From Lytechinus pictus (lineage: Eukaryota), in the NCBI RefSeq assembly GCF_037042905.1, contig NC_087252.1, positions 1 through 64,000 of the forward strand: a stretch of 64,000 bases of DNA. The letters are read 5' to 3'. The stretch's first letter is position 1, and the number at the start of each line of letters is the position of its first letter. The notes beneath the pieces are model-generated. The model had not been told where the DNA came from. It was given only the letters and a program-made list of their open reading frames with translations, and did not search any database. Both the position numbers and the translations under genes were made by a program. Shown here one piece after another: positions 1-64,000 of the stretch.

Positions 1-3000
1 AACCCTAACCCCTAACCCCTAACCCTAACCCTAACCCTAACCCTAACCCTAACCCTAACCCTAACCCAACCCTAACCCTAACCCTAACCCTAACCCTAAC
101 CCTAACCCTAACCCTAACCCTAACCCTAACCCTAACCCTAACCCTAACCCTAACCCTAACCCTAACCCTAACCCTAACCACCCTAACCCTAACCCTAACC
201 CTAACCCTAACCCTAACCCTAACCCTAACCCTAACCCTAACCCTAACCCTAACCCTAACCCTAACCCTAACCCTAACCCTAACCCTAACCCTAACCCTAA
301 CCCTAACCCTAACCCTAACCCTAACCCTAACCCTAACCCTAACCCTAACCCTAACCCTAACCCTAACCCTAACCCTAACCCTAACCCTAACCCTAACCCT
401 AACCCTAACCCTAACCCTAACCCTAACCCTAACCCTAACCCTAACCTAACCCTAACCCTAACCCTAACCCTAACCCTAACCCTAACCCTAACCCTAACCC
501 TAACCCTAACCCTAACCCTAACCCTAACCCTAACCCTAACCCTAACCCTAACCCTAACCCTAACCCCTAACCCTAACCCTAACCCTAACCCTAACCCTAA
601 CCCTAACCCTAACCCTAACCCTAACCCTAACCCTAACCCTAACCCTAACCCTAACCCTAACCCTAACCCTAACCCTAACCCTAACCCTAACCCTAACCCT
701 AACCCTAACCCTAACCCTAACCCTAACCCTAACCCTAACCCTAACCCTAACCCTAACCCTAACCCTAACCCTAACCCTAACCCTAACCCTAACCCTAACC
801 CTAACCCTAACCCTAACCCTAACCCTAACCCTAACCCTAACCCTAACCCTAACCCTAACCCTAACCCTAACCCTAACCCTAACCCTAACCCTAACCCTAA
901 CCCTAACCCTAACCCTAACCCTAACCCTAACCCTAACCCTAACCCTAACCCTAACCCTAACCCTAACCCTAACCCTAACCCTAACCCTAACCCTAACCCT
1001 AACCCTAACCCTAACCCTAACCCTAACCCTAACCCTAACCCTAACCCTAACCCTAACCCTAACCCTAACCCTAACCCTAACCCTAACCCTAACCCTAACC
1101 CTAACCCTAACCCTAACCCTAACCCTAACCCTAACCCTAACCCTAACCCTAACCCTAACCCTAACCCTAACCCTAACCCTAACCCTAACCCTAACCCTAA
1201 CCCTAACCCTAACCCTAACCCTAACCCTAACCCTAACCCTAACCCTAACCCTAACCCTAACCCTAACCCTAACCCTAACCCTAACCCTAACCCTAACCCT
1301 AACCCTAACCCTAACCCTAACCCTAACCCTAACCCTAACCCTAACCCTAACCCTAACCCTAACCCTAACCCTAACCCTAACCCTAACCCTAACCCTAACC
1401 CTAACCCTAACCCTAACCCTAACCCTAACCCTAACCCTAACCCTAACCCTAACCCTAACCCTAACCCTAACCCTAACCCTAACCCTAACCCTAACCCTAA
1501 CCCTAACCCTAACCCTAACCCTAACCCTAACCCTAACCCTAACCCTAACCCTAACCCTAACCCTAACCCTAACCCTAACCCTAACCCTAACCCTAACCCT
1601 AACCCTAACCCTAACCCTAACCCTAACCCTAACCCTAACCCTAACCCTAACCCTAACCCTAACCCTAACCCTAACCCTAACCCTAACCCTAACCCTAACC
1701 CTAACCCTAACCCTAACCCTAACCCTAACCCTAACCCTAACCCTAACCCTAACCCTAACCCTAACCCTAACCCTAACCCTAACCCTAACCCTAACCCTAA
1801 CCCTAACCCTAACCCTAACCCTAACCCTAACCCTAACCCTAACCCTAACCCTAACCCTAACCCTAACCCTAACCCTAACCCTAACCCTAACCCTAACCCT
1901 AACCCTAACCCTAACCCTAACCCTAACCCTAACCCTAACCCTAACCCTAACCCTAACCCTAACCCTAACCCTAACCCTAACCCTAACCCTAACCCTAACC
2001 CTAACCCTAACCCTAACCCTAACCCTAACCCTAACCCTAACCCTAACCCTAACCCTAACCCTAACCCTAACCCTAACCCTAACCCTAACCCTAACCCTAA
2101 CCCTAACCCTAACCCTAACCCTAACCCTAACCCTAACCCTAACCCTAACCCTAACCCTAACCCTAACCCTAACCCTAACCCTAACCCTAACCCTAACCCT
2201 AACCCTAACCCTAACCCTAACCCTAACCCTAACCCTAACCCTAACCCTAACCCTAACCCTAACCCTAACCCTAACCCTAACCCTAACCCTAACCCTAACC
2301 CTAACCCTAACCCTAACCCTAACCCTAACCCTAACCCTAACCCTAACCCTAACCCTAACCCTAACCCTAACCCTAACCCTAACCCTAACCCTAACCCTAA
2401 CCCTAACCCTAACCCTAACCCTAACCCTAACCCTAACCCTAACCCTAACCCTAACCCTAACCCTAACCCTAACCCTAACCCTAACCCTAACCCTAACCCT
2501 AACCCTAACCCTAACCCTAACCCTAACCCTAACCCTAACCCTAACCCTAACCCTAACCCTAACCCTAACCCTAACCCTAACCCTAACCCTAACCCTAACC
2601 CTAACCCTAACCCTAACCCTAACCCTAACCCTAACCCTAACCCTAACCCTAACCCTAACCCTAACCCTAACCCTAACCCTAACCCTAACCCTAACCCTAA
2701 CCCTAACCCTAACCCTAACCCTAACCCTAACCCTAACCCTAACCCTAACCCTAACCCTAACCCTAACCCTAACCCTAACCCTAACCCTAACCCTAACCCT
2801 AACCCTAACCCTAACCCTAACCCTAACCCTAACCCTAACCCTAACCCTAACCCTAACCCTAACCCTAACCCTAACCCTAACCCTAACCCTAACCCTAACC
2901 CTAACCCTAACCCTAACCCTAACCCTAACCCTAACCCTAACCCTAACCCTAACCCTAACCCTAACCCTAACCCTAACCCTAACCCTAACCCTAACCCTAA

Positions 3001-6000
3001 CCCTAACCCTAACCCTAACCCTAACCCTAACCCTAACCCTAACCCTAACCCTAACCCTAACCCTAACCCTAACCCTAACCCTAACCCTAACCCTAACCCT
3101 AACCCTAACCCTAACCCTAACCCTAACCCTAACCCTAACCCTAACCCTAACCCTAACCCTAACCCTAACCCTAACCCTAACCCTAACCCTAACCCTAACC
3201 CTAACCCTAACCCTAACCCTAACCCTAACCCTAACCCTAACCCTAACCCTAACCCTAACCCTAACCCTAACCCTAACCCTAACCCTAACCCTAACCCTAA
3301 CCCTAACCCTAACCCTAACCCTAACCCTAACCCTAACCCTAACCCTAACCCTAACCCTAACCCTAACCCTAACCCTAACCCTAACCCTAACCCTAACCCT
3401 AACCCTAACCCTAACCCTAACCCTAACCCTAACCCTAACCCTAACCCTAACCCTAACCCTAACCCTAACCCTAACCCTAACCCTAACCCTAACCCTAACC
3501 CTAACCCTAACCCTAACCCTAACCCTAACCCTAACCCTAACCCTAACCCTAACCCTAACCCTAACCCTAACCCTAACCCTAACCCTAACCCTAACCCTAA
3601 CCCTAACCCTAACCCTAACCCTAACCCTAACCCTAACCCTAACCCTAACCCTAACCCTAACCCTAACCCTAACCCTAACCCTAACCCTAACCCTAACCCT
3701 AACCCTAACCCTAACCCTAACCCTAACCCTAACCCTAACCCTAACCCTAACCCTAACCCTAACCCTAACCCTAACCCTAACCCTAACCCTAACCCTAACC
3801 CTAACCCTAACCCTAACCCTAACCCTAACCCTAACCCTAACCCTAACCCTAACCCTAACCCTAACCCTAACCCTAACCCTAACCCTAACCCTAACCCTAA
3901 CCCTAACCCTAACCCTAACCCTAACCCTAACCCTAACCCTAACCCTAACCCTAACCCTAACCCTAACCCTAACCCTAACCCTAACCCTAACCCTAACCCT
4001 AACCCTAACCCTAACCCTAACCCTAACCCTAACCCTAACCCTAACCCTAACCCTAACCCTAACCCTAACCCTAACCCTAACCCTAACCCTAACCCTAACC
4101 CTAACCCTAACCCTAACCCTAACCCTAACCCTAACCCTAACCCTAACCCTAACCCTAACCCTAACCCTAACCCTAACCCTAACCCTAACCCTAACCCTAA
4201 CCCTAACCCTAACCCTAACCCTAACCCTAACCCTAACCCTAACCCTAACCCTAACCCTAACCCTAACCCTAACCCTAACCCTAACCCTAACCCTAACCCT
4301 AACCCTAACCCTAACCCTAACCCTAACCCTAACCCTAACCCTAACCCTAACCCTAACCCTAACCCTAACCCTAACCCTAACCCTAACCCTAACCCTAACC
4401 CTAACCCTAACCCTAACCCTAACCCTAACCCTAACCCTAACCCTAACCCTAACCCTAACCCTAACCCTAACCCTAACCCTAACCCTAACCCTAACCCTAA
4501 CCCTAACCCTAACCCTAACCCTAACCCTAACCCTAACCCTAACCCTAACCCTAACCCTAACCCTAACCCTAACCCTAACCCTAACCCTAACCCTAACCCT
4601 AACCCTAACCCTAACCCTAACCCTAACCCTAACCCTAACCCTAACCCTAACCCTAACCCTAACCCTAACCCTAACCCTAACCCTAACCCTAACCCTAACC
4701 CTAACCCTAACCCTAACCCTAACCCTAACCCTAACCCTAACCCTAACCCTAACCCTAACCCTAACCCTAACCCTAACCCTAACCCTAACCCTAACCCTAA
4801 CCCTAACCCTAACCCTAACCCTAACCCTAACCCTAACCCTAACCCTAACCCTAACCCTAACCCTAACCCTAACCCTAACCCTAACCCTAACCCTAACCCT
4901 AACCCTAACCCTAACCCTAACCCTAACCCTAACCCTAACCCTAACCCTAACCCTAACCCTAACCCTAACCCTAACCCTAACCCTAACCCTAACCCTAACC
5001 CTAACCCTAACCCTAACCCTAACCCTAACCCTAACCCTAACCCTAACCCTAACCCTAACCCTAACCCTAACCCTAACCCTAACCCTAACCCTAACCCTAA
5101 CCCTAACCCTAACCCTAACCCTAACCCTAACCCTAACCCTAACCCTAACCCTAACCCTAACCCTAACCCTAACCCTAACCCTAACCCTAACCCTAACCCT
5201 AACCCTAACCCTAACCCTAACCCTAACCCTAACCCTAACCCTAACCCTAACCCTAACCCTAACCCTAACCCTAACCCTAACCCTAACCCTAACCCTAACC
5301 CTAACCCTAACCCTAACCCTAACCCTAACCCTAACCCTAACCCTAACCCTAACCCTAACCCTAACCCTAACCCTAACCCTAACCCTAACCCTAACCCTAA
5401 CCCTAACCCTAACCCTAACCCTAACCCTAACCCTAACCCTAACCCTAACCCTAACCCTAACCCTAACCCTAACCCTAACCCTAACCCTAACCCTAACCCT
5501 AACCCTAACCCTAACCCTAACCCTAACCCTAACCCTAACCCTAACCCTAACCCTAACCCTAACCCTAACCCTAACCCTAACCCTAACCCTAACCCTAACC
5601 CTAACCCTAACCCTAACCCTAACCCTAACCCTAACCCTAACCCTAACCCTAACCCTAACCCTAACCCTAACCCTAACCCTAACCCTAACCCTAACCCTAA
5701 CCCTAACCCTAACCCTAACCCTAACCCTAACCCTAACCCTAACCCTAACCCTAACCCTAACCCTAACCCTAACCCTAACCCTAACCCTAACCCTAACCCT
5801 AACCCTAACCCTAACCCTAACCCTAACCCTAACCCTAACCCTAACCCTAACCCTAACCCTAACCCTAACCCTAACCCTAACCCTAACCCTAACCCTAACC
5901 CTAACCCTAACCCTAACCCTAACCCTAACCCTAACCCTAACCCTAACCCTAACCCTAACCCTAACCCTAACCCTAACCCTAACCCTAACCCTAACCCTAA

Positions 6001-6416
6001 CCCTAACCCTAACCCTAACCCTAACCCTAACCCTAACCCTAACCCTAACCCTAACCCTAACCCTAACCCTAACCCTAACCCTAACCCTAACCCTAACCCT
6101 AACCCTAACCCTAACCCTAACCCTAACCCTAACCCTAACCCTAACCCCCTAACCCTAACCCCCTAACCCTAACCCCCTAACCCTAACCCCCTAACCCTAA
6201 CCCCCTAACCCTAACCCCCTAACCCTAACCCTAACCCTAACCCTAACCCTAACCCTAACCCTAACCCTAACCCTAACCCTAACCCTAACCCTAACCCTAA
6301 CCCTAACCCTAACCCTAACCCTAACCCTAACCCTAACCCTAACCCTAACCCTAACCCTAACCCTAACCCTAACCCTAACCCTAACCCTAACCCTAACCCT
6401 AACCCTAACCCTAACC

Positions 6417-6470
<54 letters not shown>

Positions 6471-6499
6471 CCCTAACCCTAACCCTAACCCTAACCCTA
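1..6499. repeat. Terminal telomeric array (CCCTAA)n / (TTAGGG)n
   Basis: ~6.5 kb of near-perfect CCCTAA starting at base 1, with the C-rich strand on + as expected for a left chromosome end. Confidence 0.99.
6145..6228. repeat. Telomere variant higher-order repeat (CCCCCTAA CCCTAA)x6
   Basis: CCCCCTAA starts at 6145, 6159, 6173, 6187, 6201 and 6215, giving an exact 14-bp period. Confidence 0.9.
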
Positions 6500-6543
6500 T
6501 GGTGGCGGGATCCGCCACTAGCGCAAAGTGCCCCTATACCTGA
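6500..6543. other. Non-telomeric hairpin cassette embedded in the telomere
   Basis: 6501-6541 GGTGGCGGGATCCGCCACTAGCGCAAAGTGCCCCTATACCT is identical to 12295-12335; contains stem GTGGCGG-GAT-CCGCCAC. Confidence 0.92.
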
Positions 6544-6694
6544 CCCTAACCCTAACCCTAACCCTAACCCTAACCCTAACCCTAACCCTAACCCTAACCC
6601 TAACCCTAACCCAACCCTAACCCTAACCCTAACCCTAACCCTACCCCTAACCCTAACCCTTACCCTAACCCTAACCCTAACCCTAACCCTAACC
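6544..6694. repeat. Short internal telomeric tract (~25 units) with variants
   Basis: CCCTAA repeats with CCCAA, CCCTAC and CCCTTA variants in the proximal half; runs directly into CCTAACCAACAAATAGGTTAG of the first array unit. Confidence 0.92.
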
Positions 6695-9600
6695 AACAAA
6701 TAGGTTAGATAATCTTAGCTAAGGAGAGAGTGGCAGAAAAAAAAGAGAAGAGGAGAGTGAGTGAGTGAGAGAGGGAGAAAGATAGAGAGAAACAACAAGT
6801 TAAATGTTAAGGATAAACGAGAGTAGGTATAATTCTTAAAAAGAATATCCATGTTGTTCTGGATGAAAAATAGTGAAAATCGTATTCAACTTCAGGGCTT
6901 CCCCGATTAAACCGTGATTTATTGGGGCTACCCCAATAAAAATGTCAGCCGCCTCTCTCTACACATCCGAGAGCAAATGGTGGTTGTATTACACATTCAA
7001 GAGAGAATTGTGGTAGGGGTGAAGTAGAATCTTCCACTTTCCTGGTGGTAGTATAACTCCGAAAATGAAAGGAATTTATCTTAATATCAGCATATTAATC
7101 TCATTCATATTAAAAGGGTGGCGGGATCCTTACTAGCAAAAATTTATCTATATACTAAAACCTTATCCTAGCAAACAAATAGGTTTATTTTCTTAAATGA
7201 CATTTGATTTTTTTGTTAAGGAAAGAGTGACCGAAAAAGACAGATAGAGAGAAAGAGAGAGAATGAAAAGTTAACGGTAAAGGATACACGGGAGTCGGTA
7301 TACTTTTTTAAAAGAATATATATAGTTCTGGATCCTAACCAACAAATAGGTTAGATAATTTTGGTTGAGAAGAGAGTGACAGAAAAAAGAGAGGAAGAGG
7401 AGAGTGAGTGAGAGAGGGAGACAGGAAGAGAGAAATAACAAATGAAAGGTAAAGGATACAACAGAGTGGGTACAATTTTAAAAAAGAATATCCGTATAGA
7501 TCTGGATGAATAACAGTAAAAATTTTATCCAACTCTAGGGCTTCCCCGATTAAAGCGTGATTTATTGGGGCTACCCCAATAAAAATGTCAGCCGCTTCTC
7601 TGTACACATCCAAGAGTCAAAAGTGTTGGCATTACACTCAAAATGAAAGGAATTTCTCATGATATTAGTATAAAAATCTCATCCATATTGAAAGGGTGGC
7701 GGGATCCTTTACTAGCAAAAAATATCTCTTTACTAAGGCCTAACCCTAGAAAACAAATACGTTTATTTTCTCAAATGACATTGGATAATTTGGTTAAGGA
7801 GAGAGTGACCGAAAAAGAGAGATAGACAGAAGAGAGAGAGAATGAAAAGTTAAAGGTAAAGGATAAACGAGAGTAGGTATAATTCTTGAAAGGAATATCC
7901 ATGTTGTTCTGGATGAATAACAGAGAAATTGGTATCCAACTTCAGGGCTTCCCCGATTAAACCGTGATTTATTGGGGCTACCCCAATAAAAATGACAGCC
8001 GCTTTTCTGTACACATTCAAGAGTCAGAAGTGGTAGTATTACACATTCAAGAGAGAATTGTGGTAGGAGGGGGGGGGGGTAGGAGGGAAGTAGAATCTTC
8101 CACTTCCCTGGTTGTAGTATTTCTCCAAAAATGAAAGGAATTTCTTTTAATATTAGTATAAAAATCTCATTCATAATGAAAGGGTGGTGGGATCCCTCAC
8201 TAGGAACAAAATATCTCTATACTAAAGCCTAACCCTAATAAAGTTTATTTTCTCAAATGACATTGGATAATTTGGTTAAGGAAAGAGTGACCAAAAAAGA
8301 GAAAGAGAGAGAATATTAAAAGTTAAAGGTAAAGGATTTTTTTCGGACTTCAGGGCTTCCCCGATTAAACCTTGATTTATTGGGGTTACCCCAATAAAAA
8401 TGTCAGCCGCTTCTCCGTACACATGCGAGAGTCAGAAGTGGTAGTACTACTCCGAAAATGAAAGAAATTTCGCTTAATGTCAGTATGCAAATTTCATTAT
8501 TATTGAAAGGGTGGCGGGATCTGTCACTGACAAAAAGTTTCTCAATACTTTAACCTGATCCTAACCAACAAAGAGGTTACATAATTTTGATTGAGGAGAG
8601 AGTGACAGAAAAAAGAGAGGGAGAGGAGAGTGAGTGAGAGAGGGAGAAAAGAAGAGAGACATAACAAACAAAAGGTAAAGGATACACGAGAGTGGGTATA
8701 ATTCATGAAAAGAATATCCGTATAGTTCCGGATGAATAACAGTGAAGTTTTATCCAACGTCAGGGCTGCCCCGATTAAACCTTGATTTATTGGGGTTACC
8801 CCAATTAAAACGTCAGACGCCTCTCTGTACACATCCGAGCCCCAATAGTGGTAATATTCCTCCCAAAATAAAAGGAATTTTTCTTAATAACATAATCAAC
8901 ATCTCATTCATATTTAAAGGGTGACAGGATTAATCACTAGCAAAAAAATCTCTGTACTAAAGCCCAATCCTAACAAACATAAGTTCATTTTCTCGAATGA
9001 CATTGGATGATTTGGTTAAGGAGAGAGTGACCGAAAAAGAGAGATAGAAAGAAAGAGAGAGTATGAAAAGTTAAAGGTAAATTATACACTGCAGTCGGTA
9101 TAATTTTTTAAAAGAATATCCATATAGTTCTGGATGGATAACAGTGAAATTTTTATCCGACAGTAAGCATGGTAGGGCTTCCCCGATTAAACTTTGATTT
9201 ATTGGGGGTACCCCAATAAAAATGTCAGCTGCTTTTCCGTACACGTACGATGGTCAGAAGTGGTAGTATTACACCGAAAATGTATGCAAGTTTAATTATT
9301 ATTGAAAGGGTGGCGGGATCCGTCACTGGCAAAAAATTTGTCTGTACTTAAATCTTATTCTAACCAACAAATAGGTTGGATAATTTTGGTTGAGGAGAGA
9401 GTGACAGAAAAAGTGAGGAAGAGGAGAGTGAGTGAGAGAGGAAGACATGAAGAGAGAAATAACAAACTAAAGGTAAAGGATACGCGAGAATTCTTGAAAA
9501 GAATATCCGTATAGTTCTGGATGAATAATAGTGAAATTTTTATCCAACTTTGAAGCTTCCCCGTTTAAACCGCGATATATTCATTGGGGCTACCCCAATA

Positions 9601-10760
9601 AAAATATCAGCCGCCTCTCTGTACACATCCCAGAGCAAATAGTGTTAGCATTACGGTATTACACATCCAAGAGACGATTGTGGTTAGTAGGGAAGTAGAA
9701 TCTTCCACTTCCCTGGTGGTAGTGTTCCTCCCAAAATGAAAGGAATTTCATAATATTAGTATAAAAAACCTCATTGATAATGAAAGGGTGGTGGGATCCC
9801 TCACTAGCAAAAAAAAATCTCTATACTAAAGCCTATACCTAATAAACAAATAAGTTTATTTCCTCAAATGACATTGAATAATTTGGTTAAAGAGAGAGTG
9901 ACCGAAAAGAGATATAGAGAGATAGAAAGAGAGGGGGAATTAAAAGTTAAAGGTAAAGTATACACGGGATTTGGTACATTTTTAAAAAGAATATCCATAC
10001 AGTTCTTGATGGATAACAGTGAAATTTTTATCCGAATTTAGGGCGTCCCTGAATAAACCTTGATTTATTGGGGCTACCCCAATAAAAATGTCAGCCGCTT
10101 TTCTGTACACATCCGAGAGCAAATGGTGGTTGTATTACACATTCAAGAGAGAATTGTTTTAGCAGGAAAGTGGAATCCTTGGAAGTATTACTCCGAAAAT
10201 GAAGGAAATTTCTCGAAATATTAGAATACAAATCTTTTTCATATTCAAAGGGTGGCGGGAACCGTCAGTAGCAAAATATATTTCTTTATGACAGACCAAC
10301 AATAACCATCACATACCATTATTTCTTCATTAAAAAAAAATATATTTCTTCAAATATTTAGCAGAATTTCGATTAAGAAGAGAGGACAAGAAAATAGAGA
10401 TAAAGAGAGAAGGGGAGGGAAAGGGGAAGGGGAAGGGAGAATACAAAAGGACAAAAATAAATAAACTCAATCAGTGTATGCATTCGAGAGTAGGGTATTG
10501 TAGTTTATACCCAACAGTTTTAGACAAGAATATCCAAATAATTCCCAATGAATATCCGTGAAATTTCTATCCAGCTTCAGGGATTTCCCGATTAAACCTT
10601 GATTTATTGGGGCTACCCCAATAAAAACGTCAGTCGCCTTTCTGTACACAACCGAGAGACAACAGTGATAGTATTCTCCGAATGTGAAAGCAATTTCTCT
10701 TAATATCAGTATAAAAATATATTCATATTCAAAGGGTGGCGGGATCCGTCACTAGCAAAA
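6695..10760. repeat. Subtelomeric tandem array of about nine diverged ~410-bp units (A/B subtypes)
   Basis: TTTATTGGGGnTACCCCAATAAA recurs at ~6918, 7561, 7968, 8376, 8786, 9198, 9583, 10064 and 10603; GGGTGGCGGGATCC..CACTAG-like motif at ~7116, 7694, 8182, 8509, 8919, 9308, 9786, 10250 and 10734. Confidence 0.92.
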
Positions 10761-12332
10761 AGTTTGAAAAGCTTTAAAATGTCATAACTTTGTTATTCCA
10801 TGTCCGTTTCTGAAGAAATTTCCAATGTTTTGTATGACTCAGGGTACCGTCTCCCTGAATATTCCTTTTACATTTGCAGATTGAAGGGTTTGCCTGTTTG
10901 AACTTTCGGAACAACTCAGGATTACATGTCACTGATCAATACTGAAAGAAATAAAGCTCATAAGTATATGAATTGAAATTATAGTATGGAAACTTTAATG
11001 ATTTTACAGCATATATAAGGTAACAATCGAGGGTGTGTACACAACGACTACATGATGGGAAGCTATATACAAGGTTTGACTAAAAAAAAAAGGGTTATAA
11101 GTATGGTTAACAACTCATTTTTATTGTATTTATACAAGTCTAGATCAACCATGAAGATACATTACAGAAGTAAATCACCTGATGGTCTTGGTCCTTACAG
11201 GATTCTCGGATACAGCAAACTCCGATTTCTCAAATGAACAAATACAAAATCACAGCCATAATGACAAACAGCATCTTAAGGCAGTCCAATGTTGTCTCCA
11301 TGCCTCGAACGCAATGGAAGAAATGAGCAATTCATAAGTTGAGCTAACGCTGGAGTGGGCAAGAACGTGGACTTATACGGTAGCGAAAAAGAAAGTATTA
11401 TGACCTGATTATAGTATGATCATTGACAGGAGCTCCTAATGGCTCCACGATTTGATCCATGTGACAAGGAGCATCAACTGCTTGGTAACAAAATAATTAC
11501 AACAGTTTTAGGTTTTAAAGTGTTTATTTGACCATTCATAGCTATTTTGTAATTTCATAGCAGGGAGGGGCACTTTTGGCCACCCCTCCCCTAAGATCTC
11601 GGTCGAGGATCGCGCAATCGCGCCGAAAATTCGCACGCACGTTATTCGTGTCGTAATCTCTCAATAATGCCAAAATATTTGAAATTAATTTTTGATTGAC
11701 TATGCTAATTAATTCATATGATCATACTTTGGCTGCAAATCAATAATATTGCTCTTGAAACTTTAAATATTGGTCTGGACACTCATTTTAGGATTCTTAC
11801 TATATGTATACTAAAAACAGGAAATAGCTAGTGTTCTATATACTTAAATGTTATTTTTTTAAATACTTTTTTGTTTATTAGGTTTGTATTTTATTTTAAG
11901 GAAATCTTTTGGAACACTATTGGGGGACACAAATTATTTACAAGTGAAAGAAAAAGACTTAAAAAATATTTTTTTAATGAAAATATGTATTACTGTACAA
12001 GGCCTATAGTAGCGCCAATGCCTCTATACCCAAACAATAACCATAACCCTGACTGTATGGACTTTCCCCATTAGTATAACACGCATGTGTACAAAGTCTA
12101 TGGGAGTTTCGGACTTATGATATATTTTCCCTTTTTTATGTACAAACCCTATGTAATTTTTTTTCCCCCAACTATAGTTTTTTTACATGTTTTGACCATT
12201 TTATAGCTATAAATTTTTTTTTTTTTTAATACTTTGACATTTTTTCGAATTTCCCCATAGGTATAACACGTGTGTACAAAGTCTATGGAAAATGGGTGGC
12301 GGGATCCGCCACTAGCGCAAAGTGCCCCTATA

Positions 12333-12561
12333 CCTAACCCTAACCCTAACCCTAACCCTAACCCTAACCCTAACCCTAACCCTAACCCTAACCCTAACCC
12401 TAACCCTAACCCTAACCCTAACCCTAACCCTAACCCTAACCCTAACCCTAACCCTAACCCTAACCCTAACCCTAACCCTAACCCTAACCCTAACCCTAAC
12501 CCTAACCCTAACCCTAACCCTAACCCTAACCCTAACCCTAACCCTAACCCTAACCCTAACC

Positions 12562-12633
<72 letters not shown>

Positions 12634-12669
12634 CCCTAACCCCTAACCCCTAACCCTAACCCAACCCTA

Positions 12670-12708
<39 letters not shown>

Positions 12709-12717
12709 ACCCTAACC
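12333..12717. repeat. Interstitial telomeric tract, same orientation as the terminal telomere
   Basis: ~385 bp of CCCTAA, pure distally, with CCCTAAA, CCCCTAA and CCCAA variants proximally. Confidence 0.97.
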
Positions 12718-13256
12718 TTCATAATGAAATGTGAAAATGTATTCGTGAACAACATTATTTGCATACAACTTTACTTTAGATTTTAATTGCCCAAAGTAAT
12801 ATCAATTTCAAAATCTGAATTAAAGGTTTTGGCAAAATAAAAAACATCATCATGGTCCTGCATGGGTAGCGGGACCTTGGGGACGCAGCTGCGTGTATTA
12901 TTCTCCATAGGCAGCTGCACCCCCAGTTATTTTGGAAGATGTGTACAAATGTAAAACGTAAACAAAACGACTTTCATTTTGTAGGGAAACCCCACTTTTT
13001 TTTCTTTTTTTTTGCTCTTCAAATTTCTCTGAACCAATTTCATCTCCATTTTGTAGTGAAAAACTTTTTTTTCTTCCTTTTAAACTTTCTCGGGATCAAT
13101 TTGATCTGCTTTTTTAAAAGTGAACACCATGTTCTTTTTTTTTTTTTTTTTTGCTTTTCAAATTTACTTCAGTACCCCCACGCAAAAAATCGTTCACAGG
13201 CCCCATAATTTCAAAGTATAAAAATAAGCCATTTTCGCGGAATCACGTGTTGTCAC

Positions 13257-14722
13257 CAGTGGCGTAGCTAGGATTTTTTTCCCGGGGGGGCACTGGGGGG
13301 TCCTTGCTTTTTTCAAGGGGGGCACCGGCCATTTTTCCGGTGTGTGTGTATGTGTCACAAGGGCGGATCCGACATTCGCCAATAGGGGACGGGTCCCGAA
13401 TTTATCTTCACCTATATCAGTCACTTCTTAGTTTTATTATATAAAACAACATAAACATGAAATAATCTCATAAGCCTTATAAAAAGTGCGAGCGCGAAGC
13501 GCGAGCGATTTTTTTTTTTTTTACTTTCATGTATTTTTCCTGAAAATTTAATTTTCTGGGCAATGTTATGTGTGATCCTGAACAAGATTCGTATGTAACT
13601 AGATGGTTACTGCGAACGCCAAGCGCGAACAGAAATTGTTATCAACTGTTCTAGCATTATCGAAAAGGGACCTGTTAAGGACTGCTTACAGTTACCCACG
13701 AAGACGGTATATATTTCAATAATGCGAGCGCGAAGCGCGAGCAAATTTTTTAACATTCCGACCTAAAAAATGGTAATTCTAAGCACTTTTTGTATTAATA
13801 AATGGGATAGGTATGGCACTAAACAATTGATGCGAGCGCGAAGCGCGAGGAAGAAAATTGAGATTTTAGACCTAAAAGCGGGACACTCAATTCATATTTT
13901 GTAAATCATAAATAGGATATAGTCAATTGGGTATCATTAATAATGCGATCGTGAAGCGTGAGCAGACAATTATTGATATTCTGATGTGAAACTGGATAAT
14001 TTAAGTCCATTTTGAATAAAGGTCATTTTGCCTCCGACGAAGATTCTGCTAGGATCGAAAGCTTAGGCCCCTTTTTGACTTTCTAATTTTGAATAAAGAA
14101 CATGCAGGCTATCGCGCATGTTTTAGATTTAGACCTAGAATCTGGGCATTCTGAATACATTTGTTTAATGGAACATTATGGAATACACTTAGACAATATG
14201 AACTTGGCAAATCAAACAATGTGACCATGCAGCGTGAGCTTAAAATGCTGATATGTAGACCGTAAAACGGACATTTTACAGAGCACTTAAATTGTAAATG
14301 AAAAAAATAATGAAAGCTCGATGTCCGAGCTAAAATATGTTTTGCATATTGACTTCAAAACTTGCTCCATATCAGCCTATTGAGCAAGATATGAATCTCA
14401 TCAAACAGGCAATTCTGGCGCGAAGCGCCAGCAAAAATTTTATATAGTAACATGAAAAGATTTGTTTTTTAATTGCAAGTCTTCCCCTCCCATTATTTCA
14501 TTTACTCGTCTTCCTCCTCTTATTTTCCTCTTCTTTTTTTCTTCTGTCTTTCTTCTTCTTTTCCTTTTTTTCTTTTCTTCTTTTCCTTTTTTCTTTTCTT
14601 CTTTCTCCCTTTTTTCTTTTTTTTTTGCTCTGCCAATTTTTTCTGGGGGGGCACCTGGGGGGGCACACCAAATCTCAGGGGGGGCACGTGCCCCCCCAGG
14701 CCCCCCCGTAGCTACGCCACTG
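13257..14722. mobile_element. Non-autonomous hAT-like DNA transposon
   Basis: TIR CAGTGGCGTAGCTA...TAGCTACGCCACTG; perfect 8-bp TSD GTTGTCAC (13249-13256 and 14723-14730); no transposase ORF. Confidence 0.88.
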
Positions 14723-15857
14723 GTTGTCACCATATACCAATCCGTATATGTCGCGAATTTGGTTTTAAAAATTCACAAGACTTAAAAAAAAATGAAATTT
14801 TGAGGCGCTATCTTTGTGCCTCCTGAAAATCGTGTTGACCCTTCCCCCCGTCTCTTTATATTTGATTAAGTTTATTATCAACATCGTGATTCTAGTCAAA
14901 TTGACCCCCCTATATATAAAAGACAAATTTTGACGCCTCTAGATCAATTGGGCACCACCCAATGCAGCTAATTTTCCCCTTATATTCTTTTTTTCCCTAT
15001 TCCCTCTCTCCCCAATTTTCTATTTTCTGTCTCCCCCCCCCCCCCCCCCATTTTTTCGTTTTCCCCTCCTTTTCTTTCCTATTCCCCACTTTTCCTCTTC
15101 TTTTAGTCTCCACTTCTCTGTCTTTGGTTTCCCCCTCTTTTTTTTTCTTTCCCTTCTTTCCCCCATTTTCTTTCCCTACTTGCCTTTGCCTACCCGGGGG
15201 GGGGGGGGGGTGACCCCGAAAATAAAGGATTGGGAACATAAGGGAGCAATAAAGATAGAAGAAAGGGAGAGATTTGGGCTACGTCACTCTAGAATAAGCT
15301 TACATAATGCAATTGACAAGTTATCTTGCCCCCTCCTTTACTGGCGACATTCCTGCCTACCTTACAACCACCCCCCCCCCCCCCCATTTCACACACGTTT
15401 TTCTTTTTTTTATCTTCCTCTCCCCACTCTCGTCTGGGAGCTTGTTGTATAAGGGCTTCAGTAACAAGGGTCATCAGCCCCTCAAATTCAATGTTACCAC
15501 TATAAAAATACACATCTTTGGCACAGCTGCCCCTTTCTCTTAACCCCCCCCCCCCCTGTAACCACGTTCCGTTTCTCATAACTATCTACTATACCTATCC
15601 ATCACCCCCCTCTTGTTCCTCTCTCTCTCCTCTTGTGATTTCTGAACCATCTTACTCCTATTCATTTACCACTTCCCTTTCTTCGCCAACAGTATTTTCA
15701 CAAGCCCCTTTATACTTATACCCCATTTTCTAGACTCTATCCCTCCCCCCACTCTTCTCCCGATTCTTTATCTCAATCACTCTCCTTATCCCTCATTTTC
15801 CCCATCAGTTAACCATCAAGTATAGATGATTGAAATTCAACACCTGAATGGGCTTAA

Positions 15858-17562
15858 CCCTAAACAGGCCTGGGGGGGGGGGTTGAATCACCCCCCTCGA
15901 CATTTTCTGCGATCATTCCACCGCGCGAAGTTTTTTTACTGCGCCACTCGCAGAGTTTATACTTTTAAGTCTCACGCATCTTTTGAGACCAAATTTACGA
16001 TGCCCAGGTACGCGGTTCCAAAATTATGCAACATTTCGTAAGTGCATGTCTGACCTAAAATAGTTCCAAAACGTGATTTGTGTACTAAGTCAATGTAAAT
16101 TGAGTTTTCTCATCTTATTCATAAAGATATGATTATTTTTACTTGAAACAGCTGAAATCAATTGATTTTAGCATAATTATGCTTCAATAAGGTTGTGCAA
16201 TAAATCTGGTGAAAACAAAGAACAAGTGGAATGCCTCTGGCCGTCTCACCTGCATCACGCGATTCAATATAGCAGCAGTGCTGATTTTGAAAACTACTAT
16301 AACTCGCACAAGATGTTCAGTGATACTTGGTTACTCTTATTTCCACGTTTTATGAACTAGACCAATACACTTAAAGAGATATGATGGCAATTCAACAAAT
16401 ACCCCCAACGTGGCCAAAGTTCTTTGACCTTACATGACCTTTGACCTTGATCATGTGACCTGAAACTCGCACAGGATGTTCAGTGATACTTGATTACTAT
16501 TATGTCCAAGTTTTATGAACTAGACCAACACACTTTCAAATTTATGGCTGTAATTCAACAAATACCCCAATTTGGCCAAAGTTCATTGACCCTAAATGAC
16601 CTTTGACCTTGATCATGTGACCTGAAACTTGCACAGGATGTTCAGTAATACTTGATTACTATTATGTCCAAGTTTCATGAATCAGATCCATAAACTTTCA
16701 AAGTTATGATGGTAATTCAACAGATACCCCCAATTCGGCCAAAGTTCATTGACCCTAAATGACCTTTGACCTAGGTCATGTGACGTGAAACTCATGCAGG
16801 ATGTTCAGTGATACTTGATTAACCTTATGTATAAGTTTCATGAACTAGGTCCATATATTTTCTATGATGACATTTCAAAAACTTAACCTTAGGTTAAGAT
16901 TTTGATGTTGATTCCCCCAACATGGTCTAAGTTCATTGACCCTAAATGACCTTTGACCTTGGTCATGTGACATGAAACTCAGGCAGGATGTTCAGTAATA
17001 CTTGATTAACCTTATGGCCAAGTTTCATGAACTAGGTCCATATACTTTCTAAGTTATGCTGTCATTTCAAAAACTTAACCTCAGGTTAAGATTTGGTGTT
17101 GACGCCGCCGCCGCCGTCGGAAAAGCGGCGCCTATAGTCTCACTCTGCTATGCAGGTGAGACAAAAACAAAAGGTTGAAAAACAAAGAAATACATAAGAA
17201 ATTCATAAAACAATAAAATACATAAGAAATTGATTTCCAAACCGAAGTTTTTTCAATTGCGATTGTTAAGAATGCTACAAAGGATATTTTTACCAAAAAT
17301 TATCATTCTAGGAGCTTTATTGAATTAGAGCAAAAAGTATGATTTATGCATAAATTAGCATAATTCATATAAAATAAAATCTCATTATCTTGGAAAATTT
17401 TACCATACAGCCTTGTAGATTACATCGCACACTACCAGCGTGCAAATTTTTGCGGAGCTCATGCGATCGGCGGCCGAGATCTCGGGGGGGGGGGGGGGGG
17501 GGTTGGTTGAATCAACCCTCCCCCTGCCACAGAACAGCCAAAAAAGCCCAGCCTAGTTAGGG
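15858..17562. mobile_element. piggyBac-like MITE hosting a nested element
   Basis: TTAA|CCCTAAACAGGC ... GCCTAGTTAGGG|TTAA; related copies at 45275-45944, 46360-47030 and a fragment near 11590-11940. Confidence 0.75.
16221..17166 (+). mobile_element. Helentron-associated non-autonomous element (HINE, pearl/Tsp-like) with ~163-bp internal tandem repeats
   Basis: Subterminal IR GTCTCACCTGCAT (16243) / ATGCAGGTGAGAC (17150); 3' hairpin; (GCC)n before the end; about five core repeats (GATGTTCAG at 16312, 16475, 16637, 16800, 16987); A-rich flanks. Confidence 0.7.
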
Positions 17563-18041
17563 TTAAACACATTTAAGACCACTCTTTACTCAACCCGGTA
17601 AGGGGGGGGGGGCTGTCATTTCTAGGTGGACAGACTCCATGCTGATATGATACACAATAATATGCAAACAAGATGTTTATCAAAGGCAAGCTAAGCACAA
17701 CATAGATCAAATACGTACCACAATTTAGCAAACATGAAAAGGGGTATAATGTTAACCCTGGAAATAAGAAAATGGAAATATATTTCATTTTATCATGCAA
17801 ATAGAATATTTGACACATTCGTAAGGGTGAGGTAGTAATGACAAATACAATTATTAAGATGTTATTAAGATGGAAAATGTTTAGAGTGCATTTTGACAAA
17901 TTGTGTAATACATGTAGCATGGTGTCCACCTCATGAGTGCCCCCCCCCCAAAAAAAAAAAAATCTACAGAACATTATAGTAATATCACAAAGAAGACAAG
18001 CAACCAAAGAGAATGAAAAGTTGATGTTCTCTGTACGGATC

Positions 18042-18047
18042 TTTATT
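18042..18047 (-). promoter_or_regulatory. Candidate polyadenylation signal of RPS25
   Basis: AATAAA on the minus strand ~95 nt after the stop codon. Confidence 0.65.
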
Positions 18048-18140
18048 TTACATCACTAGAGACATATCATAGCAACACTTTGTACACGAGCAGAAACAGA
18101 TCTTGCATTTCTGTGACCTTTGACATGAGAGGTCAATAAC

Positions 18141-18214
18141 CTAAGCCTCCTGACCCTTGGGGTTTCGGGTGTAGATAAGCTGGGAGCTGTGTTTCACAAC
18201 TTGCTTGATCAAAC
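18141..18214 (-). CDS. RPS25: 40S ribosomal protein eS25, last coding exon
   Basis: CAG acceptor, phase 1, (G)LIKQVVKHSSQLIYTRNPKGQEA*; matches the eS25 C-terminus. Confidence 0.95.
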
Positions 18215-18379
18215 CTGTAGATGAGAGGGGGGAGGAGGAGAGAAGGGGGGGGAGAATGGTGAAGAGAAGGGTGGAGAAGAGAAAGAAGTTGGAGAGAAAA
18301 AAGATAAGGTTAAGCTCACGTGAAATTTGATTTACAGTAATTGAGATTTGTAGAGATTTGCAAAAACATTAATCCTTAA

Positions 18380-18785
18380 AGGTAAATTCCAGTTCTGGTA
18401 ACGATCTCAAAATGACTTTTTACAGAATCTAATATAATGACCACCCAAGTGTCTGTTTGTATGAATAAAAAATATGTGCCAAAGGATTCTGGAAGAAATT
18501 GTGTAATTGCTGAGAAATAAGCAAAATGAGCGCGGAATTGGTCACTTCCGTCGGGTCTTTATTCCAGCAATACTAATACACTGTCCCACGTGTGCCTATC
18601 TGTGTTGGCGATCTTCAGTGTGATCGTATTTCAGCTTAGATTTTATTATTTCACTAAGTTCAGTTTATGTAACTGTACCAGATCTAGATCCACGATGATA
18701 TAGTAATAGTATTATAGTACTCAACCTTGGTTTTACAGACTTTCTCAGGAAATCAGTATTTTACTGCAACTACTGTCATTTAGCT
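18380..18785. mobile_element. TTAA-flanked Kolobok-like MITE
   Basis: TTAA|AGGTAAATTCCAGT...ACTGTCATTTAGCT|TTAA; related fragments at ~42110 and ~54230. Confidence 0.6.
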
Positions 18786-19421
18786 TTAAAGTGAGAAATA
18801 GAGGCATGTCAAAATTATATCACAATGCTAATGAAAGCTAAAACAAAATATGTTGGGGATTTTTAATGAAAATGTATTTTTTTTTTTACAGTTTTAGTGC
18901 CTGTGACAAGCACTAAAATTGGGGCCCTTTCAAAATTTAAATCAGGCCCTTTCTGATAGCTACTTGCCTAAGAGCTAGAACAGCAATCACATCCACTCAA
19001 ATTTGTTATGCAGAGCTTTGTTGGCAATTCACTGAATCAAACTTTGAAAGTGTTTTACCCCTGTAAACCTTATAGTTCCCAATTTATGGAACGTTTTCCC
19101 TATGTTACTTCTGGTTGATTAGTTTCCCCGCTTGCCAATACTGGTCAGAAATCCACATGAAAGAAATGAATATTGCCTATTCAATTGTATTCAACACACA
19201 CACAACTATGTTGTGCATTCTGGGTGCAGTTTCATAAAGCTGTTCGTAAGTTAAGAGCGACTTTAAGAACGACTAATTATCCTTCCTTGCGGTAAATGGT
19301 AAAATAAATTGGCGATGGTTTAGCATGTAAGAAAGGATCACCAGTCAATCTTACAAACATCTTTATGAAACGGCCCCCTGGATACACAAAGATTTGCCCC
19401 ATTGCTTTGTTATTCTTGTTT

Positions 19422-21246
19422 GGCCATGCGTTATATGTTGGGCCCGCAAATAGGTGGTATCGTTAAATTTGCACAAGCACAGAAATGATTAATGGTATAA
19501 AACTTGAAATATATGACTGTGCTACATGGGTATATTTGGTATCACATCAAAGGGAATCTTTATACCAATTACTTGAAAGAAAAAGAAATACTTGAGATTA
19601 CTTCATTTACCAGTACTTAGCAATTATGTAACATCAATTTGCCATTTTTGCATGGTGGTAGACGAGGGGAGCATGACGAGGGGAGCATAAATTTGTATTT
19701 CATTAAGAAACTAAATGTGTAACATCACAGTACCTAAATATGTAATAGTTTTGGGGCTCACTGGCTTATTCTTCAATCAAATGTGGGTCAAATTTGAACT
19801 TCTAAGTTTAAAGGATACCTAATTAAGCTAATTAATATAATTAATGTAAATCATGAAATTAACACGATTGAAATTGTGGCTGTCTGATGTATATAAAATG
19901 AGAGATAAAATATAGTTGTGGGTTACACCTTCAATAAAATTTAGAAGCGGCAAAAGTTTCAAAAGGAAAAGCACAAACTAATTAAAGACTTCAGAGATAA
20001 ATCAATCTATTGTTAATTATGACCTCATGGTTTCAACTTTGACAGTGTAGACTGACAGTGATGACTTTGATGTGTCTGAATCTTCATATTATTCTGGTAA
20101 CATAACAGATAGCCAGTACACCTTTTATCAGCTGCCTTTTATGCAATTTTAATTGCTGAAAACTTGTTTGTACTACTTTGTAGCAATAAAGCCCTGATGC
20201 TATTTACTTTCTTTTCTAAATGTTACATCACACTGCATCTATGAATCAGTAGATGACAAATATTTGGCTGGCACAAAAGTGTTCAGAGAATATTTTTCCA
20301 AATTAACAAAACACTACTTGAGAACGAAACTGGTTCAAAGGTTACACTAAACAGAGGCAATTGTACCCATAGAATGTGTTTTGTGCATTGACATTCAACC
20401 CAGTACCAAGAGACCATGTCCTGCAGAATGTTTAGCAAGAGGATATATTTAAAATATAACACTATAAAATAACATACCCGGTAATCAAAGTATATTTGCC
20501 AGGTGTATGGATTTATTCATAACAATACATGTTAGTTGTTTTGTTCACACTAATTTTAAATAAGCTAAAGCAGTTATGCGAAGTTTTCATTGTGCATTCA
20601 CATTTTCCTATATTTATGTTAAACCTGACTCTCAGTTGTCAACCTTTGGTCCACCGGTCTTTGAGCCGAGAGATGACAAATCCCACGATTTGAGTCAAAT
20701 GAAATAATTTTTTATTCATAATAACCCTAGTAAATATATTATAATATACTGGTTAGTGTTTGCAAGTGTATTTATGCAACTAAAGGCAAGACTACATAAT
20801 GTTTTGGGGGGAAATCAAGCATTTTAACATATTTACACGAAAAAATTGTGATGTGAAATTTTGTCTTAAAAGATGATCGCGCCAAGTTATTTTGGAAGAG
20901 TTATCCCTAACAAGTTATATATCATTGGAAAGGTCTCACTCTAAAGAGTTGAAATATGCATGATATTTTCCTATAGAGTGTTAAGTTTATCTGATTCTCA
21001 GATTTATGGGAAGTATATTTTTTCACAATTTTCCACATGTTTTGACCTTTATCTTTTTATGACATTACCCTATGCCTTTTCTGATTGCATTTTTGAATTC
21101 CTCAGACAATTTCCTTTCAGAATATGTATACTTTTATGGGTATAGGATGTCAAACATAAGAAAAAAATGCAATTGTTTGAAACGGTGCGATTTTGGAGGA
21201 AAATTTGAATTGTAACGGAAATGGGCCCAACTCAAAACGCATGGCC
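19422..21246. mobile_element. Unclassified TIR DNA transposon (~1.8 kb)
   Basis: Imperfect 24-bp TIR GGCCATGCGTTATATGTTGGGCCC / GGGCCCAACTCAAAACGCATGGCC; 4-bp TSD GTTT. Confidence 0.65.
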
Positions 21247-21512
21247 GTTTGCACTGGATTCATTTAGGGCCATCATTATTCTATGGTTGAGCAACATCAC
21301 ATTTGATAGTTATCCTTGGTTTCATAATACACAAAATATAGAGGAAATTCAATCTTATGATCAGTTGGAATAGAAAAGTCGGTAAAAAAAAAAAATGTAT
21401 TGGTGAAAATCCACCACTGAATAAGAAAGTTTTTAATTTGTAATTTATTCAATTTGTTGCATAATATGCAAACAGCTCTCCTGTATACCATACTGTACAT
21501 GTACTACTTTAA

Positions 21513-23848
21513 AGTGATCATTTCACTTTGTTCTGATTGAAAAAATTATCATTTTGGTTCTTGAAAATGGGCTAAACATTAGGCTTATAGTGTAAAAATA
21601 CCATCCAAAAAGTTTCAAAGTATTATATCTACAGGATCAATTTAAAACATTGGAGATGTAAACCAAAGTTTCAAAATAATTGGGAGTTGGTTTCAATGAC
21701 TACAGTGCGTCCCAAAAAAAACTATACACTTTTGAAATGGCTGCCAAATAAAAAGTATATCACTTTGGGGGGAAAGACTTATACATATGGAAAGCCGATA
21801 AAGTCATCTTTCAAATGACACCAAAATGTTGGAAAACTATTAATGCTTGAGTGAGCACTACCCGCTTAAACAAAGGGTATGAAAATTAGGGTGGGCAGGA
21901 ATTAGCCTTTCGGTTTCTTTCAGTTTTTGAGAGGCGAGTCCCTTGGAACTTGCAAACTTGAGGGTGTTCTGATGAATTGATGGTCATTCATTATCAATTT
22001 AAATTGTTAGAGCAAATTTCATGAATTATCAAATTGAAATTCCATGCATGAGTGAGCATGAATTGCAATCTTTAGTGAAGCATTTTAACTTACAATGTGG
22101 GTCTCAGCAGTGTGTTCATTGGAGTCAGGAGAATAGGGGTAAGAAATGACTTCAGTGTGTGAAGTAAGCTGATGGGAAAAGGGTCAACAGAACGTTTAGC
22201 CTCCCTCCTACATGTCCGTCCCTCCCCCCTCCTGTTGAGATTGAGACTGATTGCTATTACATGTACGCATTAAGTGCAAAGCGGACTGTCAATTTGATAA
22301 TAAATTCTGAAAATTAGATCATCAACTTTTATCTATCAATCATTCAATCAACAATCTGTTAGTAAATAAACTCAATCAATGTCATCAATCAAATATTCAC
22401 CTTTTTCAATAAATTATCAATCAAACATTCAGCTTTTTCAATAAATGATTTCATAAATTATCATAATTAGTCAAGTTCTTAATAAATCATTCGATGGAAA
22501 AGAAAGACCCATCAACCATCAGTCACTTGGCATTTTAAGTTTTAAATACCAACCAAGAGAAAGAAAGGGGTGGAGGGCGGGGTGAGTACATGACATGTAA
22601 TTTGTAAAAGAACACAAAGAAGAATGCCCCTTTAACCCAGTCTTACCCTATCTCATCCCCTTGCATGTAACAGGTACCATCACATTACTCTGACTCTCAC
22701 AAGCACACTTGCTAAGATCCACATAATAAACGAAAAATGCTACACTAAAATTACAATTCCTGTTTACTCATGCATTACATTTCAATTTAGTAACTCGTGA
22801 AATTTGCTTAAGAAACCAAAACGGATCTCCATTTATCAGTAATTTAGCATAACACCCTTAACTTTGCAAGTTCCAAAGGACTCACCTAAAAAAAAAAAAG
22901 GAATTAAGGCTAATTCCTGCTCACCCTAGCAAAGGCTAGTCTCTCAGGAGGGGTGAAAGGGGTAGAGAGAGAGAGGGGGGGGGGTTAAGTGTTCTGTTGA
23001 CCCATATCCCGTCAACCTACTTCCCCCACCTAAGTCCTATCCCTATTCTGACTTCCATGAACACATTACTGAGATCCACTTAAAAAGTGAAAAATTGTAT
23101 TTCATGTTCACTCATACATTAAATTTCAATTTAATAATTCTTAAAATTTGCTCTAAAAACCTAAATTGATAATGCTTGATCATTGATTTATCAAAACATC
23201 CTCAACTTTGCAAGTTCCAAGGGACTCGCATCTCAAAAACTGAAAGAAATTGGAAGGCTAATTCCTGCCCACCCTAATTTTCATACCCTTTGTTTTAGTG
23301 GGCAGTGCTCGCTCAAGCATGAAAAGTTTTCCAACTTTTTGGTGTCATTTCAAAGTTGACTTTATTGGCTTCCATGTACATGTATGTAAGTGTTTTCCCC
23401 CAAAGTGATATATTTTTTATTTGGCAGCCATTTCAAAAGTGTATAGTTTTTTTTGGGACGCACTGTATGTGTATAGAGCGAATCTGTGCAACACAACACA
23501 TTAACTCTAGATGAACACAGCATGACCTACATACAGTGTGTACAAGGTATACACTGAATGTACAGTGCAGCTAATAGCGTGTGTATAGGAGATACACACA
23601 GCAGAAGGCAGTCAACATAGCCAACGGACTTTTTGAATTGGAGAAAACTGGTCATAAGCTGAGCCTGTCTACTAGACGGTTCTCAAAATCAAGCTAATAA
23701 ATTGTTACTTGTATCTAAATTACAGTTTTTCATCCTATATTGAAGTCTGTTTCAGGGTTTTTGAGGACAAATACAGGCACTCATACACATGTCTCGTCTC
23801 AGTTTGAGAATTTTTTAAATCAGCTGCTCACAAAGTTAAATGATCCCT
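21513..23848. mobile_element. Kolobok-like MITE interrupted by a Tc1/mariner MITE
   Basis: TTAA|AGTGATCATTTCACTTTG ... CAAAGTTAAATGATCCCT; right TSD is decayed. Confidence 0.5.
21703..23465. mobile_element. Tc1/mariner-type foldback MITE with long TIRs
   Basis: TA|CAGTGCGTCCCAAAAAAAACTATACACTTTTGAAATGGCTGCC ... inverse|TA; arms remain complementary for several hundred bp. Confidence 0.88.
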
Positions 23849-23906
23849 ATATTCAGTGTTTAATTGGACATGATGAATAAAATGTTTTTTTCTTGAAGGA
23901 AGTAGG

Positions 23907-25505
<1,599 letters not shown>

Positions 25506-25757
25506 GAGTAGGATATAATGTGTCTATGTTTGTCAACCACACAATCAAAATAATTCTAAAATTATTGAGAAAATTGCATTTTTATACCATATCACACCAA
25601 ATATCGACTCGAGGAACTTCTCATCTGTGACATCAAAGAATCAAGACTTTTAAAAGTCATATTATTCATTAATGAATTTTCTTTAAACCTTCACCAATAT
25701 TTGGCTCTTTTTTTCTGTTTTCAGGGGAAACTTTCCCTTAAAAAGCTTTAAACTCAC

Positions 25758-25941
25758 CTTTCCTGAGGAGTTCCTCAAGGGCAAATCTGGCAAGGGAACC
25801 ACGGATCTTGAGACGCTCAGAAACCACTGATGGTGTGATGAGTTTGTAGGTTGGTACTTCCTTGTAGAGCTTGTCATAGGTAGCCTTGTCAAACATAACA
25901 AGATTGTTGAGCTTGTCACGGACCTTTCCCTTAGACCACTT
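25758..25941 (-). CDS. RPS25: 40S ribosomal protein eS25, exon 3
   Basis: [71 protein letters not shown]; hallmark eS25 core. Confidence 0.98.
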
Positions 25942-26089
25942 CTACTCCATCATAGAAACAAATGATAACAATAATAATAGTAACATTGGATATATAGCTC
26001 ATTTCCAACTTAATTAGATGCTCGAGCCTTGAGACACTTCAGACAAATTACAGACATAAAAATAAATACATTACAGGCTGAGACTTTAA

Positions 26090-26690
26090 GGGACAAGTCC
26101 ACCCTAACAAAAAGTTGATTTGAATAAAAAGAGAAAAATCCAACAAGCATAACACTGAAAATTTCATCAAAATCAATATAAAATAAGGAAGTTATATTTT
26201 AACCTTCATTTAATTTCACAAAACAGTTATATTCACATCCTGATTGGTATGCAAATGAGGGGACTGATGACATCATTCACTCACTATTTCTTTTGTATTT
26301 TATTACATGAAACATTAAATACTCCAATATTTTTCCCCCAGTTGTCCTGTGAAACAGACTTTTATTTCTCCCTCGGGACCATGTGGTATTACGATTTTTT
26401 AAACATTATATGGTTCAGTCAAGTTGGTCCTTATTGTCCAATGTGTAAAAAATGAAATATTGTCTAATTTGAACGATAAAAAACAAAATGAATAGTGAGG
26501 GACATTACAGACTCTCTCATTTGCATGTCACTGAGTTGTGCACATAACTGTTTGGCGAAAAATAAATAAAATTAAAAGTTGTTGTAACTTTCTTATTTGA
26601 CATCCGATTTTGATGAAATTTTCAGCGTTATGCTTGTTTGATTTTTCTCAACTAATTAAAATCAACATTTTTCTCGGGTAGACTTGAACT
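26090..26690. mobile_element. TTAA-flanked Kolobok-like foldback MITE
   Basis: TTAA|GGGACAAGTCCACCC ... GGGTAGACTTGAACT|TTAA; same family as 42893-43477. Confidence 0.7.
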
Positions 26691-26985
26691 TTAACAATGA
26701 ATACATTAATGGTTGTCTGTCAAAATGCACTGTTATACAGTAAATGTTTTCAGGTTATCCCTGAAAGTGGTTACTGATGTCTAGATTTTCAAACTGTGTG
26801 GATTTCATATGTGAATTCCATAGGGTCTGCTCCACACAAGCATAGGCCAATGATTTCTTTAAACTGAAACTTGGTACAAGATTAGAAGGATTTAAAGACA
26901 ATGAATGTGAATACTAGTAATATTTTTCAAAGGCAGAGAGAAAAAATCATACTGAAGTATTTTGACATTGAAACTTCAATGAATA

Positions 26986-28070
26986 CCGTAAGTAACGGAC
27001 TATAAACCGCACCCGTGTATTAACCGCACCCCCAACTATGGACTAAAAAAAAAAAAAAAAAAAAAATCCTTCTCACATTTACATGCATATTTGAGGTACG
27101 AAGAAACAAAAACTAAGTTAAAGATTTCAAAGTGTTCAAAGAGATTACCGATATGTGGAAATCTGCTGTTCTTGATCAATTCATCTACAAATGTTAGCAA
27201 GAAAGAAAGGTCCCGACAATATTGGCCACTTACACACTCACTCACCTCACAGTCACAGTGTACACACACACAGCACTGCCGTTCTTGTACATTGCAAACT
27301 ACGATACGGTACCACTTACCAGTACATCTTATCAAATTGTGATCACATTTCTTGCATCACAACCTCACAATCACTTTCAGAATTTGTCTAGCATTCGATG
27401 TCTTAGCATGAATTTTGGATACGGGATTACAGGAAGGTTCAAGAAACAAAGAAATTTGCATTTTTTCCAGTTGTTTTACGGCTTTGTGCCGTCTATCTCG
27501 TGCGTGGTGCACGGTGTACATGGTATCTTATGAAAAGCAAACAGGAAAGAAAAAATAAGCTGGCGCGAAACGGGACTTTGGAGCACTGAACTAGAAATAC
27601 GTATTTCTAGTTCAGTGCTTATGGAGAGGGGTTAAAATGAATAGCGCCAGCTTAAGTCGCACTATAACCACAATACAACGCAAGCTATCGGCTCTCGGTC
27701 AGCTAGCTGTGACAAATTATTACCGAGAATGCTTGGCGTCTCTTTGAACTTAGCCAGGGAACTTCGCTGCTATGAATCGAGAATAAAGTCGAAATTAGTG
27801 TCATGAAGGTGGGTGCGTTTGTTATGGACAATATTTGATTAAGATCGTAATAATCGCTTCCCATTACCCGCGGCTCATACCCCTCTAAACGACATTGTCC
27901 TGGGCGGCTACGCCCGGCCACTCGATGTGCTGTGAACTGGCAGACGTCTTACATGTTCGGGAGGGGTTACGCGGGCGGGTTCAGACCCGTCACCGTGGAT
28001 AAACCGCACCCCTGACTTTTGCTTATATCCCGCCGAGAAAAAGGTGCGGTTAATACACCGTTACTTACGG
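26986..28070. mobile_element. pogo/Tigger-like (Tc1/mariner superfamily) non-autonomous element
   Basis: TA|CCGTAAGTAACGG ... CCGTTACTTACGG|TA; repeated AACCGCACC subterminal motifs. Confidence 0.82.
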
Positions 28071-28284
28071 TAGATATTGGATCCATGAAACCTGACTTGA
28101 AAATATATAACTAAAAAAAAGTAAACCAAACATACAGCCGCTATTCCTATGAATACTCCAGTTCAAGAGTCAAAAGATCCCCCTCGCCCCTCTCCCAAAA
28201 GAATTTCTGATAATTATTTTCACTGCAGCATGGCAAAAAAGTATAAAATATCCAAGTATTAAATATTTGAACTGTAATGCTTAA

Positions 28285-28868
28285 AGGAGAATGAAACCCT
28301 TGAAACCAGCTGAATCCATATCAAAGAGAAAAATCTAAGAAACATATTGTTGAAAGTTTGAGGAAGATTGAATGAATAATAAGAAAGTTATGAGCATTTG
28401 AATATTGAGATCACTAATGCCATGTAGATCCTCCCATTGGCAATTCTACCAAGATCTGTGATGTCACACACGTACTACTCCCTCATTACTTTAGTACTTA
28501 TTTCACTTATATTCTCACTTTTATAGAGTCTATCACAAGGTGAGGTGTTGTCTTTATGAAAGGACAAGTACAGAGGTTTCACAACATTATATCATTGATG
28601 AATCGTTTGTCATATGATTAGAATGAGCAAAAAGAGATGTTTTGGGGTATATTTTCAGTGTCCAAAAGGGGAGAGTTGTTCATCTGTGAAATCATAGATC
28701 TTGGTCGCATTGCCAATGGGAGGATCTCCATAGCATTAGTGATCTCGACATTCAAATGCTCATAACTCTTCTATTGCTAGTCCTATTTTACTCAAACTTT
28801 TGTTGATCTTATTCTTTGATTTTTCTGCTTTTACAAAAGCTAACTTGCTCCAAGAGTTTCATTCTCCT
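28285..28868. mobile_element. TTAA-flanked Kolobok-like foldback MITE
   Basis: TTAA|AGGAGAATGAAAC ... GTTTCATTCTCCT|TTAA, with long internal inverted arms. Confidence 0.78.
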
Positions 28869-29000
28869 TTAAACACTACACAGAAAATTGACTCCGAACT
28901 GACAAACGGTATGCCAATAGAAATTACATTATTAATAGATTTTGTCCGTCTTGAGACTGGAGTCTGTTTCACCATTAGAATATAAACATAGTTCCTTTAC

Positions 29001-29084
29001 CTTCTTCTTTGCCTTGCCACCGCTGCTAGACTTGGCAGCTGGCTTAGAGGACTTGGACGACTGCTTTGAATCCTTCTTAGGAGG
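29001..29084 (-). CDS. RPS25: 40S ribosomal protein eS25, exon 2
   Basis: TTTCAG|PPKKDSKQSSKSSKPAAKSSSGGKAKKK|GTAAAG; 84 nt, phase 0-0. Confidence 0.96.
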
Positions 29085-30860
29085 CTGAAATGAAATAGAT
29101 AAGTTAGCGTGGATGTGTCTCTCAATAAGGTAATTTAGCAACAGTTTTCATGGGAATTTGACATAATTTAGATGCTCATACTGTACAGCTTGGCCAAAGG
29201 ATTTCTTTACTTCCTAAAGTTTGCTTGCCTCCAGGAATTCTCTAGTACTATTATTTCTGGTTCTTTGTTACAATTTTAACAATCTACTTCCCATGAAAAC
29301 AAAAACCCAAATGTCTTTAAAAAGCAGGAACTCCTCCGGGGAGGGGGGCAGTCAATATATTGCTGTACACATGTGTGACCAAAAAACATGTTCAAGGGGT
29401 GTTTTTCAGTTTTTGACGCTGGCTGCGCGTGCACTCATTAAGGCCAAGGGTATAAAAAAACACTGATTTTCCAACAAAAAAAAGGGGGTGGTTTTGAAAG
29501 ACTGGTCAATCGCTGATGCTGGATCAAACGTATTTAGGGTATTTTTTTTCCAAGCTCTTTCCCCAGGTCATATTCTGGCGAATTGTTGAGGGGCCAAAAT
29601 GTGTAAATAAAGCCTCCGAAAAACTTGTTTAGGGGGTTACATTTTGCACACAGTCTGCACAGAGAAAAACTCTTTTAGGGGGTGTTTGGAAAATTATTTA
29701 GTCACGCATGTGTACATTAACCCCCTAAATGCTGCACGATCGCGCGCAGTCTGAAAACAAGGAGAAATAAGAAAAAAAGTTAAAATGTTTAAAAACTCCT
29801 CGAAACAGACAGCTGCCAGCATAAAGTATACCCAGTTGTTGTGTGTCTGGATCATGATGATCAATTTTACATTTTTAGAAAGTCATTTGGAAAAATTTTA
29901 AAGTGAAGTTTCATCAATTTTTAGACTTAGTATGGTCAGTTCCCCCATGTCTGCGCGGTCTCCCAAGTCTGCGCACCCGCGTATCTGCGCGATTTTAGTA
30001 AAAGAAGATACGCAACGAGCACGAACTTTACACATGCAATACATAGACAGGTATTCATAAAAAAATCCGACTCAAAATGGTGAAAAAATTATGAATTCAG
30101 GGCATTTCATGTGACGGCCTCAAAATACAGCCTTTCTCATCAAAATCCCTGAATCGTGTGCAAAGTGAATGAGGGCGCAGACATGGGGTAGTATTTTTTT
30201 TTTCAATCTGAAAATGACTGCCCGAGGTTTTTTCAAGAAAATCCCTTATTTTCTTTCATTTTTTAATGAGAAATTTGGTATACTTACTCTCAATAATATA
30301 AGGAACATTATTATCCAAAAGATTTTGTGAAATAAGAAGAAACTCATGTTAAATCTTAACTCAAATTGTTAGGTGCGCAGACTTAGGGCCCACCATCATA
30401 CTGTTAGGAAATATCATAGAGAACAAAACAGAAGATGATTACAAGTACAACTATTGAATTCATATTTTTAGTTCAATCCAAAGACAAAATAGAAGGCTTC
30501 AAAAATATAAAGTGTACTGTCCGGACACCCGACCCCCAGGCCATAGTACAGCTACATGCAGAGACAGTGCGATTGTCGTGTAGCCGAGTACGTCTACAGA
30601 CGGTATGGGCACGCAGCATGCTATGGCAATTGCCAACTACAGTAGTACAGCCAGGCCAGCTGCCCCAGCCGCGCACGCGTCGCAAAGGAACAAATTACTT
30701 GTCAAAAACACATGGTTTGCGTGGTCTTACAACACTTATTACTAAAAATAAACTCTCTTATGCACTGTTATCACTCTATACATTCACTAGGTAAATTATA
30801 TTTTCGTTAATATTATTCTTGTACTGCATAAATGTCATTTTATTAACGGTGTGTTCGTAC

Positions 30861-30863
30861 CAT
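30861..30863 (-). CDS. RPS25: RPS25 exon 1 coding part (ATG only)
   Basis: AAAATG|GTACG donor just downstream of a polypyrimidine initiator; joins exon 2 to give MPPKKD. Confidence 0.8.
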
Positions 30864-30888
30864 TTTCGCAAGGAACAAGTGTGCAGAT

Positions 30889-30897
30889 GAAAGAGGG
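30889..30897 (-). promoter_or_regulatory. TCT-type initiator / 5'TOP tract of RPS25
   Basis: CCCTCTTTC on the minus strand ~30 nt upstream of the ATG; typical of ribosomal protein genes. Confidence 0.7.
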
Positions 30898-31119
30898 CGA
30901 CTACGAAAGGATCAGTCAGTAAGTTTTTTTTTCTTCTTTTTTTCATTCCTATATTTTTTATCTTCTAGAAAATTCATATTCAAAAATATAAAATTCTGTA
31001 AAATAATATAATTATTTTTAAAAAAGCTACATCATGACGATTAAAAAGAAAATTTTGAGATAAAGAATATATGTAATTAACGTTGAATAGTCTTGATGTA
31101 TCAGACGCCTTTAAGCCTT

Positions 31120-31377
31120 GCAGACGCGACGTGAATGATCGACACGTGCAGTTCGCCACGTTCGCTTGTACGATCCCCAATAGGCTACGCTGCACCAGGC
31201 CAGGCTAGGCTAGGCCGCGCCGGACCGTATACCGTACCCGAAGCTCCGGCGACTGTCGTCAGGCTTGCCCGCTAGCACTAGACTAGAAAGGGGAAAAACC
31301 CTGAAGACGGATTGATTCTTTGTTCAGCTTGAGCTCCAGAGCCGAGGATCTGATCAGCAGGCGACGATTGATGAAAG
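31120..31377 (+). promoter_or_regulatory. CpG-rich promoter and probable non-coding first exon of MTERF4
   Basis: CpG-dense patch ending at candidate donor AAG|GTATCT (31378); the next strong acceptor before the MTERF4 ATG is at 37732; TSS not determinable. Confidence 0.5.
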
Positions 31378-31747
31378 GTATCTAACGTTAATTTCTAACA
31401 TTTGACGATTAACACGCTGTCTAACATTTACGCCATCACATCAGTCATCACACTCACAGTGAGTACTGACAAGTGACAGTGACAGGGTCAGTGACAGTGC
31501 TGCTATACTATACTAGTGGTGGCACACACTCAATTCTTATGCACAGATAAAAAAAAGATAGTGAATGAGGATTATCACGATTTCATGATAGGTTTAGTTA
31601 GTAGTATTGATTGATTGATTCATTCATTAATTTATTTCCACACTTCATAAAAAGAAACAAAACAATTTAACTTTCAAGCACAGAATATTCTTAGAAAGAC
31701 AAGTAGTGAACCACAATAAAGGTTACACTATTCAATCAACAAACACT

Positions 31748-32280
31748 CCCGGGGGGGGGGGGGGGGGGGGCACTCAGTATATAATGCATAGTGGGTATGT
31801 GCCGCGGAGGGGACCCCCATTTTTACACTCAAATTTCCGTTCCGAGGCATAGCATTTTTGTCTTATTGAGAAAAAGAACATAGAAAGCCGCTCCAGAGCA
31901 TAGCATTTTCTTCTTCTCGAGATAAAAAGAAGAAAAAAAATCCGCTCCAGGGCTTCGCATATTTTCCGTTACGCCGTTCCGGTCGCAATTTTGGTGAAAA
32001 GCGGCCGCAGTTCGCTGTCCGACCATCGCCTCTCCGCTAGCACGCCCGTGAGTCGTGCCACCGGGCTAGCTGCATGTACGTTCCATAGGGATGCATACGC
32101 ACTCGCACACAGCCGTCACAGGCGACCCGTTCCAAGGACCCCCGTTTTCTCAAACATTTGTAGTTCCAAAGCTCGTTCCGAGGACCCTCCTTTTTACAAT
32201 GAGCCCGCTCCAAGGCCCCCGTTTTTTGTCTCGCCCGCGGCACACCCCTACCACTTTTTTGGTCGAGTGCCCCCCCCGGG
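31748..32280. mobile_element. TIR element with poly-G termini and 8-bp TSD
   Basis: CAAACACT|CCCGGGGG...GCACTC ... GAGTGCCCCCCCCGGG|CAAACACT. Confidence 0.85.
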
Positions 32281-32996
32281 CAAACACTGAACAATTAAAA
32301 CAATCTTTTTTTGTGAGTACCCCTCTGGCTTGGAACCATCTCCCACCTGACACAGTGAACAGCACATCACTAGAGAGTAGAGGTGTTCAAGTCAAAGATT
32401 GAAAAGAGCTACCTACGAACACTCATTCAATGAACAAGGTTATGATATAACCTTGTTCTCAGTTACTTACATGTATATCTCCATGTCATGCATGTGTGGC
32501 AAAGTAAGGCCTAAGGGTGGCAATGTTTGGTTTATTTTTTCTTTTGGGGGGGGGGGGGGACAAATGCTTGATTTTTTTACACTGACGGTTTCCATTACAC
32601 CTATTTGTCATACAACTTGGCCCTTAAGTAAATTTGATTCTTTAAATTATTTTTTTCTTAATTAAAAATAGAGATAAGAAATGAAATTTTTTTATTACTT
32701 TCCACCAATAGGGGGCGTACACAAAAATATGCCCAAATTCAAGTGTTTGAGCGCTCTAGTGAATACAAAAATTATTCCCAAGTTACTAATGAAAAATAAA
32801 TTGCAACTGTATGGAAATTAGTAATTTTGGTCACAAAAGTGATATTTTAATGATTTTTGAAAGTGTGTGCTCTGTACAGCATTGGCATGCCACAGTCATA
32901 CCTGTAGATTCCCCACAGGCAGGGTGGTTGCAGTGAACAAGTGCCTACGAATACGATACAACTAAATATCACCGTGCCCTCTCTCACCCGCTGCAT

Positions 32997-34850
32997 TAGA
33001 TAGATAGATAGATAAATTCTATTTTCACACGGTAAAAAACCCAAACAGATTAGATACATAGTCTGATTTGCATTGGGGCCGTGCCATGAATAAAATGTAC
33101 AAAGTAAAACTAAAAGGCACCCAATCTAGTATACATGAATAATACATAAAACATAATAATCGTAATTATTACCAGGTGATAATACAAAGACGGTAAATTT
33201 ATACAAATAATTACGAATTGTAATCAAATGACAAATTGGTAATATACAGAATACCTTCAATATGAATGCATAATACAGAAAATATAACATTATTATAGGG
33301 TGAAATATTACTCGGATACATAATTATAAATGGATTAATTTGAATTATTGATAAAAAAAACTATGTCTAACAACACTGCACACTCACCCTTACACACAAA
33401 CAGATACACACCCTTTCATACACCTGTCATCATTAGGTCTCATCCCTTTGATTTAACGCATACAGGTATAACAGGGAAAAAAAGACATACCCTCCCCCAC
33501 CAACCTATCCCTTTGTGATTCATTTCCTTGAATTAGCTTATGCCCTTTTGAAACTGGTAGTGGTATTAGATTGTTGCATTTGGATTGGTAGTGAGTTCCA
33601 GCATTGAGCCCTCCTGAACTTAAAAGTTTTCTTACCAGATTCGGTTTTTGCTTGGGGGATATTTAAAGTTAGTGGACCTGACCGTGTATTATATGTATGC
33701 CTATAAAATGAAAATCTTTCAATTAAATATGTCGGTGCCTGTCCTGTCATTATTTTAAACATAATTATAGCAATGTTGTCTCTTCTGTTTTCTTGTAGCG
33801 TTACCCATTTTAATTTATTTAAATTCTCTTTGGAAGATGAATACCATGGAGATCAATTTATTATTTGGGCAGCCCTATTTTGTAGCTTTTGAAGAATTTT
33901 CTGATTAATCAACCCGCAGGTACCCCATACAGCATCGCAATAGTTAAAATGTGACATTATCAGGGAATTATAAACAATGATCAGATCCTTTTCGTCGACG
34001 AAGTTCTTTATAGACTTTAACATGAATAAACCACCATTTACTTTCTTCTGAACATAATCAATATGGTTTTGCCATGTTAAATTAGAATCAAGGATAACAC
34101 CTAAATATTTGCATTCATCTACCTTACACAATGGAGCATTATCAATATGTATCTGAAACATAGCATTTTTAATTTTACAGAGCCTTTGTTTGGTACCTAG
34201 TACAATGTACTCGGTTTTATCGATGTTTAAATGTAGTTTATTTTTAATCAGCCATTTTCTTATGTTTTCTAGATCTTCATTAATCTTAAAACATATTTCA
34301 GTGGGGCTTTTGCCTGAGCAATAAATCATCGTATCATCTGCATACAAGCTAACTTTACAATGTTTCAAAATGGACGGTAGATCATTAACAAATATGATAA
34401 AAAGTAGGGGTCCCAATATTGACCCCTGGGGAATACCACCCAGGATAAGGCGAGTTTGAGATATATGGCCACTGACTCTTGTAACCTGCCCTCTTCCTTT
34501 TAAATAATTCGTGAACCAGTTTATTGACACTCCATCCAGACCATACTGACATAGTTTATCGATTAACAATTCGTGACTTACAGTATCAAACGCTTTGCGC
34601 AGATCAAGCATTACAGCACATACAACATTCCCGTTATCAAATTCATTAAACCAATCATCGGTGATTGAAAGCAGTGTTGTCATGGTTGAATGAAGGGGCC
34701 TAAAGCCTGATTGGGAAGCATTCAAGAGATGATGAGAATTAAAGTAATTGTACAATTGGTTAAAAACTATTCTTTTTAAGATTTTTGATAAGATCGGTAA
34801 AATAGAAATGGGTCTAAAATTATTAAGTTCATTAGAGCCTCCTTTGTACC
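32997..34850 (-). mobile_element. 5'-truncated L2/CR1-group LINE (reverse transcriptase to 3' tail)
   Basis: Motifs NFRPISILP, LDLRKAFDTV, GIPQGSILGPLLF and YADDT; in-frame continuation after one TGA at 33853-33855 (LKWVTLQENRR...WNSLP); (TCTA)n tail. Confidence 0.92.
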
Positions 34851-35574
34851 AATTGGTCCAGCAGTGAACACATCCATATCCAGAATACAGTGTAAAGATG
34901 ATGATTACAAAATACAGTACAATATATTTCAATGCATAAAGAAAACATACACTACACAAGTCAATACTTCTACTTCTAGTATTTCTACGACAATACTCAG
35001 CAGGATCCATAAGTCAGGATGTAGTGCTAAGGAAATATCTTGGGTGCTCATCTGCAGTGCATACTTGTTGGTGCCTTTAAAACATTGTGCTGTTTGTGCA
35101 AGTAAAAATCTAGTAAATCAATACTACAATACCAACCAAAATGTGAACAATACTTAAATCAGACAAGAAGAGAAACAGTATAATGTAGATGTGGGGATCA
35201 TTTAAAAAGTTAAAAACTTTTAACATAATCCCAATTTTGTCAATAAAAGTTTGAGTTTTGCAGAGAAAGACTAGAAAAAAAAATGTAATTGAGGTACATG
35301 TATTAACTTAATCTAGGATTCTAGGAAATTAGAGTTTTTTTGTAGAAGAAATGTTTTAAGTTTATATTTGAATACATTAAGGGATAGTGAACTTTTTTAA
35401 TCTTCACTCCTTCAGGGAGGCTGTTCCAGAATACAGGACCATTATGAATTATTGACTTTGGGATAAGGATAATTTCCCACATGAAACACAGTAATCAGAT
35501 TTTCTTCTAGTATCATAATTGTGAATATTAGAATTTTACAAAATAAAGAATAAAAATTTATTGGAAGTAATTTC

Positions 35575-36030
35575 TACCAACCCTGGTTATCCTACAGGAG
35601 AAATAGAGCGGATATGATCCAAATGTTTAAGATTATTCAGGGCATAGATGATTTGGACTGTACAAATATCTTCAAACTTGACACTCAACCTCGGACAAGA
35701 GGCCATTCTAGAAAACTAATCAAGTTAAGAGCACATTCAACACTCAAGCAATGGGATTTCTCGCAACGAGTAATCAACCTATGGAATGACTTACCTTCTG
35801 AGGTCGTAAACAGCAGTATGAATTCATTCAAATCAAATCTAGAGAAGGCCTGGAAAACCAAGTTTAATCGTTTCGACCCAGACACAGAATTTTCATAAAT
35901 CGTCCAAACCCACACATGCATGTAAAATTGTTACGTTTATAACTGAGGACAAGTTCTAAGAAGATGCAGAGGGGCAAATAAGTCTTCTATACTTTATGCC
36001 CAACATCAAGGTAAATCAAGGTTAATCAAA
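35575..36030 (+). mobile_element. CR1-like LINE 3' fragment
   Basis: RADMIQMFKII...RTRGH..KL...FSQRVINLWNDLP...FK; abuts an opposite-strand LINE relic (GPVFWNSLP at ~35410-35445). Confidence 0.8.
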
Positions 36031-37757
36031 TATATATTATAGGATTTTCTTGGAAAAAAGCTCAGGACATGCAGGAGGTCATTTTCAGATTGAAAAAAAA
36101 TGGTACCCCCTGTCTGCGCACCCATTCACTTTGCACACGATTCAGGGATTTTGATGAGAAATGCTGCATTTTGAGGCCATCACATGAAATGCCCAAAATT
36201 CATTATTTTCCCACCATTCTGAGTCAGATTTTTTAAATGAATATCTGTCTATGTATTGCATGTGTAAAGTCTGTGTTCTTTGCGTATCTTCTTTTACTAG
36301 AATCGCACAGGTACGCGTGTGCGCAGACAACCAGGACTGTGCAGACTTTGGGGAACTTGCCAATTTGCCATACATGCTGAATGAAACTGAACTTCTGTTC
36401 TGAAGTGAAAATGAAATTCAAGCGTGTCTGAGTGTGGAAATCGGACAACAATAATCAGATTGAGCTGAGCTGTGGCTGTGCTGTGTCGAGTGTGTTGGTG
36501 GCTATGCACAGTCAAGTGTGCAGTTGTTTTCATTCAGTTTAAACTTTGATTAGGCCTAGTCTAGTATATAAGGAATTCATTATTGCCTGAAAAATACCTG
36601 AGGCCTGGCTGTGTCTTGGATCAAAATCCATGCTTGGTTTATTAGAATTTAGCTTATTTTATTTTTGCTAATTTTTCTGCAATTATGCAATTTTTTTTAA
36701 AAGAAAAGTAAAAAAGTTAAGAATCTTAACTTAATGATAAATTAGATACCAGTTGTAAAAATCATATAATGTGTGCTTACTCTCCACGGAGCCAGGGATT
36801 GTGTCCCATTCATGTGCGTGTACCGCAAAAAAAAACTTTCGCCCCCAAGATTTCTACTTCTAAAAGATCCATCCCTAAATCATGTAAATGGGATACAACT
36901 TCATTTCCGACATTTCTACGATATTGATTTCATTTTTAAACAAGAATTCATTAAAAAAAACAAGAAAAATATTATGAAAAGACGGGGAAAACTTGCGCGA
37001 TGTTTACGTCGCCATCTTGTTTCTTTTTGTTCTCCCCCAATGTTACCCCAGGGGAAATTTCAACCAAGTTTATGCTTTTGAAATTTGAAATGTCATCATA
37101 ACTTAAAATAAATGGATCTAGTCATGACACTTTTAGGGTAATGAAGTGACCCTGATCAATTTAGGTAGCTGTAGGGGCACGTCCAGCCCATGCCCTCCCT
37201 TTTGAGAGGCGCAAAAAATATTTTCTATTATGCAAAGTCATATGCAAGGGTTTCTTTTTTTTTTTGGCTCATCAAATTTTTCCTGTGCAAAAATGGCATG
37301 CCCCTCCCCATTTTGATAATCCTGGATCTGTCCCTGCATAAGTTTCAGGTCACGATCAAGATAGGACATTTCAGGTCATCAAACTTTATAGTATGTTATT
37401 ATCAAATGAATTTTCAGGAGTGAAAAATTGTTCTTTGCTTAGTAGTTTTCTAAGTCGGCAACTCGGCTCTACCACGTCCTGTATTGAATCACATAATACA
37501 GTTGAGACTGTGAGAGATGTTGAAATTTAGAGTCACTTTTCCAAAAGATACATTACAACCCAAAGAGTGTACAATCACATAGGGCACAAAATACTCGACA
37601 CCACTGAGAGGCACATTGAGGTACATGAACGCAGCATCCAAGGCCATCATATGGGATTCATTTAATCCTTAGGTGTCAGTTCAGTGTGATTAAGAGATAA
37701 CCATTTTCTTTTTGTTTCTTTCATTGATTCAGGATGAAGTAAAGACCTAAGTCAATC

Positions 37758-38658
37758 ATGGCTGGTACTAGATATTTGGCTTCACCTGTCCTTCTGAGAC
37801 AGATTCTGTTCTGTGGAGAGCTGCAGAGACATCTCCTCTTTCCATTGAAGTCAAGACACCAACAAACTATTTCATCAAGTCACATCCATCATTCTACAAT
37901 GGGAAGACTATGCTCTGGTCGCACTTCTACAGAGATGATAGGAAACCTGTTCCTGTCAAGGAAGAGGATGGTGTGTTCCCCTGATGTAGGGGCGAGTTAT
38001 CCATTTCCATTAAATCTTCAAACTTCTGTATTTTGCAACGTTTGGAATACAAAGTGTGAACTCCATGATGCAGCCCCTTTTTCTTCAGATATCATTAGCC
38101 CCAGTCCAAGTAGCACTGATGTCAAGTCCAAAGTAATTACTTTCATAGAAAGTGAAGATGATTTGGATACCTTCATGAGCCAAGTCACATCAGAATTGAA
38201 TTTATCAGAACCTTCAACATCTGTGCAGATTCTCAGACCACTTGTTCAAAAGCTTGTTAGTATGGATTGTGATTGCAGAGGCATATCTGCAATGCTAGTA
38301 GCTAATCCCAGGATACTCTCTGTGCAGATGGGTAGACTTCTTGGCAACATTGATTATCTTCATATGCTTGGATTGAACTATAGGCAGTTGTTGAAGACCC
38401 TTGATGGAAACGCAAGATTGTGGAAGGCATCGCTTCAGAATCTTCAGAGTAGAGTCAAGCAGCTCAGGAAGTTTGGGTTTGTGGAAGGGCAACTGCAAAG
38501 GTTGATTGCCGATTGGCCACATGTACTGACCATGGGTAGTGTCCAGTTGAATACTGTGGTCAAGTTACTGATGGAGAAGTGCAGATTCCCCAGGGCGGAA
38601 GTCTTGACCATATTATCAGACAGTCCAGCAATCTTGAAAGAAGACCTAGAGAGTATTG
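37758..38658 (+). CDS. MTERF4: Mitochondrial transcription termination factor family member 4, first coding exon
   Basis: Acceptor at 37732; presequence-like N-terminus; mTERF-type repeats (NPRILS, WPHVLT, SPAILK); donor G|GTAAG, phase 1. Confidence 0.85.
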
Positions 38659-38678
38659 GTAAGATTTGTAGAGTCAAT

Positions 38679-38972
38679 GGCCCGTATTCTGAAGTCGGGT
38701 TTAACTTAGACCATGGTCTAACTCTGTGCTAAAATTATGGGAAGCCAAAAGTTTCAAAATTTTGTTTACAGTGAATGCTTCTCATGTTTATTGTGCTCTT
38801 TACTATTTTATTAATGGTTAAGACAACTGTCAATATCCTACCCAGGCATTTAATGTTTTGGGAGTCAAATGAGCTGATACATTGAACCTCTACTGTTATA
38901 GATTTATGTAACAACTGGCTTTCCATAGTTAAACCAGAGTTTAAATTAAACCCGACTGCAGAATACAGGCCC
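38679..38972. mobile_element. MITE (Harbinger-like termini) in the MTERF4 intron
   Basis: GGCCCGTATTCTGAAGTCGGGTTTAA ... TTAAACCCGACTGCAGAATACAGGCC; inverted related copy near 47290-47578. Confidence 0.65.
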
Positions 38973-39425
38973 ATGTATTTCTATTACCCTCCACCAGTGC
39001 CGGTTCCTGCTGATTACTACATCAGGCCACATTGTTGGTATATGATGGTAAAACCATCCAAAGTATTGCATCCAATACCCCCCCCCCTTCCCCCTCCCCC
39101 CTTGTCTTTCCTTTCATTATGTAGCTTCTTCCTGATTATCAATCAACACCAAACTTCAGTCCTTTGCCCTTTATTCCAGTTTTCTCTCATCAAAAATATT
39201 ATAGCATAGATATGTGTATGGTAGAAAAGGTAATAATCCTGTTTTTGAAAGGAAGATTGATCAATTATACAGTAACTGAAACTGACCTATGGTATGTCAT
39301 TGGAAGTAACATAAAAGCTTTGGACAGTCTGGAGTCGGCTTTGGCATTGTAACTATCATTAGAGAGCAAAACATTCTTTTAATAAACCTGCACAATTTTT
39401 GTTTACACAATTTTTTTTCTTACAG

Positions 39426-39898
39426 AACTTCGTTTCCAGTATTGCTACTTCAGGATGGGTATCCAGAACAACTCCGAGATGACTCAAGCCAAGATCTTCA
39501 AGTACTCCCTTGATCACCTACGCTGCAGACACCTTATCCTTGAGAGACTAGGTCTGTATGCTCCACCCAACAATAGAGGGCACTTTGCCACAAAGAACCC
39601 AAGCTTGTCAAGGATCATTGATAGCTCTGATGGACGGTTTACAGAGAAGGTTGCCAAGATCACTCTGGAAGAATATGAAGCCTTCAGCAAGATTCTCCTG
39701 GAGGAAATCAAGGTTGAACAGTTCAACATAGACCATCTTGGTGGAGGAAATCTTGATGAGTTCACAGATGAAGACAGCCATTATGATGATAGTGATGATA
39801 GTATTGACTCTGATAGTGAGTTTTGGGATACAGATGATACTGTCTCTCAAACACAACCATTTGACTTTGACAAAGTTGATTACAGAAAGAAAAGGTGA
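39426..39898 (+). CDS. MTERF4: MTERF4, last coding exon
   Basis: TACAG|(E)LRFQYCYFRMGI...RHLILERLGLY..P...NPSL..I....F.....LEEYEAFSKIL plus acidic tail; matches the MTERF4 C-terminal signature. Confidence 0.9.
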
Positions 39899-42892
39899 TG
39901 GATTATATCTTTTTGAACTTTCCTGAATCTGCACCAGGTATAATAATGGTGCAAGAAATTAACCATTAACGCTGCAACCTTACACAACTGAGTAGATTTT
40001 TTCAAAAACTTCCCTTTGACAGTGTATTTAGTAAATTTCCCTTAGTTAATGGGACATTGGGAGGATATCGCTTGATAGTTAATTGATTTGTTAATCTAAA
40101 CAAGATTTGCCCTAAATTATCTTTAGTCTTATCACCCAAGCAATTTCTGGTGGTAGGTGCCACCAAGGTATTCATGAAAATTCAGTTTCAATCAAAGCAG
40201 CATAAAACTGTAAATCCATTTACAATTGGAGATGAAAGCAATGATATTTTGAAGTTTCACTTTCTTTCACAAAATAGTGATATGCACAACATACACAATA
40301 GTGGAGCGCCGTGGAATTCATCCACAGTGTGCTGCACTCGACCCAGGTGAGGTAAATGCATACCGGCAGGAAATAATTCCTCAAAAAGCTGTGTGCACCT
40401 AAATTAAAATCGGTAGCCTAGCTTAGCCGGGTAATAATAACAGGGCCCGCTGGGTAAATATACCGTTATTATTATTATAACATAGTTGATACGTGCAGAG
40501 AGAGTGGTTGATACATGTATGATCTCTCAGTATTTATTTTGTATTTATGAATATAAAATATCTGTTTGAACAGATAGGGCTCTTGGTTTAGACAAATATG
40601 ACATTTGTGCTTGTTCGAGGTCAAACCATAGTTTACATTATTAAAGTCATGTATTTGAAATGTTTCATTTGTCACTAGTTCCCTCATTCCCATTTCAGCC
40701 CCTCTTATGCATACTACATTCGTATTTCATAAACATGTAGCTGTGAAATTAAGTGCAACTTTATGTCATAACTTTGCAATATGACATTCAAAATTTGATG
40801 AAGTGTTGAACATATTCTGCAAAATGCATGTTTTTTCTTTATTCAAATTAACTTTTCATTGGAGTGAGTTTTACTTACATTTTGTTGGCATAATACATGG
40901 TTGCGGTACACCAATCGCCTTCCTGTATACTTGGGTTAAAAATCAACTGTCACTTCTCTTTACTCTTTTGCATCGCTTGTTGGTTATAACTGAGACCAAA
41001 AAGTCTACCACTGAGGATGTTTCTATAGAACTTTAATAGTGCCAAAGAAGAATAAATGGATTTCCTTTTTTTTCTCTCCCATGATGTGTGAAGGGGTTCT
41101 AATTCTACACACAACTCATTATGCATTCAGTTCATGAGTAAAATGCTCAATTAATGTTTGAGATTGTGACTGCTGTGACAAATGATTTTTTTTCATATTT
41201 TCTAAATAGGCTACGTTGCTGTAACAAAAGGCAGAGAAAACTTCAAGGTTCATGGTTTATTCACATCAACATTTCACATTTAAAAAAAAAATCAACAACT
41301 CAATACAAACAATAATATTTTACGATACAAATTTTCATAGATAAGCATGAATAAATATGGTAAAATATGAAATGTATACATAATATAACAATAGAAAAAA
41401 AGTACTGGAATGTATTCTTGTAATTGGTTCGAAAATAATGACAAAGAAAGAAAGTGAGAGATGTGGAAATGAGGGAGCCAAAAGTAAATGCAAAGCTTGT
41501 TGGTTGAAGGCTCCAAAGAATATGCAGTGAGTAATTGTACTAGTAAATGTTTGCAATTTGGGAGTTATATTCATGAGTTTCATATTTTTCATTGATAATA
41601 TGAACATAATTTAGAACAGAGAAGCACAGGAAATAAAATTTCTTAGCATGAGAAATGAAGTGAGTAACACCTTCCAAATGGAAAAGATGACATGATATTT
41701 GCTTTTTATTTAATGACTTGTGTGTATTGCCATGTAAAAGATCTTTTCAGTATTTACCACTTAATAAAATTAGAAATTCTATCCAAACATTTAAATTGTT
41801 AGAAAAAAAATCATGTATTTGTGCTGCCTTGATCACTCATTCTTTGTTTCATTTTCATGGAGGCAATTAAACTGCTCTTTTTGAAGAAACCCATTTAATG
41901 CTCGGCTTCTCTGGGTATATTTTCATTGTTATCATATTTTTTTGGCATAGCTCCACAACTATCAGTTTTCTTCATTTTCGTCATCACCATTATCATCATT
42001 GCAAAACACCAGTCTTTTCTTCTTGAGATCCAATCTCTTTGTAAACTCACTTGTGACATTTTACTCTCAACTTAGAATATTCCTGTAAGAAAATTCTGAG
42101 ACATGCCACCAGTTCTGGTAATGATCTCCTATTGAGTTTGACCAGGATTCATGGAATTTACCACCCAAGTGTTTTATATTTTTAAATAAGATGTTTTCCA
42201 AGTAATAATAATACACTGTCCCACATATGACTAGAGAGTTTTAGGAGCAGTAAACGAGAGCGGCGTCGCAGTGGTCTGATCGTTCGAGTCAACGTAGTCA
42301 TCTGCCCTTGTTCACTACAGATGTGAATATGTTAGATTTCACTGGACTTGTACGTGTACGTACGTCCACGTGAAACAGCGTGATAACCAGCAGGTCATGA
42401 CACGCTGCCCGACCCGGAAGATCTGGCGTACCATCCTTCGCCTGGCGACCCGGTTGGGTGATGCGAAGGTGCAACTTGTGCACACTTGCCCTTTCACTTG
42501 CTTTGATACCTTTTTACGCGAGTTGGGATATAATTATATAGATATATATTTTGGAGATCAGAAAGCAATTTCAAATATGATAAACATAATGCGTCGTACA
42601 ACTTAGATTAATTTTGTGAAGTCACTTTAATGTGACCAGTTCTCTGCTTAATAGGTTTCATACTTTCACAAGGTTAGGCTTATACACTGTCCCACATATG
42701 AATATCTGTGTTGGAGTTCTTTAGTGTGACCATTTCTCTGCTTTATTGATTTCTTACTTTCACAAGGTTAGGCTTATGTAAATATACCAGATCTTGATCT
42801 ACAATGATATGGTGACAATATTCCTCTGTTTGAAAGGATATTGAAATAATTATTTGCTGCAAGTTCATGAATTTAGTGTTAATGATTCTTAA

Positions 42893-43477
42893 AGGTCAAG
42901 TCCACCCCAGGAAAATGTTAATTTGAATAAACAAAGAAAAATCAAACTAGCATTACGCTGAAAATTTCATCAAAATCGGATGTAAAATAAGAAAGTTATG
43001 GCATTTTACAGTTTCGTTTATAACACAAAACAGTGATATGCACAAGTCAGTGAAATGCAAATGTGTCAGTCGAGGATGTCCATCACTCACTATTTTGTTT
43101 TTTATTGCTTGAATTATACAATATTTCATTTTTTACAAATTTGACAATAAGGACCAACTTGACTGAACCATAAAGTATTAAACAATGCTAATTCTATGTG
43201 TTCAGGGAGGAATTAATTGTTGTTTCACTCAACATTGAGGAGAAAATTAGAATATTTCATATAACAAAATGCATAAGAAAGTGAGTGGATGACATCATCA
43301 GTCTCCTCATTTGCATACCGACCAGGATGTGCATATAACTGTTTTGTGAAATTAAGCAATTCTTTAGAATGTCATAACTTATTTTACATCCAAGTTTGAT
43401 GAAATTTTCAGTCTTATGCTTGTTGGATTTTTCTCTTTTTATTCAACTCAACTTTTTTGTTGGGGTGGACTTGTCCT
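42893..43477. mobile_element. TTAA-flanked Kolobok-like foldback MITE
   Basis: TTAA|AGGTCAAGTCCACCCC ... GGGGTGGACTTGTCCT|TTAA. Confidence 0.78.
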
Positions 43478-43803
43478 TTAATTGTCAAGTGTTTCTCATA
43501 TTTCTTGTATGTTTCTTCCTTTGACTTTCACTGTGCTTTGAGTATTTTCAGAGTTTACTTGGTTAAATTATATTTTAAAAAAAAAATTATTATTATAAGA
43601 AATCCCCCTTTATTGAAATTTCTTTGTATCACTTTCACCAGTTTCTCAAAGAACTGCTTTCTTGTGTTTGTTATAAGTCTGAATAAAAGTTAAAATAGAT
43701 GTGAATTTGTACAATGTTGTGCTATTATTTGTTTGTGAAGAGTTATTGTTGTAACTTGTAAGGTCCCAATCTGAATAAAACCATTATAAACTTTTCTTGC
43801 TAT

Positions 43804-44488
43804 TGTAGCATAATGAGTTATACGTTTAAGATGTATTTCATAGTTGATCGTAGAGGGCGATATTTTTATGTTGTGATACTTGGTATGGAAAAGTACGTCA
43901 GTTCGCTGGGAGCTGCGGTGGCGTGCGGTTGTAAGATGTAAGCTCCGAATAAATCAAGTTGAACTGTATACTGAATATCTCCCAGGTTGCTTCATTTGCA
44001 TGATTTAGGGTGAGTGAGCGGGTGATTTGGTGTATTTCAGAGGAGCGAGAGAGTGTACCACGTTGCACAATATACTTTTGTGAGAGAACCTGCCCAAAAA
44101 GAGATATATAAGTGAGGAGAAGCGTGGACCGGGTTCTGGAGACTGCGAGACGGCAGAACGCTACCCCAACAGAGCTCGGTTACGCCACACTGGAGCTGTG
44201 ATGACGTGCAGTTGTAAATAGTAGCTCCCGATATTAAACTAAGACTTACACCGTACACTAGATCTTTCCACTGTGCTTTCTTTATAAGGTGAGTGTTATA
44301 GTGCTTGATTCGATGTATTTCAGAGAGGTCTGAGAGGAAGAGAGTGTACCACGTTATACAATAGACTTTTGTGAGAGAATCTGCCCCCCAAAACAATTGA
44401 ATGAGTGAAGAACAGCGTGGACCGGGTTCTAGAGACTGCGAGACGGCAGAACGCTACCTATACCCCAACAGAGCTCGGTTACGCCACA
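43804..44488 (+). mobile_element. Probable solo LTR with internal ~290-bp duplication
   Basis: CTAT|TGTAGCATAA ... TTACGCCACA|CTAT (TG..CA ends, inverted termini, 4-bp TSD); AATAAA inside; 3' half present twice. Confidence 0.65.
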
Positions 44489-45274
44489 CTATTGTAGAAA
44501 GGAAGTTTAGAAGATGTCAAGTGAAAGATTGGGTGTAATTTTGTGTGTGTTTTCTGTGTCAATATGGGGTGATTTTCAGGGGAAACACTTTTCCCACTTT
44601 GGTCAAGATGCTGACCTTTTCATTATCCACCAAAATGTGTAAATGTTATTTATGCTCTTTTGAATGGCATATGATTGACTATAGTAGGCGATAATATTAG
44701 CTGGTAATACTGTTTTCTTCCTTTCCTGTTTGCTTATTAAAGGGGACGTTCACCCTAACGAAAAGTTGTAAAAATAGCAGAAAAAAATATATTGGCCAAG
44801 GTTTGAGGAAAATCTGTTTAAAATTAAGAAATTTATTAGAATTTTAAGTTTTGGGTTTGAGATGTCATACTTGAGCAGCTGCACCATACATGTATGTGAT
44901 GTAATACAAAATGCACGAATTTCACTTCTTTAACAGTTCTGATGACTTAATTTTGTTTTCTTTTCATTATTGGGTGTGAAATGATTTGTCTATTAAAAGG
45001 TACAGTAAAAACAATTTCTGATTTTCTGAGAAAATTACATTTCATTAATTTTTTACCATTAGCTATGTAGGAAAGCTGCTCACATATTACATTACAAATA
45101 AAATGATTACATTCTAATAACTTTTAATTCTAGATGGATTTTTGACTGGCCTTGAGGGGAACATCAAATATATTGCCAGCAAAAGAATCATATTGGCCCG
45201 AGTTTTTAGACGAGGGCAATATGGGTCATTTATATTATATTATATTTCTTAAATAAACGTTTTGTCAGGAACTC

Positions 45275-45944
45275 CCCTCTTGAGATCTCGGCCGTCGACC
45301 GAGCCGAAATTTGGCACGAAGGTGTTCTGGGACATAATCTACAAACTTGTATAGTAATTTATTTCATGCAAATTGCTATTAAGTAATTATGCTAATTCAT
45401 GCGTAATTAGTATACTTTTTCCTCTAACTCCCTATAAATAAAGCGGCAGATATTCTAATTTTTGGTATAGAAAAACTTTGTGGTGTTCTTATCAAGCCTA
45501 CGTGAAAAAATTGCAATATCATATCAATTTCTGATGTATTACATTGTTTTTAGCAATTTCTTATGTATTTCTTTGTTCTTTGGACCTTTTGTTTTTCATT
45601 GTTTTTTGTTGAAATTTGTTGAACTCTTTTGAGACCATTAACAGCATACAACAAATCCATTTAGACCTATAAAACTAAAAAATAATCATACATCTATGAT
45701 TTTTGGTTGAAAAGAGAATTTGCATTGACTTTGTACAAGAAATCACGTTTTTGGTCTGACATGCACTTTATACAAAATGTTGCATGATTTCGAAAGCGCA
45801 AACCCGGGTGTCACAAAATTGGTCTCAAAGTTGCACAAGACTTGGAAAGTTTAAAGTCAGCGAGCGGGGCGATCACAAAATTTTGCACGGCAAAAATATT
45901 GTGCGAATCGTTGAGGGGGAGGCCTCCCCCCAGCCTATATAGGG
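45275..45944. mobile_element. piggyBac-like MITE, inverted, one end lost
   Basis: Ends CAGCCTATATAGGG|TTAA; internal homology to 15858-17562 in reverse orientation. Confidence 0.6.
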
Positions 45945-46359
45945 TTAAGACCAGTACAAATGTTGTAGGAGCAAAATGTTGTGTCATCTAAAGAAGGGAA
46001 GCACTTATTGGTGTTGTATAATATGTATTTTTCTTTCCAATGTGATGCTTTTATCAGTTTGCTTTATCAATCAAACTCAACTCTATTTCTGTAGATCTGA
46101 GCCCAGGCTTAGAACAAAATGCAATTGATCTGATCAACCACAGCTACAGACAGCCAGCAATGTCAACATACATATATAAAATGTATGCTGGTTCAAAATG
46201 TTTTCTAGATATAATGTATAAAGAGTCATTTTTCTTGACAATTCAGTATGCCCCTCTTAGTTTACCAAAAGGACATTGTTAAAATTTCCTACAGGAAAAT
46301 TATGACATTGATGGATTTCCATATAGTTGAGGTTGATCGAATCAATCACATTGTTTTAA

Positions 46360-47030
46360 CCCTTATTAAACTGAGGGGGGGTCAATTTGACCCACCCCCT
46401 CGACAAATTTTGCCGATACGCCGCTCACTGACTCTTTACTTTCAAGTCTTGCGCATCTTTTGAGACCAAATTTGCACAACCCGGGTTCACAGTTCCGATA
46501 TTACGCAATATTTTGTAAGCACTTGTCGGTCCCAAAATTGCTCAAAAACGTGATTACGTGTACAAAGTCAATGCAAATTGTGTTTTTCTTCCAAAAATGT
46601 ACAATTATTTTTACTTTTGTTGGTTTAGATAGATTTATTTTATGTTATTTATGATCGCAAAAGGGTCCCGGACAAGTTCATAAAAAAAAACAATAAGATA
46701 CATAGGAAATTAATTATATTACGGCAATTTTTTTGTAGATTTGTGTTACAAATGTAAAAAATATATGTTTACCAAAAATTAGCATTCTACTAGCTATATT
46801 AATTGAGTTGAAGGCAAAAAAAAAAAAAATTAGGGCAAATTCCATACACTTATTTGCATAATTAATTAATAAGAAAATATGAGCAATTAATTTTTTGAAA
46901 ATTTTACGATACAGTCTTGCGGTTTACATCCGGCTCTACATCAACGGCTGAGATCTGAGGGGGGGAGTCAAAGTGACCCCCCCCCCCCCCCCAGTATATG
47001 TTGGTCTGAAATAGCCCAGTTAAGAAAGGG
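46360..47030. mobile_element. piggyBac-like MITE
   Basis: TTAA|CCCTTATTAAACTG ... CAGTTAAGAAAGGG|TTAA. Confidence 0.72.
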
Positions 47031-48062
47031 TTAAGACAGGACCAAGGTCTTAAAATATGGAACTCAACAAGAAGCACACTTCTCAATATAAACAAACTGT
47101 CAACAAGAATTGTAATGATGCTTTGAAGATTTAATTTGTCTAAATACAATTCATAACTGACAAATTTTTTCAACAGAATGCTTTTCATGACATCAGATCA
47201 CTTGCTTCTAGAAAAGTAAGAACTCACTCTTTGTTTGAAGCTGATCTCAACTGTCATTAATATAACCAGCACACTGCCAAGAGAATGTATATCTGAACTT
47301 GGGTTTAAATTAAACCCTGATTTAAAGTTGTGGTTTAACTATAGAGAGCCAATTGGGGCACAAATCCCTAACAGTTACACATCCAATTTATCAACTCTTA
47401 TGACACCCAAATTGTCTGGAATGATATCTGAACTATTTTGAAGTATTTTTCTTCATTATGAAAGCAAGAGGAAACAAAATGGTAAACATAAGAAACATAC
47501 AATATAAACAGAATTTTGGAATATTTGGCTCCCCATAATTTTAGCACAGAGGTAGACTGTGACTTCATAATATGGGCCCTTGTATCTTCATACTGAGTTA
47601 TCTGTGCCCAACCTATAGACAACGGTCTATCTCTTTTCCAAGGCTTTATCATTACATTAACCGCTTCCAGAAAAGTAGAAATTTCCCTTGATTTAGAAGA
47701 TGATATTACAGATGAAACTATCTGATATAACAAGATCACCGTCTGAACTCTAACAGGTCTCAATTAGAAGCATACTCATACTATCAGTACCAGCAGCCAA
47801 TATATATACTACTAATGTCTCTCTCTTCTCCATGGCTAATCATCATATGACCCGCTTCCGGTATAGTAAGAGTACCTCATGTTAGAAGCTCATCTCGTAT
47901 GTGAGACTATCGGGTATAACCAGCTCACTGTCTTCAACTTCAACAGACAGACTCAATTTATCCAAGGTACCTGAAGCCAATCTATGACTTCTTAACTCTC
48001 TCATTTGATTGGCTAATGATGACATAACCTGGCAAAGGTCAAAGGTCAAGAAGAGGTTGACC

Positions 48063-48141
48063 TCAGGTAAGAAGTCGATGGTATTCTGACATTAGACTGG
48101 ATTTCTTGATATTCTCCCATGTTCTGCTTGCATATTGGTAC
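48063..48141 (-). CDS. SMG9: NMD factor SMG9, last coding exon
   Basis: (W)YQYASRTWENIKKSSLMSEYHRLLT*; matches the conserved SMG9 C-terminus. Confidence 0.93.
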
Positions 48142-48216
48142 CTAAAAAAAAACATAAGTTAAAGAACTTTGTGTAAATTGATAAAACGCCATTATGGAAC
48201 TGAGGGGTGTTTAATA

Positions 48217-48384
48217 GGTTCCATGACATTTGCTCTGCTGCAAAGTCCACACATTAATGGAATGACCCACTTCAACCCTAAATTTAACACTAAACCTAAT
48301 ATAAAACCCTATTACAACCCTAACCCTATATCTTATACAAACTAAAGCCCAGAGCAATTGTCGCTAGAGCAAATGTCATGGTAC
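48217..48384. mobile_element. Mutator-like MITE with internal telomere-like repeats, nested in another MITE
   Basis: TIR CCATGACATTTGCTCT / AGAGCAAATGTCATGG; 9-bp TSD TGTTTAATA; internal AACCCTAA-like units. Confidence 0.78.
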
Positions 48385-49812
48385 TGTTTAATAAAGCGGT
48401 TCATAAGAGTGACTTTAAGAACGACTGGTGATCCTTTCTTGTGGTAAATGATATTCATCATTAAATGCTCATTGGTGATTATTTAGCGCAGAAGAAAGTT
48501 TCACCAGTCGCTCTTAACTTACAAACAGCCAGAAATGTTATTGCTAGCAGTGGTAACGTTAACTAATTCAAAATACTTTTGAAATCTTGCACTTGCTGTC
48601 ACAGCTGCCCTGCACGCTCCATAACACTCACCCTATACAGGATGATAGATCATATATATGCTTTTTAAACTGCATTTCCTTTACCCCATACAACCCCATA
48701 CTAAGTTTTTCTTGCTTCACACTGTCTTTCTTAACCCCATACTATTTTCTTAGCGAGGGTTAATGCCTTAACACCGGACTATCTCAAAGCTCATGAATAC
48801 TGATGATTTTACCACACAGCTTGTAATTAACCAGCAATTTGACTTCCATGATTGGCTAATGCTAAGCCCCCACATTTGCTTCCCGGTTTTTGTTTCACAC
48901 TGCATCTCTTTAGCACCGCAATAAGTCGGCTAACACTGCTTTTTAGCAGGGCCAGATAGTACTGTACTATTTACCTTGCTAGCCCACTTTGCTAAAATGT
49001 AGTGTGAAACCGAAGTGGGCTAAGCTTAACCCCGGGAAATTGGTGGGCTAAGACCCCCCCCCCCCCCCTCCCCTTAGCCCTACCTAAAATACCAATGTTA
49101 CGGGGAAAAAATTGAGGTGTGAAAAGCATAATAGTTTGGGAAGATGGTGGAATCAATGTCCAAATTCAATCCAAGCGTACACACAAGTGCATACATCAAT
49201 GAATATCACGCGGCCATTTACAATAGGCCGGGGCAACTTCGGGGCATTTTTAATCTCGAGCCCTAGCAACTGACCAGCCGATGAAAACAATGCACTAGTG
49301 ACCCGTACAGCAGGGCGGCATTTAGCATGCCTACAATGCATAATCTGCAAACATCGCATTCATACTTTGTGCTGATTGTCATTATAATCGAGTTCAACCT
49401 TTTCGTTATCTGCAAGTTTAAAAATCTTTGTGAAATTTTCCGTGCTGTTTCTGACATTATTTCAGTGTTTCTTATGCTTTGTTTTCATCGCACTGTCAGT
49501 GCTATCGTCATTAAGCGGATGTGATGTCACTTGGCCCCATAGATATGTTTACTGGGGTGATATCAAAACCTAGAGTATAACCAATGCAATCTTTGCAGTT
49601 GTGATAATGAGATGGTATATTGACCAATCACTAATTCAAATCTACATACCAATAATACGTAATATAAAAGAATAAATGTGGATATGATGTCCATCAGCTT
49701 GCTCATTGCATATTCAAGACAGTTAACATAGAACTCTTCACACAAAGTAATGTTTAATTTGAAAATTTTGATTTCAAGCTTACTATTATGAACCTTAATG
49801 TTTCTAACTCAC

Positions 49813-49960
49813 CAGTTCTTTTCATTGAGTGATGAATGCGTTAGTAGAGGTCTGCTAGCAGCATACATCTGATTCCTGAAAGCTGTTACTAACCTCTCAG
49901 GTTTTGGGTGACCTACGTAGCCAGGGTCAGCAACAATGTCCACAGCAGAGGTCTTGGATT
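49813..49960 (-). CDS. SMG9: SMG9 exon
   Basis: (E)SKTSAVDIVADPGYVGHPKPERLVTAFRNQMYAASRPLLTHSSLNEKN(W); AG/GT boundaries, phases consistent. Confidence 0.92.
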
Positions 49961-50512
49961 CTTCAATACAAACAAATCAAATCATTGTTAAATCACTTTC
50001 TAAACAAGAGACAAACTTTATTTTTCAATAAATAAAAGATTTATCAGGCCCCTGTTGCACAAAAGTTGCCATAAACCTCATCCCAAGATTCTAATCACTG
50101 ATTGGTAAAAACAACATGTGACGTAGTGCAATTCAGTGTATCATCATCTCAGGGTTTCGACTTGCTGTCAATTTCATACATCAAACCCTGTCATGATAGG
50201 GCAGGGCCACAACGAGTTGTGTTGCTACTGACTGCTGGGTCACGTACATACAGCCACCGTCACACTGACCATGCATGTAGCTGATGACAAGTAGCAGGGC
50301 AGCTAGTTTGAATTACAAAGTGATCTAGCGAAGCAACCTAGACTAGAATGTATTAGTGGTCCTCAAATAGACAACAGTTTCCCTTGAGCCTAGATTTAGT
50401 GTAAGATATATCTTTGTGATAAACAATACGGCATATAAAAAAATATGGACTGCTCTGTAAGTATATGTTGGTGGAAATCATTACTCGGTGCTTTTCATAC
50501 CCACCCTTCCAT

Positions 50513-50864
50513 GGTTTATTTCCAATTTGTCTATGCCAACTCGTCTACTATTATTTGGTCTACCATCAGTTCGTCCACTCACCACATGGTCTACTTTCAT
50601 TTAGTCTAATGCCATTCTGTCCAATAACCAGTTGGTCCAATAGCCATTTAGTCAATATACCATTTGGTCTCATTGGATAAGTGTTAATTGGGCAAAATGA
50701 ATGAAAAGAAGATGGGTATTAGACAAACTGGTGATTAGACAAGGTGATTTTTTGACCAAATGGTTGTTAGACAAAATGTTGATGGACGGAATGACATTAG
50801 ACTAAATGAAGGTAGACCATGTGGTGAGTAGACGAGTTGGCGGAAGACGAATTGGCAGTTTACC
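50513..50864. mobile_element. Mutator-like MITE with short internal inverted repeat arrays
   Basis: GCCAACTCGTCTACT / AGTAGACGAGTTGGC arms; 9-bp TSD CCCTTC(C/T)AT. Confidence 0.65.
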
Positions 50865-51027
50865 CCCTTCTATTACCCCTCAACCAAGGCCTCAGGGTGA
50901 TAGAAGGGCTGAAATGAAAGGCACCTTGGCAATGATAATTTACACAGTCATCCTCGTGAGCAGTCAATATTATTACACCATTGCTATGAGTAAGTAACTA
51001 TCGTTGTAAATGCTAACAGCCAATTAA

Positions 51028-51622
51028 AGGGGAATCCAACCCAAACAAAAACTTGTTTTTATAAGGAAAAGAAAAATCAGACAAGTTGATAGGTGAAAGT
51101 TTGAACAATATTGGACAAACAACAAGAAAGTTATGAAGTTTTACAAGTTGTAAATATTGGTAATCACTATACCCATGGAGACTTCAAATTGGCCGCATAT
51201 GGGATGTCATAGTGATGTAAGGCAAGGACTACTCTTCCATGTACTCCAATACATATTTTGGCTAAAATGTCATTTTTCCCAAAAGTTTTATTTCAAATTA
51301 TATTTTTCTTTCATGAGGACATAAAACAATATACTACCCGGGTTATAGTTAGATTACTTCCCCAGGGGAATGGGTACTTAGGAGAAAACCACAAATCCCT
51401 GATAATAAAGTACATGGCCTATGGGAAAGTTGTCCATGCCCCTTGTCATAATTGACTTACCCAGTTGCCCATTTGAAATCTACATAGTATTAGTGATCTC
51501 AATTTTAAAGCAGCGATAACTTTCTTATTTCTTGTCCGATTTCTTTCAAACTTTCACCATTCTGTTTAATTTATTTTTCTCCTTCCAAACACATCATCTT
51601 ATGGCCACGGCTGGATTCTCCT
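51028..51622. mobile_element. TTAA-flanked Kolobok-like MITE
   Basis: TTAA|AGGGGAATCCAACC ... GGCTGGATTCTCCT|TTAA. Confidence 0.75.
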
Positions 51623-53727
51623 TTAACACTGAGGATTTTGAGGAATTTATTATTGCATAGAAAAGTTGCAAAGATAGCTAAAAAAATAGAACTCACATCA
51701 ATCTGCGGAATAAATGTTACAACCACAAAAAAATTACATTACAAAGCACTACTAGGTCGATCTCCCTTCTGATATTAATTTAGCTGGCAAATATTTTAAA
51801 AATTTAAGAATTTACTCTTTTTATTGTTATATATAAGAATGGTAAGAGCAATTACATTCATTTATTTGGTCATTTTCTCTTTAAGGATAGTCATAGCATA
51901 GTGTCGTGTTGGGATCGTTAATTATGATATAGAAGGGAAGCGTAATGAAGAAACTTGGAGAAAGTTATACAGTTCAAATCACTGGGTGTTTAATCATCAG
52001 TTACAGTTCGAAGTACATGAAGATTCAGATATCATAGGAGACGATGAATATAAAATAATTTCGAAGTATAAGATTGAGATTCGGAGTGAAGTTAAATTAA
52101 TATTCAATGGACGTCTAAGTCTTGAAGTCAGTCAGTCTCTGTGGATGAGTGTTGGTCTAGTATTCTATCGTTGTATTCCATCTCTAATAATCAAGAAGTC
52201 CTTATTTATATCCTTTAGTTTTGGGGGTGTAACAATTTAAGGTGGGAATGATCTCTAAACTTGATCTGATTGGTCTACAGGTAACTGTCTATCAAACTTT
52301 CTCTGGTATAAGGGGTGTGGTGATGCTCTGTGCAAGTGACTGGGGCTGGAAGTGTGAGTCATACTTCTTAGCACTTAAGTTCCTTGAAGTTAGCTGACGT
52401 CACTGAGGGTTGGTATTTTTATGGTCAAGGTTTAGGAGTTAAATGGTATTGGGGGTTTGGGATTCTTAGTTGACATTGGGGGAGTTTGTAAACAAGTGAA
52501 GGTGAAAGACTGAAAGGATAACAGGAAGTTAAATACATACTACATAACAATAGAATGATTAAGAACATTCCAGAATGTCTCACTAAAGCTTTGTTCTTTA
52601 AGGCTGAGGAATTTTGTTATTTCTGAATAGAGACTGCATACAATAGAGATTCCTTGTGGTAGTGGAAATGAACAATAGGATTAGCTATGTTGTTAATTTC
52701 ACTGAGGTCATTCAAGAATGTTCTAAAATAAGACTGCTACAGAAAGGAGAATGTTCCTTTTGTAGACAATACTAGGAGCTTCCAGAATAGTGAATAATTT
52801 GTATATTAGCTGGCAGTTTCTTCAAGGAGATCATCATTTCAGATCACATCATATCCGATCAGAACTCAGAGTTTCACGCCAGACTTTATGTCAGAGCAGA
52901 TTTTTTTTTCCACCAGGAATATTTATCTTCTGTGGAATTATTTGCACGCCATCAATGAACTGTTTGCAGTTACTTGGAGAGAGGAATTCTCAGTTCTCAT
53001 CGAGATCGTCAACCTGTTTTAATGAAAGCTTTTCAACCCATGGATTGCTGAAATTGACTGTTAATCATCATCAACATCGTCTTCACAGACATTTCAACTT
53101 GTTACAGTGACTCTTGTTATTCATCATGCTTCAACATCAATTTAATCATCGCCAGTATTGTGGACATTAATTAAAGGAACCTTTGCCAGCCAATCTGGAT
53201 ATTATCATTTGGAATAAATTCAGATCTGTCACTTCAAGAGATGTAAGATAAATATTTATTTATGTTCTGTTAGTTTATGATTGTTATATTTCCTGTAATA
53301 AAAAAAAAAGGAAATCAAATTTATTTATTTATTTATTTATTGATATATTCATATTCCACAATCATCAAAGTACATTTATAATAAATCATTTTAACACTGA
53401 AAAAATGCATAACACACAGGATTGAAACGTAGCAATGAAATGAAAAAAGTGGAGGGGCCTACTAAAAAGCAAAGCTTGTAAAATGTAGACCCCCTATCAA
53501 AATTTTATACAAGGGTAATATGATATAAGTAGAAAACCAAATTTTTATTGTTATTTGTTGCAGTATCGTAACATTATCTTACCGTACTTTACTTGCTCAA
53601 AGATATTAACTAAACTAGAATTTTTTATCTAACTTAACTACCTTATAGTTACCAACTTAACAATGGATAAATTAACTTTGAAAATGATTTAATTGCCTAA
53701 CTAATCAGACATGATCACCATTTGCTA

Positions 53728-53950
53728 TGGCTGGGATTCGAACCCACAACCTGTTTCAAAGTCCAGAGACTGATCCAATGACCACAACATGCCACGCACA
53801 AGGTGTGTGGCTCAGTGGTCAAGTCACTGGACTTTGAACCAAAAAGGTCTGGGGTTCAAATCCCACCACAACACTCGGTTCCTTTGGCAAGGCGTTGATC
53901 TACATTTACCACTCTCCACCCAGGTGTCATAAATGGGTACCCAGTAGCGG
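53728..53950. mobile_element. Two divergent tRNA-derived SINE heads; the + copy continues into a SINE body
   Basis: A-box TGGCTCAGTGG and B-box GGTTCAAATCC on +; mirror copy (GGATTCGAACC) on -; body motif CCACCCAGGTG...AAATGGGTACC. Confidence 0.7.
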
Positions 53951-54012
53951 CAAGAAACATTAGTATTATCGTTACACATATCATCAGGGAACAAAACAAG
54001 CATTAAACTTAC

Positions 54013-54132
54013 CCTTTTCATCTCTGTTTTTGTTTGAGTCCAATCTTGGAAGCAAGAATAGATTGAGATCTAAAGGGAGAGTCTTGGAGCTAAGGCAAGG
54101 CATGACTGAACTCCTGGCAAGGGATGAACAAC
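54013..54132 (-). CDS. SMG9: SMG9 exon
   Basis: (G)CSSLARSSVMPCLSSKTLPLDLNLFLLPRLDSNKNRDEK; NLFLLP motif; phase 1-1. Confidence 0.9.
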
Positions 54133-54789
54133 CTTAAAAATATAGAACAAATAGATCAGTAGAAATAAAACGTATCCATGTAACACAGACTGTAGGGGCT
54201 GTGAAACATTTTGCTGTTAAAAAAAAAATACCAGTTATGGTAACGATCTCAAAATGAGTCTGAACAGAATCCATTGAAATTACCACCAGTGTTCGTAATT
54301 ATGTATAAAGAAATTTAGGCCAAATAGCTCTGGAAGAAAATGCATAATTGAGAAATGAGCAAAATAACACGGAATTCCATCAAACTTCAGGTATTTTTGA
54401 AGCAATGTTTATGTCAATACACTGTCCCATATATGCTAGTGGTAGTGATCATCAGAATTATTGATTTTGAGCTAAGATTTCATGATTTTACAACGATAAG
54501 TTTACATTGGTATCCCAGATCTAGATGTATGATAATATTTTGACAATAAACCATTAGACCATTAGATGTGTATGTCTGACCATCTATATGTTGGACCCTT
54601 ATTGAGTTAAATTGTGACTGTTTTCTAGTCATCTATCCATCCATTCATCCATAAGTAATCCTTCCATCCATCCGTCCATCAATCCATCTATCCATCCGTC
54701 CAGCTATCCATCCATGCATCCATCCATCCAATCATTCGTCCATCCATCCAACCATCCATCCAATATACATATCACCATGAGTATCATAC

Positions 54790-55069
54790 CTGTATATTTG
54801 AGTTTAGATGTCATCATGAGAGAGTGGATGGCCTGTTGCATAGCATTGACAGTGATGGGTTGAAAACATTCTAAATATCTTACTTTCTAGAATCTACCTA
54901 TCTATCTGTCTATCCATCCATCCATCCATCTATTCATTCATCCATCCATTCATCTATCTAATAATGTATTCCCATGAGAATATCATACCTGTGTATTTGA
55001 GTTTAGATGTCATCATGAGAGAGTGAATGGCCTGTTGCATAGCATTGACAGTGATGGGTTGAAAACATT
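54790..55069 (-). repeat. Two intronic 81-nt copies of the 3' part of an SMG9 exon, each with its donor
   Basis: 54790-54870 and 54989-55069 duplicate ~55201-55281 plus the GTATGA donor; separated by (ATCC)/(ATCT) microsatellite. Confidence 0.9.
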
Positions 55070-55200
55070 CTAAATATCTATCGATCTATCTTACTATCTA
55101 CTTATCTATCTATATATTTATCTATCTATTTATCCATCCATCTATTCATTCATCCATCCATTCATCTATCTAATAATGTATTCCCATGAGAATATCATAC

Positions 55201-55308
55201 CTGTGTATTTGAGTTTAGATGTCATCATGAGAGAGTGAATGGCCTGTTGCATAGCATTGACAGTGATGGGTTGAAAACACTCACGACTCGCTTTATTCTG
55301 CACAAATA
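55201..55308 (-). CDS. SMG9: SMG9 exon
   Basis: (V)FVQNKASRECFQPITVNAMQQAIHSLMMTSKLKYT(G); VFxQNKA motif. Confidence 0.92.
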
Positions 55309-56025
55309 CTGAGAAAGATAAAAACAAGATCATTTTCATTCAAACAATGGCATAGTAGTAACACATACTTTAAAGTTTGAAACAATCACTCCTTTGTTTT
55401 AAATTTACAGTGACTTCCTGTCCATTCCCACATTATATGTGAACTTTTGGCTTTTACAACTGAATGTTTTTAATACTCTTCCTACTTAATGAAATATAGT
55501 ATGAAAATATATTTCTCTCACTCTGAAATCAGTAAACAATGATTTAATGAGAAGTCTTTATAATCAATTTTGTCATGCCACAGTAGATCTAAACATGTAC
55601 ATGACTCTACCTCTGTGGAATCAATAACTCTGTGTAATAGGAGCTGAATGACCACACTGAAGATAACCAGTATGTGGATAAAGACCCAACATAGACTTGG
55701 TATTTATTCATTTATTTATTTCAGTTTTCTTTCACCAGGGTAGCTCCTTCAATTGCGTAAACTAATTTACAAGAGGGCCCTGGGATGCCATCTTATTTTG
55801 TCCATTTCTTGTTATTTAAATTTTTTTTTTTACCAGAATCATTTAACATTTTTACTTGTACATACAAAAACTTGGGTAATATTTTTATTGGATTCTGTTC
55901 AAACTAAGTTTACATTGTCTCCATAACTGACATCTATGTATAAAGCAATTATTCATAGTTATTTGTGTCTTTACTATTGGCAAACATTATTTTTCATTGT
56001 CCACTGCTTAGATAAGAGCTCATAC

Positions 56026-56218
56026 CTATATTTGGGACGAAGTCCTCTGGGTCATCCAGATTACTGTTCTCTGATTGGTTGCTTGGTGGGGGCGGGGTCG
56101 CTGGCTTGAGCATCTCTGCTCGTTTGATGAATTCTATGATGTTGATATCACTAAACCAATCTTCAACCACCATTACAACATGACATACAGTCAGGAGAAA
56201 TGCTGCAATGTACAGGGA
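56026..56218 (-). CDS. SMG9: SMG9 exon
   Basis: SLYIAAFLLTVCHVVMVVEDWFSDINIIEFIKRAEMLKPATP...; highly characteristic SMG9 segment. Confidence 0.96.
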
Positions 56219-56964
56219 CTGAATAGAGAAGAAAAATCAAATGATAATAAGAACAATAACTTCTGAAGATTTCCATGGCAAAGAATAATAATAGGCATTT
56301 GTATAGTGCCATCTAGCTAGAAACAATCTATTCCAAGGCACATCATCCCATCTTTAGCTCGAGCTGCCTTTCAGCGCCTGTGAATTTAAGGAATTAATCC
56401 TGCCGGGTACCCATTCACTTCACCTGGGTTAAGTGCAGCACAGTGTGGATAAATTTCTTGCTGAAGGAATGAATGTATTTATAGACTTCATGTTACACAA
56501 GGTTTTTCTTTTGGGGGCTCATGTGTGGTCCTAAAAAGGACTACCCAAGTTAGACATTTCAGCAAGTATGTCCTTGTCAGTGTCCCAGCAAAATTACCCT
56601 GGTTGTATCATGTTATTCTCGATAGTTGATATTGAAGACTATTGACAATATGTGATGAGGAGAATTCAGGCCTGCCAACATTTGAAAATGAAAAAAAGGA
56701 ATTCTAATCGCGCAGCACAAATTTTTTTGCTCGATATCAGGTGTCTCCCTTCCTTTTTTTTAAATTAAGACATGTTTAGCATTTTCATATTTGAGAAATT
56801 ACAAGTGTTGACAAACTATATTACTCTTACAACCACACAAACACTCATACACCACCACACAAATACAAACATGTATATGGGTTTATTTATCTTTAATCTT
56901 AAATGGAAAAATTGAGTGCTCCTCTTTTTAGTTGATAAAAAATCTTTAAAATGGGGTAACTCCT

Positions 56965-57245
56965 GGGGGCAATGTGGTCTAGTGGTTAAGACTCTTGTCT
57001 TTCAATCTGAGGGACATGGGTTCAATTCCCAGTCATGGCGTGTTTTCCTTCAGCAAGAAATTTACCCACATTGTGCTGCACTCAACCCAGGTGAGGTTAT
57101 TGGCTTCAGGCAGGAAGTAATTCCTCAAAAAGCTTTGAGCACCTGAATCTGTAGACAAGCTTAGCCAGGGTAATATAGGAGGGCCTTGAGCACCTTACAT
57201 GGTGGATACGTGTGCTATACAAAGCCTATATTGATATCATTATGA
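56965..57245 (+). mobile_element. tRNA-derived SINE
   Basis: A-box TGGTCTAGTGG and B-box GGTTCAATTCC; body shared with fragments at ~40318-40475 (+) and ~56285-56468 (-). Confidence 0.8.
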
Positions 57246-57246
57246 T

Positions 57247-58397
57247 AAACAAGGCAAAAGCGATTTTGTGTCTCACTTATGAAAATAACCAGAAATATCG
57301 CGATTTGCAAGGGCACGCAACAGAATTGTATCGAAACTTCATTGTGAAATGACTGGGATGGAATAACACTTGTCATACCAGTCTTGCACAAAAACTTTAA
57401 TGTTGACCTCAAAATGAACTTTGACCATACCATGTGACCTCCCAACACAATAGCATGCAGGTCCCCTAAGTACATCTACCATCCAAGTTTGGTTGAAAAG
57501 TGATTTATGGTTGCAGAGATATGTGTCATAAGGGAGTCTTGCACGGAAAATTTAACATTGACCTGAAAATGACCTTTGACCTTAACATGTGACCTCCAAC
57601 TGCAGCATGACATGCAGGTATCATAACTACATTGACAATCCAAGTTTTGGTGAAAAGTGACTTGCGGTTGCGGAGTTAGGTGTCATAAGAGAATCTTGCA
57701 TGTAAACTTAAACGTTGACCTGAAAATGACCTTTGACCTTACCATGAGACCTCCGAATGCAGCAAAACATAAGGGTCGCCTAAGTACATCTACCATCCAA
57801 GTTTGGTTGAAAAGTGACTTACAGTTGCAGAGTTAGGTGTCATAAGAGAGTCTTGCATGTAAACTTAAACGTTGACCTGAAAATGATCTTTGACCTTACC
57901 ATGTGACCTCCGACTGCAGCATAACATGCAGGTCCCCCCAGTCCATCTACCATCCAAGTTTGGTTGAAAAGTGACTTACAGTTGCAGGGTTAGGTGTCAT
58001 AAGAGAGTCTTGCATGTAAACTTTAACGTTGACCTGAAAATGAGCTTTGACCTAACCGTTTGACCTCCGACTGCAGCATAACATGCAGGTCCCCAAAGTC
58101 CATCTACCATCCAAGTTTGGTTGATAAGTGACGTACGATTGGAGAGTTAGGTGTCATAAGAGAGTCTTGCATGTAAACTTTAACGTTGACCTGAAAATGA
58201 CCTTTGACCTTACCATGTGACCTCCGACTGCAGCATAACATGCAGGTCCCCCCAGTCCATCTACCATCAAAGTTTGGTTGAAAAGTGACTTACAGTTGTG
58301 GAGTTATGTGTCATAAGGTTTGTGACGGACGGACGACAGACGACGGACGGCATTTGGATCCCTTAGTCTTGCCTTCACCTCTGGTGGGCGAGACAAT
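57247..58397 (+). mobile_element. Helentron-associated HINE / pearl-like element with 157-bp tandem core
   Basis: CATCCAAG anchor at 57480, 57637, 57794, 57951, 58108 and 58265; (GACG) microsatellite; 3' hairpin GTCTTGCC...GGCGAGAC. Confidence 0.78.
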
Positions 58398-58452
58398 AAG
58401 GAGTAGATGACAAGCCTGACAATTGTGAATGAAAACCACAGGCTTTGCCTAC

Positions 58453-58663
58453 CTGCATCTCTGCATAATTCTCAGCTGATGAATATTCAGGAGGGATGGT
58501 TTGTTTATCAGGTCCAAGAAGACGATCCATGATTGAAGAGCTAAGGATTGGTTGAGTGTCTAAGAGAATGATACGTTCTTCACTGATGAACATCTCCATA
58601 CCGGTAGTCTGATGTAAGGCTTGCTCTCCGTTGGATGAGGTCTGGGGCTTGAAGATGAAGGAG
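58453..58663 (-). CDS. SMG9: SMG9 exon
   Basis: SFIFKPQ...HQTTGMEMFISEERIILLDTQPILSSSIMD...PPEY...YAEMQ; LDTQP motif. Confidence 0.96.
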
Positions 58664-59119
58664 CTGAGAAAATAAATGAAACAGCAGCACTAATATGTTG
58701 CAAAGTAGTGGTTGATTCACTTCACACTCATTCCAAGGTACATGGTTTGAATCAGTATTTTTCAAAGAAATGCAATGGGACGACACATAAAACTGAAAAT
58801 GTAGAAATCATTATTTTGAATGAAAGCATCAGCATTCCTCTCAATTTTCAGTGCTAAATACTGAAAAGTAGTAAGACTTTGCAGTTCTTGAAAACCCATT
58901 CATTATAAATGAGCTTTCAAAGTCATCTTAGCATCACAGCTGATCATATCAAACACATGCCCACTTGTAATATCCTGTGTCTTATCAGTCCATTCACAAT
59001 GTTTTCTGCATAATATACATACAATACATGAATTACTGTCTTGACAAATCAGTGTGTTCAACATTGTGTGCACTTCCTAAATGAAATATCAAGGATTTCC
59101 ATTGTTGAGATTGGTGAAA

Positions 59120-59451
59120 GGGCCTGCCAACATTTAAAAATTAAAAAAAAGGAGTCCTAATCGCATGACACAGATTTTTCTGCTCGATGTCATGTGTGCC
59201 TCCCTAACTTTTTTTTAATCAAGACGTGTTAAGCATTCTTAGCATTCTTACATTGAGAAATAACAAATTACAGAAAAAAACTATATTACTCTTACACCCA
59301 TACACACAACCATACACCACCACACAAATACATAAATGGTTTGATTTATTTTTAATAAAAAATAAATGGAAAAAAGGGAGGGCTCCTCTTTTTGGTTGAT
59401 AAAATTTTTTTTTAATGGGGTAATTCCTTAAAAAAAGTATTTGGCAGGCCT
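59120..59451. mobile_element. Short TIR element
   Basis: GGCCTGCCAA ... TTGGCAGGCC; a second, SINE-interrupted copy starts at ~56668. Confidence 0.6.
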
Positions 59452-59596
59452 TAGTCAATAATATTTTTTTGTAAAATGAGAGAAAATCATTCTTTATAGT
59501 CTCCAGTCACTATGTACCCCCCCCCCTCCCCTTGAAATCTTGCACCAAAAAAATGTTACATAATATCTCGCGCTACAGAAGTAATATTGCTCTTAC

Positions 59597-59709
59597 CTGT
59601 GAGGATCTGTATGTTTATTACCAGCTAGGAGAGACATGAGAGTTGACTTGCCACAACCTTGAACACCTAGGACACCTATCACTAGGAAATCAGTCTGCTC
59701 AAGAAGGTA
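59597..59709 (-). CDS. SMG9: SMG9 exon with P-loop
   Basis: YLLEQTDFLVIGVLGVQGCGKSTLMSLLAG; Walker A motif GxxGxGKS. Confidence 0.97.
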
Positions 59710-59874
59710 CTATAGATCATTAAGGAATCAAAACAAACCAAATTTAATAGAATTATTATCTTTGCTTTAATTAAAATATAAAAGAACAGTTAGTACTACA
59801 ATCTTTTAATATAAACAGGGATCTGCACTATTTAATATTTTCAAACAGATATAGGGCAGCATACAACCATTCAC

Positions 59875-60362
59875 AATGATCACAATCATCACCATCGTCA
59901 TCACCATTACAATCATCACCCTTCACAATCATCACCATCATCATCACAATCACAATCACCATCATCATCATCATAATCATCACCATCATCATCATCATAA
60001 TCATCACCATCATCATCACCATCATCACCATCATCATCATCCCTATCACCATCATCGCTATCACCATCATCATCATCACTATCACCATCATCATCATCAT
60101 CATCACCATCATCACCATCATCATCATCGCTATCATCATCACCATCATCACCATCATCATCATCGCTATCACCATCATTATCATCACTATCACCATCATC
60201 ATCATCATCATCACTATCACCATCATCATCACCATCATCATCATCACCAACATCATCACCATCATCATCACCATCATCATCATCATCATCACCGTCACCA
60301 TCACCATCATCATCACCATCATCACCATCATCATCATCACCACCGCCATCACCATCATCATC
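59875..60362. repeat. Degenerate (CAT/CAC)n microsatellite
   Basis: Direct inspection; lies within an SMG9 intron. Confidence 0.95.
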
Positions 60363-60364
60363 TC

Positions 60365-61972
60365 TCTTTCTCTCCTGTGTTCTTCCTCCACTAAGGTCGG
60401 AGATCAACGGCACCGTTGGAAGTGCCGCAATTCATTGAAGGCTTTAAGTTGCAATCATGAAGAAGTATTGAGTAAGTTTTGACGAGTTGTGTGGAGGTTG
60501 CGCAAGAAGTATAGAATAAGCGTATGTAATTGGGCTTTTGTGTTGTTACTGATACGCCCAGGAGGTAAAAACGGACCGACTCTACAAAAAGAGCAGGGGT
60601 AGATTCAAAGCATGGTCCAAACTGCTTGGTGTTGGGATTAGCCTTAACGCGCTGGATAAGGTCCTGTCGGACAGATGCTAGGGCTGGACAGGTAGCAACC
60701 AGATGTTCCACATCCTCGCAGGCTGACATGCAGACGACAGCAATCATCAGGTGCTTTGCCAATCTTGGCGAGCCTGGCTTGGGTCAGATAGACTTGGCAA
60801 GAGATCTGAGCACGGATGGTGATGGCTGACCGCAGACTTGGATTGGCAATGTGCCCAGGGTACAGATCCTTCGCCTTTGGTTTAGGGGTTCTAGTCCAAA
60901 AGGACAAGAATGTCTTGTTGGTAAGGGCGTTATGCTGTCTGGCCTCGGACACCTGAATCACTGCCGACTGAACCACTCACTTCCATAGATGGTAGTTAGG
61001 GGGATTCCTTACAAGTTCATCAAGTGGGGGAAGGCTGAGTTGTTGGGAGTGCAGCACGCCATTCTTGTACGGATTTGGTGTTGGCACAGATACCATGAAG
61101 AAGAATCCTTCCTTCTATCCTGTCCATGTCGGTGCTCAAGATCTGTCCCAGGAGTTGGAGCTTTTCCTGGGTGACCAACAGGCTAATTGGGGTTATGTCA
61201 GTGAGAAGATATACTGCTTCGTCAGCTGATGTTGTTGGTAGACCCAGAATCCGCTTAAATAGGTGAATCTGTGCTTTATCTAGGCGATTCAACATTGCCC
61301 TTGAAAAGGGAATGCTAGAGCAGCCGAAGATCATCCTGGGAACACAAAAAAGTTTTCCACAGTTTTGCAGCGACATGGGGAACTACCCTTGCTCCTAGTG
61401 GTGAGGTTCCCACAAGGGCATAAAATTATCTGTATCCCTTTGTGATCGCATCGGCAGCGTAGTCATACTGAAGATGCCAAGGTGCTTGTGTGAGGAGACC
61501 TGTGCAATCGGTTCACCATTGATCTGCCAAGAGTTGCCACTGTTCTGAAGATCTTGATTAAGCACAATGATTGCACTCTTGGAGGGGTTGATCTTGTATT
61601 TCCACTCCTGGGTGTGATTAACTGTGACATTCAACATCTGTTGCAGTTCCATGGGCTCATTGCTAAGAAGTGCAATGTCATCCGCGAAGGCTATGACCCC
61701 AACGTATAGGTTGCCAACTGAGCAGCCAAGATGACACTCCCTCAGACACTTAATAAGGTCGTTGATGTAGAGAGTGAACAGCATGGGGGAAAGCACTCCC
61801 CCCTGCCTTACTCCTTGGAGAACAGGAAAGGAGGGACCAACTTCATGCTTCCAGAATACCTTGCTTGAGCAACTGTTGTAAAATTCAGTAATGGTATCCA
61901 GCAGCACTGTAGGTGGATGAGTCGCTGCTATCTTCGAAAGGAGACCATCTTGCCAGACCCTGTCGAATGCTT
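60365..61972 (-). mobile_element. 5'-truncated, frameshifted non-LTR retrotransposon (RT plus C-terminal Cys/His knuckle; RTE-X-like, clade uncertain)
   Basis: KAFDRVWQDGL, GVRQGGVLSPMLF, FADDIALL, HKHLG and C..C....EDVEHLVATC spread over several broken frames. Confidence 0.85.
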
Positions 61973-62355
61973 TCATCACCACCACCACCATCATCTTCAT
62001 CCACCATCATCATCACCATCACCATCATCGTAGTCATCTTCCTCCTCCTCCTCCACCTCATAAAGCTCTTTATAAGTTACAAGCGACTTTACAATGACTG
62101 GTGACCCTTTTATACAAACAAATTTTCATTGGTGTTGATTTAGATCATATATACTTATTTTTCATGTTCATAAAGTCACATGTAACTTACAAACAGCTTT
62201 ATTATTATTATGGTAAATTTGCCATGCAATGGTAATTACCATGGTTCGCTGATCACCAACCAATCAAAATCAAGGATTCCGTGCAAGTTATCATTGGATG
62301 GCAAAGTTACCATAATGGTAACTTTTATGCAATTTTTAGGGCCTTGGTCTCTTAC

Positions 62356-62450
62356 CTCAGATCCCACATCAACCCATTGGAATGCATTATCAATCAGCTT
62401 GATAGGCTGGGACATCATAGTGGGTGATGCTAACCTCTTATGAATCGGAA
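62356..62450 (-). CDS. SMG9: SMG9 exon
   Basis: (V)PIHKRLASPTMMSQPIKLIDNAFQWVDVGSE|GTAAG; in phase with the P-loop exon. Confidence 0.9.
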
Positions 62451-63321
62451 CTATTTAAAGAAAAACAAAACATAAAGCAGATCTCAAAGACAATGAAAAT
62501 GAATACTCAACTCTTATGGATTGAAACTATTTAGAGAAAACAACAGATAAAGCAGACCTCAAAGACAATGGAAATGAATGCTCAACTCTTATAGATTGGA
62601 ACTATTATCAGAAGAAATAAAAAGATGTACTCTACTTTAAAGGGCACACCAAACAGAACCTCATTAGCCAAACCTCAACTTCTCAACTACTCATACCTAG
62701 CCAGGATCATTCCCCATAATGCAATATTCTGAGTAGTGTAGTCTTGTAAAATAAACCCACTTGAATGGTAACACACTAATTCACAACTCCATACATTCAT
62801 ATTGCAGTAATCAATAATAACATTAACCATATTTCTAATGTGCACTCCAAGGAATACTCAAGGCACCTGACAATTTTGAATAAATTTAAAATAATAAACA
62901 GTAAATTTGAAAAATATCAAATCATACAAAAAGTCATTAACAGAAATTACACTGTAATTCATAGGAAGAGGGGGTTTATTAGGATACATTTATTAATGGA
63001 CATTATGAGACATAAGATAGGTTTTCAAGTTCAATTATGTTACCATTATAGCTAGAGGTATCTCTAATCTTAAACACATTTTAGTTTCTCCATACAGGTA
63101 GAATAAATCCATAGTGTGAAATTTTAGTGTATTTTTTTAAAAATATTTTGTACTATGCTTTGTATTCTGATGTTTTGTGATTTTCTTCTGTAATGGTGTC
63201 TTTGACATCTTTTTATGTACGAATGTTGAAATAAACTTATGAACTTAGTGTGAAGACCAACATGTTGATCAAAGTTTCAATCAGGGTCTGTGCCTGTAGA
63301 CTATTCAATGTCCCGACTCAC

Positions 63322-63625
63322 CCTCTATAGAAATACCAGGCATCTGACCTCCTGTCACTCTCTGGCTTGGTGAATAAAGCCTCCCAGTAGGGGTGCTACT
63401 CCGCCCCCTTGGGTCCCCTTCACTCCCCTGCTTCACCTTTGCTACCGGTACTGGCTTTGGTGTAACAGGGGTAGTAGTATGGGATGGTGAACCGGTGGAT
63501 GGAAGGGGTTGGCTATGGGTGGGTGTGTCCTCTCTATCCCTCACTTTGATTTTAATCTGGGGTCCTGGGGACGCAGCTCGAGAAGGTCGACTAGAACGTT
63601 CAGAACCACTGGCTTTGTCAATGTC
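63322..63625 (-). CDS. SMG9: Probable SMG9 exon encoding the disordered Pro/Ser-rich N-terminal region
   Basis: CAG|DIDKASGSERSSRPSRAASPGPQIKIKVRDRE...SIE G|GTGAGT; phase 1 matches the next exon; 5' boundary and start codon uncertain. Confidence 0.7.
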
Positions 63626-64000
63626 CTGCATTTTGGTAAAACATGGATTGATATTCATTCTTAACTCTTTCTTTTCTTTGTGGCAATTATCTTCAAGTCT
63701 AAATTGATAACATTATCAAAGTATATAAAAATTAATTAGGTAATAAATGTAAAGTTGATACAAAACAACTGTGTATTGTAAAATGTGAGCAAATAAAATT
63801 CCACAAATGAATGGAATGATGGTTCTACTTCACTCTAAAACATTCAAATAATCAGTTTTCTCAAGAACCTACAGACAATTTTTTTTTTTTTTTATCAAGA
63901 TAAAGATCACAAATTTGTTCAAAGATACATACCAAGCTGAATATTTTGCAAAATGAATCATTCTAAATCTACATAATGTGTCATTTTACTCCCTTTAAGA

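Follow-up and report, generated by a model that had tools for sequence, protein, structure and literature searches.

Layout of the chromosome end

The window analysed here is a 64-kb stretch, positions 1-64000 of contig C8, whose base 1 is the left contig end. Read inward from that end, it comprises the telomere, a cassette patch, about 25 telomere repeats, a ten-unit satellite, two modules (A and B), an intact cassette (K), an interstitial telomere tract (ITS) and unique DNA, with every feature assigned to the + strand. The terminal (CCCTAA)n telomere (1..6500, 6.5 kb, C-rich strand; TRF 1-6694, period 6, 98% matches) contains a block of variant CCCCCTAACCCTAA repeats at ~6140-6230. It adjoins a patch (6501..6540) that corresponds to the final 40 nt of the intact cassette--that is, to the GGTGGCGGGATCCGCCAC hairpin and a tail ending ...CCCCTATACC--and that has telomere repeats on either side; this patch occurs only in C8, being missing from the sister blocks of C5 and C31. 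The ~25 repeats linking the patch to the first satellite unit (6541..6695) enter the unit start in phase and with no gap (CCTAACC running directly into AACAAATAGGTTAG), as a first-pass annotation of the window had described for 6500-6715, and C31 has the identical repeat-to-unit junction with an identical CCCTTA variant.

The satellite (6696..10765), delineated by repeat-family and pattern searches and by unit alignment, is followed by module A (10766..11170) and by module B (11171..12249), the non-coding 3' part of a longer element, both of which were defined by cross-contig comparison. Next come the intact cassette module, K90 (12250..12334), recognized from its sequence and from a genome-wide cassette comparison, and an ITS of ~63 repeats (12335..12717, ~385 bp; TRF 12333-12717) in the same orientation as the terminal telomere. 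This ITS marks where a distal block shared between ends gives way to chromosome-specific DNA. Alignments of C8 with C5 and with C31 stop within it or at its end, and for the proximal flank (12718-13800) the segments compared outside C8 contain no full-length counterpart, only an 82-bp piece matching, on C10 and C102. Apart from frames in telomere runs and a single 140-aa frame on the minus strand (7794-8216), no ORF between 6500 and 12717 reaches 120 aa, in agreement with the earlier statement that the region lacks a helicase or reverse transcriptase (RT) ORF.

Cassettes and seeds within the satellite

The pattern GGGTGGCGGGATCC, with up to three mismatches allowed, was searched for across the window and in 100 shuffles. 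It matched 11 times, on the + strand every time; the shuffles averaged 2.18 matches with a maximum of 6, and none of the 100 attained 11. Ten of these matches are array-region copies (6500, 7116, 7694, 8182, 8509, 9308, 9786, 10250, 10734 and 12294), and the remaining one (12864, three mismatches), outside the array, is probably a chance match. An additional decayed cassette at 8919 (GGGTGACAGGATTA), which the pattern does not catch, was found through repeat family D9 (9 copies, spaced 327-578 bp). The window thus holds 11 real copies in uniform orientation, the number and polarity originally proposed. It had also been proposed that a cassette ends every unit and that the units are a uniform ~410 bp; decayed cassettes in fact close nine of the ten units (starting at 7116, 7694, 8182, 8509, 8919, 9308, 9786, 10250 and 10734), full units measure 334-489 bp, one is shortened to 154 bp, and two subtypes, alpha and beta, mostly alternate. 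Pairwise identity among the units is 78-90% (i.e., they are 10-22% diverged).

The claim that telomere-like seeds follow the cassettes was borne out by scoring 12-mers that match C-strand telomere repeats at 10 or more of 12 positions within 6720-10765, relative to 200 dinucleotide shuffles. Four clusters were obtained (examples being 7738-7749, 8227-8238, 8554-8566 and 8963-8974), each 42-45 nt past a cassette start, and none on the G strand, as against a shuffle mean of 0.43 and maximum of 3. In units outside these four clusters the seeds are more decayed, and inter-unit seeds are uniformly 1-2 repeats long. Given units that are 78-90% alike and subtypes that alternate, the array is satellite-like and far older than the block transfer described below; the uniformly short seeds and alternating subtypes also fit amplification of a unit already containing a seed.

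The cassette genome-wide

K90 contains two hairpins, CCATAG...CTATGG and GTGGCGG-GAT-CCGCCAC (12296-12312), and a tail, TAGCGCAAAGTGCCCCTATACC. The intact cassette occurs at 16 sites in the 812-Mb assembly, with C-strand (CCCTAA-type) telomere repeats directly after it at all 16 and with an identical internal 29-mer at 14. Fifteen sites are no more than 88 kb from a contig end (14 of them no more than 41 kb), and the end-located copies have a single inward polarity (+ strand at left ends, - strand at right ends), so that the restriction to ends and fixed polarity anticipated from the window hold across the genome. The cassette occupies the distal side of each interstitial tract, and ITSs of 63 to ~105 repeats are stacked with K before each. 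Far from ends, the cassette and decayed telomere repeats form short inserts on C5, at 36.37 Mb, and on C21, 579 kb from the end. Diverged K' copies on C26 retain the hairpin through a compensatory C:G to G:C change, which suggests that the hairpin has a function, something a passive passenger could do without.

Module A comes after the final satellite cassette on C8, C10, C41, C102 and C31, implying that this junction is shared and old. The parent element of B is at least 2.55 kb on C7 and is longer on C41, C10 and C31; the middle of B is similar to dispersed repeats (67-76%). On C8, C5 and C31, A stands in place of B's 5' part, and other ends carry a ~28-kb version with an intact 968-aa ORF, C41, C10 and C102 sharing the order array, A, a ~12 kb interval outside the segments compared, ORF, long element, K and ITS. 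This ORF is intact in three copies (968 codons, zero stops) and degenerate on C9 and C31, where it resembles ordinary decay; the C10 end may be represented again by C41 and C102 as haplotigs, in which case there is perhaps a single intact locus. The ORF has homologues of like length (28-51%), of which two carry the names of fish proteins and another occurs on 88 contigs, overall a patchy, multi-copy pattern; searches for a Pfam family, a fold match or an atlas lead returned none.

The satellite unit, the A/B long element and the ~28-kb version share one proximal terminus, K directly against C-strand telomere repeats; two unlike bodies, satellite and long element, carry a homologous 3' cassette. 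Conservation peaks there: C8 and C10 are identical at 55/55 positions of the 3' end, as against 46-93% for B in 60-column windows. A copy at C10:37144093 has an internal deletion that retains the 5' part plus exactly K90. Longer RT-encoding copies ending in the cassette, which the first-pass annotation had envisaged, were sought throughout the assembly and none was found; the only RT adjoining a cassette (on C4) belongs to a LINE that inserted into B, with an AAAC target duplication and an (AAATCT)n tail of its own. An Rfam search found no hammerhead or other family at E up to 10, no RNA reads were found, and the cassette element has no poly(A).

Distribution, transfer and telomeric patches

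Among the satellite matches listed (150 of 161), which fall on nine contigs, nearly all are at contig ends; of the 15 ends capped by telomere among the 21 largest contigs, 5 carry the satellite, as do three small contigs. The units are therefore neither an ordinary dispersed internal repeat nor limited to the C8 end. Identity between C8 and C5 is 99.3% over 5.4 kb, and that between C8 and C31 is 99.1% over 4.3 kb; the proximal flanks of these three ends are unlike one another and homology stops in the ITS. Such alignments show that the array, A, B and K moved en bloc as DNA between the three ends. Beneath the telomere cap the distal array ends with a full unit (C8, C5, C31), mid-unit (C7) or 18 nt before the cassette (C10, C4), and these differing cut points fit erosion followed by healing.

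Cassette patches of three lengths (40, 63 and ~90 nt) are embedded in the telomeres of three ends (C8, C4 and C10), with clean junctions and end-specific variants, and C41 has a K90 patch inside a tract that is now interstitial. A unique ...ATTGAGAATG variant is common to the C4 patch and the C4 proximal copy, and two C10 patches are identical to proximal copies of C10. Patches thus agree with the cassette copy of the end on which they sit, as judged from one diagnostic site (C4) and one haplotype group (C10, C41, C102). Odd, low-quality-looking variant repeats lie at contig extremities in two places, the C31 start and C20.

Interpretation

The reading that we favor, and to which we assign about an even chance, takes the region as part of a composite system of subtelomeric repeats, Y'- or Sultan-like, in a sea-urchin-type genome, spread by DNA copying from interstitial telomere tracts. 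A telomeric G-strand 3' end would invade an ITS on the same chromatid, on the sister chromatid or at another chromosome end, and synthesis primed there would copy the neighbouring DNA cassette-first, towards the chromosome end; lying distal to the ITS, the cassette is on the side that would be copied first. Short, aborted tracts would leave 40-90-nt patches in telomeres, to be extended by telomerase, and long tracts (break-induced replication, BIR) would place copies of entire blocks on other telomeres. Successive rounds in cis, together with unequal exchange, would generate a tandem array in which each unit retains a cassette and a 1-2-repeat seed, and telomerase would heal an eroded array, in many cases starting from a seed. 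The anatomy, the confinement to ends, the fixed polarity, the en bloc spread at 99% identity and the agreement of patches with their own end are all seen in the sequence; strand invasion, templating by DNA instead of RNA, and any function of the hairpins are what we infer. The fixed polarity, the telomere abutment at 16/16 sites and the 5'-shortened copies in telomere tracts argue for modules attached cassette-first to telomere repeats, and to this extent the original module-addition model stands; its unit-by-unit addition by a non-autonomous retroelement is weakened by the 10-22% divergence between units, the en bloc spread and the patches that match their own end. On the other hand, the patches are very short, and three or more events that all ended within 90 nt of the junction are at least as compatible with reverse transcription of low processivity as with DNA synthesis that aborted; the C5 36.37 Mb and C21 inserts are not explained by end-based copying without rearrangement or fragment capture; and the C10:37144093 copy counts against DNA copying, as it resembles non-autonomous mobile elements, which often are internally deleted copies keeping their ends. 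The compensatory change in K' counts against DNA copying as well.

These same observations bear on a non-autonomous, RNA-templated, Athena-like telomere-attaching retroelement, which refines the original proposal and is a possible but less probable explanation. Here module-cassette-ITS transcripts ending in (CCCUAA)n would anneal to G-overhangs and be copied by telomerase or by another cellular or retroelement RT, for which the hairpins would be the recognition signal, and 5'-truncated copies would then be telomerase-capped. EN-minus Penelope-like elements attach in this way: PMC8557442 describes Athena, Coprina and Terminons as terminus-restricted and head-to-tail with the 3' end inward, where short telomere repeats in reverse complement lie beside a structured RNA motif, a hammerhead ribozyme; they have telomere-capped 5'-truncated copies and encode a PLE reverse transcriptase. 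The present system shares the end restriction, polarity, 3' telomere repeats next to a hairpin motif and capped 5' truncations (at 40, 63 and ~90 nt within telomere tracts), but no RT ORF was found to end in the cassette and no hammerhead was detected by Rfam, and its recent spread, unlike theirs as there described, was en bloc as DNA. The satellite unit and long element with their homologous 3' cassettes recall LINE/SINE pairs, which share tails; this, the deletion derivative that still has K90, the two internal inserts, the compensatory change in K' and the highly conserved 3' end all favor a retroelement, in which case chromosome-end repeats copied onto telomeres would possibly be a mobile element. 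What disfavors it, besides an assembly-wide lack of RT-encoding copies ending in the cassette, the negative Rfam search and the missing poly(A), is that the recent spread involved a multi-kb block with 10 old units, that patches match the local copy, and that seeds are uniformly 1-2 repeats with subtypes alternating.

Telomere-integrating herpesviruses integrate by recombination through their own terminal telomere repeats, and the cassette might likewise be the end signal of a larger selfish DNA element (the ~28-kb block with its 968-aa ORF), of which C8 would be a deleted derivative. The common module order on C41, C10 and C102, the three intact ORFs with patchy, multi-copy homologues and the direct A-B join in C8, as after deletion, are consistent with this; yet we consider it improbable, since nothing ties an ORF lacking a Pfam family and fold match to integration, no second terminus with suitably oriented telomere repeats was identified, the degenerate copies of C9 and C31 resemble products of ordinary decay and, if C41 and C102 are C10-end haplotigs, one intact locus perhaps remains. 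Just as doubtful is an ordinary satellite without any attachment process, whose cassette-seed junction arose once and was amplified, the patches being long-read assembly or consensus artefacts. The old, satellite-like units and the odd repeats at the C31 start and C20 would fit, but not the patches, which are found at three ends, differ in length from one end to the next, join the telomere cleanly and carry variants particular to each end, nor the C41 patch in a tract now interstitial, nor the stacked, K-preceded ITSs, which require repeated attachment. Very improbable indeed is an origin of the cassette as the 5' leader of the species' telomerase RNA (TR), copied when telomerase overruns its template boundary. 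On the C strand the cassette does precede the repeats on their 5' side, the place expected of a TR leader, and the 40-nt C8 patch may be compared with purple sea urchin TR, in which residue 41 is just 5' of the template and stem-loop P1.1 adjoins (PMC4712671). Rodents provide a precedent, in that PMC2246262 describes internal insertions of telomere repeats (ITSs) next to fragments homologous to telomerase RNA (TERC), to which the C5 36.37 Mb and C21 inserts are similar. The cassette, however, continues into kilobases of subtelomeric DNA, with upstream homology of >1-2.5 kb in long copies, unlike a transcript leader; patch lengths vary (40, 63, 90 nt); 22 nt separate the K hairpin from the repeats, so that it is not template-adjacent; and 0 of 16 or 18 sites are TR-gene-like (cassette plus one template copy, then non-telomeric RNA). 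A search for this species' TR with RF00024, a model that matched 0/14 control genomes, gave no match, and no relation of the cassette to TR was found.

Returning to DNA copying from ITSs, a close known system is Sultan of Chlamydomonas reinhardtii, for which the available sections of PMC8287924 describe unit borders that each carry a telomere-like seed continuing in phase into the telomere, truncation of some distal units and occasional transfer between ends; its authors propose that the seed promotes BIR or unequal exchange between sisters, along with seed-primed healing, and mention Y' amplification by BIR. Seeds in phase with the telomere, truncated distal units and end-to-end transfer are all seen here. 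Sultan copies, however, are >99.5% alike within an end, as compared to 78-90% for C8 units, and those sections describe no conserved hairpin cassette alongside the seed, no stacked long ITSs and no short in-telomere patches (PMC8287924), each of which is present here. The hosts also differ, being a green alga and an echinoderm-type animal, respectively.

The Saccharomyces cerevisiae Y' element is likewise modular, occurs at a subset of ends and is joined proximally through interstitial telomere repeats; Y' elements can be tandem with short telomere tracts in between, and the long form has a helicase ORF. They spread by recombination or BIR, and an RNA/cDNA route also has been reported, one study reportedly being entitled 'Ty1 mobilizes subtelomeric Y' elements...'. 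The present system is like Y' in its modularity, its presence at a subset of ends, its ITS join to proximal DNA, its tandem copies with short telomere tracts in between, the ORF of its long form and its proposed spread by recombination or BIR. To our knowledge no hairpin cassette is known at the Y' proximal edge; moreover, the 968-aa ORF, rather than encoding a helicase, has no recognizable family and is on the strand opposite to the cassette, and the ~410-bp satellite here, unlike in Y', belongs to the element.

Anatomy of a chromosome end

To our knowledge, the construction of animal subtelomeres is poorly known beyond mammals and insects. The window covers bases 1-64000 of contig C8, at its left end, and its + strand is the C-rich telomere strand. 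Attachment junctions are stacked at this end, and at each of them a telomere tract is flanked distally by one and the same conserved hairpin cassette. From the end inward, and always on the + strand, it comprises: a terminal telomere, (CCCTAA)n (1-6500); a patch consisting of the final 40 nt of the cassette (6501-6540); about 25 telomere repeats (6541-6695); a satellite array of ten units (6696-10765); two modules, termed A (10766-11170) and B (11171-12249); the intact cassette (K90, 12250-12334), which has two hairpins--the second being GTGGCGG-GAT-CCGCCAC at 12296-12312--and the tail TAGCGCAAAGTGCCCCTATACC; and some 63 repeats that form an interstitial telomere tract (ITS, 12335-12717). Chromosome-specific DNA runs from 12718 onward. 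Well within this part are an mTERF-domain ORF (37743-38732, +) and two RVT_1 reverse-transcriptase ORF fragments (33853-35013, -; 61395-62006, -); the 163/187-bp and 157-bp (6 copies) tandem repeats at 16301-17102 and 57380-58317 are unrelated to the subtelomere finding.

The first-pass annotation described the array as units of about 410 bp, each ending in a decayed cassette that is mostly followed by a telomere-like seed, with 11 copies of the cassette motif in one orientation. A motif search of the 64-kb window indeed returns 11 matches, all on the + strand, a number reached in 0 of 100 shuffles; the annotated copies account for 10 of these 11, the match at 12864 (3 mismatches) is probably due to chance, and the decayed cassette at 8919 is detected in repeat family D9. 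Seeds, defined by a match of at least 10/12 to C-strand 12-mers, likewise form 4 clusters, each 42-45 nt past a cassette start, where 200 shuffles give a mean of 0.43 and a maximum of 3; the same 12-mer scan of the array yields no G-strand clusters, and units outside the 4 clusters carry weaker telomere-seed remnants. The unit start, in which CC abuts AACAAATAGG, is seen both after the ~25 repeats, at 6695, and after a single seed within the array. What does not hold is the uniform unit length: units measure 334-489 bp, with one cut to 154 bp. Their identity to one another is 78-90%, and two subtypes (alpha and beta) mostly alternate.

Distribution and polarity across the genome

The assembly (811.7 Mb in 368 contigs, C8 being 42.4 Mb long) was searched with a 29-mer of the intact cassette, allowing up to 3 mismatches. 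This yields 16 sites, 9 forward and 7 reverse, and 0 for the reversed-pattern control; the 29-mer is identical at 14 of the 16, and CCCTAA-type repeats directly follow the cassette at every one. In fifteen cases a contig end is no more than 88 kb away (no more than 41 kb in 14 of them). The cassette is + at left ends (C5, C7, C8, C31, C41) and - at right ends (C4, C10, C102); polarity, with the 3' end directed inward, is uniform among these 15. The single site far from an end, at 36.37 Mb on C5, is a 36-nt remnant with about 60 nt of decayed repeats. A cassette copy of 85-88% identity occurs on C21, 579 kb from its end, accompanied by roughly 250 nt of decayed repeats, and C20 terminates within module B beside 172 TTAGGG repeats, the cassette there being rearranged.

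The satellite unit has 161 matches genome-wide. The 150 listed fall on 9 contigs (C4, C5, C7, C8, C9, C10, C31, C41, C102) and lie mostly near ends, unlike a repeat dispersed through chromosome interiors; those away from ends are on C9, 563 kb in from the end, and in stretches at 32-237 kb on the 757-kb C31. Their orientation tracks the chromosome end, with one opposite-strand match, on C31. Nor is the family restricted to the end on which it was first noticed: among the 42 ends of contigs C1-C21, telomere repeats are present at 15, and the family at 5 of these 15 (the left ends of C5, C7 and C8 and the right ends of C4 and C10).

Transfer of whole blocks and the longer form

Positions 7216-12587 of C8 are 99.3% identical to C5, and positions 8408-12717 are 99.1% identical to C31; in both cases homology ends within the ITS, the C8 flank (12718-13800) having no counterpart there. 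Given the 78-90% identity among its units, the array is old; its recent spread is en bloc. The insertions that distinguish the C5 and C31 copies from that of C8 were considered as new satellite units and rejected: because both bear terminal inverted repeats they are DNA transposons, one of 7.9 kb and TTAA-flanked (C5:5712-13637), the other of 4.6 kb, whose terminal inverted repeats measure about 35 nt (C31:4468-9074), each sitting in an otherwise 99%-identical copy of the array.

The array-to-A junction is common to C8, C10, C41, C102 and C31. Module B extends upstream into a longer non-coding element on C7, C41, C10, C102 and C31, measuring at least 2.55 kb on C7 and more on C41. The C8 form thus appears to be a compact derivative, arisen by deletion, of a composite block of about 28 kb. 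Between A and the long element on three contigs there is an intact 968-aa ORF on the strand opposite to the cassette (C41:27400-30303, -; C10:37148662-37151565, +; C102:63808-66711, +), and degenerate copies occur on C9 (26.55 Mb) and C31 (62-68 kb). It is 99% identical to 'uncharacterized protein LOC135155775 [Lytechinus pictus]', and has homologues of similar length at 28-51%, two of them named as fish proteins and one found on 88 contigs. The ORF has no Pfam match and no PDB fold match at E ≤ 0.001; an atlas search gives only sub-threshold LRR leads (0.76), and its AF2 model has a mean pLDDT of 55.

In line with the earlier statement that the module lacks a helicase or reverse transcriptase (RT) ORF, 6500-12717 contains no ORF of 120 aa or more having any family. 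The long element on C41 contains no ORF of at least 90 aa save one 92-aa frame, and a check of the assembly for RT-encoding copies ending in the cassette found none. The sole RT beside a cassette is found on C4. As a candidate autonomous partner it was rejected, because it belongs to a LINE of about 6.9 kb (C4:32968025-32974902) that has inserted into B and is oriented like the cassette; besides the RT ORF, this LINE has (AAATCT)n as its tail and a target duplication, AAAC. The cassette itself joins its repeats directly, without an A-run. No RNA data set is listed as containing 11171-12340. Within 9300-12345, no RNA reads fall on the satellite, B or K in three rRNA-depleted runs from the same species (sampled shallowly, at about 6% of each) and one contig set, a blank that does not count as evidence; the only covered part is a repeat of about 30 nt at 10772-10806, also present in high-depth contigs, where the reads run on into unlike sequence and thus indicate a dispersed short repeat. 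This stretch, at the start of module A, has 86-88% matches on many contigs.

The cassette, its fragments and a diverged family

Between C8 and C10 the final 55 aligned columns are identical (55/55), as against 46-93% for B in 60-column windows. As RNA, K90 is not exceptionally stable relative to shuffles (z = -1.27), and the satellite cassette region gives z = +1.27. Among 32 cassette variants from fetched segments there are no compensatory pairs, all changes being either G:U-compatible or pair-breaking. The single compensatory change found is in K', a diverged cassette family on the satellite-rich contig C26, where the hairpin is retained via a C:G to G:C double change; such a compensated hairpin points to a candidate binding or processing function. 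Its five copies (C26:433014, 813302, 1076193, 1306558 and 1358043, all +) are followed by decayed telomere repeats. About 250 nt upstream of K' is a second module ending in the K tail and a seed, and downstream is a long array of a ~62-bp minisatellite, which also forms the C26 contig end. At the gathering score, Rfam finds only a weak tRNA in the whole window (56969-57039, 30.7 bits), and at E ≤ 10 just three weak mir-302 matches in 6400-12800; neither search finds a hammerhead.

Fragments of the cassette also occur within telomere tracts. On C8 the patch is 150 bp further out than the array, and neither C5 nor C31 has one; C4 has a patch of 63 nt, C10 has two copies of about 90 nt that are 4.5 repeats apart, and C41 has a ~90-nt copy whose surrounding tract is now interstitial. 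On C10 the patches and the proximal copies are identical, and the C4 patch shares with C4's own proximal copy a variant, ATTGAGAATG, that is otherwise unique. At C10:37144093 a long element is internally deleted such that its 5' part and exactly K90 are kept. The distal ends of the arrays are telomere-capped at differing points: at a full unit (C8, C5, C31), in mid-unit (C7), or 18 nt before the cassette (C10 and C4).

How modules may be joined to telomere repeats

The first-pass annotation proposed repeated addition of one non-autonomous, cassette-ended module onto telomere repeats, resembling yeast Y' arrays or Athena chains. Attachment is partly supported by the 16/16 junctions, the restriction to ends and the polarity; the retroelement mechanism is not demonstrated. 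In every case the cassette is distal to an ITS. If the 3' end of a G strand paired with the C strand of the ITS and were extended, the cassette would be copied first and then the sequence outward of it; given a distal cassette, this geometry would produce the fixed polarity, the constant junction (...CCCCTATACC abutting TAACCC) and the stacking, whether the template is DNA or RNA. The junction stack and the very short patches in live telomeres would then record that an animal possessing telomerase also lengthens telomeric 3' ends on templates other than that of telomerase.

A DNA template, with copying of the BIR/SDSA type and healing by telomerase, is favoured and has about an even chance of being correct, because transfer involves entire blocks, the patches agree with the copy at their own end, the array has the character of a satellite, a search for an RT partner found none, and comparable logic is proposed for Chlamydomonas Sultan and yeast Y' repeats (PMC8287924). 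In that case the locus would clearly parallel, in an animal, the dynamics of yeast Y' and algal Sultan repeats, and ALT-like copying could be read out naturally from a normal genome. The shortness of the patches, the two internal inserts of K plus ITS, the retention of K90 by a deletion derivative, the sharing of one 3' module by two unlike bodies and the compensated K' hairpin all speak instead for templating by RNA, as does its match to the way in which EN-minus Penelope-like elements attach (PMC8557442); we regard RNA templating as rather unlikely. It would make this a telomere-attaching element of a new, RT-less class and, possibly, a telomerase-retroelement link in deuterostomes. A specific and still more tentative proposal is that, in this deuterostome, which has telomerase, K may serve a non-autonomous RNA element as its 3' recognition module, with K-(CCCUAA)n transcripts pairing with telomeric G-overhangs and being reverse transcribed in trans by telomerase or by a cellular or retroelement RT. 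This would amount to Athena-like telomere attachment without an RT gene of its own or a hammerhead, and the satellite, the long element and the internal K plus ITS inserts would have been seeded by a K-bearing RNA element. That the cassette derives from telomerase RNA is very improbable, since homology continues for kilobases upstream of it and K occurs on no TR-like locus; the vertebrate telomerase RNA model (RF00024) matches neither this genome nor any control genome.

Relation to known systems

The system is classified as modular subtelomeric repeats joined through telomere tracts, in a variant form that is real and well structured. As with Sultan and Y' repeats, there is a direct tandem array beside the telomere, those repeats being absent from interiors and these lying near ends except on C9 and C31 (150 listed of 161 matches); a seed at the unit border in phase with the telomere (the 4 clusters and the CC-AACAAATAGG junction); and spread between ends as DNA blocks bounded by interstitial repeats (C8/C5, 99.3%; C8/C31, 99.1%). 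Yeast Y' has a helicase ORF, whereas the 968-aa ORF of the long form here matches no Pfam family or fold. EN-minus Penelope-like elements (Athena/Coprina) carry reverse-complement telomere repeats at the 3' end, as do 16/16 intact cassettes, and are confined to chromosome termini with the 3' end inward, as are 15 of the 16 sites here (88 kb or less from a contig end, polarity uniform); they differ in encoding a Penelope-type RT without GIY-YIG endonuclease, no such ORF being present in 6500-12717 or in the long element on C41, and in having beside the telomere repeats a hammerhead ribozyme motif, of which Rfam finds none here. Interstitial tracts of the TERC-ITS type include a fragment homologous to the species' telomerase RNA outside the template; the homology that runs for kilobases upstream of the cassette is indirect evidence against such a fragment here. 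TRAS/SART and HeT-A/TART elements have gag/pol ORFs and a poly(A) or otherwise defined tail, and TRAS/SART insert endonuclease-specifically at a fixed position of the repeat; here there are neither such ORFs nor an A-run.

Variant repeats within telomere tracts

The C8 telomere contains a variant block of five CCCCCTAACCCTAA repeats (6140-6230), and AT-rich GTTAAAG-like variants occur at the start of C31 (C31:1242-1300) and beside the rearranged cassette of C20 (C20:19757250-19757360); the variants on these three contigs could be genuine or read-end noise. The telomere tract of C31 also contains a dissimilar, non-telomeric patch of 73 nt, at about 2143-2216, some 530 bp distal to the array.

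What the first reader, a model, noticed from the sequence alone, without database searches (positions are those of the whole stretch)
6500..6543. 41-bp hairpin cassette inside the telomere, identical to the sequence abutting the internal telomeric tract 5.8 kb away
Seen: GGTGGCGGGATCCGCCACTAGCGCAAAGTGCCCCTATACCT sits between two CCCTAA tracts and is identical to 12295-12335, where it is also fused to CCCTAA. On the G-rich strand both read (TTAGGG)n then cassette. The distal copy stops just past the hairpin and returns to TTAGGG. Inference: a telomeric 3' end primed synthesis on a template carrying CCCTAA next to the cassette, copied ~40 nt, and was then re-capped by telomerase. The template could be DNA (invasion of the internal tract or of another chromosome end, as for TALT-type templates in C. 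elegans and mouse). It could also be RNA (telomere-primed reverse transcription, as for endonuclease-deficient Athena Penelope-like elements).
Basis: partly seen in the sequence, partly recalled or inferred. Interest (0 to 1): 0.85.

Follow-up and report, generated by a model that had tools for sequence, protein, structure and literature searches.

The report
Telomere repair scar with telomerase fingerprint
A 41-base piece of DNA sits inside a sea urchin telomere and is identical to the sequence beside an inner run of telomere repeats 5.8 kb away; the chromosome end likely copied it from there and was then likely re-capped by telomerase, whose RNA probably left one tell-tale letter at the join, a well-marked example of a known kind of end repair.

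Summary
Observation confirmed: 6501-6541 equals 12295-12335 (41/41), same strand, both fused to CCCTAA. (1) The cassette is the conserved core of a local family: nine degenerate copies in a ~450-bp array (6695-10765) and a half copy at 12010, all in one orientation; none in the proximal 51 kb. (2) The telomeric copy sits in register with that array. (3) Its distal join, 6491-6503, equals the 9-nt template plus the next four bases (UGGU) of Lytechinus variegatus telomerase RNA; 3 of 88 listed animal template rows read so, and the host is a Lytechinus. One base there is in neither donor nor telomere repeat. Best reading (0.58): telomere-primed DNA copying, then telomerase re-capping primed on the template flank. 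No reverse transcriptase, hammerhead, TIR partner or TSD supports Athena or Merlin. Limits: one junction, noticed post hoc, two other parses give the same letters, no raw reads, no genome held. Precedents: TALT, MoTeR relics, flank-coded bases at mouse TERC-ITS. The scan noted a similar flank match before in another genome (e1-7941320). New member of a known kind; interest 0.42.

The parts
1..6500 (+). Terminal telomere, (CCCTAA)n; 923 consecutive perfect units in 601-6140, variant units at 6145-6216 and 6439-6452
6491..6503 (+). Distal join; equals telomerase RNA template (9 nt) plus 4 nt of its 3' flank as published for L. variegatus, S. purpuratus and E. chloroticus
   Evidence: single occurrence in the window, 0 of 100 shuffles
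6501..6541 (+). Telomeric copy of the 41-bp cassette
6502..6518 (.). 7-bp-stem hairpin; the copy ends one base outside its foot
6542..6694 (+). Tract 1, about 25 telomeric units with 4 variant units; its proximal end falls on the telomere-like motif of an array unit
6695..10765 (+). Tandem array of nine 327-578-bp units (74-89% alike), each ending in a degenerate cassette and a degenerate telomere-like motif; each also holds a 10-bp-stem palindrome
12010..12051 (+). Degenerate half cassette (19 of 22 alike, no hairpin) followed by a degenerate telomere-like run
   Evidence: score 27; 0 of 60 shuffled queries reach it over 57 kb
12060..12288 (+). Two copies (12060-12103, 12247-12288; 89% alike) of a 44-bp module upstream of the internal cassette
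12295..12335 (+). Internal copy of the cassette, the candidate donor
12333..12717 (+). Tract 2, 63 telomeric units: 41 perfect units next to the cassette, 8 irregularities in the proximal 134 bp; likely a former chromosome end

Best explanation
The cassette is a 41-bp stretch inside the telomere, identical to the DNA beside the inner telomeric tract, and it is likely the scar of a short telomere end that primed DNA copying on that tract (or an identical one elsewhere) and was then likely re-capped by telomerase pairing with the bases just beyond its template. Steps: (1, inferred) the end had shortened to tract 1, about 25 repeats; (2, inferred) its G-rich 3' end invaded tract 2 or a twin at another end and copied into the neighbouring sequence; (3, inferred) synthesis stopped, or a longer copy was trimmed back, one base past a GC-rich hairpin; (4, shown as sequence, inferred as mechanism) the new end ...ACC paired with GGU 3' of the telomerase RNA template, the enzyme copied one flank base (the A found in neither donor nor repeat) and then the template, and built the present 6.5-kb telomere. 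The array and tract 2 look like older rounds of the same kind of end repair (inferred).
For: Identity, orientation and fusion to CCCTAA of both copies. Join 6491-6503 equals template plus UGGU; this reading occurs in 3 of 88 listed template rows of an animal telomerase RNA alignment, all three in sea urchins including L. variegatus, and in 3 of 9 echinoid rows (PMC8480181 suppl. Fig. S1); the window's mTERF is 98% identical to a L. pictus and 91% to a L. variegatus protein. The copy ends at the only full ACC site among 49 stop points in the first 60 nt of the donor (80 of 5630 over 5.6 kb). The variant unit CCCTAT occurs 0 times among 1160 perfect units of the three tracts, so the extra base is not an ordinary repeat variant. 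Tract 1 has 4 variant units in about 25 against 0 in the 41 donor-side units (Fisher p 0.018), as expected if tract 1 was the older primer and not a fresh copy. Precedent: flank-coded bases at 8 of 14 mouse TERC-ITS (PMC2246262 passages); D-loop invasion of interstitial tracts and 1-7-nt seeds in Pyricularia (PMC7367193, PMC8381367 passages); TALT copying in a telomerase-positive wild C. elegans strain (PMC6581047 passages).
Against: One junction, recognised after the fact. The same letters arise if the copy ran three bases further and later lost one base of a homopolymer, or if it skipped 8 nt at a 2-nt microhomology (skips of 1 and 8 give 2 and 4 further donor matches); a better flank-pairing site (6 bp) lies 12 nt further on and was not used. 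The host species' own telomerase RNA was not seen; UGGU is taken from its congener. The base at 6542 differs from the internal copy, so the true donor may be another locus. The cassette's position in register with the array also fits a break-and-heal history. Short copying cannot be told from long copying plus trimming.
Confidence: 0.58

Rival explanations
1. Break and heal inside a repeat family: the cassette at 6501 is simply the next unit of the subtelomeric array (perhaps part of a non-autonomous DNA transposon that carries telomere-like repeats, as Merlin-like elements in this genome are reported to do); the chromosome broke at its edge and telomerase healed it, with tract 1 expanded from the unit's own motif and the identity to 12295 owed to a young subfamily or gene conversion.
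For: Tract 1 ends exactly on the telomere-like motif of an array unit and the cassette occupies the position of that unit's degenerate cassette. A profile of the array copies finds both perfect copies from its first position (E 9e-5 and 2e-4). A GG-ended MITE with an 8-bp target duplication and a telomere-like motif lies at 48218-48380. Earlier notes describe Merlin-like elements with telomere tracts and arrays in this genome (unchecked). The telomerase signature fits this history equally well.
Against: Array copies differ from the cassette at 11 to 16 of 41 positions in the 6 ungapped matches listed, while 6501 and 12295 differ at none. No inverted partner of the cassette and no 8-9-bp target duplication in the window. 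Sequence upstream of the array cassettes has no homologue upstream of 12295.
Confidence: 0.16
2. RNA template: the cassette is the 3'-terminal relic of a telomere-primed or telomere-targeted retroelement (Athena-type Penelope-like, or MoTeR/TRAS-type), reverse transcribed onto the end and capped by telomerase; the array and the 12010 half copy would be older truncated insertions.
For: Geometry matches: element end fused to reverse-complement telomeric repeats, truncation on the far side, one orientation in 12 of 12 pieces (PMC8557442 and PMC7367193 passages). Three different left neighbours meet the cassette within about 5 nt of the hairpin foot, as a fixed template end would give. Departures in the stem are mostly G-T pairs on the + strand.
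Against: No Pfam family in 19 of 47 ORFs of 55 aa or more scanned from 6.7-13.2 kb; no hammerhead core on either strand of 6400-14000 and no Rfam family near its gathering score. No pair of the hairpin shows a change on both sides, and pairing does not exceed shuffles (162 of 500 as high). A DNA donor is present in cis.
Confidence: 0.14
3. Assembly or consensus artefact: reads from the internal tract or from another chromosome end were stitched into the telomere through the shared repeats.
For: Both copies border simple repeats at a contig end; no raw read could be inspected.
Against: The telomere-to-cassette join exists nowhere else in the window, so it must come from a molecule; it carries the telomerase-flank reading; the copies differ on both flanks and tract 1 has its own variant units; a regular six-fold 14-bp variant lies just distal, as in inherited proximal telomere DNA.
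Confidence: 0.08

Closest known systems
TALT1/TALT2 of C. elegans, including the wild strain CB4856 chromosome VR (PMC8034613, PMC6581047; passages)
   Same: Non-telomeric DNA next to internal telomeric repeats appears at the end in the same orientation between telomeric tracts; occurs with an intact telomerase gene; final cap ascribed to telomerase.
   Different: TALT units are 135 and 1446 bp, flanked by repeats on both sides at the origin, and tandemly amplified; here one 41-bp perfect copy, bordered by pure repeats on one side only at the donor, under 6 kb of ordinary telomere.
Pyricularia (Magnaporthe) MoTeR relics, D-loop extension and telomere healing (PMC7367193, PMC8381367; passages)
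   Same: Short element ends fused to CCCTAA, interstitial tracts bounding subtelomeric tandem repeats, ends invading their own interstitial tracts, healing from 1-7-nt seeds.
   Different: MoTeR1 encodes a reverse transcriptase with a putative endonuclease; nothing coding was found here. Seeds were scored against the repeat only, not against the telomerase RNA flank, in the passages seen.
TERC-ITS of vertebrates (PMC2246262, PMC8537989; passages)
   Same: Bases 3' of the template are copied with the first hexamer (8 of 14 mouse loci; one Xenopus locus).
   Different: Those are short interstitial insertions at repaired breaks carrying pieces of telomerase RNA itself; here the signature is at a working terminal telomere, and the cassette does not resemble the published sea urchin telomerase RNA 5' region.
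Endonuclease-deficient Penelope-like elements, Athena and Coprina (as summarised in PMC8557442, passages; original papers not read)
   Same: Attach to the G-rich overhang through reverse-complement telomeric repeats; same polarity.
   Different: Defined by their reverse transcriptase and adjacent hammerhead motifs; neither was found.
Merlin DNA transposons (PMC8101967; passages and supplement search)
   Same: Cassette begins with GG; Merlins often hold tandem repeats, and supplement sequences include telomere-like runs.
   Different: No inverted partner and no 8-9-bp target duplication in the window.

Membership tests
TALT-type template | Internal origin adjoining telomeric repeats, copy at the end in the same orientation | tested here: met
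TALT-type template | Origin flanked by telomeric repeats on both sides | tested here: inconclusive
   Pure tract on one side; a degenerate telomere-like run about 245 bp away on the other, which the copy did not reach
TALT-type template | Tandem amplification at the end, at several ends | not testable with these tools
   One perfect copy at this end; no genome held
TALT-type template | Serves as the telomere in place of telomerase products | tested here: not met
   923 perfect units lie distal and the join carries a telomerase-type signature
Telomerase healing with flank-coded bases (TERC-ITS signature) | Bases between donor and first repeat are complementary to those 3' of the template | tested here: met
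   13 of 13 against L. variegatus template plus flank; one base is non-donor; two other parses exist
Telomerase healing with flank-coded bases (TERC-ITS signature) | Match is to the host's own telomerase RNA | not testable with these tools
   Only the congener's sequence was seen; host placed in Lytechinus
TERC-ITS type B (read-through past the template boundary) | Insert equals the telomerase RNA sequence 5' of the template | tested here: not met
   By eye against the L. variegatus, S. purpuratus and E. chloroticus rows: the 20 bases next to the repeats differ
Athena/Coprina EN-minus PLE | PLE reverse transcriptase ORF | tested here: not met
   0 Pfam hits in 19 of 47 local ORFs; a remote autonomous partner is untested
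Athena/Coprina EN-minus PLE | Hammerhead motif beside the reverse-complement repeats | tested here: not met
   (core motif recalled)
Athena/Coprina EN-minus PLE | Reverse-complement telomeric repeats at the 3' side, telomere cap at the truncated side | tested here: met
Merlin | Terminal GG | tested here: met
   weak, two letters
Merlin | Terminal inverted repeats | tested here: not met
   No inverted match better than 5 of 16 or 8 of 24 mismatches in 64 kb
Merlin | 8-9-bp target site duplication | tested here: not met
   the one hit is inside an unrelated MITE
Helitron 3' end (features recalled) | Hairpin followed after a short spacer by a CTAG end, homology stopping there | tested here: not met
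   CTAG overlaps the stem and homology continues beyond it into the repeats

The most novel reading that the evidence does not exclude
The cassette is the fixed end of a small non-coding template (RNA or folded single strand) that has been appended to this chromosome end again and again: three unrelated neighbours meet it at the foot of the same hairpin and all twelve pieces face one way. It would be a non-autonomous, telomere-primed element in a deuterostome, capped each time by telomerase priming on its template flank, and that flank reading would serve as a genome-wide barcode of past healing events in these sea urchins.
Probability: 0.13. Interest if true: 0.75.

Novelty: new member of a known kind. 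Interest (0 to 1): 0.42.

Why it matters
It is a compact record of recombination-type end extension and telomerase capping acting in turn at a natural, working telomere of an animal with little described subtelomere biology (one search listed no paper on sea urchin subtelomere structure by title or abstract start). Because Lytechinus, Strongylocentrotus and Evechinus have a short 9-nt template followed by UGGU, healing events can leave a readable mark that recombination or slippage would not. That makes a usually unprovable claim, that telomerase made a given join, testable both genome-wide and with the existing in vitro sea urchin enzyme (PMC4712671). As it stands it is one junction of a known class.

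Tried and rejected
No genome is held, so other chromosome ends could not be searched. Sequencing runs: 2 listed, share 0.06 each, both contig sets guessed to be RNA, no RNA holder on record. Collection scans: exact 20-mer, 0 in metagenome contigs; gapped hairpin-plus-repeat pattern, 0 in viral contigs, 4 in metagenome contigs, all GC-rich (65-70%) and sharing only telomeric repeats in the BLAST output seen, which was cut. Look-ups of earlier notes by sequence gave nothing for the cassette and array, but also nothing for a common satellite used as control, so they are uninformative. Rfam: 7 weak miRNA matches, all far below gathering score. Idea that the cassette is the 5' end of telomerase RNA read through the boundary: rejected against published rows; a 12-letter gapped likeness to the L. 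variegatus P1.1 helix was judged chance and not tested. An AT-rich 10-11-nt likeness between some array units and the S. purpuratus flank was dropped because the host is a Lytechinus, whose flank differs there. Helitron end and Merlin terminus: see membership tests. Deep homology between the array body and the DNA upstream of 12295: not found. A 16-nt hit near 39600 lies in the mTERF reading frame and an 11-nt inverted hit at 11567 in another repeat; both treated as chance. The contrast within tract 2 (p 0.0002) uses a boundary chosen after looking and 7 of the 8 irregularities, so the p value is not relied on. Paper searches for flank priming at terminal telomeres gave only the TERC-ITS papers as precedent; passages of 10.1101/2022.10.31.514589 did not address it, and its supplements were not available.

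Full report
Observation. The window starts in a telomere (about 1114 units to 6694) and has a second tract of 63 units at 12333-12717. The 41 bases 6501-6541 are identical to 12295-12335, on the same strand, each followed by CCCTAA. Nothing longer than 11 nt of it recurs in 12718-64000. The hairpin has a 7-bp stem and 3-nt loop (6502-6518) and folds at -9.2 and -10.8 kcal/mol on the two strands. Just outside the 41 bp the copies differ on both sides: 6542 is G against A, and the far side reads ATGGTGG against ATGGGTGG. The host is a sea urchin of the genus Lytechinus: the mTERF exon at 37758-38690 is 98% identical to a L. pictus and 91% to a L. variegatus protein.

Surroundings. Between the two perfect copies lies an array of nine units of 327-578 bp, 74-89% alike (6695-10765). 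Each ends in a degenerate cassette and a short telomere-like motif. A profile built from these nine ends finds exactly the two perfect copies, from its first position, while profiles of the DNA upstream find nothing significant near 12295; ungapped identity to 12295 falls from 0.98 to 0.62 to 0.36 over the first ten bases to the left. So three different neighbours (telomere, array body, the 44-bp duplicated module) meet the cassette within about five bases of the hairpin foot. A half copy without the hairpin lies at 12010 (19 of 22; 0 of 60 shuffled queries score as well). All twelve pieces face the same way; none lies in the proximal 51 kb. Tract 1 joins the array exactly on a unit's telomere-like motif, so the telomeric cassette stands where a unit's degenerate cassette would stand. 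Tract 2 has 41 perfect units beside the cassette and 8 irregularities in its proximal 134 bp, the polarity expected of a former end (my inference). Tract 1 has 4 variant units in about 25, unlike the donor-side units (p 0.018).

The distal join. On the G-rich strand the internal copy continues ...GCCACC CATTTT and the telomeric copy ...GCCACC A TAGGGTTAG. In the animal telomerase RNA alignment of PMC8480181 (supplementary Fig. S1, rows read through; main text not read) the L. variegatus template CUAACCCUA is followed by UGGU. Window 6491-6503 equals these 13 letters, once in the window and in 0 of 100 shuffles (that control is lenient because the first nine letters are telomeric). The reading template plus UGGU occurs in 3 of 88 listed rows, and in 3 of 9 echinoid rows: Lytechinus, Strongylocentrotus, Evechinus. 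The simplest account is that the new 3' end ACC paired with GGU, telomerase copied the adjacent U as A and then ran through the template. CCCTAT is not a variant seen in the 1160 perfect units of the tracts. Two other histories give the same letters: copying three bases further with later loss of one homopolymer base, or an 8-nt skip at a 2-nt microhomology. Each needs a second event; I put the three at roughly 0.65, 0.2 and 0.15 (judgement). All three end with telomerase-type capping. Flank-coded bases are on record: in 8 of 14 mouse TERC-ITS the repeats are preceded by bases complementary to those 3' of the template (PMC2246262, passages), and one Xenopus locus carries the sequence downstream of the template (PMC8537989, passages). 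Mouse and sea urchin both have short alignment regions (PMC4993307, passages, for rodents; the 9-nt urchin template).

What supplied the 41 bases. A DNA template is favoured because an identical one lies in cis behind a long tract, and because ends invading their own interstitial tracts, followed by healing from short seeds, are described in Pyricularia (PMC7367193, PMC8381367, passages) and TALT copying in a telomerase-positive wild nematode (PMC6581047, PMC8034613, passages). Whether synthesis stopped at 41 nt, helped by the nascent hairpin folding back, or ran further and was trimmed cannot be decided; the mismatch at 6542 allows a twin donor at another end. For an RNA template the geometry fits Athena-type elements (PMC8557442, passages), but no Pfam family was found in 19 of 47 local ORFs (the two RVT_1 frames at 33.9 and 61.4 kb are 21 kb and more away), no hammerhead core, no Rfam family and no compensatory pair in the hairpin across 12 rows. 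Read-through of telomerase RNA itself is excluded by the published 5' regions (boundary helix described in PMC4712671, first seventh of the text and passages). A Merlin origin, suggested by earlier notes on this genome, fails on TIR partner and target duplication (defining features from PMC8101967, passages), though the window does hold an unrelated GG-ended MITE with an 8-bp duplication and a telomere-like motif, and a break-and-heal history inside a repeat family stays open because of the register with the array.

Reality of the locus. No genome and no DNA run were available, so raw support is untested. An artefact is unlikely because the join exists nowhere else, carries a clade-specific reading, and sits among inherited-looking variant units.

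Verdict. Real in the assembly, best read as telomere-primed DNA copying plus telomerase re-capping (0.58), against break-and-heal in a repeat family (0.16), a retroelement relic (0.14) and artefact (0.08). Each ingredient is known; searches listed no report of this signature at a terminal telomere or in an echinoderm, but the library lacks most subscription papers. New member of a known kind, interest 0.42.

Noticed in passing
window 48218-48380: About 165-bp MITE with GG-started imperfect inverted ends, an 8-bp target duplication and an internal telomere-like motif; Merlin-like; unrelated to the cassette.
   Followed up: partly
window 6145-6216: Six copies of a 14-bp variant unit (one repeat with two extra C plus one normal repeat) in the proximal telomere, suggesting slippage or recombination within the tract.
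   Followed up: no
window 6918-10625: A 10-bp-stem, 3-nt-loop palindrome is the best conserved feature of all nine array units, more so than the cassette hairpin.
   Followed up: no
window 10755-10833: The array ends by joining a fragment of a high-copy repeat at a stretch that both share, with no target duplication; looks like a microhomology join (loose ends, by eye).
   Followed up: partly
window 11284-11822: Low-depth contigs of runs X1 and X2 match this subtelomeric stretch without differences; transcription or DNA carry-over not told apart.
   Followed up: no
window 37743-39898: mTERF4-like gene, two large exons, about 31 kb from the telomere.
   Followed up: partly
window 33853-35013 and 61395-62006: Two LINE-type reverse transcriptase frames (RVT_1), not linked to the cassette.
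   Followed up: no
L001-L004: GC-rich metagenome contigs with many internal telomeric runs, several ending in CCAG before GC-rich sequence, as if the runs fill introns; unrelated to this finding.
   Followed up: no
PMC7367193, section 25: Five of six MoTeR truncations without an in-frame seed end in C; this might reflect pairing with that fungus's template flank. Untested lead.
   Followed up: no
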